IMG/VR virus record: IMGVR_UViG_3300034141_000061
Span: 1 to 39,190 of that record
Strand: one strand, 5' to 3'
Source: a virus
Length of the DNA: 39,190 nucleotides
Shown: one piece after another, positions 1 through 39,190 of the stretch
Layout: each line of letters opens with the position of its first letter
Numbering within the stretch: the stretch's first letter is position 1
The notes under the pieces: generated by a model
What the model was told of the DNA's origin: nothing
The model's database searches: none
Seen by the model: only the letters and a program-made list of their open reading frames with translations
Program-made: the position numbers and the translations under genes

Positions 1-127
1 ATCGGCGTTCAGAGCCGCGCCAAGCTGCACGCGGCCGAGGTAGCGTCCCTGCCGGCCTCGGGCGACCTGCCGCTGACCCTGGGCAAGATCCTTTCGGCGC
101 GGGCCATCATCCGCAAGTCGAAGATCC
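1..127. repeat. Terminal overlap of the contig (copy 1), identical to 39064..39190
   Basis: Compared base by base: 127/127 identical. Confidence 0.97.
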
Positions 128-504
128 TGAAGATGCTCCCGGGCGCCCGGATCAAGCTGGCCGTCCGCGAGGACGACATCAGCCAGTTGCTGACCACCAT
201 CCCGGCCACCAGCGGCGACTACGCGTCGCTCAAGCGGGTCGAGAGCGGCGAAATCGACCACCTCTGGGGCGTCGACTTCGTGTTCGACGACGACGTGAAC
301 CTGAAGGCCGGCACCACGGACGTCTATGTCCTGCCGATGTGGGTCGATCAGGCGATCATCCTGAAGGCGCGCGAGATCCACAACGCCAACATCACCATCC
401 GCGAGGACAAGTCGCGGCGCCCCTGGGCCTACTACGAAACCGAAGCGGGCGCAGCGCGCGCCTGGGACGAGGGCGTGGCCGGCATCGAGGTGAAGGACCT
501 CTAG
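1..504 (+). CDS. Major capsid protein, C-terminal part (ORF starts at ATG 38626 and crosses the circular junction; 313 aa when joined)
   Basis: Open in frame 1 from base 1 to TAG 502-504, the same frame as ATG 38626 once 39064 is equated with 1. It follows the portal and scaffold genes as in T7-like head modules. Composition is protein-like with high GC3. Confidence 0.75.
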   Translation: MGVQSRAKLHAAEVASLPASGDLPLTLGKILSARAIIRKSKILKMLPGARIKLAVREDDISQLLTTIPATSGDYASLKRVESGEIDHLWGVDFVFDDDVNLKAGTTDVYVLPMWVDQAIILKAREIHNANITIREDKSRRPWAYYETEAGAARAWDEGVAGIEVKDL

Positions 505-613
505 GCGACTGACTGAACCGGGCCGCTCCTGACCAGGGCGGCCCACCCTCACGACAGACCGGCCAAGGCCGGGCGGACCCCCAAGAGAGGCCGCAGCATG
601 GAAGACCAAGACT

Positions 614-1132
614 ATGGAACACATCGGAGCCATCCTCGGAGCCGCCCACGCCGCGAACAGCGGCGCCACCGGATCCCTGACGGACCCCTTCTTCTGCAAC
701 GGCCGCGTCGCTCGCGTCCTGCGCGACTTCATCACGGTGGACACCGCCCAGAACGACACCGTCGTGCTGGGTTTCCTGAAGTGGGACACCCGCCTGGACG
801 CCCTGAGCGTGCTGGAGTTTTCCGACTTCGGCACCGGCGTCTCGGTGGACGTTGGCGTGGCGGTCGGCCCTTCGGCCGGCACGGCGGACCCGGACTGCCT
901 GGTCGATGGCCAGGATGTCTCGACCGCCGCCGGCAGCTGCTCGCTGCTGAAGTCGGTCGGCATTGCGGACCGCCACAAGCCCCTGTGGCAGCTGGCCGGC
1001 TTCGACAGCCTGCAGGCGGCCCGAAGCGCCACCGGCAGCGATGGCGGCCAGGCCAAGGTCATCGCGACCCTGCTGGGCGCCAACCCCGACAGCGGCACCC
1101 TCAGCTGGTCTGTTTACGGCTCGCCCCAATAG
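614..1132 (+). CDS. Hypothetical head-module protein (possible capsid decoration/cement protein)
   Basis: 172-aa ORF directly after the capsid gene. Composition is normal and GC3 high, unlike the Arg/Pro-rich overlapping frame 598..1191. A strong intrinsic terminator follows. Function is inferred from position only. Confidence 0.55.
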   Translation: MEHIGAILGAAHAANSGATGSLTDPFFCNGRVARVLRDFITVDTAQNDTVVLGFLKWDTRLDALSVLEFSDFGTGVSVDVGVAVGPSAGTADPDCLVDGQDVSTAAGSCSLLKSVGIADRHKPLWQLAGFDSLQAARSATGSDGGQAKVIATLLGANPDSGTLSWSVYGSPQ

Positions 1133-1193
1133 GGCTTGAGCCGTCGCGGGACCGCCGGCCCGCCCGTATTGCTCGATACCTGGGCCGGTGACG

Positions 1194-1232
1194 AAGGCGG
1201 GGGCTGCGAAAGCGGCCTCCGCCTTTTGCTTT
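1194..1232 (+). terminator. Rho-independent terminator after the capsid/decoration genes
   Basis: Stem AAGGCGG (1194-1200) / CCGCCTT (1219-1225) encloses an inner GCGAAAGC hairpin and is followed by TTTTGCTTT. Confidence 0.7.
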
Positions 1233-1245
1233 CAAGGAGACGACC

Positions 1246-1854
1246 ATGTCGGAAGGCGCGACGCGCATCATCACCGGGGCCCTGGTTCAACTGGGCGAGG
1301 ACGCGGTCACGTCGATTGACTTGGACCCGCCGCCCAGCCGCCTGACGAAGATCCTGCCGCACCTCGCCGACGCGATCGACGCGGTGCTGGTGAAGTATGG
1401 CTGGCTGTGCGCGTTGGAGTACGACACGCTGACGCCCAGCGACCTGATCCCCGCCAACTGGCGCTTCCCTTTCCACTACGTCCTGCCCGAGGGCGCGCTT
1501 CGCTTTTGGGAGGTGTCCCGCACCACGGGCTGGGAACGCGGCGTCTGGCGGAACCCGGCGACGACGGCGAGTCAGCCGGTCCTGCGCGCCACCGAAGGCG
1601 GAGCGATCAACGTCAGCTATGTGCGCCGGCGCGACGCCGACGCCTTGGACGCCAATGTGCGCGACGCCGTCGTGTTCGAGCTGGCGGCGCGGGCCTGCCG
1701 GTCAATGAACGGATCGGTCGAGCGGGCGCTGGAGCTTCGCAAGCTCGCCGACCAGGCGGTGCTCACTGCGCAAGGGACCGACGGCCAGGACGCCCGCGCC
1801 GACGACGCCATGTTCGTCGACCGGATGGCGAACCTGAGGGCGTCCGCGCTCTAG
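1246..1854 (+). CDS. Tail tubular (gatekeeper) protein A-like
   Basis: 202 aa with AGGAGA 5 nt upstream of the ATG. Size and position correspond to T7 gp11 (about 196 aa) in a collinear portal-scaffold-capsid-tubularA-tubularB order. There is no motif-level confirmation. Confidence 0.5.
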   Translation: MSEGATRIITGALVQLGEDAVTSIDLDPPPSRLTKILPHLADAIDAVLVKYGWLCALEYDTLTPSDLIPANWRFPFHYVLPEGALRFWEVSRTTGWERGVWRNPATTASQPVLRATEGGAINVSYVRRRDADALDANVRDAVVFELAARACRSMNGSVERALELRKLADQAVLTAQGTDGQDARADDAMFVDRMANLRASAL

Positions 1855-1859
1855 CTCCG

Positions 1860-1880
1860 CCGTCCCCTCCCCGTTCGGGC
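1860..1880 (+). repeat. C-rich 21-nt intergenic motif, copy 1: CCGTCCCCTCCCCGTTCGGGC
   Basis: Read directly. It ends 11 nt before GTG 1892. Confidence 0.9.
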
Positions 1881-1891
1881 AGCGCCAGTCT

Positions 1892-4159
1892 GTGACTATG
1901 CGGCAGACCGGCTTCCAGCAAGCGTTCAACGTCGGCGAGCTGGGCCCTGACGCCTGGTCTCGCAGCGACCTCGCGCAGCATTCCAAGGGCTGTGTCCTGG
2001 CGTGGAACATGATCGGCCGCGTGGCCGGTCCGATGGGCCGCCGCCCGGGCACCTGGTACTGCGGCGCGCCGAAGCATCAGGACAAGGCGGGGCGCCTGCT
2101 GCCCTTCCGCCGGAGCGCCGGTGACGCGCTGCTGCTGGAGTTCGGTCACCAATACGCCCGCGTCTGGGACGTGAACGGCGCGCCGGTGATGGATGGGTCC
2201 AGCCAGGTCGAATTCGCGACACCCTGGACCGAGGCGCAGCTGGAGGGTCTGCGCTACAAACAGGTCGGCGACGTGATGTGGTTCGTTCACCAGGACGGGC
2301 TGCGGATGCAGACGCTGGCCCGCAGCAGCAACACCAGCTGGGCGATCACGCCCACCCTGTTCGTGGACGGTCCCTGGCGGCCGGAGAACGCCGACGCCGG
2401 CAAGACCCTAACGCTGAGCGGATCGACGCTGAGCGCGTCGGGCCATGCGCCCTTCACCGCCCAGCATGTCGGGGCCCTGTTCCGTCTGCGGAAGAACGAC
2501 GGCAACCCCGGAATGCTTTCATGGGAGCCGGAAGAGCAGGACATTCCGAACCTCGACCGCCGACTGTCGAACGGTCGCGTCTATACCCGCACCGGTGGCG
2601 TGAACGACGCCGGCAACACCCCGCCGGTGCACGACGGCGGCACGGTCTCGGACGGCAAGGCCCTGTGGGCCTTCCTGCATGACGGCGCCACCGTGGTGAG
2701 GGTCACCGCCTTCGGATCCAGCACGTCCGTCACCGTCACAGTGCTGACGGGTCTGGTGGATGACCTCGACAGCGGAACCTACAACTGGGCCGAGGGGGCT
2801 TATTCCGACGCCCGCGGCTGGCCGACGGCCTTCCCTGCCGTTCGCGAGGAGCGGCTGGTGTTGGCCGCGCCCGCGGCGGAGCCGGCGGCGGTGGACTTTA
2901 CCCGGACGGCGGGGTTCCGGCCGGACCGGCTCGACTTCAAGCCGGGGCTGGGCACCGGCCGCGTGGTCGACGACGACGCGGTGCGCCGTCCGGTTGGCGA
3001 CGAACAGAACCGCGTCGTCTGGCTCATGAGCACGACGGCCCTGATCGCGGGGACGACGGATGAGGAGGTGCTGATCACCGGCGCAACCGTGGACGACCCG
3101 ATCAGCCCCAGCGGCAACGCGGCGCGGTCGGTCGGCGAATACGGCAGCGCCGACGTCGGGCCCGTGCTGGCGCATGGCGGCGTCCTGTTCGTGGCGGCCG
3201 GCGGCGAGACGCTGCGCGAGGTGAAGATCGCACCGGATCAGTCGATGGGCCGCCGCGACCTTAACGTGGTGGCCGAACACATCGGCCAGCGCGGACTTGC
3301 GGAGCTGACCTGGCTGAAACAGCCGTGGAACCTGCTGTGGGTCCGCCTGGAGGACGGCGGCCAGGCCAGCTTCACCTATCACGCCGAACAGGCCGTCGAA
3401 GGCTGGAACCGCCACGGGCTGGCCGCGATTGCGCAGCCCACGCCAGAGCAGCCGCTGGGCGGCGGCCTGACGCTGGAGAGCAGCTGCGTCCTGCCGGGCC
3501 CGAAGGGGCGTCCCCGCCTGTTCATGCTGGTCAGCAGGATCAAGAACGGCGCGACGCAGCGGATGATCCTGCGTCTGGCGGACCGGGCCGACCGCCTGTT
3601 TCTAGACGCGGCCGAGTCCTACGCCGGCGCATCCAGCAATTTCGTCGCGGGGCTGAACCACTTGGCCGGCGAGGCTGTCACTGTCATGGCGGCGACCGAG
3701 GCGGGGGCCGAGGTCGCGCCCGGCAGAGGCTGGGGGCAGTACGAGGGCCGGGGCGTCAGCGACGCCGGCGTGGCGGCCCTCCCGGCGAGCGACGAGACGG
3801 CTGTGACGGCCACTGCGATGTACGCCGGGCTGCCGTTTTTGAGCCGCTGGGAAGGCCTTCCGCCCGAGCTGTCGGGCCCCGGCTCTTCCGCCGGCCGGAA
3901 GATCCAGTTCAAGCACGCCATGGTGATGATTGAGGCCGCCGTGGCCGAGGTGGGAACAGTCGGCGAGGAAGGCGACAGCGGCACGGATCCGTTCCTGAGC
4001 CGGCGGCCGAGCGACATCGCGGGTCCGGCGGTGCGCCGCAAGACATGGCGGGCCCCGCTCTTGGGCGGGACCGAAGAGGAGAAGCGGCTGTTCGTGCAGA
4101 CGCGCAGCGGGTTCGACATGGTCATCCATGCCATCCGGGCCACGGCGGACGTCAACTGA
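1892..4159 (+). CDS. Tail tubular protein B-like (tail nozzle)
   Basis: 755 aa (GTG 1892 or ATG 1898). Size and position are equivalent to T7 gp12 (about 794 aa). Called on position only. Confidence 0.5.
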   Translation: MTMRQTGFQQAFNVGELGPDAWSRSDLAQHSKGCVLAWNMIGRVAGPMGRRPGTWYCGAPKHQDKAGRLLPFRRSAGDALLLEFGHQYARVWDVNGAPVMDGSSQVEFATPWTEAQLEGLRYKQVGDVMWFVHQDGLRMQTLARSSNTSWAITPTLFVDGPWRPENADAGKTLTLSGSTLSASGHAPFTAQHVGALFRLRKNDGNPGMLSWEPEEQDIPNLDRRLSNGRVYTRTGGVNDAGNTPPVHDGGTVSDGKALWAFLHDGATVVRVTAFGSSTSVTVTVLTGLVDDLDSGTYNWAEGAYSDARGWPTAFPAVREERLVLAAPAAEPAAVDFTRTAGFRPDRLDFKPGLGTGRVVDDDAVRRPVGDEQNRVVWLMSTTALIAGTTDEEVLITGATVDDPISPSGNAARSVGEYGSADVGPVLAHGGVLFVAAGGETLREVKIAPDQSMGRRDLNVVAEHIGQRGLAELTWLKQPWNLLWVRLEDGGQASFTYHAEQAVEGWNRHGLAAIAQPTPEQPLGGGLTLESSCVLPGPKGRPRLFMLVSRIKNGATQRMILRLADRADRLFLDAAESYAGASSNFVAGLNHLAGEAVTVMAATEAGAEVAPGRGWGQYEGRGVSDAGVAALPASDETAVTATAMYAGLPFLSRWEGLPPELSGPGSSAGRKIQFKHAMVMIEAAVAEVGTVGEEGDSGTDPFLSRRPSDIAGPAVRRKTWRAPLLGGTEEEKRLFVQTRSGFDMVIHAIRATADVN

Positions 4160-4608
4160 TGGCTCGCATCGCTCTGCGCCCTTACAGCCCCACGGATCCA
4201 CGCCGGATCACGCCGCGCGACGACTTTGCACGGGAGCACGCGCTGATGGGCGAGCCGCTGTTCGGGGTGAGACGGCCAGACGGGCCGTGCTGGACGCTGA
4301 CGGACGGCGCGGGCGTCTGGGCGCAGCCGCTGGCGTGCGGCGGGTTCGAACCGGACGGGCCGGGCCGGTTCAGCGCCTGGCTGTACGCCGGCGACCTGAC
4401 GACCCGCCAGTGGGCGTTCGTGGGCCGGGCCTTCGCCCTGATGCAGCGGGAAACCGGGGCCCGCCGGGTCGAGGCGACCCTGAGGCACGGTCCCCGGGTC
4501 GAGATCGCCGAGGCGTATGCGCGGCGGCTGGGGATGCGGCTAGAGGGTTTGCTGAAATCGTTCGGACCCGACGGGGCCGATTACTGGCTTTACGCAGGGG
4601 TGTACTGA
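4159..4608 (+). CDS. GNAT-type N-acetyltransferase-like protein
   Basis: 149 aa; the ATG overlaps the upstream stop (TGATG). The C-terminal stretch RVEATLRHGPRVEIAEAYARRLGMRLEGLLKSFGPDGADYWLYA resembles the conserved GNAT C-terminal region. Recognised by eye only. Confidence 0.45.
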   Translation: MARIALRPYSPTDPRRITPRDDFAREHALMGEPLFGVRRPDGPCWTLTDGAGVWAQPLACGGFEPDGPGRFSAWLYAGDLTTRQWAFVGRAFALMQRETGARRVEATLRHGPRVEIAEAYARRLGMRLEGLLKSFGPDGADYWLYAGVY

Positions 4609-5060
4609 TGGCGGTTCCGATAGCCATGCTGGCGGTCGGCGCGAAGGCGCTGGGCCAGGTGTTCGGCGGCATCGGTCGATATCGCGCCGGCCAAGCCCGC
4701 GGCAAGGCGTTGAAATTCGCGGCGCGCAACGCGCGGCAGGAAGCCGGGGTGCAGGCGTCGATCCAGCTTGAGGAAAGCGATCGCATCGGCGCGCGGGCCG
4801 CCACGCTGGCGGCTGCGTCGGGCGGCGGCGGCCTGCAGGGTTCGGCGCTCAGCGTGATCGACGACCTGGCGCGCCAGGGCATGTATCGCGCCCGGCAGAC
4901 GGTGCGAGACGGCTTGAGCCGATCCGCCGCCCTGCTGGATGAGAGCACGGCGGCGCGTCGGCAGGGTCAGGCCGACCTCGCCGGAAGCATCATGGAAGCG
5001 GGAACGACGGTTTTGGGCGGCATGGCCCAGCAGGCGCAGGCGCGCCGGGGCGGAGGCTGA
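4608..5060 (+). CDS. Small internal virion protein candidate with hydrophobic N-terminus
   Basis: 150 aa with a TGATG overlap. The MAVPIAMLAVGAKALGQVFGGIG segment is followed by Ala/Gly/Arg-rich sequence. It occupies the T7 gp13/gp14 position. Confidence 0.45.
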   Translation: MAVPIAMLAVGAKALGQVFGGIGRYRAGQARGKALKFAARNARQEAGVQASIQLEESDRIGARAATLAAASGGGGLQGSALSVIDDLARQGMYRARQTVRDGLSRSAALLDESTAARRQGQADLAGSIMEAGTTVLGGMAQQAQARRGGG

Positions 5061-5061
5061 G

Positions 5062-7344
5062 ATGGGCGCGAAACTTCCCCAGGCGATCGACATGCAGGGC
5101 CCTAACGGGGCCGTGACGCAGGGCTCCGCCGTCGACTTTCGCAGCCTGGAGCAGGCGTTCGAGGGCGCCGGGCGCGAGCTGGAGAAATTCGACGAGTCCC
5201 GCAAGAAGGCCGATGACGACATTGCCGTGCGGGAACTGGAAGCGGCGCAGGGCACCTATCAGGGCGGCGCCATCGAGCGGGCGACGATGTACGACGGCCG
5301 CCAGCCGGGGTTCGCCGCGGGCGAGCTGGAGGCCTATGACGCGACGATCGGGCCTCTGCTGGCCCGCGAGGATCTGCCCGACGGCGTCCGCGACCGGCTG
5401 ACCTTGCGCAGCCGCGACCTGAGGGTGCGCGTCGGCGCGCAGGCCGTGGCGACCGAGGCCCGGGCGCGCGGCGCCCGTTCGGCGGCCGACCGTGACGCGG
5501 CGGAACAGGCGGAGGCCTACAAGGCCGTCATGGCCTTCAACGCCATATTCGACGGGCTGGAAGACGCCCGCCGCCAGGAGTGGGACGGCGCCACGCCGGG
5601 CCTCGCCGAAGGCCTGCGGGGCGACTTCGCGTTGGCGCGCGAGAAGGTGCTGGAGGGCCTGCCGGCCGCCGTGGCGGAGCGCGTGCGACCCCTACTGCAA
5701 TCGCGCGAGGTGACGCTGCAGGCGACGGCCATGGCGCAGGAGGACGAGGCGCGCGACGCCGGCGTGCTGCGGACGGTCAGCGACGGCGTCACGGTGCTGG
5801 CGAACCGCGCGTCGCGGGATCCGTCCGTGCTGGCGCGCTGGGACGAGGAATTCGCCCCGATCCGCTCCATGCTCCCCGCCCACCTGAGGGCCGCCGCGGA
5901 GAAGGAGGCCAAGCAGGACGTGTTCGGCCGGGCTCTGGAGACGCGGATCGACGCCGGCGACTTCGAAACTGTGCGGTCAGAGATCGCCGCCGGCCGCTAC
6001 GACTGGATGGACCCCGGGGTGGTGTCCCGCCTGGGTTCCGCGATCGAGACGGCGGATGCGGTGCGCACCGTCGAGGACGCCCAAGCGGAGGCGGACCTGG
6101 CGGCCGAGATCGACGTTGACCTGAGGAACATCCTTGAGGGCAAACCCAGCGACGCTGGCCTGATCGCTCGCGCCGAGGCGCTGGGTGGTCCTGACTTGGC
6201 CGCCAAGGTGAGAACGGATCAGGCGGCGGCGCTGAACGTGCGGCCATTGATGGGCCGGCTGCGAACCATGACGAGCGCCGAGCTGACGGGCGAACTGGAG
6301 CGGTTGACCGCTGCGTCCGGTGACGCAGTCGGCGCCAGGACGCTCGAGCTGGCGCGCGGGCTGATCGAACAGAACCAGACCCTGAAGGGTGGCGACCCGG
6401 CCGCCTGGACCGCCACGGCGGTCGGCCCAGGCGACCGCGTCGCGAACGAGGTGCGCGCGCGCCTGACCGCGTTCGAGAGCGCCCCGACGGCGGAGAGCGC
6501 CCAGGCCTACGCTCGCGCCACCTGGACGGCGCAGCAGGCGAGCGGCGTCGGCCAGCAGCAACGCCGGATCCTGCCGTCGGCCACGGCGGAAGCATGGGTC
6601 GAGGGGCTGGACGCGGACGGCGCGCCTGCGACCGCCCTGCCCGACCTCGCGCAGCGTCTGGCGCTGTTCGGGCCCGGCTTCCGTCCGCAGGTGATCCGCG
6701 AGCTGGGGCTGGCCGGCCTGAAGCCCGCGGACCTCGGGGCCCTCACCCACTACGCCAACAATCCCGCCCGGCTGGCGCAGTACGTCCGCTCGCGCGGACA
6801 GCCCCTCAACCAGCTGGTCGAGGACAAGGATCAACGGGCGGCGATCGACACGGCGCTGGGCGGCGCCCTGGCGCCGTACAACGCGGCGCTGGCGAGCGGG
6901 CAAGGGTCGGAGGCGACGCGAGAGGCGGCCCGCGCCACGGCCTACGGCCTGGTCGCGCGCGGGGTGGCCGTCCGGGACGCAGTTCGCAGCGCTACGGCCC
7001 CCATGACCGACGGCTGGGCCTTCGAGGGCAGCTGGGCTATCCCGACCGACGGGAGGGTCAGCGAGGATCGCGTGCGGGGCAACGCCCGCGTGCTGTTCTC
7101 GAACCTCACGGCCAACCGGGGCGCTGGCCTGTATGCTCCGCCGTCCGATCGTTACTCGCCGGAGCAGAGCCGCAGAAACTATCTCGACATCGTGCGCGAG
7201 CATGGCCAGTGGCGGAACCTGTCCGATGGCACCGGCGTCGAGCTGGTGACGCCCGCGGCCGGCGGCCGCGGCTGGGTCCGTGTCAGAGACGCCGCGGGCC
7301 GCGACGTGGTGAAGACCTGGCGCGAGCTGGAGACCTATCGCTAG
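5062..7344 (+). CDS. Internal virion (core) protein, gp15-like position
   Basis: 760 aa from ATG 5062 (the track ORF start 4939 lies in Arg-rich off-frame sequence of the upstream gene). The protein is Ala/Arg/Glu-rich and its size is close to T7 gp15 (about 747 aa). Confidence 0.5.
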   Translation: MGAKLPQAIDMQGPNGAVTQGSAVDFRSLEQAFEGAGRELEKFDESRKKADDDIAVRELEAAQGTYQGGAIERATMYDGRQPGFAAGELEAYDATIGPLLAREDLPDGVRDRLTLRSRDLRVRVGAQAVATEARARGARSAADRDAAEQAEAYKAVMAFNAIFDGLEDARRQEWDGATPGLAEGLRGDFALAREKVLEGLPAAVAERVRPLLQSREVTLQATAMAQEDEARDAGVLRTVSDGVTVLANRASRDPSVLARWDEEFAPIRSMLPAHLRAAAEKEAKQDVFGRALETRIDAGDFETVRSEIAAGRYDWMDPGVVSRLGSAIETADAVRTVEDAQAEADLAAEIDVDLRNILEGKPSDAGLIARAEALGGPDLAAKVRTDQAAALNVRPLMGRLRTMTSAELTGELERLTAASGDAVGARTLELARGLIEQNQTLKGGDPAAWTATAVGPGDRVANEVRARLTAFESAPTAESAQAYARATWTAQQASGVGQQQRRILPSATAEAWVEGLDADGAPATALPDLAQRLALFGPGFRPQVIRELGLAGLKPADLGALTHYANNPARLAQYVRSRGQPLNQLVEDKDQRAAIDTALGGALAPYNAALASGQGSEATREAARATAYGLVARGVAVRDAVRSATAPMTDGWAFEGSWAIPTDGRVSEDRVRGNARVLFSNLTANRGAGLYAPPSDRYSPEQSRRNYLDIVREHGQWRNLSDGTGVELVTPAAGGRGWVRVRDAAGRDVVKTWRELETYR

Positions 7345-7351
7345 GCCTCTG

Positions 7352-7372
7352 CGGTCCCCCCCCCGTTCGGGC
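7352..7372 (+). repeat. C-rich 21-nt intergenic motif, copy 2: CGGTCCCCCCCCCGTTCGGGC
   Basis: Read directly. It ends 17 nt before ATG 7390. Confidence 0.9.
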
Positions 7373-7389
7373 CCGGCCAGCATCGGGTC

Positions 7390-10317
7390 ATGCTGCAGGA
7401 CCCTCTCCGCCAGAACGCCCCGACCGCGAGCGACGATGATCTGTCGGCCCTGGTCGAGCAGGGGCCGGTGTCCGGCCGCCTGGGCCGGGCCGTGGTCGCC
7501 CAAGAAGCCCAGATCACCGACCGGGTGCTGGGCTTCATCCAGAGCGACACGGAGCGGGCGTTCGACGCCGACCGCGCCGCCGTGTTCGGCGAGGCCTACC
7601 GCAACGAGCTGACGCCCGAGGAGGCGACGCAGCGATACGGCGTCGAGGGCTATCTGAAGTTTGACGGCCCGGTGAATGCGAACCGTGCCGCGGAAATGAA
7701 CCGGCAGGCGCAGATCCGCCGCTATCGCGAGGAGACCGCCTCCCGCGCCAATCTGAGCCCCCTGGAAACCATTGGGGCGTCAATCGTCGGCGGTGTGACC
7801 GACCCCGTGTTGCTGCCCACCTGGTTTATCGGCGGCGGCTCCGCCGCTCTCCGGGCCCTGAGAGTGGCGCCGGCGACGACCCGCGGCGCGCAGATCGGCC
7901 GAGGGGCGACCATGGGCCTGATCGACGGGGTGACCGGCGGTGCGGCGGCCGAGGCGATCAACTACAGCGCCCGCCGCTCGACCGGAGAGGATTACGACAT
8001 GGGTGACGCCCTGAGGAACATCCTCGTGGGTGGAGCCTTCGGCGCGACCGTCGGAGGCGCCGTCGGCGGCGTGGCCCCCCGCGCTCGCCCCCGCGGGCCC
8101 GTGGCCGACACCGTGGCCCGCATCGCCACCGAACAAGGCGAAAACGTCGACACCGCCTTGCGCATCGCCCAGATCGAAAGCCAGATGAACCCCCGGGCGC
8201 AGAACCGGCGCTCCAGCGCGGGCGGGCTGTTTCAATTCATCGACGACACATGGAAGGACTTTGGCGGGGGGAACAAGTACGACCCCGTGCTGAACGCCCG
8301 CAACGGCGTTCGTCTGCTGTCCCAAAACCGGGCCGGGCTGGGTCGCGCGCTTGGCCGGACGCCGGCCGAGTGGGAGCTGTATCTGGCTCACCAGCAGGGC
8401 CGCGAGGGCGCGTTCCAGTTGCTCCGCGATCCGAGCCGGCCCGCTGTCGACGCCCTGCGCGAGGCGGGCGTTCGCAATCCTGCGCGAGCCCTGGAGCTGA
8501 ACGGCGGGAGCCGGAACATGACGGCGGGGCAATTCGCCGGCATCTGGCAACGGAAATTCGGCGACACCGGGCCGTCACTGGCGGCCTTGAGCCCCAACCA
8601 GCCGCCGCCGGTGACGCGCGGGCTGACAGACAACGAACGGGTCGGCGCCTTTGCCGAGGCGCTGGAGGCGGCGGCCGAGGACGCGCCGCTGGATCTGGGC
8701 CCTCTGCTCGCTCGCAACGGGCTGGAGGCGCTGGACGAGGCGTCGGCGGTCCCCGCCATCCGGGGGGAGTGGCTGGAGACGGACGTGGCCGTCACGCGGA
8801 CGGGCGCGGAGATCCCGGTGCGGTTCGCCGTGGTGGAGCTGGACGACCTGATCACCAGCCATGGTGACGACCTGAGCGAGAACGCGGTCTATCCGCAGGC
8901 GCTGCAGCCGCGGGACCGTTCCCGGCCAGGCAGCGTGGCGGAAAACTACGAGCTGGAGCGGGACCTGAACCCCAAGCTGCTGATGCGCGACAAGGCGGCG
9001 TCGGCCGGCGCGCCCATCGTCGGCCCCGACGGCCTGGTAGAGAGCGGCAACGGGCGGACGATCGCCCTGAGGCGCAGCGCGCGGACCGGCACGGGGGCAT
9101 GGAGCCGCTATCGCGCCGAACTGCAGGCGCAGGGGATCGAGGCAGCGGGCTTCCGGCAGCCGGTGCTGGTGCGGATGCGGACACAGCCGATGACGGGCGC
9201 TGGACGCGCGGAGATGGCGGCGACCTTGAACCGTTCGCAGACCGAGGGCTACTCGCCGGTCGAACAGGCGATGGCGGACGCGCGTCGGCTAGACGCCGAC
9301 ACGGTGCGGATGATCGAGGGCGACGACCCGTTCGCGGCGTCGAACCGGCCGTTCCAGCGCGCTTTTCAGGAGAAGGTGGCGCCCGGCGACAAGGGCGTGA
9401 TCAGCGACGCGGACGGCGAGATCAACCCAGCGGGTCGCGAGCGGGTGCGCGCTGCCCTGGTGCAGGCGGCCTATGGCGACCGGGAGCTGACGGCTGCCCT
9501 GTTCGACACGGCCGACGAGACCCTGCTAGCGGTCGGCAACGCCCTCGCTGACGCGGCGCCCGCCTGGGCGCGGATGCGGGCGGAGGCGCCGCGTCATATC
9601 GACATGACCGAGAACCTGACCCAAGCGGTGCACCTGCTGCGCCACGCGCGCCAGTCGCGGGAGGCCACAGACAAGGTGCTGGCGCGCCTGCTGGCTTCGG
9701 AGGGTCTGCTGGACGGCGCGGCGGTCAGCCCGGAGACCGAGCTGTTCCTGCGCATGATGTTCCGTGACGAGGGCCTGATGCAGGCGCGCGGGGCGGAACG
9801 GCTGGGCTGGGCGTTGAAGACCTATGCACGGGCCGCCGGCGACGTCGCCGACGGGCCGAACCTGTTTGGAGAGATCGACAATGCGCAAACCATCGTCGCG
9901 CGGATCAGCGAAAGGCTCGGAACGGCCGAGGGCGCCGGCCGCAGCGGCCTCGCCTACGCCGGAGGCAGCGAACCGGGATGGACGACAAGAGAGGCTGCGC
10001 CTGCTGTCCTCGACCTTCGACCAGTTGAGCCTGTCGGCGACGGACCCGGCGGAGGCGGCGAACGACCGGAAGCTGGCGGACGCGGCGCACGACCTGGCGG
10101 ACCGGATGAGCCGCCGGTAAAACCCGACGCCGCTGCTCGCGTCCGAGCTTTGATCGACGCCGACCCTGAGCTTAAGGCCCTGGTGGCCGACACGGAGGCG
10201 CTGGCGGCGGTGTCCGGGGTGGAGCCGCCGCCGTTCGTTCCGTCCACAGAACCGTCCACGGTCGCGGAGGCTATCCGCGCGGCGGCCTTCTGCCTTGCGA
10301 CCGAAGCTGGCGTGTAG
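7390..10317 (+). CDS. Internal virion/ejection protein with lytic transglycosylase (SLT) domain
   Basis: 975 aa. RIAQIESQMNPRAQNRRSSAGGLFQFIDDTWKDFGG (about 8160-8270; Glu codon 8176-8178) fits the SLT pattern E-S...GL(M/F)Q...TW. This is the positional equivalent of T7 gp16. A second segment at about 8820-9100 (QPRDRSR ... ESGNGRTIALRRS) looks ParB/Srx-like. Confidence 0.8.
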   Translation: MLQDPLRQNAPTASDDDLSALVEQGPVSGRLGRAVVAQEAQITDRVLGFIQSDTERAFDADRAAVFGEAYRNELTPEEATQRYGVEGYLKFDGPVNANRAAEMNRQAQIRRYREETASRANLSPLETIGASIVGGVTDPVLLPTWFIGGGSAALRALRVAPATTRGAQIGRGATMGLIDGVTGGAAAEAINYSARRSTGEDYDMGDALRNILVGGAFGATVGGAVGGVAPRARPRGPVADTVARIATEQGENVDTALRIAQIESQMNPRAQNRRSSAGGLFQFIDDTWKDFGGGNKYDPVLNARNGVRLLSQNRAGLGRALGRTPAEWELYLAHQQGREGAFQLLRDPSRPAVDALREAGVRNPARALELNGGSRNMTAGQFAGIWQRKFGDTGPSLAALSPNQPPPVTRGLTDNERVGAFAEALEAAAEDAPLDLGPLLARNGLEALDEASAVPAIRGEWLETDVAVTRTGAEIPVRFAVVELDDLITSHGDDLSENAVYPQALQPRDRSRPGSVAENYELERDLNPKLLMRDKAASAGAPIVGPDGLVESGNGRTIALRRSARTGTGAWSRYRAELQAQGIEAAGFRQPVLVRMRTQPMTGAGRAEMAATLNRSQTEGYSPVEQAMADARRLDADTVRMIEGDDPFAASNRPFQRAFQEKVAPGDKGVISDADGEINPAGRERVRAALVQAAYGDRELTAALFDTADETLLAVGNALADAAPAWARMRAEAPRHIDMTENLTQAVHLLRHARQSREATDKVLARLLASEGLLDGAAVSPETELFLRMMFRDEGLMQARGAERLGWALKTYARAAGDVADGPNLFGEIDNAQTIVARISERLGTAEGAGRSGLAYAGGSEPGWTTREAAPAVLDLRPVEPVGDGPGGGGERPEAGGRGARPGGPDEPPVKPDAAARVRALIDADPELKALVADTEALAAVSGVEPPPFVPSTEPSTVAEAIRAAAFCLATEAGV

Positions 10318-10335
10318 GCGCCGCGAGTCGAGCAG

Positions 10336-10590
10336 ATGGAAAACGTTAACGCCCCGGCCCCCGTCCCCGCCGTCGGCCTGGTCCCGGACCAGATGCAGAT
10401 GGACTGCCCGGTCTGCGCGGTCAGCCATGTGCTGACGCGCGGTCTCGATTACGACGAGGACCCGTCCGGCGTGTGGCGCTGCACCGAGGCCGGCGGCTTC
10501 GTCGACACATACGAATGCGATTGCGGCGTGATGCTGACCTTCGCCTTCACCGTGACCCTCCTCCCCGCCCCGCAAAAGGCCGCCGCATGA
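10336..10590 (+). CDS. Small Cys-rich protein (possible zinc ribbon)
   Basis: 84 aa with a CPVC ... C ... CDC arrangement. ATGA overlap with the next gene; high GC3. Confidence 0.55.
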   Translation: MENVNAPAPVPAVGLVPDQMQMDCPVCAVSHVLTRGLDYDEDPSGVWRCTEAGGFVDTYECDCGVMLTFAFTVTLLPAPQKAAA

Positions 10591-13301
10591 CCCGCGCCTG
10601 TCACAGCCCCGTCCGCATGGCGACGGGCGACGCCTTCTCCGACGCCGAAATCGACGACATCCTGGACCGGCTGCTGCGCAAGGCGCAGCGCAAGGGCCAG
10701 GCCTTCGACCGGGCGGCCCTGAACGAGGCGGCGGCGGAGCTGACCCGCGAACAGCTGATGGGGGTGTTGACCGAGCGCCGCCTGAAGCTGGCGGGCGAGC
10801 GGGCCAAGGCGCGGCTGGACGTGGAGCTGACCGCCATGGGGCCTGCGATCGGAGACGAGGCCGACAAGCTGAAGGCCCTGAATGTCGGCAGCGAGCGGCA
10901 GGGACTGGGCGCGAGCTATTCCGTGGACGCCGACACCCGCGGCCGCACCATGGCGCTGTGGGGCGAACAGGAGCGGCTGCTGCGCGAGGCCGGGCTGATG
11001 GACCGGCTGACGGGCTTCAAGGTCGACGACGCGTTCGAGCTGAACATCCGGCGCGAGCGAGCGCGGTTGAACGGCCAGGCGATCGAGCCCACAGGCGACG
11101 CCGACGCCCTGAAGGTCGCCGAGATCATGAACATCGGGTCCGAGAAGGCCCGGTTGATGCAGAACGACGAGGGCGCCTGGATCGGACGGATCGAGGGCTA
11201 CCAGGGCCGCCAGATCCATGACCGGCTGCGCGTGTCAGGGGGGTTCTGGCGCGAATTCCAGAGCGGCGGCGTCGGCACCCTGGCGGACTTCAAGGGCGCC
11301 AGCCTGAAAGCCAGTCGAAAAGCGTTCCGCGAATGGCGGGACGAGATCAAGCCGCGGCTGGACGACCGGACGTTCGAGGGCATCGAGGCGCGCGATGTGG
11401 ACGAGGGTTGGCTGGACGACGCGAAGGCGTTGAAGGCGTCGGGCGCGATCGACGACGCGGGCGATGTCCGCGAGGTGTTTCTGTACCGCGCCTGGTTCGA
11501 CATCGTCAGCGGCAAGAGCGAGGGCTTGGGCGGAGCCGACGACATCGGCGACTTCCGCCCGCCGGCGTCCAAGGCCCGCAGCGTGTCGAAGTCGCGGGTG
11601 CTGCACTTCAAGACGCCCGACGACGCCCACGCCTATCACCAGAGGTTCGGCCGCGGCGCGCTTCTGGCCAACCATATGGCGGAGCTGGAGCGGGCCGCCG
11701 GAAACAGCGCCCTGATGCATCGCTGGGGCCCGGCGCCCGAAGCCGGGTTCCAGAACCGTCTTGCCGCCCTGCACGCCGAGGCGCGAGCCCGCGGAGATAC
11801 GGGCGCGGCCGACAAGCTGATGGCCGCTCAGCGTCGCGCCGAGTTTGAGGAGGTGGCGGGGTTGGGCAACGCGCCGGACAATATGCGCCTGGCAGTCATC
11901 GGCCGGTCGATACGGATGCAGCAGAGCCTGGCCAAACTGGGCGGCATGGTCCTGTCGGGCCTGTCGGACACCAGCCTTTCGGCGCAGGCGATGAAGCGGG
12001 CAGGCGCCGGGTTCCTGGACGGCTATTCCGGCGCTTTGGGCGGGATCGCGCGGATGCAATCGGCCGAGGGCAAGGCGGCGGCCGACCTTCTGGACGTCGG
12101 CGCCCGTTCGGCGGCGGCGCAGATCACGGGACGGTTCCACGCGGCGGACGGGCCGCTGGGCTGGACGGCGGCGATCCAGCGGACGTTCTACAAGGTCAAC
12201 CTGTTCCAGTACTGGCAGGACGGCCTGAGGCGCGGCGTCGGCGAGATGTACGCCGCCCACCTGGGAACCGAGGCTCGGCAGGGCTGGAGCGCCCTGCAGC
12301 CGGGCACGCGCGAGACCATGGAGCGGTATGGCATCGGCGAGGCCGACTGGGAGCTGGCGCGCCGCGGCCTGATCGACCCGGAGGTGAAGACCGAGGGGTT
12401 CCGCGGCCTCCGCGACGTCGAGACGGATGGCGACAACGGGCGCATGTATTTCACCTTCGAGGCGCTGGACGGCGTGTCGGACCGCGACCTGCTGAAGCGC
12501 GCGGGACTGGCGGGCGCGGAAGCAACGCCAGAGGCCGCGCGCCGGATCCGAGAAGACCTGCGCCTACGCTTTCAGGCCATGGTGACGGGCGTGCTGGACG
12601 ACGCCATGACCGAAGCGCGCGCCCGCGAGCGGGTGGCGCTGACGCGCGGCACGCGGCCGGGCACGGTGTGGGGCGAGGCGGTTCGCAGCTTCACCCAGTT
12701 CTGGAGCTTTTCCGCCGCGATCATGGGCCGCCACGTCATGCCGGCGGCGCGGGGATATTCGGGTGCCAAGCCCGTTGCCCTGCTGGGCCACCTGATCCTC
12801 GCCTCGACCGTGCTGGGCTATGCGTCCCTGCAGGCAAAGCAAATCGTCAAGGGCCGCGAGTTCCGCCCGCTGACAGATGACGAAGGCGAGTTTAAGGGCG
12901 GCGAGCTGTTCATGGCGAGCCTGCTGCAGGGTGGCGGGCTGGGCATCTATGGCGACTTTCTGTTCGGCGAGGCGAACCGGAACGGCCTCGGCTTCACGAT
13001 CGGGTCACTGGGCGGGCCCGCCGTCAGCGAGCTGGAGCGGCTGGCGACGATCATCCGCAAGACGGCCAGCGGCGACCCTGAGCAACTTGAGGACGTGCCG
13101 GCAGACATGATCAACGGCGTGAAGGCCAACACGCCGTTTCTGAACCTGTTCTATGTCAGAGCGGCGCTGGACTATCTGGTCTTCTACCGGATGCAGGAAG
13201 CGATCAGCCCCGGCAGCGTCGAGCGGTACGAAAAGCGGGTGGAGAAGGAAACCGGCGCCGGCTTTATCGTCAGCCCGTCGGAGAGCATCGGAGCCAGCTA
13301 G
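10587..13301 (+). CDS. Large virion/ejection protein with C-terminal hydrophobic segments
   Basis: 904 aa from ATG 10587 (ATGA overlap; the track start 10473 lies in Arg-rich sequence). C-terminal hydrophobic stretches are PVALLGHLILASTVLGYASL and FMASLLQGGGLGIYGDFLF. It lies between the SLT protein and the fibre genes. Confidence 0.5.
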   Translation: MTRACHSPVRMATGDAFSDAEIDDILDRLLRKAQRKGQAFDRAALNEAAAELTREQLMGVLTERRLKLAGERAKARLDVELTAMGPAIGDEADKLKALNVGSERQGLGASYSVDADTRGRTMALWGEQERLLREAGLMDRLTGFKVDDAFELNIRRERARLNGQAIEPTGDADALKVAEIMNIGSEKARLMQNDEGAWIGRIEGYQGRQIHDRLRVSGGFWREFQSGGVGTLADFKGASLKASRKAFREWRDEIKPRLDDRTFEGIEARDVDEGWLDDAKALKASGAIDDAGDVREVFLYRAWFDIVSGKSEGLGGADDIGDFRPPASKARSVSKSRVLHFKTPDDAHAYHQRFGRGALLANHMAELERAAGNSALMHRWGPAPEAGFQNRLAALHAEARARGDTGAADKLMAAQRRAEFEEVAGLGNAPDNMRLAVIGRSIRMQQSLAKLGGMVLSGLSDTSLSAQAMKRAGAGFLDGYSGALGGIARMQSAEGKAAADLLDVGARSAAAQITGRFHAADGPLGWTAAIQRTFYKVNLFQYWQDGLRRGVGEMYAAHLGTEARQGWSALQPGTRETMERYGIGEADWELARRGLIDPEVKTEGFRGLRDVETDGDNGRMYFTFEALDGVSDRDLLKRAGLAGAEATPEAARRIREDLRLRFQAMVTGVLDDAMTEARARERVALTRGTRPGTVWGEAVRSFTQFWSFSAAIMGRHVMPAARGYSGAKPVALLGHLILASTVLGYASLQAKQIVKGREFRPLTDDEGEFKGGELFMASLLQGGGLGIYGDFLFGEANRNGLGFTIGSLGGPAVSELERLATIIRKTASGDPEQLEDVPADMINGVKANTPFLNLFYVRAALDYLVFYRMQEAISPGSVERYEKRVEKETGAGFIVSPSESIGAS

Positions 13302-13308
13302 GCCTGCG

Positions 13309-13329
13309 CCGTCCCCCCCCTTTTCGGGC
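13309..13329 (+). repeat. C-rich 21-nt intergenic motif, copy 3: CCGTCCCCCCCCTTTTCGGGC
   Basis: Read directly. It ends 16 nt before ATG 13346 and is followed by GGGGGGAAAAA. Confidence 0.9.
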
Positions 13330-13345
13330 GGGGGGAAAAAGGGCC

Positions 13346-14005
13346 ATGACGACGGCTCCCGCTCCCTCGATCGGTTCTTCCGCGCTGGCAGGTTCGGCGG
13401 TCGGACCGTTCCCGACCGGTTTCAAGTACGGGACCCCGGAAGACGTGCGCGTCTGGCTCGAGCTGGCCGGCCTGCGTCAGCCTGACCTGACCCTGACCGC
13501 CGATTACACGCTTTCGGGCGCCGCTCCCCTGGTCGACGGCGGCACGATCACGCTTTCAGGGGCGCTAGTCCCGACCGGCGGATGGGCCGCGGGCGACCGC
13601 CTGGTGTGGGCGCGGCGGACCGTGAAGCGCCAGGCGCTCGCCCTCCCTGACGCTGAGGGGCACAAGCCGCGCGCGACGGAACAGGTGCTCGACAAGGTCA
13701 TGCGGGCCGCCGAGGAGCAAGCCGACCAGCAGGCTCTCGCCCTGACCGTCCCCGCCGGAGAGGATGGCCAGCAGCTTCCAACCGTCTCCCGCCGCCAGGG
13801 CCGCATGTTCGTCGGCGGAGCCGCCGGCGAGGCGCTGACGCTGCTGGAGGGGTCCGAGCAGGTTGTGACGCTGGACGCCGACGGCCGGGCCGTCCCCATG
13901 GCGCTGGTTCACGTGTTTGGCGCGATCGGCACCGACCTTTTCGACGACGGCTCCTGGCAGCCGACCGACGATCCTTCCGCAAACGATGATGGAGCTTGGG
14001 GCTGA
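13346..14005 (+). CDS. Tail fibre/tailspike adaptor protein candidate
   Basis: 219 aa, immediately upstream of the beta-helix tailspike gene and overlapping it (TGATG). Called on position only. Confidence 0.4.
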   Translation: MTTAPAPSIGSSALAGSAVGPFPTGFKYGTPEDVRVWLELAGLRQPDLTLTADYTLSGAAPLVDGGTITLSGALVPTGGWAAGDRLVWARRTVKRQALALPDAEGHKPRATEQVLDKVMRAAEEQADQQALALTVPAGEDGQQLPTVSRRQGRMFVGGAAGEALTLLEGSEQVVTLDADGRAVPMALVHVFGAIGTDLFDDGSWQPTDDPSANDDGAWG

Positions 14006-15654
14006 TGGCGCGACGTCGACTGCCGCGGACCACTGAAGACGCCCTGGTCGCCGCGCTGCTGCTGCGCGGCGAGATCGTCTATGACGAAACCGACGCACGC
14101 TTCCGCTATGGCGACGGCGCCACCGCAGGCGGCCTCAAACTGCCTCGGATGGGCGAGCGCGGGTTCACGACCAAGGCCGCGGCCGTGGCGGCTCGCCTGC
14201 CGGCCGTGCAGACGTCGCTGTTCCTGGAAGGCTTCTACGCCCCCGGCGACGGCGGCGAAGGCCCTTGGACCCGCTCCGCTGAAGAGCCGTCGCACGCGGC
14301 CAAATTCCAGACCGCCGACGGCGCCTGGTGGGCCTTCTCCGGTGAAGTCGTGGACGTCCGCCAGCTGGGCGCCAAAATCGACGGCCTGACCGACGGCACG
14401 GCCATCGTCAACGCCGCCCTGTCGCTGGGCCGCGAGGTGATCGTGCCGGGCCGCGTGTTGATCACCGGCGTGGTTACTGTGCCGGACCGGGCGAAGATCA
14501 GCGGCGCCGGTCACCGCCGCGGCTTCCTCGCCATGAGCGCGACCGGCCAGGTCAAGATGAGCGGGGCCGGCTACGCCTCCCGCATCGGATCGGCCGTGTT
14601 CCGCGACCTGGCGTTCGTCATGACCGACGACGTCACTTCGGTGTCGACGCCCGGCCTGCTGATCGAAAAGGCCGATCAGTGCGTCTGGGACAACTGTGTC
14701 TTCTACCATGTGCAGACGGTCATCGACACGCACCAGAACCACACCTTCACGCGATGCCGGTTCTTCGGCGGGATTGCCGGATCGCAGCTGATCAGCCGCA
14801 CCACCTTCCAGCCGGACGGCGGCCAGGGGATCAGCGAGTATCCGTCCTGGACCGACTGCTGGTTCAGCGGGCACCCGATCGACCTGATCGACACCGTCGA
14901 GCCGAAGTTCCACCACTGCCACCAGCTAGCGGGGGCGTTCGGCATCCGCAGCCGTCAGGTCAACGCGACGGGGACGGAAGACTATCCGTTCTTCACCGGC
15001 CCGATCATCGAGTTCTGCACGTTCGACAGCATCACCGGCCACGCCATCGACATCGAGAACGGCGGCGTCCACTGCCGCCTCGTCGGCAACTTCATCAGCG
15101 CCGGCCGATCGGGCGTCGTTGCGGGCGCCCGGCTGGCCAACTGCGCCGGGATGCAGGTGGTCGCCAACGAGTTCAACTGGTGCGGGATGCGCGGCATCAC
15201 GCTGGAAAACTGCGAGAACATCTCGTTCTCGACCAACCTGTTCATCAACATGATGGACGGGGCCGGCATCTGGATCGGCGGCGGATGCTCGGGCCTGTCG
15301 ATCATCGGCAACACCTTCCGCAACCGTCCCCTTTGGGGCGGCTCGGAAGAGGGTTTCACGACGCTGGCGATCGAGACGCCCGGCGGCAACCTCGAAAACA
15401 GCGTCGTCAGCGGCAACATCGTCGAGGGGATGACGAACGGCATCGCCCTCTATGTCGAGGGCACGGGCAACTACGTCCGCGACAACCCAGGCGTTCCCTC
15501 GACCGCCGAGCGGCCCATGCGCGCCGGCGTCTCCGCCAGCCGTCCGGCCGACCCGGTCAACGGACACTTCTACTTCGACACCACCCTTGGCCTGCCGATC
15601 TGGTGGGACGGCGTGGCGAACGAGTGGGTCAAGGCTGACGGGACGGCGGCCTGA
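14005..15654 (+). CDS. Tailspike with right-handed beta-helix (pectate-lyase-like) fold, probable polysaccharide depolymerase
   Basis: 549 aa. The N-terminal GFYAPGDGGEGPW ... VVDVRQLGAKIDGLTDGTAIVNAAL pattern is typical of pectate-lyase-type tailspikes. Periodic coil-like repeats are present (NCENISFSTNLFIN, LSIIGNTFRN, VVSGNIVEG). The start could instead be TTG 13996. Confidence 0.7.
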   Translation: MARRRLPRTTEDALVAALLLRGEIVYDETDARFRYGDGATAGGLKLPRMGERGFTTKAAAVAARLPAVQTSLFLEGFYAPGDGGEGPWTRSAEEPSHAAKFQTADGAWWAFSGEVVDVRQLGAKIDGLTDGTAIVNAALSLGREVIVPGRVLITGVVTVPDRAKISGAGHRRGFLAMSATGQVKMSGAGYASRIGSAVFRDLAFVMTDDVTSVSTPGLLIEKADQCVWDNCVFYHVQTVIDTHQNHTFTRCRFFGGIAGSQLISRTTFQPDGGQGISEYPSWTDCWFSGHPIDLIDTVEPKFHHCHQLAGAFGIRSRQVNATGTEDYPFFTGPIIEFCTFDSITGHAIDIENGGVHCRLVGNFISAGRSGVVAGARLANCAGMQVVANEFNWCGMRGITLENCENISFSTNLFINMMDGAGIWIGGGCSGLSIIGNTFRNRPLWGGSEEGFTTLAIETPGGNLENSVVSGNIVEGMTNGIALYVEGTGNYVRDNPGVPSTAERPMRAGVSASRPADPVNGHFYFDTTLGLPIWWDGVANEWVKADGTAA

Positions 15655-16049
15655 TGCAGCCGTGGAAAGGCCCGCTGCTGGAGATTTTCGCCGCCCTCTG
15701 GCATCGGCTGGAGCCGTGGCTGCCCGGCATCTTCGGCGCCATCGTGGCGCAGATGATCCGGCCCGGCCTGGGCGTGCGTCAGCGGTTCATCCAGTGGACC
15801 GTCAGCGTGATCGTGTTCCACTTCGTCAGCATCGCCCTGACCACGATCTTCCGCTGGCCCGACGCGATCTCCGACGTCGTCGGGTTCTTCATCGCCTTCA
15901 TCGCCTTCGAGGCCCTGCACGCCTGGCAGAAGGCAGCCGTCGAGGCCGGGGTCAGCATGATCAGCGGCCTGCCGGGCATCCTGAAAAACATCGCCGAAAG
16001 CTGGGGCAAGCGCCCCGGCACGCCGGCGTCACCGCCTGAAGGAGACTGA
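15654..16049 (+). CDS. Holin-like membrane protein
   Basis: 131 aa with a TGATG overlap. It has three hydrophobic segments (LLEIFAALW..., WTVSVIVFHFVSIALTTIF, VVGFFIAFIAFEAL) and sits immediately upstream of the endolysin. Confidence 0.6.
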   Translation: MQPWKGPLLEIFAALWHRLEPWLPGIFGAIVAQMIRPGLGVRQRFIQWTVSVIVFHFVSIALTTIFRWPDAISDVVGFFIAFIAFEALHAWQKAAVEAGVSMISGLPGILKNIAESWGKRPGTPASPPEGD

Positions 16050-16051
16050 AC

Positions 16052-16501
16052 ATGGGCCAGCGCCTCTCCGCCCACTTCACCCTCGCCGAGTTCACCACCA
16101 GCAACACGGCGGCCCGCAAAGGCATTCCGAACGTCGCGCCGCCGGAGATCTTCGACACCCTCGTGCTGACGGCCGACCGGATGGAGAAGGTCCGGGCCCT
16201 GCTGGGGAACAAGCCGATCCGCATCCTGTCCGGCTATCGCAGCCCGGCGGTCAACAAGGCGGTCGGCGGGTCGAAGAACAGCGCCCACATGACCGGCCAC
16301 GCCGTCGACTTCATCTGCCCGGAGTTCGGGTCGGCGGCCAAGGTGGCGAAGTTCCTGAGCCTGCACCTGACGGCCTATGACCAGATCATCGAGGAGTTCG
16401 GCGAGTGGGTTCACATCGGCTTTGGCCCTGGCCGGCGGATGCAGCTGCTGACCGCGCGCAAGGTGAACGGGCGCACGGTCTATAAGCCGGGGATTGGGTG
16501 A
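16052..16501 (+). CDS. Endolysin, peptidase M15 (VanY / L-Ala-D-Glu peptidase type)
   Basis: 149 aa with a GGAGA SD. FTLAEF ... SGYRSPAVNKAVGGSKNSAHMTGHAVDF ... EWVHIG gives the H...D...H zinc-ligand pattern of M15 cell-wall peptidases. Confidence 0.8.
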   Translation: MGQRLSAHFTLAEFTTSNTAARKGIPNVAPPEIFDTLVLTADRMEKVRALLGNKPIRILSGYRSPAVNKAVGGSKNSAHMTGHAVDFICPEFGSAAKVAKFLSLHLTAYDQIIEEFGEWVHIGFGPGRRMQLLTARKVNGRTVYKPGIG

Positions 16502-16803
16502 TGGCGCTGGGCGGCATCAAGGTGGGCGACAAGGTCGCGTGCATCGCCAACGGTGCTGAGCCGTGGTGGAAGCGCATCGGACGGCGCTGGCCCAAGGTCG
16601 CACGGGTCTATGAGGTCGAGGGACTGGCCTGGTGCGAAAGCAACGAGCTTAGCCTGAAGCTGATCGGTCTGAACCCCGGGCGCGGCAAGAGCTGGAAAGC
16701 TCGCTTCTTTCGGAAGGTGCAGCCGCGCGACCTCGACACATGGCTGGCGGCCGGCAAGACGGCCGAGGGTCCGGTCCGCAAACGACGGAAGGCCACAGCA
16801 TGA
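16498..16803 (+). CDS. Hypothetical protein in lysis cassette
   Basis: 101 aa (GTG 16498 or ATG 16501, overlapping the endolysin stop). ATGA overlap with the spanin gene. No recognisable motif. Confidence 0.6.
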   Translation: MMALGGIKVGDKVACIANGAEPWWKRIGRRWPKVARVYEVEGLAWCESNELSLKLIGLNPGRGKSWKARFFRKVQPRDLDTWLAAGKTAEGPVRKRRKATA

Positions 16804-17279
16804 CCGCCCTGTTCGCCTGGCTGCGCCTTCACCGCCTCGGCACCACGCTGGTGCTGATCATGGCCGTGTGCGGGGCCTTCTATGTCCAGTGGCAGGTGAA
16901 TGCGACCGGCCGGGCGAAGGCCGAGGCGGACCGCAAGAGCCTGATCAGCGCGGCCGACGGCATCTGCGAGGCGATCCACAGCCCGTTCCGCCCGGTCGGC
17001 GTGAAGCGCGAGCAGTGGGGCCTGTCCTGCCTGACCGAAGCGCGGCGGGTCGGAAAGCTGGAGAGCGACCTGAACGCCGGGACGGCCGAGGCCCTGCTGC
17101 AGGGTCTGGACCAGCGGATGGGGAAAGAGGCGGCCGACGCCCTGTTGGCGGCGGCCTATGCGAAGCGTGCGGCTGATACCGCCAGCAGATTGGAGAACGC
17201 CAATGCGGCGGTTGAAGGCGATAAGGCGACCGGCGCTTGGGCTGGCGCTGTCAATGATGCTGCAGGCCTGCGCAACTGA
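16800..17279 (+). CDS. i-spanin (Rz-like)
   Basis: 159 aa from ATG 16800 (ATGA overlap). It has an N-terminal TM segment LGTTLVLIMAVCGAFYV followed by a charged helical region, and contains the start of the o-spanin gene. Confidence 0.6.
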   Translation: MTALFAWLRLHRLGTTLVLIMAVCGAFYVQWQVNATGRAKAEADRKSLISAADGICEAIHSPFRPVGVKREQWGLSCLTEARRVGKLESDLNAGTAEALLQGLDQRMGKEAADALLAAAYAKRAADTASRLENANAAVEGDKATGAWAGAVNDAAGLRN

Positions 17280-17517
17280 TCCGGCCCCGGCTCCGGTCGA
17301 GCCCGTGGTGGTGGTGCGGACGGTGAAGGAGACGCCGCCGGCCGAGCTGACGCGCTGTCCGACCCTGCCGCGGGGTCTGCCGACCGAAGGGCAGGCGCAG
17401 ATCCCCGAGACCTGGCGCGCCGGGATCGGCCGCCTCGCCGTCAGCCACGGCGCCGTCGTCGACCAGCTGCGGCGGTTGATCGCGTGGAATACGGGCGAGG
17501 CCTGTCCGGCCGCCTAG
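17203..17517 (+). CDS. o-spanin lipoprotein (Rz1-like), overlapped architecture
   Basis: 104 aa from ATG 17203 with GGAGAA upstream. The signal peptide has lipobox LSMMLQAC and is followed by Pro-rich sequence. The gene starts 77 nt inside the 3' end of the i-spanin gene in another frame. Confidence 0.65.
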   Translation: MRRLKAIRRPALGLALSMMLQACATDPAPAPVEPVVVVRTVKETPPAELTRCPTLPRGLPTEGQAQIPETWRAGIGRLAVSHGAVVDQLRRLIAWNTGEACPAA

Positions 17518-17533
17518 CGGGACTAGGCCCTCT

Positions 17534-18475
17534 CTAGCTGAAGGTGGCCGGCCGGTGGCCTTTCAGGTCATAGACTGCCACGGCATCCGTGAAGCTGTCG
17601 GGCACGTCCTCCAAGGGCTCAACGTCCGATCGCGGTATGACGTCGCCCACGGTTTCCATCTGCTGCTCCAGCGGCGTCAGGTCTTTCTCACCGCGCCCCA
17701 GGACGATGAGCTTGTTGCCCGGCTCGCCGCCCCACGCCAGAAACGCCAGCCGCTCCGCTCCGTCGTAGCGGACCCGGATCGTCGGCCCCTCTCTCCGCCG
17801 GAACTTGAGCGGCGCCTTGGCCATGGCCGGATTGTTGCCCATGACCTGAACCCGGGTCCAGCCGCGCCCCAGGCGAAGGTTGCTCTGCAGCCGATCAGCA
17901 AGCACCAGCTCAATCTCGGCGTCCCGATAGCGGATCGCCACCCGCGCAGGGCCAACGGCCTCCGCGCGCTTCAGCAGATGTTCCACCCACGGTGTCGCCG
18001 CGGCTGCCAGATGGGCAACGACATGCTCGACCCGAGGGTCTTCCGGTTCGTGACTTGGCTGGTCCTGTCCGGTCTGGCGCGCGATCAACCCCTGTCGGCT
18101 GAACGTGACCAGTAATGCGATTTCCGCCAGATCCTTGAGGCTGGAAATCTTGCTGAGGAAATCCCACAGCTCCGTCGAATAGCGGCTCTGGGCCACCGCC
18201 TTCTGCTGGACGACGCCGATGTAGATGTCTGGCAGGTCGAACAGCAGCGGCAGGATGTTTGACCCCGACCGCGGCGGCGCGAGGCGCGCGGAGGCGCGTT
18301 TCCAATTTGCTGGGTCGGCGGATCGAGTGGCGCGCAGGTTGCCCCGCGCAATCAAAATCTGATGCGCGATGTCTGAGAGGATCTCCTCCAGCCCTTCGAT
18401 CATAGGGGTTAGCCGTGCCCAAGGGACGACGTCGGGGTCGTCAAGGATCAGGTCGAGCGTGTCATTCGGGGCCAT
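17534..18475 (-). CDS. Hypothetical protein (313 aa), largest gene of the attP-proximal accessory cassette
   Basis: Long ORF with protein-like composition and GAGG 8 nt upstream of the ATG. It is convergent with the lysis cassette. No motif recognised. A/T-ending codons are more frequent than in neighbouring genes. Confidence 0.7.
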   Translation of the reverse strand: MAPNDTLDLILDDPDVVPWARLTPMIEGLEEILSDIAHQILIARGNLRATRSADPANWKRASARLAPPRSGSNILPLLFDLPDIYIGVVQQKAVAQSRYSTELWDFLSKISSLKDLAEIALLVTFSRQGLIARQTGQDQPSHEPEDPRVEHVVAHLAAAATPWVEHLLKRAEAVGPARVAIRYRDAEIELVLADRLQSNLRLGRGWTRVQVMGNNPAMAKAPLKFRRREGPTIRVRYDGAERLAFLAWGGEPGNKLIVLGRGEKDLTPLEQQMETVGDVIPRSDVEPLEDVPDSFTDAVAVYDLKGHRPATFS

Positions 18476-18526
18476 TGAACAACCTCGCGTCCAAAAGCCA
18501 GCACGGTCAAGTCCGACGCCGGAAGG

Positions 18527-18793
18527 TCAGCCGCCCCACTCGGCCCTGTCGTTGACCGGCGGCCCCCGAAGCTCCAGCTCCATCGCGCCCCCGCACCGCC
18601 GGGCGCGTCGGTCCAGCCGGGGGCGCTCGATGCACTTCAGCAGCGGCTCGACTTGGTTCAGCGGCACGTCACCGAGCTTGGCCAGGATCACCGACCGCAG
18701 CACATAGCGATGGCCGCCGCAGGTCAGACAGACCGCGGCAATCACCGTTTCAGGGCGCAGCTGCGACGGGGTCATTCCGAACCGTTCGGGCAT
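18527..18793 (-). CDS. Hypothetical 88-aa protein with four Cys (C22,C25,C54,C67; possible zinc binding)
   Basis: The ORF starts 5 nt after the stop of the upstream 72-aa gene, suggesting translational coupling. It carries a CLTCGGH ... KC ... RRC pattern. Confidence 0.6.
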   Translation of the reverse strand: MPERFGMTPSQLRPETVIAAVCLTCGGHRYVLRSVILAKLGDVPLNQVEPLLKCIERPRLDRRARRCGGAMELELRGPPVNDRAEWGG

Positions 18794-18798
18794 GGCGA

Positions 18799-19017
18799 TC
18801 AGTGGGAGCTGGCTGTTTCCAGCCGCCGCAGCCGCTCGCGCTGGATCCGGGCCACAGCCTGTTCCAGCGCGCGAGGGTCGCGGGCGTGGATTTCGCGCAG
18901 CAGGGCCTGAACGCCGGCGAGCGGATCGGCCTGCCCCGCGAGCAGCCGTGCGGCCGCTTCCGTCAGACTTTCGGCCGCGGACGCATCGCCGGCGGCCGCC
19001 GTCATGTTGTCCGGCAT
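18799..19017 (-). CDS. Hypothetical 72-aa helical protein, first gene of the accessory cassette
   Basis: ATG 19017 is preceded by GGAGAA. The longer track start 19125 lies in Arg/Gly-rich sequence. Ala/Leu/Glu/Arg-rich. Confidence 0.55.
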   Translation of the reverse strand: MPDNMTAAAGDASAAESLTEAAARLLAGQADPLAGVQALLREIHARDPRALEQAVARIQRERLRRLETASSH

Positions 19018-19128
19018 CTGCTGTTCTCCGCGCTCTCGATTGTGGGCGCGAAGTCGTGCGGCGCCGGCCCCTCCTCGGTCAAGAACGAAGTGAGAACACC
19101 CGCCGCGCCAACGGCGCAAAGTCACACA

Positions 19129-19149
19129 GGTGACTTCAGCGAAGTCACC
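19129..19149. promoter_or_regulatory. Perfect 9-bp inverted repeat GGTGACTTC-agc-GAAGTCACC (protein-binding site candidate: Int arm site or operator of the cassette)
   Basis: Read directly. It lies between the cassette start and the attP core. The same 8-9-mer recurs at 19346-19354, 23940-23948 (minus), 32497-32505 and 32511-32519. Confidence 0.5.
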
Positions 19150-19207
19150 CGGTTCACGCTGCGTTCCGGCGAGCGTTGAAAAACCATCAATGAAAAGAAC
19201 GGGGTGG

Positions 19208-19252
19208 TGGTACGTCCTCTCGGGCTCGAACCGAGGACCCTCTGATTAAAAG
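19208..19252 (-). other. attP core: 3' half of a tRNA gene (not a complete tRNA)
   Basis: The reverse complement reads CTTTTAA-TCAGA-GGGTC-CTCGG-TTCGAGC-CCGAG-AGGACGT-A-CCA. These parts are the anticodon loop, 3' anticodon stem, variable loop, T arm, acceptor 3' strand and CCA. The expected 5' anticodon-stem partner, D arm and 5' acceptor strand are absent upstream. The integrase gene is adjacent. Confidence 0.7.
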
Positions 19253-19353
19253 TTCTGAGCGGTTGGAGTGCCTAGCCCGCCAGCGCGGCCTTTGAAGGTG
19301 ATCGACGCGGTTAAGGGTGGCCTGAAAAGGGCGCTGTTGGGCGCGCAAGTCAC

Positions 19354-20769
19354 CTAAGTGCCGAGGGCCTTCACCCAGCCCGTCGCGTCCATGTGCGCGC
19401 CCATCTTCCTCGCCCCTGACCGGCCGACGGCGCGGCCGCCCGTGCCGTAGTGTTTCGACCATACCGCCAGCACCCGCGCGTGATCCTTGTGCAGGCTGCG
19501 CTTGCAGACTTCGGCGGCGGTCATGTCGGCGTCGTGCGCCAAGGTGATGAAGGTGTCGCGGGTGTCCATGAAGTCGAAGGCGCCGTTGAATTCCGAGCCG
19601 TCGACGCCGTCGCCGGTCAGCAGGCTGGGGACGGTCAGCGCCGCGTGTTCGCGCACCGCGCGCCAAGCGTCGTTGAAGGCGCGGTTCGTCCAGACCCCCG
19701 AGCGGTTGCGCGGGCTGGCCTCGCGCACGATCAGGTGCGTCGGCGTGACCTTGGCGTCGGCGTTGCGGGCGATGATCCGTTCGATACAGGCCTCGCCGAT
19801 CGTCAGCAGGGGGATTTCCGAGCTGGCCACGCCGGTCTTGGCGCGGCTGACGCGGGTGATCGTCCAGCGGACCACGCCGTGTTCGTCGGGCTGACGCGCG
19901 AGACGGCGCCAGTCGAGGGCCAGCAGGTCCTTCAGCGACCAGCCGAGGTCGAGCGCCAGCAGCACGGCGTCGCCGATGCTGGGATAGCCCAGCCGGGTGG
20001 CGGAGGCGACGATGGCGGCCAGCTCCTCCTGCGTCCCGACGCGGATCTTGCCGAGCGGCGGCGCGCGGTCGATCAGCTCGACCGGGTTGGCGGACATGGC
20101 GCGGATGCGCTTTTTCTTCCAGCACCAGCTGATGAAGACCGAGGCGACGGACAGCACGCCATAGGCCATGTCGTGGCCGCGGTTCGCTAGCAGCCAGCGA
20201 TAGGCGTCATCGAGCGGAAATTCCGCGTCCTCTTCCTCAGGCACCGCCAGCGTCTCGATCGGCAAGGCGCGCACTGCGGCCAGCTTGTCGGGGTCCGCGC
20301 TCTCGACCAGGGCGACCTGCAGCACATGGATTTTCGACCGGTAGTCGGCGGCCGTTGAAGGGGCCAGACCGCCCTGCCCGCGCGCGAGCGTGAAGCGCGG
20401 GCCCTGCAGCCACTCGTCCACCAGCGCCCCGATAGACCGCTTGTCGGCGCGCTGGGCGGGCGTCAGGGCCGTTCCCTCGACCGCACCGGGCGGAGCGAAG
20501 GCGGCCATGTCGGCGGGGACGGGCGACCCCTTCAGGGTCCATGCGGACACGGCGGCGTTGATCGCCTTGCACCGCTCGATCGCGTCGCCTTGGGAGAGCC
20601 AGAGTTTGTCGCCCCGCGCGGTGACGGTCGCGAAGTCGAACGGCCGCCAGCCTTGGCGGCGGCGCGTCGGGCTGGGCAGCCAACGCGGGCGGCCGTCGCG
20701 CCAGTCGAAACCGGCGGGCAGGACACCATGCGGGCGCTGGCGGCGTTTGGTGGGCTGGCGCTTGCTCAC
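19354..20769 (-). CDS. int: Tyrosine-type site-specific integrase
   Basis: 471 aa from GTG 20769 with AGGAGA 6 nt upstream; the ATG 20853 start would overlap the upstream gene. The C-terminal DTRDTFITLA ... HKDHARVLAVWSKHYG resembles the box II region (R ... H ... Y) of tyrosine recombinases. It is adjacent to the tRNA-derived attP. Confidence 0.8.
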   Translation of the reverse strand: MSKRQPTKRRQRPHGVLPAGFDWRDGRPRWLPSPTRRRQGWRPFDFATVTARGDKLWLSQGDAIERCKAINAAVSAWTLKGSPVPADMAAFAPPGAVEGTALTPAQRADKRSIGALVDEWLQGPRFTLARGQGGLAPSTAADYRSKIHVLQVALVESADPDKLAAVRALPIETLAVPEEEDAEFPLDDAYRWLLANRGHDMAYGVLSVASVFISWCWKKKRIRAMSANPVELIDRAPPLGKIRVGTQEELAAIVASATRLGYPSIGDAVLLALDLGWSLKDLLALDWRRLARQPDEHGVVRWTITRVSRAKTGVASSEIPLLTIGEACIERIIARNADAKVTPTHLIVREASPRNRSGVWTNRAFNDAWRAVREHAALTVPSLLTGDGVDGSEFNGAFDFMDTRDTFITLAHDADMTAAEVCKRSLHKDHARVLAVWSKHYGTGGRAVGRSGARKMGAHMDATGWVKALGT

Positions 20770-20803
20770 GGCGCGTCTCCTGATCGGGGCGAAGGTAGCG
20801 GGC

Positions 20804-21109
20804 TCAGGCTTCTGCGGAAAGCAGCAGGTCCTGCACGCCGGTCGCGACGCCATCCTTGACGGTGTTGAAGGTGGTCAGCACCGGATCGTCGGGCGCCGCG
20901 GCCTCTAGCGCCGCGACCACGGGGCCAGCTGCGGCCACGACGGTCGCCAGGTCCGCGACCGCGGCGGTGCGCAGGGCCGTCTCCGACGTGGTGGCGACGG
21001 CGCGGGTGACCCCGTCCTGATCCAAGCCGGAGGCCTTGAACTGGCGGAACAGGGACTTGCGGATTGCGCGGCGCACGCCGTCGACGAAAGCGTCAGTAGC
21101 CTCGGTCAT
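20804..21109 (-). CDS. Hypothetical protein (101 aa), last gene of early-left operon before int
   Basis: ATGA overlap with the upstream gene; high GC3; no motif. Confidence 0.6.
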   Translation of the reverse strand: MTEATDAFVDGVRRAIRKSLFRQFKASGLDQDGVTRAVATTSETALRTAAVADLATVVAAAGPVVAALEAAAPDDPVLTTFNTVKDGVATGVQDLLLSAEA

Positions 21110-21399
21110 CGGGCAGTCCTCTGCAGCGCCTGAACGCCGGCCGCCGTGGCGACCCAGCCCCAGGGTGAGCGGGCCAGCAGCCCGTCGCGCTTCAACGCGC
21201 GAATGGCGGACGTCGTTTTGATCCGGTGGATGGACCGGTCCTTGCGCGAGGCCGAGGTGTCGGGCCCGACCCGGCGTTCGATTTCGCTGAGGGTCAGTGG
21301 CCCGCGCAGGGTGCTGGACAGGATGCGGCCGCGGCGGGTGTCGCCGGCGACGGTGATCGAGGCGGGCCGATCGAGCTGCAGCAAACCGTTGTCAGTCAT
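21106..21399 (-). CDS. Hypothetical protein, possible winged-helix DNA-binding protein
   Basis: 97 aa from ATG 21399 (8-nt overlap with the upstream gene). TLSEIERRVG ... IHRIKTTSAIRALKRDGLLAR ... GWVATAAG resembles a wHTH. Weak call. Confidence 0.45.
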   Translation of the reverse strand: MTDNGLLQLDRPASITVAGDTRRGRILSSTLRGPLTLSEIERRVGPDTSASRKDRSIHRIKTTSAIRALKRDGLLARSPWGWVATAAGVQALQRTAR

Positions 21400-21685
21400 A
21401 GCCGTAGGTCTCCGCGATCGCGCAGAAGCGGTCGAAGCCGGGGTGGCCCGGACGACCAGAAAGCTGCGACAGAGGCGTTCCGATGGTCCGCGCGAACGGC
21501 CTGCAGCCGGGGCAGTTGGCTCGATGCGAGCTGATCTCGTCGGCGTGATGCCAGACGTGCCCCTCAGGCAGAGCCGGGCCAATTCCGCACCCGAAGGTCC
21601 GCTGGCTGTTGCCCTCGAGATAGTCCGTGCGGACGTGGATGGTCCGGGCCTCGGGCTTGGTCGTCGCTTCCTTCATGACGATCAC
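21392..21685 (-). CDS. Hypothetical Cys/His-containing protein (97 aa)
   Basis: The GTG start overlaps the upstream stop (GTGA). It contains GCG ... HVWHH ... H ... CPGC ... C. Function unknown. Confidence 0.55.
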   Translation of the reverse strand: MIVMKEATTKPEARTIHVRTDYLEGNSQRTFGCGIGPALPEGHVWHHADEISSHRANCPGCRPFARTIGTPLSQLSGRPGHPGFDRFCAIAETYGYD

Positions 21686-21810
21686 AGCCCCTTCGCCTCG
21701 ACGCAGACCCAGAGCAGGAAGGCGATGGCGAACAGCAGGACGGCCAGGCCTTGGCCGCGCTCGGTCAGGACGATCGGGCGGACGGGGCCGCGGCGGCGGC
21801 GGGGGTTCAT
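21682..21810 (-). CDS. Small membrane protein (42 aa), below the ORF-track cutoff
   Basis: Translated by hand as MNPRRRRGPVRPIVLTERGQGLAVLLFAIAFLLWVCVEAKGL. It has very high GC3 and fits exactly between neighbouring genes (overlap at the stop, 5-nt gap at the start). Confidence 0.55.
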   Translation of the reverse strand: MNPRRRRGPVRPIVLTERGQGLAVLLFAIAFLLWVCVEAKGL

Positions 21811-21815
21811 GAAGA

Positions 21816-22163
21816 TCACCGGGCGGATCCTTTCAGCAGCCGCAGGCTGGCGCGGCCAGCGGCGGCGGCGCGCTGGGCGCCCTGTTGCGGTTCGGGGGCG
21901 TCACCGGCGGTCGCAACCGCGTGGACCCGGCGCGAGCGGCGCTCGACCCAGCGGGCGACGGCGTCGGCGAGGTAGCGCACCGGCTCGCCCGGTTCGTTGA
22001 TTTCCGCGGGGAAGTCGCGGTCGCGGGTCCAGGTCTCGCGGACCTTGCGGAAGCGCTCCCAGCTCAGGCCGACTTCGCGGGCGGTTTCCTGACCCGTCAG
22101 CAGGCGATGCGCGGTCGGAGGGGCCCAACGACCGGACGAGGCGTCGAGGGGCTGGAGCGTCAC
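21816..22163 (-). CDS. Excisionase/AlpA-type HTH DNA-binding protein candidate
   Basis: 115 aa from GTG 22163 (GTGA overlap). LLTGQETAREVGLSWERFRKVRETWTRDRDFPAEINEPGEPVRYLADAVARWVERR follows the Xis/AlpA pattern (HTH, then f-P ... r-W ... v..W). Confidence 0.5.
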   Translation of the reverse strand: MTLQPLDASSGRWAPPTAHRLLTGQETAREVGLSWERFRKVRETWTRDRDFPAEINEPGEPVRYLADAVARWVERRSRRVHAVATAGDAPEPQQGAQRAAAAGRASLRLLKGSAR

Positions 22164-22357
22164 GCCAGGACCTCCCCGTGCTGCAGGCGGCGGCACAGGT
22201 TCTCGCCGATCGCGGCGCCCAGCTCGCGGCCGACGTTGCGGGCGGCGTCCTGCGTCGTCACCTGATCGAAGGCGGCGCCCAGCTCGACCTCGCGCAGCTG
22301 GCCGCCCTGTTCGAGACCGACTTTGACCGACAGCACGGTGAAGCGGGCGGCGGTCAT
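22160..22357 (-). CDS. Hypothetical protein (65 aa)
   Basis: Overlaps both neighbouring genes (ATGA with the upstream gene, GTGA with the downstream gene); high GC3. Confidence 0.55.
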   Translation of the reverse strand: MTAARFTVLSVKVGLEQGGQLREVELGAAFDQVTTQDAARNVGRELGAAIGENLCRRLQHGEVLA

Positions 22358-22839
22358 TGGACGGCCGCCAGATTGTCGCGGAGCCGGTCGGCGTCCCCGC
22401 GTTCGGCGCTGATGCGGGCCTGGCGCAGGGCCTCGGCCGGGGAAGCCCCGCGGCCCGAGTAATGCTGGGACGCAGGCAGGGCCAACGCTGCGGTGTGGGG
22501 CGGCGTCAGGGCTGCGATGTGCTCCGCGCCGTTGAAGCGCAGCACCCAGCCCCAGCCCGGGCGCAGCGCCTGAACCAGGGCGACTTCCTCCGCCAGGCCC
22601 TCCGACGGGGCGGGTCCGCCCATAGCCAGCCGCCAGAGCGCCGCCTTGTCCGAGACGTTGGCGAATACGGCACCGGTCGACATGCCGATGCGGTCGGCGA
22701 TGTCACGGATGCTGGTCGAGAAATATCCGGCGTTGCTGAACAGAAAGCGGGCGCCGTCGATGACCTTGGCCCGCGTCGCGGCCTTGGCCTGGTCCCGGCG
22801 GTTGGTGCCCACAAGGCGCAGGGTGGAAACGGCCGCCAT
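22354..22839 (-). CDS. TetR-family-like transcriptional regulator
   Basis: 161 aa. TRAKVIDGARFLFSNAGYFSTSIRDIADRIGMSTGAVFANVSDKAALW matches the TetR N-terminal HTH pattern. Confidence 0.65.
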   Translation of the reverse strand: MAAVSTLRLVGTNRRDQAKAATRAKVIDGARFLFSNAGYFSTSIRDIADRIGMSTGAVFANVSDKAALWRLAMGGPAPSEGLAEEVALVQALRPGWGWVLRFNGAEHIAALTPPHTAALALPASQHYSGRGASPAEALRQARISAERGDADRLRDNLAAVQ

Positions 22840-23318
22840 CAGATCACCCAGGCGATCAACTGGCGGGCGACGACCTCGCCGTCATCCTTCCCGATCGCGG
22901 CCCACAGGTCCGCGTAGTTCTTGAAGCCGGCGGCGACGGCCAGGGTGTCGGCGGCGCCCTGACGGTCGCCAGGGCTGGCCTGTTCCGCCTGAGCAAGCAG
23001 GTGGGCTACGCCCTCGCCTCTGTCGCGCGCAGCCTGACGATCCTCCCCCGCCCGGCGTTCAGCGTCGCCTTCCAGCACACGCACGACACCCTCGACCGAG
23101 AAGGTGACCAGGCCAGAAAAGGCGCAGTGAGCTTCGGGCAGGTGTTCGCCGGCGCTGGACGCCGTGCGGGCGGTCTTGAGGTGGATGCGGGCGCCGGGCC
23201 CGGCGTGCGGGTTCTGGTTCGGGTTCCGGTCGCCGCGAGGGTTGGCCAGCAGGATGAAGCGGCGCCCGTCGCGGACGGCAGTGCGGTTGGACTTGGCGGG
23301 GATCGTATAGGCGACCAT
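22839..23318 (-). CDS. Hypothetical protein (159 aa)
   Basis: ATG 23318 forms an ATGA overlap with the upstream gene; the track start 23471 is off-frame-like Arg/Pro sequence. No motif recognised. Confidence 0.6.
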   Translation of the reverse strand: MVAYTIPAKSNRTAVRDGRRFILLANPRGDRNPNQNPHAGPGARIHLKTARTASSAGEHLPEAHCAFSGLVTFSVEGVVRVLEGDAERRAGEDRQAARDRGEGVAHLLAQAEQASPGDRQGAADTLAVAAGFKNYADLWAAIGKDDGEVVARQLIAWVI

Positions 23319-23614
23319 CAGTCGTCTCCTTGTGTGAAGCGGTCGAGTGCGAGGCCGATGCGGTGAAGCGGCGGCGGATATCCGGTGGCGTGGGCAGCAA
23401 GGCGCAGGGCGTCGACCAAGGGCTCGATCACCTCCTCGCCGAGCGGCAGGATCAGGTCCCGGTCGGACCACGCCAGACCCTCTTCAAGCGCGGTCTCGAC
23501 GGCGCGCTCCGTGCGCAGGGCCTCTACGATGCCGGTGATCGCCGCCGAGGCGGCAGAGGCAGCCGCGAGGAGGCGGTTGCGGGCCAGTTCGGGCGTGTAG
23601 TGAACGTCGGTCAT
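23318..23614 (-). CDS. Hypothetical protein (98 aa)
   Basis: High GC3, acidic and helical-looking. Second gene of the early-left operon. Confidence 0.6.
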   Translation of the reverse strand: MTDVHYTPELARNRLLAAASAASAAITGIVEALRTERAVETALEEGLAWSDRDLILPLGEEVIEPLVDALRLAAHATGYPPPLHRIGLALDRFTQGDD

Positions 23615-23624
23615 GGTCAGCCGG

Positions 23625-23957
23625 TCAGTGAAGGGCGGACATCAGCCGCAGGGCGGCGGCCTCGGCCTGGTCCGCGGCGGACGATAGGCGGGCGGCGAGG
23701 CCGACACTGGCGGGAAACGGCGGGTCGGCGCGCAGGCAGAGGGCGGCGAGGCGGACGCTTTCGAGGGTGAAGGGCAGAGCCCCCTCCCCCACGTCGATCA
23801 TTACCGTGGCCGCCACGAAGTCCTCGCCCAGCCGCGCCAGCGGCCTGAAGACGACGCGGGCGGTGTCGGCCTTCTCCAGCGCGAGCAGGAGGCAGGCGAC
23901 GCCCGCGACCTGCGCGTCTTCGTAGGGCGGTGCGGCGGCGGTGACTTGGCTGGTCAT
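23625..23957 (-). CDS. Hypothetical protein (110 aa), first gene of early-left operon
   Basis: ATG 23957 lies about 35 nt downstream of the distal end (23993) of the shared promoter/operator-like element 23993..24014. The alternative GTG 24023 start would include that element. Confidence 0.55.
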   Translation of the reverse strand: MTSQVTAAAPPYEDAQVAGVACLLLALEKADTARVVFRPLARLGEDFVAATVMIDVGEGALPFTLESVRLAALCLRADPPFPASVGLAARLSSAADQAEAAALRLMSALH

Positions 23958-23992
23958 GGGTGGTCCCGTGCGGTTGCGAGACCAGAAAAGGG

Positions 23993-24014
23993 GGTAGTTT
24001 GTTGGTGCTGTCAA
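23993..24014 (-). promoter_or_regulatory. Leftward early promoter/operator candidate: TTGACagcACCAACAAActACC
   Basis: 17 of 22 positions are identical to the element at 25150..25171 on the opposite strand. It contains TTGAC and the inverted repeat GTTG-N7-CAAC, and lies upstream of the early-left operon. Confidence 0.5.
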
Positions 24015-24072
24015 CCTACCCACGATTTTCTTGGCGGTGTCGCCGAAGATTTTCGCGTGCGACGGTCAGCAA

Positions 24073-24387
24073 ATGAGCAGCCTGACCCCTGAGACACCCA
24101 CAGCGCAGCGCCGGATCAGCGGAGAGACGGCTTACCGTGCCCTAAAGATCGTCGGGCTGTTCGCGGGCGTGGCTGCGCTGGTGGCGATTGCGTTGCAGCT
24201 GGGCGAACTCAACCGGACCGTCGGGTATCTGGCGCACGACGAGACGCTGAGCAGTGTCGCCGGGCATCTGGAGGGAATAGAAGGCTCGCTGAAAGCGCAG
24301 GAACACCCAGCCCCCGACCTGCGAGCCTCAGCAGCAGAGCGGTCGATGATCGAGGAGCTGTTCCGCGAGGGCGGGGCCGCGCGCTAG
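24073..24387 (+). CDS. Small membrane protein (104 aa), convergent with the repressor gene
   Basis: ATG 24073 (the track start is TTG 24031). It has one clear TM segment, IVGLFAGVAALVAIALQLG. GC3 is moderately high and no good SD is present. Confidence 0.5.
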   Translation: MSSLTPETPTAQRRISGETAYRALKIVGLFAGVAALVAIALQLGELNRTVGYLAHDETLSSVAGHLEGIEGSLKAQEHPAPDLRASAAERSMIEELFREGGAAR

Positions 24388-24393
24388 GCCGGG

Positions 24394-25122
24394 TTATTCG
24401 CCCCTGAGGCCGATCGCATAGACGCCTGCGACGTCGGCCAGCGGGTACTTCAGCTGGCGCTCTTCTGGCCAAAGCTCGGTGACGGTCAGCGTTTCGTCGT
24501 CGTAGTGCTCGAACCGCTTCACCAGCTTCGATCCGTCCTTCATCTCAATGACGCAGCCCTGTCCGCGCCGCGGCGGATGGTTCGGGTTGTAGGTGACGAA
24601 CCCGCCGCTCTCAGCGTAAGGGTACATCGACATGCCGCCCAGCCGCAGGATCCGCGTGCCGTTGGCGAAGTAGCGGGCCAGATCGATGACCTCGCCCGCC
24701 TCTTCATCGTTGATTTCCGGCCGCAGGGCTCCGCCATGGGCAACCCCGCCGCTGGGAAGCTGATAGGCAGCAGCGAATGGGCGAGCTCGGGCTGACAGGC
24801 CGCGCGAGACGCCGCGGTCGCCTTCGTCGGCAGGGATGCGGCTCAGCTCGAAATCGAAGGCTTCACGGCTGGCCCCCAAGGCGGTCAGGAGCTTGTCCAG
24901 TTTAGGGTCGCTGAAGTTGCGGTCGCCGTTCTCGTAGTTCTGCCAGGCCTTGTAGCTGCTGAAGCCGGCGGCCTCAGCGGCAGCCGTCTGGCTGAGGCCC
25001 AAGCGGCCGCGCAACGCCTTCAGCGCCAGCCCCTTGCGCTGACGGTCGGCGGCCTCGCGATCCCGGAACCCGTTCATTCGGGGGTTGGGCCACGACTCGG
25101 TTCTGATTGCTACCAGCGACAT
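24394..25122 (-). CDS. CI-like repressor: XRE-type HTH plus S24 (LexA-like) autopeptidase domain
   Basis: 242 aa from ATG 25122 with GAGG 6 nt upstream (GTG 25128 is also possible). The HTH is LRGRLGLSQTAAAEAAGFSSYKAWQNYENG. The S24 Ser motif is GGMSMYPY (Ser codon 24628-24630) and the Lys is in SKLVKRF. The gene is divergent from a Cro-like gene. Confidence 0.85.
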   Translation of the reverse strand: MSLVAIRTESWPNPRMNGFRDREAADRQRKGLALKALRGRLGLSQTAAAEAAGFSSYKAWQNYENGDRNFSDPKLDKLLTALGASREAFDFELSRIPADEGDRGVSRGLSARARPFAAAYQLPSGGVAHGGALRPEINDEEAGEVIDLARYFANGTRILRLGGMSMYPYAESGGFVTYNPNHPPRRGQGCVIEMKDGSKLVKRFEHYDDETLTVTELWPEERQLKYPLADVAGVYAIGLRGE

Positions 25123-25149
25123 ATCCACCCTCGCCGTAGCATGGACCTG

Positions 25150-25177
25150 TTGACTTTACCAACAAATCACCAACGAA
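25150..25177 (+). promoter_or_regulatory. Rightward early promoter/operator candidate: TTGACtttACCAACAAAtcACCAACGAA
   Basis: Lies in the 88-nt cI/cro-like intergenic region. It carries TTGAC, the inverted repeat TGTTG-N7-CAACA, and direct repeats ACCAACAAA / ACCAACGAA 11 bp apart. It shares 17 of 22 positions with 23993..24014. Confidence 0.5.
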
Positions 25178-25210
25178 CAGGGAGTCGGCAAACCAAACGG
25201 AAGTGACCGT

Positions 25211-25480
25211 GTGACCGACGCAGCCCTGACCCCGCATCCCCGCCCAGCCTTTGACGGCTGGCTGACGCTTCACCGCAAGGATTACGCTTGGGCGGCGGAG
25301 CAGCTGGGCCGCACGCGCGAGTATGTCCGGCTGATCTGCCTGCCGTTCGATGACGACAACAGGCGCGACCCGAGCGGCACGCTGGTGCGGGCGATCATCC
25401 GCCTGACCAACGGCGCGGTGCGGGCGGACGACTGGCATCCGCCGGTGGCGGAGATCCTGAGCCGCCGGGAGGCCGCGTGA
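25211..25480 (+). CDS. Cro/YdaS-like HTH protein candidate
   Basis: 89 aa with a GTG start, divergent from the CI-like gene. WAAEQLGRTREYVRLICL ... LVRAIIRLTNGAVRADDWHPP resembles Cro/YdaS-type regulators. Confidence 0.55.
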   Translation: MTDAALTPHPRPAFDGWLTLHRKDYAWAAEQLGRTREYVRLICLPFDDDNRRDPSGTLVRAIIRLTNGAVRADDWHPPVAEILSRREAA

Positions 25481-25692
25481 TGCTGCGCGGGCGGGACCTG
25501 AGGGCCTTGAAGGAGGCGCGCCGTGCCAAGGCGCGGGCGAAGTCCGCCGCCCGTCGTCCGCTGCGCCTGAGCGCCAGCGCCCAAGCGGCCGTGATCGAGA
25601 AGCTGAGCGAGGAATTCGACCTGCTGTGCCGCGGCGAGCCGTCCGGGCACGACGTCGAGGCCGCGCTGCGCGAGGCGGAGGCGGCGGCATGA
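25477..25692 (+). CDS. Hypothetical protein (71 aa)
   Basis: Overlapping start and stop with both neighbours; basic N-terminus. Confidence 0.55.
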   Translation: MMLRGRDLRALKEARRAKARAKSAARRPLRLSASAQAAVIEKLSEEFDLLCRGEPSGHDVEAALREAEAAA

Positions 25693-26066
25693 GCCACAAC
25701 CCGACCATGACCAGCGGCGAGCGGGTGCTGTGGCGCATCGCCTGCCAGGCCGCGTTCGACGCCGCGCGGGCACCGGAGGTCGAGGCGCGGGCCAAGTCGC
25801 TGAAGAAGGCGCTGGCCGGGGCGGGCGACTGGCGGATGCCGGACCTGCGCTCCCTGCCCTGCGCCTGTTTCCGGGCCTTCTACATCGTGGCCAAGGGTTT
25901 CGCGCTGGAGGCGGACCCCGCGTTGCGGGCGCAGCTGGCGCCGAAGCTGGAGGCCTTGGCCGACGCCGCCGGAGACATGCTGGACGGGCTGGGTCTGCCG
26001 GCGACCGCGGCGCCAGGGGAGGACCCGCCGCTGCCGCTGTGGACCGAGCGGAAGGACCTGTCATGA
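25689..26066 (+). CDS. Hypothetical protein (125 aa)
   Basis: ATG 25689 forms an ATGA overlap; high GC3. Confidence 0.6.
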   Translation: MSHNPTMTSGERVLWRIACQAAFDAARAPEVEARAKSLKKALAGAGDWRMPDLRSLPCACFRAFYIVAKGFALEADPALRAQLAPKLEALADAAGDMLDGLGLPATAAPGEDPPLPLWTERKDLS

Positions 26067-26227
26067 GCCCGCCCGACGAAGCGCGGCTGCGCGCCTGGCT
26101 GGAATATGTCGCCGACACCGCGATCGAGATGCTGGACGCGCTCGATGCGGCCATGTCCGACCACGAGCCGGACGGCGAGGACGAGGTGGTCTGCGCCGAG
26201 GACACGGGCCGGAGGCTGCGCGCATGA
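26063..26227 (+). CDS. Hypothetical acidic protein (54 aa)
   Basis: ATGA overlaps on both sides; in frame inside track ORF 25730..26227. Confidence 0.5.
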   Translation: MSPPDEARLRAWLEYVADTAIEMLDALDAAMSDHEPDGEDEVVCAEDTGRRLRA

Positions 26228-26931
26228 CCGCGCTGGCCCTCGCTCGCATCCCTGCCCTGCCGCCGGTCACGCCGCGCGTCGGTTCGCCCCGCCGGGCCGC
26301 GATCCTGACCGCGCTGGCCGCGGCTGCCGTGCGCGACGGCAACCTGAAGGCGGTGCTGGTGCTGGCCCGCACCGGGCGGCCCCGCAGCCTGTTCACTTGC
26401 GCCGGCGGTTTCCGCTGGCTGGCGATGGCGGGGCTGAAGGCGGTCTATCCCGACGCCAACGACGCGGCCCTGAGGGCTGCGCTGGGCTGCCGGCCGTCAC
26501 GGGACAACCGGCCGCGCGCGGCGCTGCGCGAAATCTGGCCGGATGACGCGGTCGAGGCTGTGGCGCGGGCCGTGGTGGAGAACGAGGACGCCCAGCTGAC
26601 GGCGAGCTGGGTCTGGCCCGAGGCCTGCGCCATCGCCGCGGCCCACACCGGCGCCCCGGTCCAGGCGGTGCAGACGCCGCCGGGCACGCGGGGATGCCAG
26701 CCGCACGCGATCAGCAGCGCGCGGAAGCTGGCCGTGTACCTGACGATGACCGAGGGCGACGTGAACGCCACGGCCATGGCGGCCGCGACCGGCTTGGACA
26801 AGTCGACGGTGCGGCACGCCGTCGACCAGCTGGCCGACCGGCGGGACGACGATCCACAGCTGGACGAGACGCTGGAGACTCTGACGACGCAGCTGCGCCA
26901 GCGGCTGGACGAGGATCTGGGCCAGTGGTGA
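26224..26931 (+). CDS. Replication-initiation candidate with DnaA domain IV-like C-terminal HTH
   Basis: 235 aa. PHAISSARKLAVYLTMTEGDVNATAMAAATGLDKSTVRHAVDQLADRRDDDPQLDETLETL runs parallel to the E. coli DnaA C-terminus ([47 protein letters not shown]...). It heads the replication module. Confidence 0.55.
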   Translation: MTALALARIPALPPVTPRVGSPRRAAILTALAAAAVRDGNLKAVLVLARTGRPRSLFTCAGGFRWLAMAGLKAVYPDANDAALRAALGCRPSRDNRPRAALREIWPDDAVEAVARAVVENEDAQLTASWVWPEACAIAAAHTGAPVQAVQTPPGTRGCQPHAISSARKLAVYLTMTEGDVNATAMAAATGLDKSTVRHAVDQLADRRDDDPQLDETLETLTTQLRQRLDEDLGQW

Positions 26932-27845
26932 CCGATCCGTTCATTATCGACGGGCCGTGCCTTTGGTCCTTCAGCGGCGGCCGGACGTCGGCTTACATGC
27001 TGTGGCGCGCGCTTCAGGCCTATGGGGGCCAGCTTCCCAGCGATCATGTCGTCGCCTTTGCGAACACTGGGCGCGAGCACGACGAAACCCTGAAGTTCGT
27101 GGATCGCTGCGCAACCCACTTCGGCATCAACGTTGTTTGGCTGGAAGCGGTCACCCGCCACAATCAGCGCGCCTCGTCCGGTCACCGCATCGTTTCGTTC
27201 GAAACAGCATCGCGCGCCGGCGAGCCGTTCGAGCAGATGATCCAGAAGTACGGGATCCCGAACAAGTCGTTCCTCCACTGCACGCGAGAGCTCAAGGCGA
27301 ACGCGATCAAGTCCTATCTACAGGATGGCCTTGGTTGGCTGCCGAACTCCTACAAGACCCTCATAGGCATCCGCGCGGATGAAGCTGACCGGGCAACGAA
27401 TGGTGCGGCGGGCGTAGAATACCCGCTGGTTAGAGCTTGGGTTCGGAAAGCGGATGTCTACAGCTTCTGGAAACGGCAGCCCTTCGATCTTTATATCCCC
27501 GAGGAGCTTGGCAACTGCCTCGACTGTCACAAGAAGTCGTTCCGCAAGCTGCTGACGATCGCCGCGCGTCAGCCAGAAGTGTTCGACTGGAGCCGGCGAA
27601 TGGAGGCCCAGTACGGGCTTGTCGGAGCCGAATTCCGAAAGCTTGAGCGCCCGGCCGCTGGCTATCGTCGCGTGTTCTTCCGCAATGGCATGTCGGCTGA
27701 CGACATTGTCGCCCGTGCCAAGCTTCCCTTCGAACCTTTCGTCGACGGGCGGCAGGCCTACGACCCTGATATGGACAGCAGCGGCGGCGCTTGCGGGGAA
27801 GAGAGCTGCGAGATTGACGATCTTTTCTCAGGGGCAGCGGCATGA
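26928..27845 (+). CDS. PAPS-reductase-family (PP-loop ATP pyrophosphatase) protein
   Basis: About 305 aa from GTG 26928 (or GTG 26925). PP-loop motif SFSGGRTS at about 26967-26990. C-terminal Cys pairs are NCLDCHKKS and CGEESC. A/T-ending codons are visibly more frequent than in flanking genes. Confidence 0.7.
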   Translation: MTDPFIIDGPCLWSFSGGRTSAYMLWRALQAYGGQLPSDHVVAFANTGREHDETLKFVDRCATHFGINVVWLEAVTRHNQRASSGHRIVSFETASRAGEPFEQMIQKYGIPNKSFLHCTRELKANAIKSYLQDGLGWLPNSYKTLIGIRADEADRATNGAAGVEYPLVRAWVRKADVYSFWKRQPFDLYIPEELGNCLDCHKKSFRKLLTIAARQPEVFDWSRRMEAQYGLVGAEFRKLERPAAGYRRVFFRNGMSADDIVARAKLPFEPFVDGRQAYDPDMDSSGGACGEESCEIDDLFSGAAA

Positions 27846-28960
27846 CCGACCCCCGGCCCCTCCCCTATGCCTGGGACGACGTGAAGGAGCGGCTGCGCAT
27901 CAGCCTGCCCGACGTCGTCGCGCGGCTGGGCCTGACCTACGCCCAGCGCGACAGCGCGCCGGTGTGGTTTCCGCTGAACCCGACCCGCAACGACAAGAAC
28001 CCCGGCAGCTTCTGCATCTGGAGCGGGACCGGCAACTTCAAGGAGTTCGCGGGCCTGCCTGCCAGCGGCGACGTGTTCGACCTGATCGCCTATGTCGAAG
28101 GCCTGCACGGCAAGATGGACGCCTACTGGCGGGCTCTGGAGCTGCTGGGGCTGGGCCGCGGCGAGGTGCGCACCAAGAGCCAGGACCTGCAGGCGCGCGA
28201 GCGGGCGGCGAAGGACGCGGCGGCGCGGGCGGCGAAGAACACGGCGGCGGCCGAGGCCGAAAGCCGCAAGCTGTTCGGCCTGTGGCTGGGCCTGCCGCCG
28301 ATCGCGGGGACGCCGGCGGAGCACTACCTGCGCGGGGTGCGCAGCCTGCCGATGGAGCGGCTGGCGCATCAGCCCGGGGCCCTGCGCTGGGCCCGGTCGG
28401 TCGAGTGGATCGACGGCGAGACCGGCGAGGTGATCGAGTGGCGCAACTGCATGGTCAGCGCCATGACGCGCGGCAAGGTGCTGACGGCCGTGCACCGGAC
28501 CTTCCTGAACGCCGACGGCACCGGCCCCGATCCCCGCCGCAAGGCCCAGGGCAAGCACAAGACGATGAAGGGCGACCCGAAGGGCGCCGCGATCCGCCTG
28601 AGCGCCGGGCCCAGCGGCCTGAGCCCGACCATGGCCGAGAAGAAGGGCCGCACGGATCCGCTGGCCATCGGCGAGGGGATCGAGACCAGCCTGTCGGTCG
28701 CCTGCGCCCGGCCGGATTACCGCGTGTGGGCGGCGGGTTCGCTGAGCCTGATGGGCCTGCTGGACTGGCCGGCGTGCGCGTCGGCCGTGGTGCTGCTGCG
28801 CGACAACGACTGGAACAAGCCCGCAGCGCAGGCGGCGTTCGACCAGGTGGAGCGCCATTGGCGGGCGCAGGCGCGGGGCCGGCCGGTGGTGGTCGCGGCG
28901 CCGCCGGCCGACGTGGACGATTTCAACAGCTGGGTGATGCAGGGGATGGCCCGTGTCTAG
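27842..28960 (+). CDS. Toprim-domain DNA primase
   Basis: 372 aa. The Toprim Glu motif is AIGEGIETSLSV (about 28669-28700) with DxD in VLLRDNDWN (about 28795-28812). ATGA overlap with the upstream gene. Confidence 0.7.
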   Translation: MTDPRPLPYAWDDVKERLRISLPDVVARLGLTYAQRDSAPVWFPLNPTRNDKNPGSFCIWSGTGNFKEFAGLPASGDVFDLIAYVEGLHGKMDAYWRALELLGLGRGEVRTKSQDLQARERAAKDAAARAAKNTAAAEAESRKLFGLWLGLPPIAGTPAEHYLRGVRSLPMERLAHQPGALRWARSVEWIDGETGEVIEWRNCMVSAMTRGKVLTAVHRTFLNADGTGPDPRRKAQGKHKTMKGDPKGAAIRLSAGPSGLSPTMAEKKGRTDPLAIGEGIETSLSVACARPDYRVWAAGSLSLMGLLDWPACASAVVLLRDNDWNKPAAQAAFDQVERHWRAQARGRPVVVAAPPADVDDFNSWVMQGMARV

Positions 28961-29210
28961 CGCCCTGCGACTGACGAAGACGATGCGCGAGCAAATCGCC
29001 GCCATCCGCGAGGTGCTGAGCCCCTGGGGGCTGGGCACCGCCATACTGAACGAGGGGCCGCACCTGGTGGTGAAGGTCTTCGACCGGCAGGGCCACGGCC
29101 ACCGCCTGACGATCGCCTGCACGCCGAAATGCCGGGGCAGCGCCGCCAACAAGTCCAGATCGGCCGCGCGTCGGCTTCTGCGGTTTCTGAACGAGAGGGA
29201 CGGGTATTGA
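28953..29210 (+). CDS. Hypothetical protein (85 aa)
   Basis: The GTG start overlaps the primase 3' end by 8 nt; high GC3. Confidence 0.5.
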   Translation: MSSALRLTKTMREQIAAIREVLSPWGLGTAILNEGPHLVVKVFDRQGHGHRLTIACTPKCRGSAANKSRSAARRLLRFLNERDGY

Positions 29211-31150
29211 GTATCGACCCGATCAACGCCATCGCCAACGCCCTGCCCACGTTCGAGGACGAGGACGAGCAGGTGCGCGACCTAACGCTGCGCCAGCAGG
29301 CGCAGCTGGACCCGCCAATGGGCGGGCCGATGAACCTGGCCGTCGGCGACGACCCCGAAGACATGGTGGAGCCGGGGGAATGGCGCGACCGGCATCTGAG
29401 CTATCCCACCAGCCTGCCGCTGAACTGCCCGGTGACGCCGTTGGGCAAGCTGGCGACCCTGTCGGGCACGACGTACTTCTTCCTCGACACCTTGGGCGAG
29501 GTGGCGGTGCTGGCGGAGAACGCCGGCAAGGGGAATATCGCCAGCCTGTTCTCTGGCCGCCCGAACTTCCTGCCTTGGGCATGGCCGCGGCGCGGCAAGG
29601 TCGGCAAGGGCTGGGGCGTGACGGGCTGGGACGCAGACGTGTCGCGCAACGACCTGTTCGCGGCCTGCGCCTATATGGGGACGTTCGAGCTGGAGGACCG
29701 CGTGCGCGGCCGCGGCGCGTGGCGGGACGAAGCGGGCGGCCTGATCTATCACGCCGGCGACGCCATCCTGATCGAGGGCAAGTGGCGCCCGCCGGGTGCG
29801 CATGGGCGCTTCATCTATCCGGGGCGGCCCAAGATCGGGCGGCCGGTGCGCAAATACGAGGAGCAGGGCGAGGGCTCGCCCGGCGACGTGTTGTTCCAGG
29901 GCCTGCAATCGTGGACATGGGAGCGCCCGCAGCTGGATCCGCGACTGGCGCTGGGCTGGGTCATGTCGGCGATGGTCGGCGGCGCGCTGGAGCAGCGGCC
30001 GGTGGCCTATGTCGTCGGGACCGAGGGCGCCGGCAAGTCGACGCTGCAGAAGCTGTTCCGCCTGCTGATGAACGGAGCGCTGCTGGCGACGTCGAACACG
30101 ACGCAGGCTGGCATATATCAGAAGGTCAAGCAGGACAGCGTGGCGGTGTTGGTCGACGAAATGGAGGCCAAGGAGGACACGCGGACGACGGACAAGATCC
30201 TGGAACTGGCGCGCGTCGCCTACTCTGGCGACAAGATGCAGCGCGGCGGCAAGGACGGCGTTGGGCAGGAATTCAGCGTCAACTCCAGCTTCCTCATGTC
30301 CTCGATCGCCATGCCGCCCGTCGACGCCCAGGACGCCAGCCGCATGGCCGTGCTGATGCTGCGAGAGCGGGTGAAGGCCGCAACGGTCGATGGCGTGCGC
30401 CCGGCCGACGTGCTGACGACGCTGGGGCTGAAGGACGGCAAGAAGGTCAGCGACATCGGTCGCCAGCTGCTGAGGCGGCTGGTCGGCTGGTTCGAGATCG
30501 AGAGCGGCCGGCCGCGCTGGGATGCGCTGATCGACGCCTTCAGGCTGGCGCTGATCGACAGCGGGCACTCCGACCGGGCTGCGGACACGTTCGGCACTCT
30601 GGCAGCCGGCTATCACGCCGCCATGCGGGACGTCATGCCGGAGAAGGCCGAACTGGACGAATGGATGGCGCTGCTGAAGCCCAGCACGCTGATCGAGACC
30701 AGCGGCCGCGAGAAGACCTGGCGGCGGTGCTTCATCCACATGCTGGACGCGCAGCCGGACGCGCTGCGCACCTTCGCCAAGAAATCCGCGGGCGAGGCGC
30801 TGCTGAACTTCAAGAACAGCCCTCAGAGCAGCGAGGACGTGAACTTCATCCTGAAAATGTGCGGGCTGTCGGTTAGCTGGCCGAAGAACGAGGTGGAGAC
30901 CTGGGCCAACGCCCGCCTGTTCGTCCCCGCCAAGCACCCGATGCTGAACAGCCTGTTCGCCGGCACGCCCTGGGCCGGACGGATGGGCGCGCCCGGACCC
31001 TGGCTGGGGGTGCTGCGCCAGATGCCGAAGCACCTGTGGGAGCCGGGCAAGTGCGGCAAGGGCCTAGACAGCAAGGCCAGCGGTATCTTCATCAGCGTGG
31101 CCGAGGCGCTGGACTGGGACGACGCCGAGGCCCTGCCGATCGCGGCGTGA
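29207..31150 (+). CDS. SF3-type (P4/D5-like) replicative helicase
   Basis: About 647 aa from TTG 29207 with GAGAGGGA upstream; the start is uncertain and the track start is 29129. Walker A is VGTEGAGKSTL (about 30015-30047) and Walker B is AVLVDEME. Confidence 0.7.
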   Translation: MSIDPINAIANALPTFEDEDEQVRDLTLRQQAQLDPPMGGPMNLAVGDDPEDMVEPGEWRDRHLSYPTSLPLNCPVTPLGKLATLSGTTYFFLDTLGEVAVLAENAGKGNIASLFSGRPNFLPWAWPRRGKVGKGWGVTGWDADVSRNDLFAACAYMGTFELEDRVRGRGAWRDEAGGLIYHAGDAILIEGKWRPPGAHGRFIYPGRPKIGRPVRKYEEQGEGSPGDVLFQGLQSWTWERPQLDPRLALGWVMSAMVGGALEQRPVAYVVGTEGAGKSTLQKLFRLLMNGALLATSNTTQAGIYQKVKQDSVAVLVDEMEAKEDTRTTDKILELARVAYSGDKMQRGGKDGVGQEFSVNSSFLMSSIAMPPVDAQDASRMAVLMLRERVKAATVDGVRPADVLTTLGLKDGKKVSDIGRQLLRRLVGWFEIESGRPRWDALIDAFRLALIDSGHSDRAADTFGTLAAGYHAAMRDVMPEKAELDEWMALLKPSTLIETSGREKTWRRCFIHMLDAQPDALRTFAKKSAGEALLNFKNSPQSSEDVNFILKMCGLSVSWPKNEVETWANARLFVPAKHPMLNSLFAGTPWAGRMGAPGPWLGVLRQMPKHLWEPGKCGKGLDSKASGIFISVAEALDWDDAEALPIAA

Positions 31151-31154
31151 TGCG

Positions 31155-31487
31155 ATGCCGGTGAGGCCGGAGAACAGGGCGCGATACCCGGCCGACTGGC
31201 CGGCGATCGCCCTGGCCGTGAAGGAGCGCGCCGGCTGGCGGTGCGAGGGCTCGCCTGCCTACCCTGACTGCCGCGCCGGCCACGGCCACTCGCACCCGGT
31301 GACGGGGTCTCGCGTCGTCCTGACGGCCGCGCACCTCGACCAGCAGCCCGAAAACTGCGCCGACGAGAACCTGCGCAGCTGGTGTCAGCGCTGCCACAAC
31401 ATCTATGACGCGCCGTTCAGGGCTGCGGGGCGCAGAGAACGCCGTCAGGCCCTGATCCACGCCCAAGGCGCGCCAGCGCCCCTCTAA
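31155..31487 (+). CDS. HNH endonuclease
   Basis: 110 aa. The pattern CEG ... C ... AHLDQQPENCADENLRSWCQRCHNIYD is an HNH/Cys-box pattern. The gene is located just upstream of the terminase genes. Confidence 0.8.
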   Translation: MPVRPENRARYPADWPAIALAVKERAGWRCEGSPAYPDCRAGHGHSHPVTGSRVVLTAAHLDQQPENCADENLRSWCQRCHNIYDAPFRAAGRRERRQALIHAQGAPAPL

Positions 31488-31746
31488 CAACAGGACGGCC
31501 CTGCCTGCGCCAGCAGGCTGGGCTGGACGCATCGCCGACTAGGCGATGACCTTCGCCCTTAGCGCGCCACGGCGCGCGCCTGCGCAGCGCCCGCAGGGCG
31601 CGGTGCGCGCAGGCACAGCATCACCTTCAGAACGCCACCCTGACCCGGACCCAAGGCGCTCCAGATGGCCCTCCGTCCATCCCCGACCCGAGCCCGGTTA
31701 GCGAGGATATGGGCGCTGCGCAGGGTCGGGGGAGACCAGGCGACAG

Positions 31747-31984
31747 GGTTCCACGGTTCCGCTGACGGTTCCGGGGAAAGCCCAGCCCGATCATCAACAT
31801 GGCCGAACGTGGAACCGTGGAACCGGTGGAACCGTGCTGCGCCGCTCCATGCGCGAGCAGCAGGGCCGGTTCTCCTACATAGGCGAGGACTAGATGGTTC
31901 CATGGGTTCTATGGTTCCACCCCTGCCGCTGGGCCCGATATCATTGAATATGGGCTGGAACCGCCTCTGGAACTCCGAAGAACC
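31747..31984. repeat. Iteron field: two tandem modules, each with 3 x GGTTCC(AC), a GCCCGAT(AT)CAT-type spacer, then 3 x (GT)GGAACC in inverted orientation
   Basis: GGTTCC at 31747, 31755, 31767. GGAACC at 31811, 31819, 31828. GGTTCC/GGTTCT at 31896, 31905, 31913. GGAACC/GGAACT/AGAACC at 31957, 31969, 31979. Related spacers are at 31785-31802 and 31933-31953, the second AT-rich. The region is non-coding. Confidence 0.85.
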
Positions 31985-32004
31985 CAATAAACTAGGGTCT
32001 GAAA

Positions 32005-32547
32005 ATGAAATCCCCCGTCGCGCCTGCCCTGCCGGGCCTCGCACCGGCGCCCAAGAGAGGGCCGGGCCGTCCGAAAGGATCCGCGAACAAGCGCTCGGGC
32101 GACCTGCAGCGCTACATCGAGAGCACCTATGGCGGGCTGACGCCGGGCCAGCAGTCCGCGGCGGTCGGCCTGGTGACGGCGGCCGAGCTGCGCGCCGACG
32201 GCGGGGACCTGCTGGTGGCCATGGCGCGGAAGGCCGCCCGGCTGGCCACGCTGATCGGGTGCGAGGGCAAGGAGGCGTGGCTGCTGATGCAGCGGGAGCG
32301 GGCCGACCTGCTGCCCTACATCCACCAGAAGCTGCCGCCGAAGGCCGAGGCCGGCCAGGGCGACACGCCGACCCATACGTTCTACGCCGTGCCGATCGAG
32401 GAGACGACGGCGGCCGGCGGCGGCGCGCAGCTGGGCGAGTGGGACACGCCCGCCGACCTCATTGAATATCAAGGGGTTAGCACCGAGCCCGGCGAGCAAG
32501 TCACCCAACCGAAGTCACCTGACGACAACGAACCTGTTGAACCGTAA
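32005..32547 (+). CDS. Terminase small subunit candidate
   Basis: 180 aa immediately upstream of terL and downstream of the iteron field. The N-terminus is basic (KRGPGRPKGSANKRSGDL). Position-based call. Confidence 0.45.
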   Translation: MKSPVAPALPGLAPAPKRGPGRPKGSANKRSGDLQRYIESTYGGLTPGQQSAAVGLVTAAELRADGGDLLVAMARKAARLATLIGCEGKEAWLLMQRERADLLPYIHQKLPPKAEAGQGDTPTHTFYAVPIEETTAAGGGAQLGEWDTPADLIEYQGVSTEPGEQVTQPKSPDDNEPVEP

Positions 32548-32604
32548 AGGCTTCCACCCTCGCGCGCCTCTGATCAGAAATCAGATGGGCTAGGCCCTGG
32601 GGGC

Positions 32605-32638
32605 CGACCCCCCGCCCCCCTCTCGACCCCCCGCCCCC
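32605..32638 (-). repeat. G-quadruplex-type tract on the minus strand (GGGGG-C-GGGGGG-TCGAGA-GGGGGG-C-GGGGGG), a tandem CGACCCCCCGCCCCC repeat on the plus strand
   Basis: Read directly in the terS-terL gap. There are four G-runs of 5-6 with loops of 1, 6 and 1 nt. Confidence 0.8.
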
Positions 32639-32700
32639 GAAAACCGGGCCCGTCCGTTTTCCCGTGGGGGGTGCTTCCGGCAGGTTCAACGCCCTCGGCT

Positions 32701-32721
32701 CCGTCCCCCCCCCGTTCTGGC
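32701..32721 (+). repeat. C-rich 21-nt intergenic motif, copy 4: CCGTCCCCCCCCCGTTCTGGC
   Basis: Read directly. It lies upstream of the first plausible terL start (TTG 32769), or inside the ORF if GTG 32664 were used. Confidence 0.9.
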
Positions 32722-32768
32722 CCGGCGAAATTGATTCGGTCGAAACGGGTCAGGGTCAGGGAAAGCGC

Positions 32769-34286
32769 TTGTCGGGCGAAGCGAAGGTCGAGCAGCGGCA
32801 GTGGGGCTTCGCCGGACCGGTGGCGCGACGGTTCGAGTTCGACCGCTCGCCAATCGTGTTTCTGACGGGGCCGACGGGCGGCGGCAAAACCATAGCCGCG
32901 GCGCGCCGGTGTCTTCGTACTGCTCTCTGGCAGCACGCTAGTCCGAGAGACGGCTGGCGTCGAGCCCGGATTTACGTCGTCTGCCCCACCTATCGGATCG
33001 CCTGGGACAGCGTCATCCCCAGCTACCTGAAGGTCTATCCGAAGGAGACCAAGGGCCCGACGTGCGAAGCTGTCTGGAAGGGCGCCCAGGGCGACCCCGC
33101 GACCCACATCGTCCGCTTCCCCGGGAAAGGGCCCGACGGTCAGGGCCCGGTCGAGCTGGAGGTGCGGTTCCGCGCCGTGCAGGACGTCGACCTGGACGAG
33201 TTCTTCCGGGGCAAGGAGTGCACGGCGTTCTGGCTGCCGGAATTCGACACCCATGAGCAGAAGGCGATCCTGTCGTATTGCGTCAACCGGGTCGGGCGCT
33301 TCCCCGAGCCCGACGACCGTCCGATCGATCCGCCGACGCCGTCCTACGCCGGCGTGTGGGGCGACGCGAACACGCCGACGATCGGCAGTTGGTTCCAGAA
33401 GGACTTCTACACCGCCGCCCCGGCGGGCGTGATGGTGCACAAGCAGCCGCCCGGCTATGATCCAGACAGTCCCGACGGCTTCCATGCCCAGGCCGAGAAC
33501 GCGGCCAACCTGAGGCGCATCCGGCCCGACTACTACCGCAACATGGCGGCGGGCATGGAGGAGCACGACGTGCGCCGCCTGCTGCAGTGCAAGCTGACCT
33601 ACGGTCGGATGGGCAAGCCGGTGCACCCGGCCTTCGACGAGACCCTGCATGTCGGACCCCAGGCCATGGAGCCGGACGCCGAGGCCGTGGTGGTCATCGG
33701 CATCGACGTCGACTTCCACGGCGCCGCGTCGTTCGGTCAGCGGGGGATGTTCGGAAGCTGGAATGTATTCGCCGAGATCGTGGCGGCTGACAGCCCCGAC
33801 GGCGAGATGGACGTGATCGAGTTCGCCGACGCCATCGTGGGCGTGATGAAGACCGTGTTCCCGCGCTGCAAGCGGGCGATCATCGTCATGGATCCGGCGG
33901 GCAAGAGCCGTTCGACCCTGAACCGTGGGCTGAGCTGGGCCAGCGAGCTGCAGGCGCGCACCAAGATCACGGTCGTCCCGGCGCCCAGCAATGATCCGAG
34001 GCTACGCCGCGCGGCCATGGCGCGGCCCCTGAAGCGCCGCAACGGCATCCGCTGGCATCCTCGCTGCACCTGGTCGATCACCGCCATGAACGGCGGCTTC
34101 CACTACCCGCAGAAGGGCAATCAGACGTCGATGGTGGCGAAGAAGAACGTCTATTCGTCGATCGGAGAGGCCAACGAATACATGACCATGGGCGGCGAAG
34201 GCGTCGAGGACCGGGCCGGCCTGGTCCCCTATATGGGCATGGGCGCGCCGAGCCAGTCGAACGTCGTGGAAGTGGTGTTCGACTAG
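32769..34286 (+). CDS. terL: Terminase large subunit
   Basis: Walker A FLTGPTGGGKT at about 32860-32892, with ATPase and then nuclease-like halves, upstream of portal. There is no in-frame ATG before Walker A. Start candidates are TTG 32769 (AGGGAAAG upstream) and GTG 32664 (no SD; would translate the C-rich motif). Confidence 0.8.
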   Translation: MSGEAKVEQRQWGFAGPVARRFEFDRSPIVFLTGPTGGGKTIAAARRCLRTALWQHASPRDGWRRARIYVVCPTYRIAWDSVIPSYLKVYPKETKGPTCEAVWKGAQGDPATHIVRFPGKGPDGQGPVELEVRFRAVQDVDLDEFFRGKECTAFWLPEFDTHEQKAILSYCVNRVGRFPEPDDRPIDPPTPSYAGVWGDANTPTIGSWFQKDFYTAAPAGVMVHKQPPGYDPDSPDGFHAQAENAANLRRIRPDYYRNMAAGMEEHDVRRLLQCKLTYGRMGKPVHPAFDETLHVGPQAMEPDAEAVVVIGIDVDFHGAASFGQRGMFGSWNVFAEIVAADSPDGEMDVIEFADAIVGVMKTVFPRCKRAIIVMDPAGKSRSTLNRGLSWASELQARTKITVVPAPSNDPRLRRAAMARPLKRRNGIRWHPRCTWSITAMNGGFHYPQKGNQTSMVAKKNVYSSIGEANEYMTMGGEGVEDRAGLVPYMGMGAPSQSNVVEVVFD

Positions 34287-34359
34287 CCGTCCCCTCAGGC
34301 CATTGGCGGTCGCATCCTTGGGTCTCTGGTTTGATCCAGTCCACAATGGAGAATTCGCC

Positions 34360-34839
34360 ATGAGACGTGCCTTCAGTCTGATCGCGGTCTGCTGCATCGC
34401 CCTGACCGCCGCCGCCTGCAGTTTCGCCACCGCCGCCGATGCTGCGCCTGTCTTCGCCGCCATGGCGGCGTCGGCCGACCCGGGATGGGCCGAGGGCGCC
34501 GCCATGGCTATGACCCTGTCGGCCGCCGGCGTTACCGCGTCGTCGTCGTTGCAAGCCGACGACGCCGCGGCCGGCGCCGTTGCTGTCGCCCCGCGCGTGA
34601 CCCTTGAAAGTATCGAGGCCAAGATCGTGCGAGAGGAAACGCATGTCTTCGATGATCTGCTGACGGTCCACGTCCTGACGATGGCCAACGGCTTCAAAAT
34701 CACCGGCGAGAGCGCGTGCGCCAGTCCCGAAAACTACAACGCCGAGCTGGGCGTCAAGATCGCGCGTGATCAGGCAATCAGGAAAGCGTGGGGCTTCGAG
34801 GGCTACCTGCTTCGAGAACAGTTGCACGCCAGCGGCTGA
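34360..34839 (+). CDS. Lipoprotein with N4 gp49 / Sf6 gp66-like C-terminal domain
   Basis: 159 aa from ATG 34360 with GGAGAA upstream. The signal peptide has lipobox MRRAFSLIAVCCIALTAAAC. The C-terminal FKITGESACASPENYNAELGVKIARDQAIRKAWGFEGYLLREQL resembles the gp49/gp66 phage family as I recall it. Confidence 0.6.
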   Translation: MRRAFSLIAVCCIALTAAACSFATAADAAPVFAAMAASADPGWAEGAAMAMTLSAAGVTASSSLQADDAAAGAVAVAPRVTLESIEAKIVREETHVFDDLLTVHVLTMANGFKITGESACASPENYNAELGVKIARDQAIRKAWGFEGYLLREQLHASG

Positions 34840-34888
34840 AGTCGGCCAGTAGGGGCGGATCAGCATGTCGCCCCGAATACCGTCTAGG

Positions 34889-34924
34889 AGCCCCGGCCGG
34901 GAAATTGGCCGGGGCTTTTCGTTG
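34889..34924 (+). terminator. Rho-independent terminator after the lipoprotein gene
   Basis: Perfect 10-bp stem AGCCCCGGCC / GGCCGGGGCT with an 8-nt loop, followed by TTTTCGTTG. Confidence 0.8.
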
Positions 34925-34933
34925 TCCGGCATT

Positions 34934-34954
34934 CCGTCCCCTCCCCGTTGCGGC
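34934..34954 (+). repeat. C-rich 21-nt intergenic motif, copy 5: CCGTCCCCTCCCCGTTGCGGC
   Basis: Read directly. It lies between the terminator and ATG 34972, ending 17 nt upstream of that ATG. Confidence 0.9.
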
Positions 34955-34971
34955 GGGCCGAGGATGCAGGA

Positions 34972-35166
34972 ATGAGCTTCCTGCGCCGCCCGAAGGTCAC
35001 CGCCCCTCCCCGCCCGATTGATCCGGCGGATACGGCCAACCGCGCCGATCAGGTGCGGCAGAAGCGGCTGCGCGGCGGCGGGACCGCATCAACCTTCCTG
35101 AGCCAAGCCGTCGCCGAGGCCGCGCAGGTCGGCCCGCGGCCGACCCTGACGGGTGCCGCCGGATGA
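34972..35166 (+). CDS. Small head-module protein (64 aa)
   Basis: ATG 34972 with GAGGA upstream. ATGA overlap with the portal gene. Basic and Pro-rich. Confidence 0.55.
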   Translation: MSFLRRPKVTAPPRPIDPADTANRADQVRQKRLRGGGTASTFLSQAVAEAAQVGPRPTLTGAAG

Positions 35167-36884
35167 CGACGGCCGCCCAGGTCCAGGTCAGCGACTTCGG
35201 CAAGCGCGTCCGGCGCCATTTCGAAGACGCGCAGCAGCTGCGTCGGATGCACGAGCCCGGCTGGCAGGCCGTCAGCGACTATTTCTACCCGAACAGCAGC
35301 TTCAACATCACGCCCGTGCCCGGCCAGCGCCGCAACCGGCGCGTGGTGACCAACGTGGGGCGCCAGAACCTGACATCGGCGGCCGCGTTGGTGACCGCCT
35401 ATGCGATCGACACCACCCAGCCTTTCCTGACGCCCAACGTCGGCCGGTCCATGGCCCAGAGCGGGCGCGCCGTTTACCGCAAGGGCCCCGACGGTCGGCG
35501 GCTGGACCTAGACGAGGCGTCGCGGGACTATCTCGACGACCTGCGCTGGCAGATGTTCGACGCGCAGATGCTGCCGCAGAGCAACTTCCTGCCGGCGACG
35601 GTGCGGTTCATCCTCGAATTCCTCGGCTTCGGCGGCAGCGTCCAGTGGACGGGCCGCAAGCGCGGGTTCGGACCCCGCTACCAGCACCGCCCGCTGCGCG
35701 CCTGCTGGTGGATCGAGAACGAAGACGGCGAGATCGACACCCTGTTCTTCCAGTGGACGACGCCGGCCCACCGCCTGGTCGAGCGCTACCCTGACGCCGC
35801 CAACCATCCGAAGATCAGGGAGATGGCGGCCGACGACAAGAAGGCCAGCACTCCGATCCGCTGCCTGCACCTGGTGGAGCCGCGCAAGGGCGGCGTCATG
35901 GGCGGCGTGGCGTCCAACAAGCCGTTCGCGTCAAAAGTCTTCCTGCCCGACCACGACTGGTTCGAGGTCAAGAACGAGGGGTACGACAGCTTCCCCTACC
36001 AGATCGCCCGCATGGATCTGTGGGAGGGCTCGCCCTATCCGAGCGGCCTCGGCTTCCAAGCCCTGCCCGACCTGATGGCCATAAACCACTTCAGCGGCGG
36101 GATGGAACGTGCCATCGACCTGATCAACGATCCGGTGCTGTTCGCGCCGACGCGCCTGTTCGGCAACAAGCTGGACCGGCGCCCTGGCACGGTGAACATC
36201 TACGACCCGGTGAACCTGGGCTTCCAGAGCCTGAGGGACGCGATCCAGAAGGCCGAGATCTCCGGCGACCCCAGCTGGGCTGAACGCCGCATCGCCGCCC
36301 TGACGGTCAACGTCGAACGGGTGTTCTTCGCCGACATGATGCGGCTGCGCGACGCGGCGAACGTGACGGCCGAAGAGATCCGCGAGCGCCGCGACCTGCG
36401 CACACGGTCCATGAGCTTCCTGGTCCCCGCGCTCGACCGCGAGCTGTTCGGCAAGTCGGCCGACCGCAGCCTCGAAGCCCTGATGGAGGAAGACCTGGTC
36501 CCGGCCCCGCCGGCGGGCCTGTCGGGCGTCGAGGTCGATTGGGATTACGCCGGGCCGCTGGCCAAGGCGCAGATGCTGACCCAGGTGGACGGCGCCCTGC
36601 GCCTGTTCGACGCCGTCACCACGGCCAAGCAGTTCGACGAGAGCGCCGGCGACGTCGTCGCGGTGCACGAGGCGCTGCGCACCATCAACGACAGCCTGGG
36701 CAACGCGCCAGCCATGCTGAACAGCCGCGAGGCCGTAGCCGCGAAGGCGGAAGCCCGCGCCGAAGCCGAGGCACAGCAACAGCAGAATGAAGCGATGACC
36801 GCGAAGGCGACCGCCCTGCGCGACGCCGGCCAAGGCATCGCCTCGATCGAGAACACCGGACAGCCGGCGGCCATGGCGGCGTAG
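35163..36884 (+). CDS. Portal (head-to-tail connector) protein
   Basis: 573 aa. It lies between terL and scaffold/capsid, and its size is close to T7 gp8 (about 536 aa). Called on position and size. Confidence 0.7.
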   Translation: MTTAAQVQVSDFGKRVRRHFEDAQQLRRMHEPGWQAVSDYFYPNSSFNITPVPGQRRNRRVVTNVGRQNLTSAAALVTAYAIDTTQPFLTPNVGRSMAQSGRAVYRKGPDGRRLDLDEASRDYLDDLRWQMFDAQMLPQSNFLPATVRFILEFLGFGGSVQWTGRKRGFGPRYQHRPLRACWWIENEDGEIDTLFFQWTTPAHRLVERYPDAANHPKIREMAADDKKASTPIRCLHLVEPRKGGVMGGVASNKPFASKVFLPDHDWFEVKNEGYDSFPYQIARMDLWEGSPYPSGLGFQALPDLMAINHFSGGMERAIDLINDPVLFAPTRLFGNKLDRRPGTVNIYDPVNLGFQSLRDAIQKAEISGDPSWAERRIAALTVNVERVFFADMMRLRDAANVTAEEIRERRDLRTRSMSFLVPALDRELFGKSADRSLEALMEEDLVPAPPAGLSGVEVDWDYAGPLAKAQMLTQVDGALRLFDAVTTAKQFDESAGDVVAVHEALRTINDSLGNAPAMLNSREAVAAKAEARAEAEAQQQQNEAMTAKATALRDAGQGIASIENTGQPAAMAA

Positions 36885-37054
36885 GGCCGCACCACAGGAG
36901 AGACGGCCTTGAGCAAGCCCATGACCAAAAATCCGCCCCCGGAGCGGCCAACCAACCGCCGCCGGGGATTGTTGGCGTCAACGATGATGACGCCGCAGCA
37001 CGGTCAGCCACGCGGTGGCCTGTGCGGCGCTCTGCTTGAGCAGATGGCAGAGCC

Positions 37055-37540
37055 TTGACCGACATGCCCGCCGATACCGAGGAGCTGGAGCCCGCCGTCA
37101 GCTTTGACAGCGCGCGGCTGATCGCCGACGTCCGGCGGGGCGAGGAGTTCGCGATCAGCGAGGCGTACAGTCGCACGTTCGGCAACGCCTTGGGCCGCGT
37201 CGTCCTTCTGCACGCGCTGGCGACCATCGGCGAGGTGGGCAAGCCGCGCACGGCCGAGACGCCGGAGCAATCCAACCACACCAACGGGCGCGGCTACGCC
37301 GTGCTCGAGATCGCCCGCCTGGCGGGCTTCGACCATGTCGCGATCAGCGCGGCGGGTCTGACACAAACGCTTGAAGGAGCGAGCTATGAGCACGGATACG
37401 GGCAACACCAGCACCACGATGGAAGGCCAGTCGTCGACTTCGGAGACGGGGACCACGGGTTCGACGGCGGCGCAGCAGACGGGGACCACGGCGCAGACTT
37501 CGACCACGGAGGGACAATCGGGCCAGACCGGGACGACTGA
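37055..37540 (+). CDS. Hypothetical head-module protein with Asp/Gly/His-rich tail that overlaps the scaffold gene out of frame
   Basis: 161 aa (TTG 37055) or 158 aa (ATG 37064). GC3 is high up to about 37370. The frame then stays open for about 50 more codons inside the scaffold gene. Confidence 0.55.
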   Translation: MTDMPADTEELEPAVSFDSARLIADVRRGEEFAISEAYSRTFGNALGRVVLLHALATIGEVGKPRTAETPEQSNHTNGRGYAVLEIARLAGFDHVAISAAGLTQTLEGASYEHGYGQHQHHDGRPVVDFGDGDHGFDGGAADGDHGADFDHGGTIGPDRDD

Positions 37541-38387
37541 AGGCGGCGGCGCCACCACCACCACGGAGACGCCGTGGCAGGACAACCTAGCCGGCGACCT
37601 GAAGACCAACCCGCTGTTCCGCGACTACAAGAGCGTGGACGAGCTGGCGAAGGCTCACGACAACCTGGTGAAGCTGAAGGGCGCCAAGCCGTCCGAGCTG
37701 CTGAAAATCCCCGCCAAGACGCGCGACCAGGACCCTGAAGCGTGGAAGGCGTTCGACGCCGTGCGCGGCGTGCCGGCCGACCCGAAGGAATACAAGTTCG
37801 AGCTGGCTCCCGAGGCGGCGGCCGACGCCGGCGAGTTGGCCGGCACCCTGCGCGAGCTGGGAACCAAGGCCAGCCTGGACCCGCATCAGATGGCCGTCGT
37901 CGTCTCGACCCTGAACGACCTCGGGAAGAAGGCCGCCGAGGCCGAGGCAACGGCGCTGAACGCTGAAACCACGGCCACGACCGAGGCTCTGAAAAAGGAG
38001 TGGGGCGCGCAGTTCGACGGCAACCAGCGCGGCATCGGCAAGATGATCCGCGAAGCGCTGGGCGGCGAGATCGACGACGCCGCGATGGCGGACTTGCAGA
38101 CCCAGATCGGGTCGAACCTGACGGTGTCTCGCGTCCTCGCCCACGCACTTTCCAAGATGGCTGAGCCCGAGAACCCCGACGGCGACAGCCAGCGTGCCGC
38201 AGCGACCAAGCAGATGACGCCGACGCAGGCCACGGCGGCGCTGAACGCGTTCCAGGCCGACCCCGAGAAAATGAAGGCGCTGACCCAGCGAAATCATCCG
38301 CAGCATGCGGCGGTCATGGAAGAGCGGCGTCAGCTTCTGGCCTGGCAGACGGGCGAAAAGCGGGTCGATCAGCCGAAGTCGGCATAG
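37386..38387 (+). CDS. Scaffolding protein candidate
   Basis: 333 aa from ATG 37386 with AGGAG 7 nt upstream. The N-terminus is Thr/Ser/Gly-rich and the rest is charged and helical. It lies between portal and capsid like T7 gp9. Confidence 0.6.
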   Translation: MSTDTGNTSTTMEGQSSTSETGTTGSTAAQQTGTTAQTSTTEGQSGQTGTTEGGGATTTTETPWQDNLAGDLKTNPLFRDYKSVDELAKAHDNLVKLKGAKPSELLKIPAKTRDQDPEAWKAFDAVRGVPADPKEYKFELAPEAAADAGELAGTLRELGTKASLDPHQMAVVVSTLNDLGKKAAEAEATALNAETTATTEALKKEWGAQFDGNQRGIGKMIREALGGEIDDAAMADLQTQIGSNLTVSRVLAHALSKMAEPENPDGDSQRAAATKQMTPTQATAALNAFQADPEKMKALTQRNHPQHAAVMEERRQLLAWQTGEKRVDQPKSA

Positions 38388-38625
38388 GCGCTTGACCACG
38401 GGCGCAAATCACTTCAGCCCATAGACAACCGGTTCGGGGTGCGCCGGTCAAAAGCACCCCACCCTTCCCCTGCCGGAGACCGCGAAAGCGCCGGAGCCCA
38501 GGGGGAGCGTCCAAGGCGGACGACACCGCGAGGCGCGCACGGGCCGGTCCCGAGACTGCAGCCGATCAAACCACCACCCCAGGCCGACAGGCCGTTTGAT
38601 CGCATTGCAGGGAGGCTCGCGCCCC

Positions 38626-39190
38626 ATGGACTATTCGCAAATCACCCAGGCCGACGTCGAAGGCTTCCGCTCGAACCTGAACATGGTTCCGCAGCAGACC
38701 GAGAGCGTCTATCTGCCCCACATCAACGCCGACCTGAGCTATTCCGAGCCCGGGAAGATGTTCAACGTCGACAGCATCGGGACTTCCGACCCGAAAGACG
38801 TCGACACCGTCGTGCCGGACAGCCCCGAAGGCATCCTGGACATGACGCGCCGTGTCGGCCTGCTGAAGGGCTTCCACGACGGCAAGTTCATCGAGAGCGT
38901 CCAGAAGGTCCACCAGCTGCAGGACCCGACCAACGAGGTCATGCAGGCGATGCGCGCCGGCAAGATGCGCAAGCTGGACGACAAGGTCCGCGACAGCTTC
39001 TTCGCCGCCGCCCGGATCGGCGAGCACGGCGAGAACACGCTGAACTTCCCCACGGGCAAGGTGATCGGCGTTCAGAGCCGCGCCAAGCTGCACGCGGCCG
39101 AGGTAGCGTCCCTGCCGGCCTCGGGCGACCTGCCGCTGACCCTGGGCAAGATCCTTTCGGCGCGGGCCATCATCCGCAAGTCGAAGATCC
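38626..39190 (+). CDS. Major capsid protein, N-terminal part (continues at base 128 via the 127-bp overlap, ending at 504)
   Basis: ATG 38626 with AGGGAGG 10 nt upstream. The frame is open to the window end, and 39064..39190 duplicates 1..127 in the same frame. Confidence 0.75.
   Translation, partial: MDYSQITQADVEGFRSNLNMVPQQTESVYLPHINADLSYSEPGKMFNVDSIGTSDPKDVDTVVPDSPEGILDMTRRVGLLKGFHDGKFIESVQKVHQLQDPTNEVMQAMRAGKMRKLDDKVRDSFFAAARIGEHGENTLNFPTGKVIGVQSRAKLHAAEVASLPASGDLPLTLGKILSARAIIRKSKI
39064..39190. repeat. Terminal overlap of the contig (copy 2), identical to 1..127
   Basis: Compared base by base: 127/127 identical. Confidence 0.97.

Follow-up and report, generated by a model that had tools for sequence, protein, structure and literature searches.

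Several phages express sets of genes from activator-dependent promoters that are read by the host RNA polymerase (RNAP), such as the MotA-box middle promoters of T4, the C-dependent late promoters of Mu, the Ogr-dependent late promoters of P2, and the cII-dependent promoters of lambda. A fixed A and a fixed T with three free positions between them are the hallmark of the -10 element of the sigma-70 family, and a reduced ANNNT form of the element is used in high-GC bacteria. DnaA-like DNA-binding domains can also act as activators, and in alphaproteobacterial gene transfer agents (GTAs) they switch on phage-derived structural genes from sigma-70 promoters with a degenerate -35 (PMC9638019, PMC11150451). 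High-GC bacteria have the DnaA box TTGTCCACA, and Caulobacter has the W-box TCCCCA (PMC4285127). In C. crescentus, 375 leaderless mRNAs have been described, and they are translated as efficiently as leadered ones (PMC4117421).

Here we analysed one stretch of virus DNA of 39,190 nt (IMG/VR record IMGVR_UViG_3300034141_000061), which we call the window. It is a complete circular contig with bases 1-127 repeated at 39064-39190, which gives a genome of 39,063 bp, and its G+C content is 69%. Pfam and PHROGs scans identified the lysogeny and early genes of a temperate phage (integrase, CI-like repressor, primase, helicase, and HNH endonuclease), and a terS-like gene is also present. In the late block, terL is followed by portal, capsid, tail tubular A and B, the internal virion proteins, one of which has an SLT domain, and the tailspike; the tail, the connector, and the internal proteins are encoded by T7/epsilon15-type genes. 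Judged by its sequence, the phage is a temperate podophage related to epsilon15 and BcepC6B. Protein identity to the nearest annotated relatives, BcepC6B and the epsilon15/phiV10 group, is only about 27%, and megablast of 20 kb of the window against 50,697 phage records gave no match. Prophages related to the window phage were found in Brevundimonas genomes, one of them with the same architecture in the cultured strain Brevundimonas staleyi CCUG 57884, where it is locus L004 at 3.118-3.141 Mb of NZ_CP169082.1, and the host of the window phage is probably Brevundimonas.

Compared with the systems above, this phage carries before its late genes a repeated C-rich box of 21 nt. With a probability of about 0.6, we consider this box to be the upstream half of a bipartite late promoter that is specific to the family of temperate Brevundimonas podophages. 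We infer the promoter activity, the transcription start at the ATG, the dependence on an activator, and the identity of this activator from the comparisons presented below.

Copies of the box in the window and in related phages

The preliminary description of this DNA reported five full copies of the motif in intergenic gaps, saw none in the early or lysogeny regions, and proposed a pattern search on both strands. When the whole window was searched on both strands with up to three mismatches, exactly these five copies were obtained at the reported coordinates, all on the + strand, all non-coding, and all confined to the late region. The number is far above expectation (0.02 matches by chance), and five matches were reached in 0 of 100 shuffles. 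A PWM scan of either strand, with the early and lysogeny regions included, gave no additional copy.

In the proposed late promoters, each copy would have its own set of genes. Copy 4 (CCGTCCCCCCCCCGTTCTGGC, 32701-32721) would be the upstream element (predicted -38 to -18) of the first late promoter, P_terL, and copy 5 (CCGTCCCCTCCCCGTTGCGGC, 34934-34954) would belong to P_g64, which would serve the 64-aa gene, portal, capsid, and tail A. Copy 1 (CCGTCCCCTCCCCGTTCGGGC, 1860-1880) is assigned to the putative P_tailB, copy 2 (CGGTCCCCCCCCCGTTCGGGC, 7352-7372) to the predicted promoter of the SLT/ParB-domain internal virion protein, and copy 3 (CCGTCCCCCCCCTTTTCGGGC, 13309-13329) to a predicted promoter for the 219-aa gene, the tailspike, and the distal late genes. 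The mechanical ORF 32664-34286 contains copy 4, but the relatives place the terL start at TTG 32769, so that this copy is also non-coding and the intergenic placement holds for all five.

The box is placed uniformly in front of the start codons. Four copies had been reported to end 11-17 nt upstream of a start; the association with starts is correct, and the spacing is in fact uniform at 16-17 nt (17, 17, 16, and 17 nt in the window), since the gene behind copy 1 starts at ATG 1898 and not at GTG 1892. The public gene call (P0001, 753 aa) has this start, and the orthologues align from MRQTGFQ. In the relatives, the box likewise stands a constant 16-17 nt before the downstream ATG, and the gap between the preceding stop codon and the box ranges from 0 to over 500 nt, an example being L007 with its inserted genes. 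The box thus belongs to the downstream gene and stays with it when insertions part the neighbours. In the window, the box lies 5-7 nt after a TAG stop, which is incidental.

A comparison with related phages had also been proposed. Relatives were collected with the tail B protein, which gave a graded series from 87 to 65% identity, and the DNA of each was taken. The box was found at matching gene junctions in about 20 related phages and prophages with 43-87% protein identity. In the relatives L004-L012 (65-87% tail-B identity), it occupies the same five junctions as in the window, namely before terL, before the 64-aa gene and portal, between tail A and tail B, before the SLT protein, and after a structural protein of about 910 aa, and the box upstream of terL is conserved in L004-L006, L009-L012, and L029-L037. 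Relatives from IMG/VR and metagenomes carry the box as well. The exact variant of the window gave 0 matches in IMG/VR, and a degenerate pattern was required. When IMG/VR and the JGI metagenomes were scanned with the degenerate box and the hexamer described below, 15 loci were obtained. Of these, 12 are at the same junctions in phages of the window family, and three, which have no adjoining start codon, look like chance matches. This distribution argues against a general host motif, and the box would be an element specific to the family and to its positions. A literature string search for the motif core returned only unrelated results, in line with the earlier remark that no element with this sequence has been described.

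Box positions 5-8 differ among the phages. The window, L006, and L010 have CCCC there, the five copies of L011 all have CCGC, and L004 and L005 have CCAC, so that the variant is uniform inside a genome and different between genomes. Such genome-specific variants suggest co-evolution with a phage-encoded protein.

The second element and the predicted transcription starts

The motif of 21 nt is present as reported, but the conserved unit is longer. We aligned 40 sites that had been located by the box alone, and the 39 non-redundant sites were used for counting hexamers and ATG codons. Within the box, G3, T4, C5, C6, C10-12, T15, and T16 are invariant. Behind it come five variable nucleotides and then a hexamer of the form S-A-N-N-N-T, in which A occupies box+7 in 38 of the 40 rows and T occupies box+11 in 36, with the three positions between them unconstrained. 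The A...T pair is found at the exact offset in 34 of the 39 sites, represented by 22 different hexamers, and within 1 nt of it in 37, against a background frequency of 0.024. G is enriched 2-3 nt before the hexamer (predicted -15/-14) and 1 nt after it (-6). This A...T hexamer reads as the signature of a sigma-70-family -10 element, not as a Shine-Dalgarno (SD) pattern.

The hexamers of the window are all on the + strand and follow the boxes closely. They are CAGTCT (1886-1891) for copy 1, CAGCAT (7378-7383) for copy 2, GAAATT (32727-32732) for P_terL, and GAGGAT (34960-34965) for copy 5. Copy 3 is followed by the atypical GAAAAA (13335-13340), which keeps the A and lacks the T, and which is the poorest fit to the -10 pattern; its L006 orthologue, GAAAAC, is likewise without the T. 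Upstream of terL, the distant relative L038 has the near-consensus TAAAAT at the homologous position. A -35 resembling TTGACA is absent 16-18 nt upstream of the -10, where the predicted -35 position reads TCCCCY, and a consensus scan for canonical sigma-70 promoters gave 0 hits in the late region (31400-39190). The shapes of ECF, sigma-32, and sigma-54 promoters were rejected on inspection of the position matrix, in which nothing is conserved at the position of their second element.

From these data, the following promoter can be proposed. The box would span about -38 to -18, replacing a recognisable -35 and filling most of the spacer, and it would be followed by the five variable nucleotides, with G preferred at -15/-14, and by a weak -10 of the form S-A-N-N-N-T with A(-11) and T(-7) as its only fixed positions. 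Transcription would start 6-7 nt past the T, which at four of the five window sites falls on the A of the ATG (1898, 7390, 13346, and 34972, the last of them 7 nt past the T). At P_terL, the same box and hexamer would be followed by a leader of about 30 nt with its own SD-like sequence, with the predicted transcription start at about 32739. Because the -10 is poor and no -35 is present, host RNAP with a sigma-70-family factor would probably need an activator bound to the box. Since the box variant is uniform within a genome and different between genomes, this activator would be phage-encoded.

The start codons agree with this geometry. An ATG lies 5-7 nt after the hexamer at 29 of the 39 sites, and one further site has a GTG, against a background ATG frequency of 0.011. 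Since this is the normal distance of a transcription start from a -10, the predicted start is the A of the ATG, and the tail B, SLT internal, 219-aa, and 64-aa proteins are predicted to be translated from leaderless mRNAs. Leaderless mRNAs would explain the absence of an SD at these genes. No SD was found at the box-served starts 1898, 7390, and 13346, and the late genes without the box (1246, 16052, 34360, and 37386) have an AAGGAG/GGAG SD; on both counts, the preliminary description had been right in finding no SD between motif and start at copies 1 and 2 and AGGAG-type SDs at the motif-less genes. When the first 50 nt of each of the four predicted leaderless transcripts were folded computationally, three had an unpaired AUG, the AUG at 34972 was partly paired, and the 5' ends showed no unusual amount of structure. 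Caulobacter is in the same family as the probable Brevundimonas host, and this host family uses leaderless mRNAs routinely.

The sites without an adjoining ATG are particularly useful for separating a promoter from a translation signal. Box, 5-nt gap, and hexamer are all retained at the terL copies, with hexamers such as GAAATT and GAAACT. There, the coding start, a TTG, lies about 30 nt past the predicted transcription start and is preceded by the conserved GGGTCAGGGTCAGGGAAA, and the leader has the SD-like AGGGAAA. In L005, a box precedes an inserted gene (moron) that has a leader of about 45 nt and its own SD. Since box and hexamer are conserved at these sites, the unit is independent of the start codon, which argues for a promoter at the DNA level rather than a translation signal. 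The late-promoter option, which had been raised earlier beside a re-initiation element, is thus strengthened by the conserved junctions, the fixed 5-nt gap to the -10-like hexamer, the movement of the box with the downstream gene, and its presence before terL and a moron, where the gene starts 30-50 nt further on with its own SD.

An alternative that we regard as unlikely is that the box acts in the RNA, either by loading or re-initiating ribosomes independently of an SD or as the operator of a phage or host RNA-binding protein that controls the translation of the SD-less late genes. The fixed distance of 16-17 nt to SD-less starts and the asymmetric box on the coding strand only are consistent with this, and so are the purine-rich positions 3-4 of the hexamer, some examples of which are SD-like (GAGGAT). 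A comparable unexplained class is also known in the start-associated sequences (SAS) of Cluster K mycobacteriophages (PMC3203893). However, terL and the L005 moron, which have SD-like sites of their own, keep box and hexamer 45-50 nt upstream, and the 22 hexamers, in which only the A and T are invariant with three free positions between, carry the signature of a -10 and not of an SD. The CCUCC of the box is anti-SD-like and would not pair with the 16S rRNA, and the end of the box lies outside the usual ribosome footprint.

Structure predictions do not favour action in the RNA either. RNAalifold predicted 0 base pairs over 39 sites. The CCC-GUUC-GGG hairpin that had been noticed earlier can be drawn but is not conserved, and both this hairpin and one between the C-run and a downstream G-run were rejected, as they show no covariation and are no better than shuffles (the observed percentage paired was reached in 128 and 413 of 500 shuffles for the two candidates). 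Stop read-through or frameshifting at the C-run was also rejected, since the flanking genes do not keep a consistent frame (37/43, 45, and 44 nt between them) and translation in L006 would meet a second in-frame stop. The suggestion that the motif sits where an SD would normally sit is thus not borne out by a box that ends 16-17 nt before the ATG, is anti-SD-like, and has a hairpin without covariation. Among the points against the promoter reading is that no terminator stands in front of copies 1-3, and promoters there are not strictly needed. Read-through transcripts would place these genes behind an SD-less intercistronic box, so an additional role in the RNA is possible.

Candidate activator and other readings of the box

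For the proposed late promoter, the best candidate for the activator is p235, an early-operon protein (26224-26931, + strand) that is conserved across the phage family and whose C-terminal 95 aa or so have the fold of DnaA domain IV. It corresponds to the gene call P0121, and its homologue in B. staleyi is P0145. Its family has 54 homologues among 5.8 billion proteins, every source-named member is from Brevundimonas, and it appears to be confined to this phage group. Weak sequence matches to the DnaA C-terminal domain span the recognition helix (DKSTVRHA in p235 vs DHTTVLHA in DnaA). In a Foldseek search against the PDB with its AlphaFold model (pLDDT 90), the top 11 matches were all DnaA, the best being 3pvp (TMt 0.80, probability 1.0, rmsd 2.9). 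The invariant core of the box, GTCCNC or more exactly GTCC(A/C/G)C, resembles the DnaA boxes TTGTCCACA and TCCCCA. At the 5' end of the box, CCGTCC(A/C/G)C, GTCCAC matches 6 of the 9 positions of TT(A/G)TCCACA and TCCCC matches 5 of the 6 positions of the W-box TCCCCA, a degree of agreement that amounts to resemblance only. Stand-alone DnaA C-terminal domains occur in many phages.

Several points keep p235 at the level of a candidate. A DnaA domain covers about 9-12 bp, compared with the 21 nt of the box. The link between the recognition helix of p235 and box position 7 comes from about nine genomes that are not phylogenetically independent. The gene also adjoins those of the primase and helicase, and p235 could be a replication initiator instead. 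It was not classed as a Gaf protein, since despite its DnaA-like domain it has no match to DUF6456, the GafA-type domain of Pfam, even at E<=10. Two other genes were considered as late regulators and rejected. The 180-aa gene at 32005-32547 has no family match, and its position, its HNH neighbour, and the GGAACC repeats upstream of it point most likely to the small terminase; the 110-aa gene upstream of terS is an HNH endonuclease.

The box might also be read by a host factor, either host DnaA on its DnaA-box-like core or an alternative host sigma, with box variants that track the host species, and we regard this as improbable. The core GTCC(A/C)C does match the cores of DnaA boxes, including the Caulobacter W-box TCCCCA, and Pfam, PHROGs, and NCBIfam recognised no phage sigma factor and no classical activator in the phage. 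On the other hand, a host regulon would be expected on bacterial contigs, but 12 of the 15 loci in IMG/VR and the JGI metagenomes fall in the phage family, and the phages encode their own family-specific protein with a DnaA DNA-binding domain.

It is far less probable that the box is the promoter of a single-subunit (T7-like) or other non-canonical RNAP of the phage, in which the 17 nt CCGTCCCCYCCCCRTTC would form -17 to -1 and GGGC would be +1 to +4. Although 17 nt followed by GGG recalls the geometry of the T7 group, and the T7/epsilon15-type tail, connector, and internal-protein genes and the genome-specific variants would suit such a polymerase, no scanned ORF of the complete 39,063-bp genome matched an RNA polymerase or a sigma factor in Pfam or PHROGs. 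A sequence comparison of the two large unassigned proteins with the PDB gave no relatives. Moreover, variants such as GTTTCGGC shift or remove the GGG, and such a promoter would leave the invariant downstream A and T and the fixed distance to the ATG unexplained.

A sixth copy is incomplete. As reported earlier, a half copy, CCGTCCCCTC, lies directly after the terL stop (34287-34296, + strand), and copy 5 follows immediately on a strong terminator. Between the half copy and copy 5 lies an inserted moron of 637 bp (34297-34933, + strand), flanked by a 10-bp repeat of the 5' half of the box. It contains a gene of the N4 gp49/Sf6 gp66 family (PF13876; 34360-34839, + strand) with its own SD, and an intrinsic terminator hairpin with a U-run (34890-34919, + strand; -28 kcal/mol). 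In L006, L007, L010, and L015, the terL stop is directly followed by a full box and the 64-aa gene, uninterrupted by such a segment, and by this comparison the half copy is the left remnant of an ancestral terL/g64 promoter box that was split by the insertion. L005 carries a different insert, a secreted protein with a terminator, between two full boxes, and L007 and L012 have extra genes adjoining boxes. Morons commonly lodge beside promoters. Equally improbable as a T7-like promoter is a repeat with no regulatory function, that is, a recombination joint, an insertion hot-spot, or a small mobile repeat at module boundaries, since the flanking of the 637-bp gene by a half and a full copy as a 10-bp direct repeat and the inserts of L005, L007, and L012 would fit it, but position-specific conservation across 40-87% diverged genomes, strictly fixed orientation, and coupling to a hexamer and an ATG are unexpected of a joint, and morons lodging by promoters are a consequence, not a function.

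Meaning and comparison with known systems

If confirmed, the bipartite element would define a compact and well-defined class of late promoters in uncultivated but widespread prophages of Brevundimonas and the Caulobacteraceae, and the window phage would be a rare case of a phage of Proteobacteria in which most virion operons are expressed from leaderless mRNAs. With the box and hexamer rule, the starts of tail B (1898), terL (32769), and tail B of L007 are corrected and transcription units can be predicted straight from sequence, and the box positions would explain where inserted genes lodge. In addition, p235 is a candidate regulator that would link phage late control with the DnaA-like activators of GTAs. 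These predictions are directly testable, since the prophage of B. staleyi CCUG 57884 has the same architecture. A wider proposal, which we put forward only tentatively and consider doubtful as a whole, is that a podophage lineage of the Caulobacteraceae has at least five leaderless late promoters starting at the ATG, which are switched on by a phage DnaA-domain-IV protein binding a box derived from a DnaA box over the -35 and spacer, and that this system is the free-living counterpart, and possibly the evolutionary source, of GafA/GafY.

Several known systems share part of this design. Like the promoters of the T7 group, the boxes are highly conserved, about 20 bp long, and repeated before late genes with no terminators between them, and they come in a genome-specific variant that implies co-evolution of the recogniser. 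In contrast to that group, no single-subunit RNA polymerase was found among the scanned ORFs of the window genome, and from the A...T hexamer a holoenzyme of the sigma-70 family would be expected. The SAS of Cluster K are likewise short asymmetric repeats of one phage group that stand in one orientation before mostly ATG starts and are absent from the host genome (PMC3203893). They are 13 bp long, contain the SD core AGGAG, and lie 3-7 bp from the starts of non-structural genes (PMC3203893). The box of the window, by contrast, has no SD core and ends 16-17 nt from the start; a -10-like hexamer comes after it, and the genes that it serves are virion genes.

The predicted late transcripts resemble the leaderless mRNAs of Caulobacter, mycobacteria, and lambda cI from PRM, in which the -10 lies about 7 nt before the ATG and both a 5' UTR and an SD are missing (PMC4117421, PMC4633059, PMC10491246). 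They differ from the known cases in that the design, as predicted from sequence, is repeated, conserved in a family, used for virion genes, and provided with a dedicated upstream box. The control of GTAs by GafA and GafYZ is similar in its host group (Caulobacter and relatives) and in its use of sigma-70 promoters with a degenerate -35 for phage-type structural genes (PMC9638019, PMC11150451). Its regulator has a DnaA-like helix-turn-helix, as p235 has a DnaA-like domain, and the GafZ element lies between -35 and -10. In contrast, the GTA cluster has one main promoter and anti-termination, and GafY binds far upstream with IHF; p235, in which the DnaA-like domain is C-terminal, is set apart by the domain search that gave no Pfam DUF6456 match.

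The closest parallel is offered by the promoters that depend on MotA, C, Ogr, or cII. Compared with these, the box of the window is C-rich, 21 nt long, and asymmetric, and it would reach across the spacer as far as -18; of the -10, only A(-11) and T(-7) are left, most copies would put +1 on the ATG, and the activator is only a candidate. As in those promoters, several copies stand in one orientation before late genes, a -10 of the sigma-70 type is kept, the -35 is missing or replaced by a phage-specific box, and a phage-encoded box-binding protein is expected. The element is therefore best described as a putative phage late promoter of the activator type, with a C-rich, DnaA-box-like box and a systematic leaderless design as its unusual features.

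Genome ends and the terminase region

A terminal repeat of 127 nt with 100% identity between both ends (1-127 and 39064-39190) indicates that the window is a circularly closed assembly of a genome of 39,063 bp, and the gene at its right end runs on across the circular junction. Several non-coding elements were found around the terminase genes. First, at least 10 GGAACC/GGTTCC(A) repeats in both orientations are clustered at 31750-31960, within the 517-nt gap that separates the HNH endonuclease gene from the terS-like (small terminase) gene; these repeats may be small terminase binding sites (cosB-like) or replication iterons. Second, terS is separated from the terL (large terminase) promoter by non-coding DNA (32560-32690) that contains a hairpin, CTGATCAGAAATCAGA, and two tandem copies of GACCCCCCGCCCCC. 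This segment is kept in all relatives, including those with 65% identity, and may have a cos/pac or regulatory function. Third, the terL leader, GGGTCAGGGTCAGGGAAA, and the TTG start codon (together at 32739-32771) are kept even in the distant relatives L038 and L039, which have no box (the C-rich repeat of the predicted late promoters). GGGTCAGGGTCAGGGAAA and the next GGG together provide four G-tracts around the terL start codon. The leader could be a translational control element.

Genes and gaps beside the boxes

Additional genes are inserted directly beside promoter boxes in the window (34297-34933) and in two related loci (L005, 3300-3880; L007, 7012-8591). Among the box-adjacent inserts are HNH-like genes and two genes that each come with a terminator, one of the gp49/gp66 family and one for a secreted protein. 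A 10-bp repeat of box sequence flanks the insert in the window. The gap between the gene for the internal protein of ~800 aa and the gene for the SLT protein, an internal virion protein, has a length that is a multiple of three in seven of the eight genomes (42, 45, 57, 99 and others; 7345-7389 in the window and the orthologous gaps in L006-L013). The reading frame of the two ORFs in the window is the same on both sides of a TAG codon. A read-through fusion of the two proteins is not general, because L006 has a second in-frame stop.

The p235 family and a cultured relative

The candidate activator p235 is an early protein of 235 aa (26224-26931, + strand), and its family appears to be restricted to this phage group. 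Structure modelling confidently predicts a DnaA domain IV fold for its C-terminus; the N-terminal domain is predicted to be helical, without a structural match. A related prophage, L004, is present in a cultured strain, Brevundimonas staleyi CCUG 57884 (NZ_CP169082.1, 3118332-3140569), and carries four boxes of the CCAC variant in addition to the p235 homologue P0145. This strain with its prophage would make a usable experimental system.

Follow-up and report, generated by a model that had tools for sequence, protein, structure and literature searches.

A rare single-gene cargo in the attachment-site hot spot of a tRNA-Lys(UUU)-integrating temperate phage

We examined a cassette of three small to medium-sized genes that lies between the lysis genes and the attachment site of a temperate phage, represented by IMG/VR virus record IMGVR_UViG_3300034141_000061 (positions 1 to 39,190; this whole stretch of 39,190 nucleotides is referred to as the window). 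Our preferred reading, to which we assign a probability of about one half, is that the cassette is a composite unit at attP, situated in a cargo hot spot of temperate phages, and that its largest gene, which encodes a protein of 313 aa, is an autonomous cargo that would benefit the lysogen. The trio resolves into one cargo gene, one small gene that is probably conserved in the phage lineage, and one gene specific to two phages. The features on which the analysis rests are listed here; related loci are designated by L numbers.

17158..17517, plus strand: o-spanin-like gene, the last of the late/lysis operon (lipobox LQAC in the translation; weak Rz-like PHROG matches)
17534..18475, minus strand: 313-aa gene, an ORF that we read as the actual mobile cargo
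18476..18526, minus strand: 51-nt spacer 5' of the 313-aa gene, read from the sequence, carrying GAGG and TTGACC
18527..18793, minus strand: 88-aa gene, an ORF for a basic protein with four Cys
18799..19017, minus strand: 72-aa gene, an ORF for an Ala-rich protein
19119..19148, no strand assigned: three copies of GTGACTT/AAGTCAC, proposed as integrase arm-type sites of the P' arm from motif enrichment and conserved offset
19208..19253, minus strand: attP core, equal to the 3' 46 nt of tRNA-Lys(UUU)
19347..19353, minus strand: single GTGACTT on the integrase-side (P) arm, at a distance of 94-100 nt from the core, with the same offset in L005
19354..20769, minus strand: integrase gene, 471 aa, divergent tyrosine-recombinase type (phrog_1 integrase, E 1e-11)

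The three co-oriented minus-strand ORFs described in the initial annotation were confirmed, and each was also called independently on four metagenomic contigs. They converge with the late operon, as had been observed: the o-spanin-like ORF ends at 17517 on the opposite strand, 16 nt from the stop of the 313-aa gene. The gaps of 5 nt (between the 72-aa and 88-aa genes) and 51 nt (between the 88-aa and 313-aa genes) can be read directly, as can the TTGACC of the spacer (GGTCAA at 18505-18510 as displayed) and its GAGG (CCTC at 18483-18486), the latter 7 nt ahead of the ATG of the 313-aa gene. The 72-aa gene has a GGAG (19026-19029) 8 nt upstream of its ATG, and because its stop lies 5 nt ahead of the start of the 88-aa gene, translational coupling of these two genes is possible. 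A consensus scan of 17300-19500 identified no sigma-70 promoter or intrinsic terminator, and Rfam gave no match in 17300-19600; TTGACC boxes, including one at 19077-19082 upstream of the 72-aa gene, and Shine-Dalgarno sequences are present in the cassette region.

GC content by codon position supports the called frames of all three ORFs, for which the GC2/GC3 values are 0.45/0.80, 0.52/0.85, and 0.56/0.81. A 108-aa extension of the 72-aa ORF was discarded as noncoding on the strength of its GC3 of 0.58. A/T-ending codons had been described as visibly more frequent in the cassette than in the flanking structural genes, and this proved weakly right, in that GC3 is about 0.80-0.85 in the three genes versus mostly 0.85-0.93 in structural genes, a modest difference. 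The 313-aa gene in particular, at about 0.80, falls below most structural genes, a composition in keeping with cargo, and the slightly lower GC3 lends some support to a foreign origin of the cassette.

The attachment site had been placed directly next to the cassette, and a metagenomic junction contig (L004) bears out this placement and extends the core slightly, to 19208..19253. The contig contains tRNA-Lys(UUU) in complete form. Positions 19208-19253 of the window are identical to the 3' 46 nt of this tRNA, and the 3' part of the tRNA runs on into the cassette at 100% identity and in the same orientation. A Logan contig (L003) terminates within the att core, and the core is also present in five IMG/VR stretches. 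The integrase, which had no Pfam or NCBIfam match, has a homologue in L021 that is 68% identical and adjoins the att core there. In L005, a cassette identical to that of the window is joined to a diverged P arm, a mosaic that supports a putative modular exchange.

Examination of the sequence on either side of the core revealed an enrichment of the heptamer GTGACTT, which occurs 8 times in the window versus 2.08 expected; four of the eight copies flank the core. On the cassette side, the window, L020, and L022 all have the arrangement GTGACTT-N5-AAGTCAC-N4-GTGACTT, placed about 61 nt past the end of the tRNA on its 3' side, and in L018 the triplet has been displaced by an IS and directly precedes the Zn-ribbon gene discussed below. 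On the integrase side, the window, L005, and L021 each have a copy at a distance of about 95-103 nt from the core, within surrounding sequence that has diverged. A short motif is repeated on both arms, and its number, spacing, and offset are conserved among relatives; the triplet, which includes the palindrome of the initial annotation, most likely marks putative integrase arm sites. That palindrome had been called perfect. An inverted repeat of 9 bp (GGTGACTTC/GAAGTCACC) is indeed present, but its 3-nt centre is not itself palindromic. Because relatives of otherwise different sequence keep the triplet at a constant distance from the core, we regard the palindrome as part of attP and have abandoned the idea that it serves as an operator of the cassette. 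The possibility that the palindrome is a dedicated terminator or riboswitch was likewise dropped, as RNA folding of the leader gave no significant structure (z = -1.7).

Comparison with related phages revealed that the cassette lies in a variable slot with conserved bounds. In every close relative that reaches this point, a Zn-ribbon gene directly follows the P' arm sites. On the lysis side, o-spanin homologues that are 57-69% identical bound the slot in L010, L013, L018, and L022, and by sequence comparison the o-spanin-like gene is the conserved boundary there. Between the Zn-ribbon gene and the o-spanin gene the slot is empty in L020 and L018, contains a gene for a 331-aa membrane protein in L029, a 186-aa and a 77-aa gene in L028, and five other genes in L022; it contains a member of the 313-aa family in the window and L010 and, in the opposite orientation, in L013/L014. 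One bounded position therefore holds different genes, or none, in related phages, in agreement with the earlier proposal of a cargo position between the lysis genes and attP. Because the slot is empty or filled with other genes in these relatives, the 313-aa gene is a hot-spot cargo that consists of a single gene. We found no relative with a known defence gene at this position, and none of the slot cargo is matched by PADLOC, so the location of the gene provides no anchor for a defence function. Neither DNA nor tblastn searches produced a match among GenBank phages or PLSDB plasmids, and tblastn of the 975-aa virion protein identified distant phages only, with no annotated close relative; the lineage is high-GC, and its hosts are probably Caulobacterales.

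The 88-aa gene matches in position the Zn-ribbon genes of L010, L018, L020, L022, and L029, and in the last four it agrees as well in orientation after the P' arm sites, with the 72-aa gene intervening in the window. Its product (pI 9.2) carries the four Cys that had been pointed out previously (positions 22, 25, 54, and 67) and found only itself among 5.8 billion clusters. A blastp comparison with the Zn-ribbon protein of L020 yielded 28% identity over 72 aa (E 1.5e-4), and a second value against the lineage Zn-ribbon proteins was E 0.03, both from a tiny five-sequence database with no composition correction; against the Zn-ribbon family, the HMM gave E 0.2 and hhalign gave E 0.0025 with a probability of 12%. 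The 88-aa protein and the family have in common the first CxxC and an A[KR]L[AG]DxP motif, and the third Cys is replaced in the 88-aa protein (C22xxC25...C54...C67, versus CxxC-x27-CxxC in the lineage). From its position and these weak similarities, we consider that the 88-aa protein is probably encoded by a diverged, shortened copy of the lineage Zn-ribbon gene. The 72-aa protein is Ala-rich and near-neutral (pI 6.05); its sole homologue is a 61-aa protein at the same position in L010 (40% over 48 aa, E 1e-6), and a database search otherwise returned only itself.

An alternative reading is that the two small genes belong to the integration and regulation machinery and do not serve the cargo. 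The 88-aa protein, with or without the 72-aa protein, could act at attP as a recombination directionality factor or as a small zinc-finger regulator of the Ogr/Com kind, with the 313-aa gene as a passenger. The constant presence of a Zn-ribbon gene directly after the P' arm sites speaks for such a role, and there is precedent for the placement: in P2, ogr occupies the interval from the late genes to attP, and com-mom of Mu is found at a genome end. We consider this alternative distinctly unlikely, however. Neither the 88-aa protein nor the lineage Zn-ribbon proteins gave a Pfam match beyond generic zinc-ribbon noise, and there was no sequence match to Ogr_Delta, Com, or any Xis family; the homologous pair of L010 is not beside a recognisable att site or integrase; and the 88-aa protein is short of one Cys of the CxxC...CxxC motif of its family.

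In the initial annotation the three genes were taken together as a possible toxin/antitoxin-like or anti-phage module composed of a small helical protein, a small metal-binding protein, and a large effector-sized protein, and absence of co-conservation was named as the outcome that would speak against it. Such a system would be regulated through the upstream palindrome. Tight spacing, co-orientation, and the 5-nt gap are what one would expect of three co-adapted genes, and the order of 72-like, Cys-rich, and 313-like genes recurs, at 31-40% identity, in the distantly related phage L010. Among about a dozen contexts of the 313-aa family beyond this phage's own contigs, however, L010 is the only one that also has a 72-aa homologue and a Cys-rich gene upstream; an HMM search in all six frames detected no homologue of either small protein in the others, and no adjacent gene pair is conserved across the homologues. 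The converse is also seen, with Zn-ribbon genes present in L018, L020, L022, and L029 in the absence of any 313-family gene, and in L013 the 313-family homologue and the Zn-ribbon gene converge, rather than the latter lying upstream of the former. Furthermore, the palindrome is kept within attP of phages that do not have the cassette. No toxin or antitoxin domain was found in the three proteins (Pfam, NCBIfam, PHROG, PADLOC), and no known toxin/antitoxin or defence model matches. With co-occurrence largely absent and these identities unsupported, we regard a joint three-gene system as very unlikely.

The 313-aa protein belongs to a family that is very rare, with 18 representatives among 1.84 billion proteins, in clusters of 1-3 members. 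Family members are about 300-320 aa in length and are conserved over the full length at 27-36% identity, and the start codon of the 313-aa gene could be fixed because the N-terminus MAxND is conserved across the family. The only nearly invariant residues are G71, S72, A171, and R227, a pattern that looks non-enzymatic. The protein has no TM segment, and is soluble and cytoplasmic, without a conserved catalytic motif. As judged from the coding sequences, the gene is under purifying selection, with a dN/dS of 0.12 relative to a 73%-identical homologue. Scans of all three cassette proteins and 19 family members against Pfam, PHROGs, and NCBIfam gave no match, 0 of 19 family members matched PADLOC-DB 2.0 defence models at E <= 1, and neither the family profile nor the two small proteins retrieved a meaningful sequence match from the PDB; the initial statement that no known domain can be assigned to any of the three thus stands.

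Rarity of this degree could be taken as a sign that the cassette is functionless filler, decaying or selfish, in a slot prone to recombination, as could the 88-aa protein, with its degenerate Cys motif and no database homologue. This is barely credible in view of the low dN/dS, the full-length conservation in 18 diverged representatives, and the confident fold prediction for the 313-aa protein. In addition, several metagenomes and a mosaic relative carry the cassette at 100% identity, and all three ORFs have a coding-type GC1/2/3 pattern.

Members of the family are also found outside of phages. A genome scan identified the family only in Brevundimonas denitrificans (L007/L008), in which the gene lies between COQ9 and purK, and three sub-alignments of the family, scanned against metagenome contigs from IMG/VR and JGI, retrieved no relatives. 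Solitary chromosomal copies with no phage genes nearby are present in L011 (within a 3.7-Mb chromosome), L001 (downstream of a glutaminase gene), and L017. We considered candidate partners among the neighbouring genes. The membrane proteins of L007 (286 aa), L013 (208 aa), and L010 (180 aa) are mutually non-homologous, and a conserved membrane-protein partner was rejected. The ORF that follows the L001 homologue, which we had presumed to be an Abi_2 fragment, received no support from Pfam for that identity. As a separate observation, L009 and L012 have in common a 231-aa neighbour (34% identity) that has no Pfam, NCBIfam, or PHROG assignment.

Structure searches had been recommended in the initial annotation, and we ran Foldseek on the AF2 model of the 313-aa protein (pLDDT 79.7), which consists of an N-terminal alpha/beta domain and a weakly OB-like C-terminal beta-barrel. 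The N-terminal domain, modelled separately by AF2 as residues 1-200, had no structural neighbour in the PDB (best E 0.58). For the C-terminal approximately 100 residues, the best PDB matches were to the OB domains of PriB, RPA, SSB, and LysRS, all below significance (E 0.07-0.4, probability up to 0.93, TM 0.3-0.47 relative to the target), and the family profile matched the RPA14 OB subunit weakly (E 0.2). Among the best matches in BFVD was a viral DUF6575 protein, in an alignment of almost full length (Foldseek E 5e-3, probability 0.89); the TM-score was only 0.28 at an rmsd of 10.5, and this lead was not borne out by sequence, the Pfam DUF6575 model matching 0 of 19 members at E <= 1.

The family occurs repeatedly beside the lysis cassettes of related phages (L009, L010, L013/14, and L015), and we therefore weighed whether the 313-aa protein might be an accessory of the lytic cycle: an ssDNA/RNA-binding protein, a counter-defence factor, or a lysis/release factor. 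The copy in L013/L014 is co-oriented with, and directly 3' of, the genes for endolysin, spanin, and the 208-aa membrane protein, and for this reason need not be lysogen-specific. An OB-like fold as in SSB, PriB, and RPA would also suit a lytic accessory, and no terminator was found between the 313-aa gene and the convergent late operon. These points are countered by the direction of transcription, which is against the late operon in the window, L010, L009, and L015, and by the solitary chromosomal copies away from any phage genes. Moreover, close phage relatives are without a 313-family gene, so the gene is dispensable for the lytic cycle. We judge a lytic role unlikely, though deserving of serious consideration.

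Autonomous cargo that serves the lysogen is the reading we prefer, and it would work as follows. The phage integrates into tRNA-Lys(UUU), and the cassette would be a composite transcription unit adjoining attP. Proceeding from the core along the minus strand, the region comprises the P' arm with its three GTGACTT sites, the 72-aa gene, the probably Zn-ribbon-derived 88-aa gene, and then the 313-aa gene, the inserted cargo, which occupies the space from the Zn-ribbon gene to where the lysis operon ends. Once the phage has integrated, the rebuilt tRNA-Lys gene lies 190 nt upstream of the unit and in the same orientation. Because the unit opposes the late operon, expression independent of the lytic genes is possible, and might arise from tRNA read-through or from a weak promoter of its own. 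The 313-aa protein would then act alone; it may bind nucleic acid or protein via its OB-like C-terminal barrel, and could benefit the lysogen, most plausibly by interference with superinfecting phages. The binding mechanism is a guess, since the OB similarity is below significance and the N-terminal domain is without a structural neighbour.

A defence role for the 313-aa protein is possible. In its most specific form, the family would be an undescribed single-protein anti-phage factor (superinfection exclusion or abortive) that combines a new N-terminal fold with an OB-like sensor or binding domain, and that is an exchangeable att-side cargo of high-GC alphaproteobacterial temperate phages, occasionally fixed in chromosomes. 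We put forward this fuller version only tentatively, and think it unlikely to hold in its entirety. A still more speculative variant has the OB-like domain act on tRNA, as its weak structural neighbours include LysRS anticodon-binding domains; given integration of the phage into tRNA-Lys, such an activity would be noteworthy. Should the 313-aa protein prove to have a role in the lysogen, the known prophage accessory or immunity genes would gain a new and very rare single-gene family whose fold is unassigned, and the interval between the Zn-ribbon gene and the spanins would be marked as a usable cargo hot spot of poorly studied high-GC temperate phages. The firmer gain is that attP, its tRNA-Lys target, and the architecture of the arm sites could be defined from sequence data alone. 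With the trio resolved in this way, screens for defence islands should not score the cassette as a system of three components.

Several known systems provide points of comparison. The layout resembles that of P2 Ogr and Mu Com, small zinc-finger regulators whose genes lie beside att or at a genome end: a gene for a short protein with Cys residues precedes an accessory gene in the interval that separates the late genes from attP. The 88-aa protein has no sequence similarity to these or Pfam match, and its Cys spacing differs. The C-terminal approximately 100 residues of the 313-aa protein find their best structural matches, all below significance, in OB-fold nucleic-acid-binding proteins (PriB, SSB, RPA subunits, and the anticodon-binding domains of class IIb aaRS), with no common sequence motif, and its approximately 200 N-terminal residues have no counterpart in them. 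A list of anti-phage defence domains newly identified in E. coli includes DUF6575 (PMC9519451); the resemblance of the 313-aa protein to it is structural only, at a TM-score of 0.28 and with no Pfam or PADLOC sequence match, and it serves as a lead only.

In the actinobacteriophage CarolAnn of Gordonia, genes 43 and 44 confer prophage-mediated defence and are expressed in lysogens; they share a transcript with the repressor, and a membrane protein and a DUF4747 protein are among their products (PMC6426606). Here, too, a few hard-to-recognise genes of a temperate phage lie outside the structural and lytic operons and are proposed to act from the prophage. Unlike the CarolAnn genes, the cassette is remote from the repressor and lies on the att side, its products are soluble, and it is known from sequence alone.

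The cargo hot spots of P2-like and P4-like phages hold anti-phage systems (PMC9122126). The present lineage differs from these in being a separate, high-GC one without a close GenBank relative, and its slot cargo, the 313-aa family included, matches no known defence model, so that a defence content is assumed. The likeness is in the organisation: a fixed slot near the attachment site with conserved bounds (here, the Zn-ribbon gene and the o-spanin gene), which is empty or variably filled, with genes in either orientation, and with cargo whose GC3 is slightly below that of the core genes.

In the stretch of three minus-strand genes between the last lysis gene and attP, the 313-aa gene is best read, with a probability of about 0.8 for this anatomy, as a single-gene cargo (a moron) in an att-adjoining hot spot, lying downstream of a lineage zinc-ribbon gene and a 72-aa gene, with the nearby palindrome belonging to attP. 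All three ORFs sit where the initial annotation had placed them and were independently called on four metagenomic contigs with the same DNA; the intergenic gaps of 5 nt and 51 nt and the four cysteines of the 88-aa protein (22, 25, 54 and 67) were likewise confirmed.

Features of the cassette and its late-operon neighbour
ends 17517, late strand, last late gene: o-spanin-like lipoprotein (lipobox LQAC and weak Rz-like PHROG matches)
17534..18475, minus, 313-aa gene
18483-18486, GAGG before the 313-aa gene
18505-18510, TTGACC before the 313-aa gene
18527..18793, minus, 88-aa gene
18799..19017, minus, 72-aa gene
19026-19029, GGAG before the 72-aa gene
19077-19082, TTGACC before the 72-aa gene

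The called frames match the GC content by codon position (GC2 lowest, GC3 0.80-0.85), and a 108-aa extension of the first ORF was ruled out as coding because its GC3 is only 0.58. Separate acquisition had been proposed from codon usage; cassette GC3 values (0.80, 0.85 and 0.81) do fall below those of most structural genes (0.85-0.93), although the difference is modest. Elsewhere in the window, the lowest-GC stretch (26925-27845, GC 0.60, minimum at 27001-27600) holds a 306-aa gene with a faint PAPS_reduct match and a GC3 of 0.74; this stretch, too, is probably of foreign origin. The o-spanin and 313-aa stop codons are convergent with 16 nt between them (17518-17533), and because no terminator-like structure was detected in that interval, late and cassette transcripts could run antisense into one another.

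We recovered contexts for eleven members of the 313-aa family, and these do not bear out the trio as a conserved unit. In tblastn and all-frame HMM searches, a homologue of the 72-aa gene was found in one related phage only (L010; a 61-aa protein, 40% identity over 48 aa, E 1e-6), and the gene would appear to be common to two phages only. The family gene stands alone downstream of a glutaminase gene (contig L001), is solitary in a 3.7-Mb chromosome (L011), adjoins host AraC and TonB-receptor genes (L017) and, in B. denitrificans (L007/L008), sits between COQ9 and purK with unrelated ORFs of 286 aa and 144 aa on either side. It is near the lysis genes of related phages in L009, L010, L013/L014 and L015, and on short contigs in L006, L012 and L016. 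The L010 order is the 61-aa protein, a 124-aa CxxC...CxxxC protein, a 54-aa protein and a 317-aa homologue, convergent on an o-spanin 57% identical to that of the window. A protein of about 231 aa without family assignment adjoins two different family members in different orientations (L009 7-369 and L012 158-853; 34% identity over 118 aa, E 6e-10), and may be a recurrent neighbour.

The 88-aa gene is probably accounted for by phages in which the 313-family gene is absent. Past the cassette-side (P') arm sites, the first phage gene in four relatives (L020, L018, L022 and L029) encodes a zinc-ribbon protein of about 120 aa (CxxC-x27-CxxC); this gene shares the orientation of the tRNA and converges on the o-spanin gene. 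The 88-aa gene is its positional counterpart, with the 72-aa gene between it and the arm sites. The proteins have in common 'TPxxLxPxxV', the first CxxC and 'A[KR]L[AG]DxP[LF]', with the third cysteine of the motif replaced in the 88-aa protein. The resemblance is consistent, though weak (blastp with the L020 protein as subject in a very small database, E 1.5e-4; HMM against the family, E 0.2; hhalign, E 0.0025, probability 12%), and homology seems likely. The 88-aa gene thus probably belongs to the phage lineage rather than acting as a partner of the 313-aa gene. A role as recombination directionality factor or Ogr/Com-like regulator is possible; neither drew profile support. The toxin/antitoxin-like or three-component module of the initial annotation is quite improbable.

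The interval between the zinc-ribbon and o-spanin genes is a hot spot, and its content varies from phage to phage.

Content of this interval in the window and related phages
L020, L018: nothing; zinc-ribbon and o-spanin genes overlap tail to tail
L029: 331-aa membrane protein
L028: 186-aa and 77-aa genes
L022: five other genes
window, L010: 313-family genes
L013/L014: 313-family member, as a reversed insertion

Since PADLOC and Pfam gave no match for any of the other cargo genes, the location is evidence of cargo but gives none of defence.

The attP itself is real. The phage is about 39.2 kb, and near-identical copies were recovered from several metagenomes. One contig (L004) departs from the window exactly at 19253, a host/prophage junction (L004 1-165) with a complete tRNA-Lys(UUU) whose 3' 46 nt equal window 19253..19208, followed by the cassette at 100% identity, and a 39,075-nt Logan contig (L003) stops within the att core, at window 19235. 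Free and integrated forms coexist in the sampled communities. The adjoining 471-aa protein (19354-20769) is an integrase divergent enough to escape Pfam and NCBIfam altogether, neither giving a match; it was detected by PHROG phrog_1 only (E 1e-11). Contig L005 couples the cassette, 100% identical from window 19237 downward, to a diverged integrase-side (P) arm (L005 1-130 against window 19237-19360) that still has GTGACTT at the same offset, and is thus a mosaic relative with modules exchanged at the core. In a related prophage, the core and the P' arm sites are separated by an inserted IS1595-family transposase (L018 409-2310/L019 1-200); the same tRNA-Lys has a second, unrelated integrase gene ending just upstream of it, so that one tRNA is shared by tandem elements.

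The palindrome described at 19129..19149 is present as a 9-bp inverted repeat, although its 3-nt centre interrupts it. The window has 8 copies of the motif GTGACTT where 2.08 would be expected.

GTGACTT sites flanking the core
19119-19148, three copies, one side of the core
19347-19353, one copy, the other (integrase) side

Searching IMG/VR with the core sequence yielded related phages and prophages, among them L021/L022, with proteins 60-73% identical to the window's. The triplet of the window, GTGACTT-N5-AAGTCAC-N4-GTGACTT, recurs in L020 and L022 about 61 nt past the end of the tRNA, in otherwise different surrounding sequence; in L018 the IS1595 insertion displaced it, yet it still directly precedes the next phage gene. 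The single P-arm copy lies about 95-103 nt toward the integrase in the window, L005 and L021. Because copies flank the core and their positions persist in relatives with different sequence, the palindrome appears to be part of attP, in a pattern expected for putative integrase arm-type sites. A terminator or operator was not supported. Two further copies, 14 nt apart on the minus strand at 32498-32518, far from attP, may have arisen by chance or may form an additional site bound by the same protein.

The L004 junction places the tRNA 3' end at the core, so that in the lysogen the rebuilt tRNA-Lys gene and the 72-aa gene share one orientation, the tRNA gene lying 190 nt upstream, and the cassette is directed from the prophage end toward the interior of the prophage. 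Because it opposes the late operon and sits behind a tRNA, the cassette may be expressed in the lysogen. L020 has a strong intrinsic terminator (AAAAGCCCGCTACGGCGGGCTTTTT, 280-310) after the tRNA and before the arm sites, whereas the window has only a T-rich stretch at the corresponding place, which makes it more plausible for the window phage that transcription of the tRNA runs on into the cassette.

A word-indexed search of 5.8 billion clusters returned the 313-aa protein itself and one 73%-identical protein only (dN/dS 0.12 between the two genes). Scanning 1.84 billion representatives exhaustively with HMMER gave 18 proteins of about 300-320 aa, aligning end to end at 27-36% identity, in clusters of 1-3 members; the sole NCBI entry, from Brevundimonas denitrificans, is a hypothetical protein. 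Few positions are invariant (G71, S72, A171 and R227); an N-terminal MAxND, W19 and a PLEDVP loop are also conserved, with no catalytic-looking motif in the alignment and no predicted transmembrane segment. The AlphaFold model built with this alignment (pLDDT 79.7, pTM 0.64) had no significant Foldseek match in the PDB; the top matches, all below significance, were OB-fold domains (PriB, RPA, SSB and the LysRS N-domain; about 100 residues, E 0.07-0.4), and the family profile matched RPA14 weakly (E 0.2). Residues 1-200, modelled separately (pLDDT 76.6), had no structural neighbour. Because the protein is soluble, lacks a catalytic signature and has an OB-like barrel, it may bind nucleic acid or protein.

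BFVD matches were uncharacterised phage proteins only (E ~1e-3, TM ~0.3). Among them was a DUF6575 protein, a domain listed among new defence domains (PMC9519451); since the Pfam DUF6575 model matches no family member, this is a lead only. An anti-phage role of the 313-aa protein is doubtful. The main rival on function, a lytic-cycle accessory, is favoured by the L013/L014 arrangement, in which the homologue comes after, and shares the orientation of, the endolysin (75% identical), the o-spanin and a membrane protein of 208 aa, with a 119-aa zinc-ribbon gene convergent on it. An accessory or immunity-type gene fits the sporadic and autonomous distribution of the family. As cargo, the 313-aa gene belongs to an undescribed and very rare family, part of it without a recognisable fold; elements of this kind, prophage cargo in a hot spot close to att, are well known (PMC9122126, PMC6426606).

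Follow-up and report, generated by a model that had tools for sequence, protein, structure and literature searches.

A mirror-symmetric array of lineage-specific short repeats beside the packaging genes of a temperate Brevundimonas phage: a candidate iteron-type origin of replication

The window, i.e., the whole stretch of 39,190 nt analysed here, is a circular assembly: a terminal overlap of 127 nt leaves a genome of 39,063 bp with 69% GC. It is the genome of a temperate Brevundimonas phage, the relatives of which are Brevundimonas and Caulobacteraceae prophages. The genes around the element under study are listed in Table 1 together with the parts of the element itself. Between the stop of the HNH endonuclease gene (31487) and the ATG of the terS-like gene (32005) lies a non-coding gap of 517 bp (31488-32004), which the first-pass annotation of this DNA had put at about 500 bp. 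Its HNH and large terminase (TerL) calls are both confirmed by the matches given in Table 1, while its terS call stands in part: the gene is indeed a small same-strand gene directly upstream of TerL, the position typical of a small terminase, but its product has no TerS homology and the name is positional only. A homologue of the HNH gene was found in only four of the related loci fetched, at the same position in L035 and elsewhere in L061, L053 and L072; the HNH gene is a sporadic insertion and lies outside the conserved element.

Table 1. Genes and sequence features of the window and component parts of the repeat array (positions in the window).
Feature	Position	Strand	Remarks
Integrase	19354-20853		11 kb from the array
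CI-like repressor	24394-25128
DnaA-domain-IV-like HTH protein	26224-26931	+	235 aa; candidate initiator/reader of the units
Primase	27842-28960	+	DUF7146 + Toprim_3
SF3/D5-like replicative helicase	29129-31150	+	673 aa; second candidate reader
HNH endonuclease	31155-31487	+	phrog_1571, E = 1.4e-26; sporadic insertion
Three GC-rich hairpins	~31497-31525, 31528-31548, 31578-31614	+	compensatory changes in 13 relatives
Conserved element	31680-31733	+	TCCCCGACCC...GGTTAGCGAGGAT...GGGTCGGGGGA; immediately 5' of B1
Block B1	31747-31772	+	three GGTTCC(AC/GC/GG) units; starts 31747, 31755, 31767; spacing 8, 12
Spacer S1	31773-31808	.	36 bp; contains GATCATCAACATG; AT-richer than the genome
Block B2	31809-31833	-	three GTGGAACC units; starts 31809, 31817, 31826; spacing 8, 9
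Central spacer S2	31834-31895	.	62 bp; symmetry centre; CATGCGCGAG ... TACATAGGCGAGGAC
Block B3	31896-31920	+	GGTTCCAT, GGTTCTAT, GGTTCCAC; starts 31896, 31905, 31913; spacing 9, 8
Spacer S3	31921-31954	.	34 bp; GATATCATTGAATATGG island
Block B4	31955-31984	-	CTGGAACC, CTGGAACT, AAGAACC; hexamer starts 31957, 31969, 31979; spacing 12, 10
AATAAA island	31986-31991	+	14 nt before the terS-like ATG; kept in most relatives
terS-like gene	32005-32547	+	180 aa; directly downstream of the array; TerS name by position only
Large terminase (TerL)	32664-34286	+	29% identity to BcepC6B TerL
T7-type portal	35163-36884

The array extends over positions 31747-31984. In these 238 bp, the hexamer GGTTCC/GGAACC occurs in nine exact copies (plus strand, 31747, 31755, 31767, 31896 and 31913; minus strand, 31811, 31819, 31828 and 31957) and in four copies with one mismatch (GGTTCT at 31868 and 31905, GGAACT at 31969 and AGAACC at 31979), against 0.116 expected per 238 bp from the 19 copies found elsewhere in the 39 kb; this bears out the earlier count of at least 12 copies against some 0.1 expected. 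The Poisson probability of at least nine copies is ~1e-14, or ~1e-12 when corrected for all windows, and a chance origin of the array is excluded. Genome-wide, the array is the top cluster of 6-, 7- and 8-mers alike, and it is the sole strong iteron-like cluster of short repeats. Twelve of the 13 hexamer copies make up four triplets, the blocks B1 to B4, and the remaining one (31868) lies inside the central spacer, S2.

The unit consensus in the window is GTRGAACC. Block B2 is inverted with respect to B1 and B3; B3 is the mirror image of B2, with which it forms an inverted repeat with 25-nt arms that are 84% complementary, and B4, which ends 20 nt from the terS-like ATG, is the mirror image of B1. 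The spacing of the units within the blocks is mirrored as well (8,12 / 8,9 / 9,8 / 12,10). All coordinates and sequences quoted in the first-pass annotation were correct on re-checking, including the related spacers at 31785-31802 and 31933-31953. The two modules that it described, each with a spacer between three units and three inverted ones, are correctly drawn but incomplete as an anatomy: the deeper rule is a four-block mirror symmetry about S2, which is obeyed even by lineages in which the modules do not form inverted repeats.

Relatives were gathered through homologues of the terS-like protein (74 proteins; terS-anchored loci L001-L034), through helicase-anchored loci (L043-L124, drawn from 265 helicase relatives in IMG/VR) and by nine contig look-ups; among the isolates of the phage collection, none has the terS-like gene. 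The top hexamer is repeated at least eight times (median 10) within the 420 bp before the terS-like gene in 58 of 69 non-redundant loci, a count above that of every other window of the same locus. The top hexamers differ by lineage: the array-bearing loci have 29 kinds, among them AGAACC, GGAACC, GGGAAC, GCAACC, CCAATC, CCAACC, AAGACA, GTCACA, GGTAAC and GCGTGA. Arrays mix RGAACC units, by which the R position is a tolerated degeneracy. The layout is constant, with four blocks of about three units each and a median span of 237 bp. The inner blocks keep an 8-9 bp period in 164 of 168 spacings, while in the outer blocks the spacing is less regular, again with mirroring (8,12 versus 12,10); the block and spacing of B1 are the same in relatives. 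In 42 of the 50 parsed loci, the block orientations mirror each other across S2, either in the alternating form of the window or with two co-oriented blocks on each side. The strict four-block mirror geometry is new here, as are the unit variants, 29 or more, that one scaffold carries, although an array of this kind, be it an iteron origin or another set of protein-binding repeats, is a known type of element.

That the layout has been conserved in deeply diverged loci argues for a function, and the difference in unit sequence between lineages (the 29 top hexamers) suggests that a phage-encoded protein reads the units. A host factor as the reader was rejected: two unit types (L031 versus L032) are extant within the single genus Caulobacter, which points to a reader encoded by the phage rather than by the host.

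The spacers have a character of their own. Their AT fractions are 0.46 (S1), 0.38 (S2) and 0.57 (S3), against a background of 0.34. S3 is the most AT-rich spacer throughout the family, and in relatives it is IHF-like or rich in A-tracts or TATA; in the window itself, S1 and S3 have about 55-60% GC. An IHF-like site with at most one mismatch is present in 30% of the S1 and in 30% of the S3 spacers, versus 1-4% in composition-matched shuffles. The family site in S1 reads ATCAA-N4-TTR, for which the window's own match is weak (three mismatches), and its IHF-like matches in the flanking spacers are weak altogether. In relatives, S2 includes a tract of 15-28 nt of alternating purines and pyrimidines, often palindromic, which in the window is broken into runs of 8 nt. 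The longest alternating run in S2 has a mean length of 15.4 nt (5.9 in controls), and runs of at least 12 nt occur in 64% of loci, against 0.8% of controls. These long purine/pyrimidine runs are GC-rich, unlike an AT-rich unwinding element.

Upstream of the array, the GC-rich palindromes noticed at first pass are real: they are conserved hairpins with compensatory changes, which probably serve as the terminators at the end of the early/replication operon. A scan with promoter and terminator consensus sequences returned nothing, including no sigma-70-like promoter, and a search of Rfam was likewise empty. The cumulative GC skew of the genome has a maximum, as at a terminus, and not a minimum, at 31249.

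The distance of the array to the two genes that flank it behaves differently on either side. The last unit is 11-203 bp from the terS-like gene, which the array always adjoins, while the distance from the end of the helicase gene to the first unit has a median of 427 bp and ranges from 146 to 2518 bp; on two contigs (L014/L059 and L016/L058), the gap widens to ~4.7 kb. In several helicase loci, no array lies within 3.5 kb, and helicase loci without a terS-like gene in range lack the array; in divergent loci that do have an array, a terS-like gene encoding a GRP arm is still found downstream. Every insertion in the locus is on the helicase side, and in all cases the early module ends with the array. 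We read the constant contact with the terS-like gene as a reflection of this terminal place: accessory genes, the HNH gene among them, are inserted upstream of the hairpins, where the early operon can still express them. Since only insertions upstream of the terminator hairpins would be expressed, we have downgraded synteny as a proof of a role in packaging.

The terS-like protein of 180 aa carries an N-terminal AT-hook, GRPKGS, which matches HMGA (E = 0.02), and is predicted to fold into a confident five-helix domain (AlphaFold pLDDT 68 for the full length and 84 for the core). It has no match in Pfam, PHROG or NCBIfam and no similarity to the TerS of BcepC6B; three Foldseek searches against PDB and BFVD gave no fold match (E > 0.7), and in these searches and a sequence search of PDB, the AT-hook match to HMGA was the only hit. 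In the literature library searched, we found no paper that links an AT-hook to a small terminase, and nothing useful on the genome termini of BcepC6B or BPP-1. Within the folded domain, one residue difference alone is fixed between loci with GTGGAACC units and loci with GTAGAACC units: A53 versus Q53. As a specificity residue, it was rejected: the correlation failed in two of five new loci, A53 occurring with AGAACC in L126 and L128.

Two products of the replication module are candidate readers. For the DnaA-domain-IV-like protein, proposed at first pass, the HTH is present: the NCBIfam match is below the cut-off, and the family alignment displays R.A.YL...TV.H, in full R.A.YL...G...TV.H..VED.RDD. 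Members of the family, in which the recognition helix is highly variable, were detected 5' of the helicase gene in 29 of the helicase-anchored loci (at least 2.5 kb of upstream sequence is available for 66 of 83). The helicase extends for some 170 residues beyond its ATPase core, and the divergence of these C-terminal 173 aa tracks that of the units. The reader could be the DnaA-IV-like protein, the helicase C-terminus, or both.

Natural recombinants indicate which of the two modules sets the unit type. Locus L032 resembles L021 in the terS-like protein (62% identity) and in TerL (69%), but the cores of their helicases are only 44% identical; the L032 helicase is instead 59-63% identical to those of the RGAACC clade. 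The units of L032 are AGAACC, the type of its helicase clade, while those of L021 are TCCAACC. The junction of the exchange is seen on inspection of the sequences at a conserved TAAA(C/T)A-ATG just past B4, the place of the AATAAA island of the window. Conversely, L020 and L021 have helicase cores that are 90% identical and the same units, with terS-like proteins of 43% and TerL of 53% identity. In the N-terminal 56 aa of the terS-like protein, including the arm and the TPGQQLAA helix, L032 and L021 share ~73% (estimated by eye) and are more alike than L020 and L021. This likeness between loci with different units is the reverse of the pattern expected if the terS-like protein were the reader. 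In these recombinants, which are two lineages of predicted, perhaps defective prophages, the unit type goes with the helicase module and not with terS-like/TerL.

Partial Mantel tests that control for the helicase core give a similar picture. Unit distance correlates with the distance between helicase C-termini (residues 501-673; r = 0.24-0.25, p = 0.001, in 43 and 35 loci) and between DnaA-IV-like proteins (r = 0.275, p = 0.044, 18 loci), signals that could also stem from differences in rate or noise between the proteins. For the terS-like protein (r 0.07-0.08, p 0.13-0.19) and TerL (r 0.02, p 0.34-0.36), there is no such correlation. The coupling between units and replication module is of a statistical and historical kind, as distinct from binding.

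Since the units are inherited together with the helicase module, we favour the interpretation that the array is the iteron-type origin of replication of the phage, to which we give, tentatively, a probability of roughly 0.42. By analogy, twelve units downstream of a primase and a helicase gene fit the form of an iteron origin; the lack of a second iteron-like cluster in the genome and the enrichment of IHF-like sites in both flanking spacers also speak for it. The twelve binding units, spaced by 8-9 bp, would constitute two mirrored half-origins, each of them composed of three units, a bendable, AT-richer spacer of roughly 38 bp and three further units, on either side of a central tract rich in alternating purines and pyrimidines. 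A protein of the early/replication module (the DnaA-IV-like HTH protein, the C-terminal region of the SF3 helicase, or both) would bind the units, host IHF or intrinsic curvature would fold each half, and one helicase assembly could be loaded per half, which may result in bidirectional unwinding. The mirroring of both orientation and intra-block spacing would suit a two-fold symmetric loading complex. Against an origin speak the GC-rich symmetry centre and the lack of a fixed link between array and helicase gene; the GC-skew maximum at 31249 weighs weakly against a bidirectional origin at this place.

Among known origins, E. coli oriC combines opposed, closely spaced DnaA boxes with an IHF site and the HTH of DnaA domain IV. 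The array is similar in its opposed short boxes, its IHF-like sites and the DnaA domain IV-type HTH protein encoded by the phage, but its units are not DnaA boxes, the phage protein is devoid of an AAA+ domain, and no AT-rich unwinding element of the 13-mer type was recognised in the array. That the units are DnaA boxes was rejected: none is within two mismatches of TTATCCACA, the only match in the region being TCATCAACA in S1, and relatives use unrelated units. The argument once drawn from a shared TCCAC core of the DnaA box is therefore not supported, while the origin reading that it served is now the better supported one, by the co-inheritance with the helicase module and by the occurrence of the DnaA-IV-like family across these phages. 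Octamer iterons are found in ori and crr of P4. The closest likeness is to SaPI origins, where six to 12 penta- or hexanucleotide iterons just downstream of pri-rep, half of them on either side and opposed, are recognised through the C-terminal domain of a helicase that loads itself (PMC9371898). Origins of the SaPI type share with the array the number of short (5-8 nt) iterons, the 8-12-bp period, the two opposed sets (here 12 units in four blocks), the place downstream of primase and helicase, and iterons that are lineage-specific and coupled to the replication protein, for which the swaps and the partial Mantel tests speak here. The differences are a GC-rich purine/pyrimidine centre (AT 0.38 in S2) where SaPI-type origins are AT-rich, four blocks with two internal AT-richer spacers rather than two sets around one AT-rich region, a distance from the helicase gene that can reach kilobases while the array always adjoins the terS-like gene, and the separate DnaA-IV-like protein. 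A candidate initiator that consists of DnaA domain IV only would be new.

If the array is an origin, it defines where replication starts in a large assemblage of Caulobacterales and related phages and, with it, a candidate for a minimal initiator; prophages and metagenomes are the only sources of these phages, IMG/VR by itself accounting for 265 helicase relatives. The natural unit variants, at least 29 of them on a scaffold that does not change, are a ready series in which to follow changes in the DNA specificity of an initiator or helicase, and the array could yield orthogonal pairs of origin and initiator for alphaproteobacterial genetics. Caution is due, as an array that always touches the small-terminase gene resembles a cos/pac site, even though the recombinants tie its specificity to the replication module.

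A cos/pac recognition site for packaging, read by the AT-hook terS-like protein, is the alternative that deserves most attention, although we regard it as rather unlikely. Bends in S1 and S3, due to IHF or intrinsic, would fold the two halves, and TerL would cut the central purine/pyrimidine tract. The unvarying proximity to the terS-like gene, with all insertions on the helicase side, would follow, and so would the AT-hook and helical domain of the protein, the conserved AT islands that accompany the array and a GC-rich, partly palindromic centre reminiscent of a cos nicking site; lineage-specific units recall lambda, 21 and N15, each of which has a packaging specificity of its own. The layout parallels that of lambda, where cosN is followed by cosB (R3-I1-R2-R1) and then Nu1 (PMC4669245), and that of P1 pac, with seven hexamers in two clusters (HEX4/HEX3) on either side of an IHF site and the cut site (PMC10028697). 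As in these systems, where specificity varies between related phages and the site is just upstream of the small-terminase gene (lambda cos) or within it (P1 pac), clusters of opposed short repeats around an IHF bend are found beside a gene in small-terminase position, the window's own IHF match being weak (three mismatches); in lambda and P1, the repeats flank a cleavage region. Neither, however, has twelve units in strict mirror symmetry on both sides; the units of the array contain no GATC, their type does not track terS-like/TerL (L032/L021 and L020/L021), and the adjacent protein belongs to no TerS family by homology or fold. The terS-like protein shows no partial correlation with the units, and A53Q failed in two of the five new loci. 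The asymmetry of the insertions has a trivial explanation, in that new genes must precede the early terminators to be expressed. The contigs L013, L019, L028 and L036 end inside arrays, but they do so at differing, inconsistent places; these ends are assembly breaks and were rejected as genome termini. The first-pass annotation had based its cos/pac reading on an HK97-type arrangement of HNH, cos and terS. While the contact with the terS-like gene holds throughout, that argument does not: an HNH gene next to terS/TerL, as in HK97, is a feature of this one genome and missing from most relatives, and HK97 TerS has a lone A-tract target of 15 bp, at a distance of 15 bp from the cut and free of repeats (PMC11331095), where the array consists of repeats.

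Control of the late (packaging/structural) operon by the early DnaA-IV-like HTH protein together with IHF is an unlikely reading too, albeit one that explains the fixed position before the first late gene and the specificity set by the early module together. Transcription of terS-like/TerL would be gated at the array, perhaps via read-through of the upstream hairpin terminators, the covarying GC-rich hairpins being located directly upstream. There is a precedent in the promoter of the Caulobacter GTA cluster, with its far-upstream GafY element, IHF site and anti-termination through GC-rich repeat terminators (PMC11150451). Yet directional activation of a promoter does not need twelve mirrored sites over 240 bp with a palindromic centre, no sigma-70-like promoter was found, and B4, 20 nt from the ATG, leaves no room for a core promoter downstream. 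Origin, packaging and late-control roles are not mutually exclusive, and a single 240-bp element might serve as a gate from replication to packaging, a mirror-symmetric origin that couples replication, late expression and packaging; we hold this to be improbable. Each half of six sites would load one helicase ring, the initiator would be a DnaA domain IV-type HTH alone with reprogrammable 8-mer specificity, and the same complex, adjoining the first packaging gene and the AT-hook protein, would control the entry of transcription or of the terminase into the late operon. Very improbable, finally, is an element of another kind: a telomere-resolution site, a partition centromere, a chance or selfish repeat, or an attP with integrase arm sites. 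The central palindromes of the form TATAC(GC)nGTATA in relatives recall N15-type telomere-resolution sites, but neither protelomerase nor partition genes were seen. Repeats by chance are excluded by the Poisson enrichment, and a layout kept across deep divergence speaks for a function. Short arm repeats and IHF sites are also combined in attP, which was nonetheless rejected: the integrase gene is 11 kb away, and helicase, array and terS are contiguous, unsplit at the array, in the integrated prophages L025 (in the chromosome of B. staleyi), L129 (in a contig of 2.7 Mb), L031 and L032.

The 127-nt direct repeat at the ends of the window is an assembler overlap; the window therefore represents the whole genome in circularised form, with a length of 39,063 bp. 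Over this whole genome, GC skew has positive values between about 1.5 and 31.2 kb irrespective of gene orientation, the minus-strand lysogeny genes included, and is around zero or negative across the packaging and head genes (31.2-39 kb), with extremes at 1488 and 31249. The switch in skew coincides with the boundary between the early and late modules. Features located by coordinate are listed below.

Repeat, hairpins and short elements of the window
Feature	Position	Remark
Exact direct terminal repeat, 127 nt	1-127 and 39064-39190	
Three GC-rich hairpins	31497-31525, 31528-31548, 31578-31614	directly 3' of the HNH and helicase genes
TCCCCGACCC..GGTTAGCGAGGAT..GGGTCGGGGGA	31680-31733	upstream of repeat block B1
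AATAAA-type AT island	31986-31991	some 14 nt 5' of the ATG of the terS-like gene

The three hairpins upstream of the array are maintained in 13 loci of the Brevundimonas clade, among which 14 of the 48 predicted pairs have changed on both sides (e.g., CCTGCGC/GCGCAGG to CCCACGC/GCGTGGG). They are probably terminators of the early operon; alternatively, the stretch 31497-31614 could possibly function as a structured leader or an anti-termination target. The HNH endonuclease gene (31155-31487) occurs sporadically among the relatives: only one locus (L035) carries a homologue at the same position as in the window; others have it upstream (L053 and L061) or downstream (L072) of the helicase gene. 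The gene behaves like a mobile insertion.

The tripartite element that precedes B1 is conserved even among distant relatives, and TAGCGAGGAT occurs a second time, as TAGGCGAGGAC, immediately before block B3 (31880-31890). The AT island 5' of the terS-like ATG is present in most relatives, and it is here that the recombination junction between early and packaging modules falls in the natural recombinants L032 and L021.

In the 180-aa terS-like protein encoded upstream of TerL (32005-32547), a true AT-hook (RGRPKGS) precedes two invariant motifs, TPGQQ and LLPY.HQK. This protein has 74 close homologues and did not match any protein family or solved fold; we consider it a putative small terminase. 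A weak homologue (35% identity) is found in a Ponticaulis MAG chromosome (L033, 4001-4282), with neither array, helicase nor TerL nearby, and the family may therefore also be present beyond this phage context.

Burkholderia phage BcepC6B (L041, NC_005887; also L130) specifies a TerL related to that of the window. Nucleotides 1-110 of its record start with ACGATAGGGACGATAG, followed by an AT-rich tract of 75 bp and then CTATCGTCCCTATCGT. This module, 52 nt past the primase/polymerase gene and upstream of gp01, terS and TerL, consists of 2+2 inverted short repeats; it is simpler than the array in the window and lies at the same module boundary.

Elsewhere in the window, a minor secondary cluster of five GGTTCC copies in 650 bp (11746-12397) lies within a large ORF (10473-13301) and is probably due to coding repeats.
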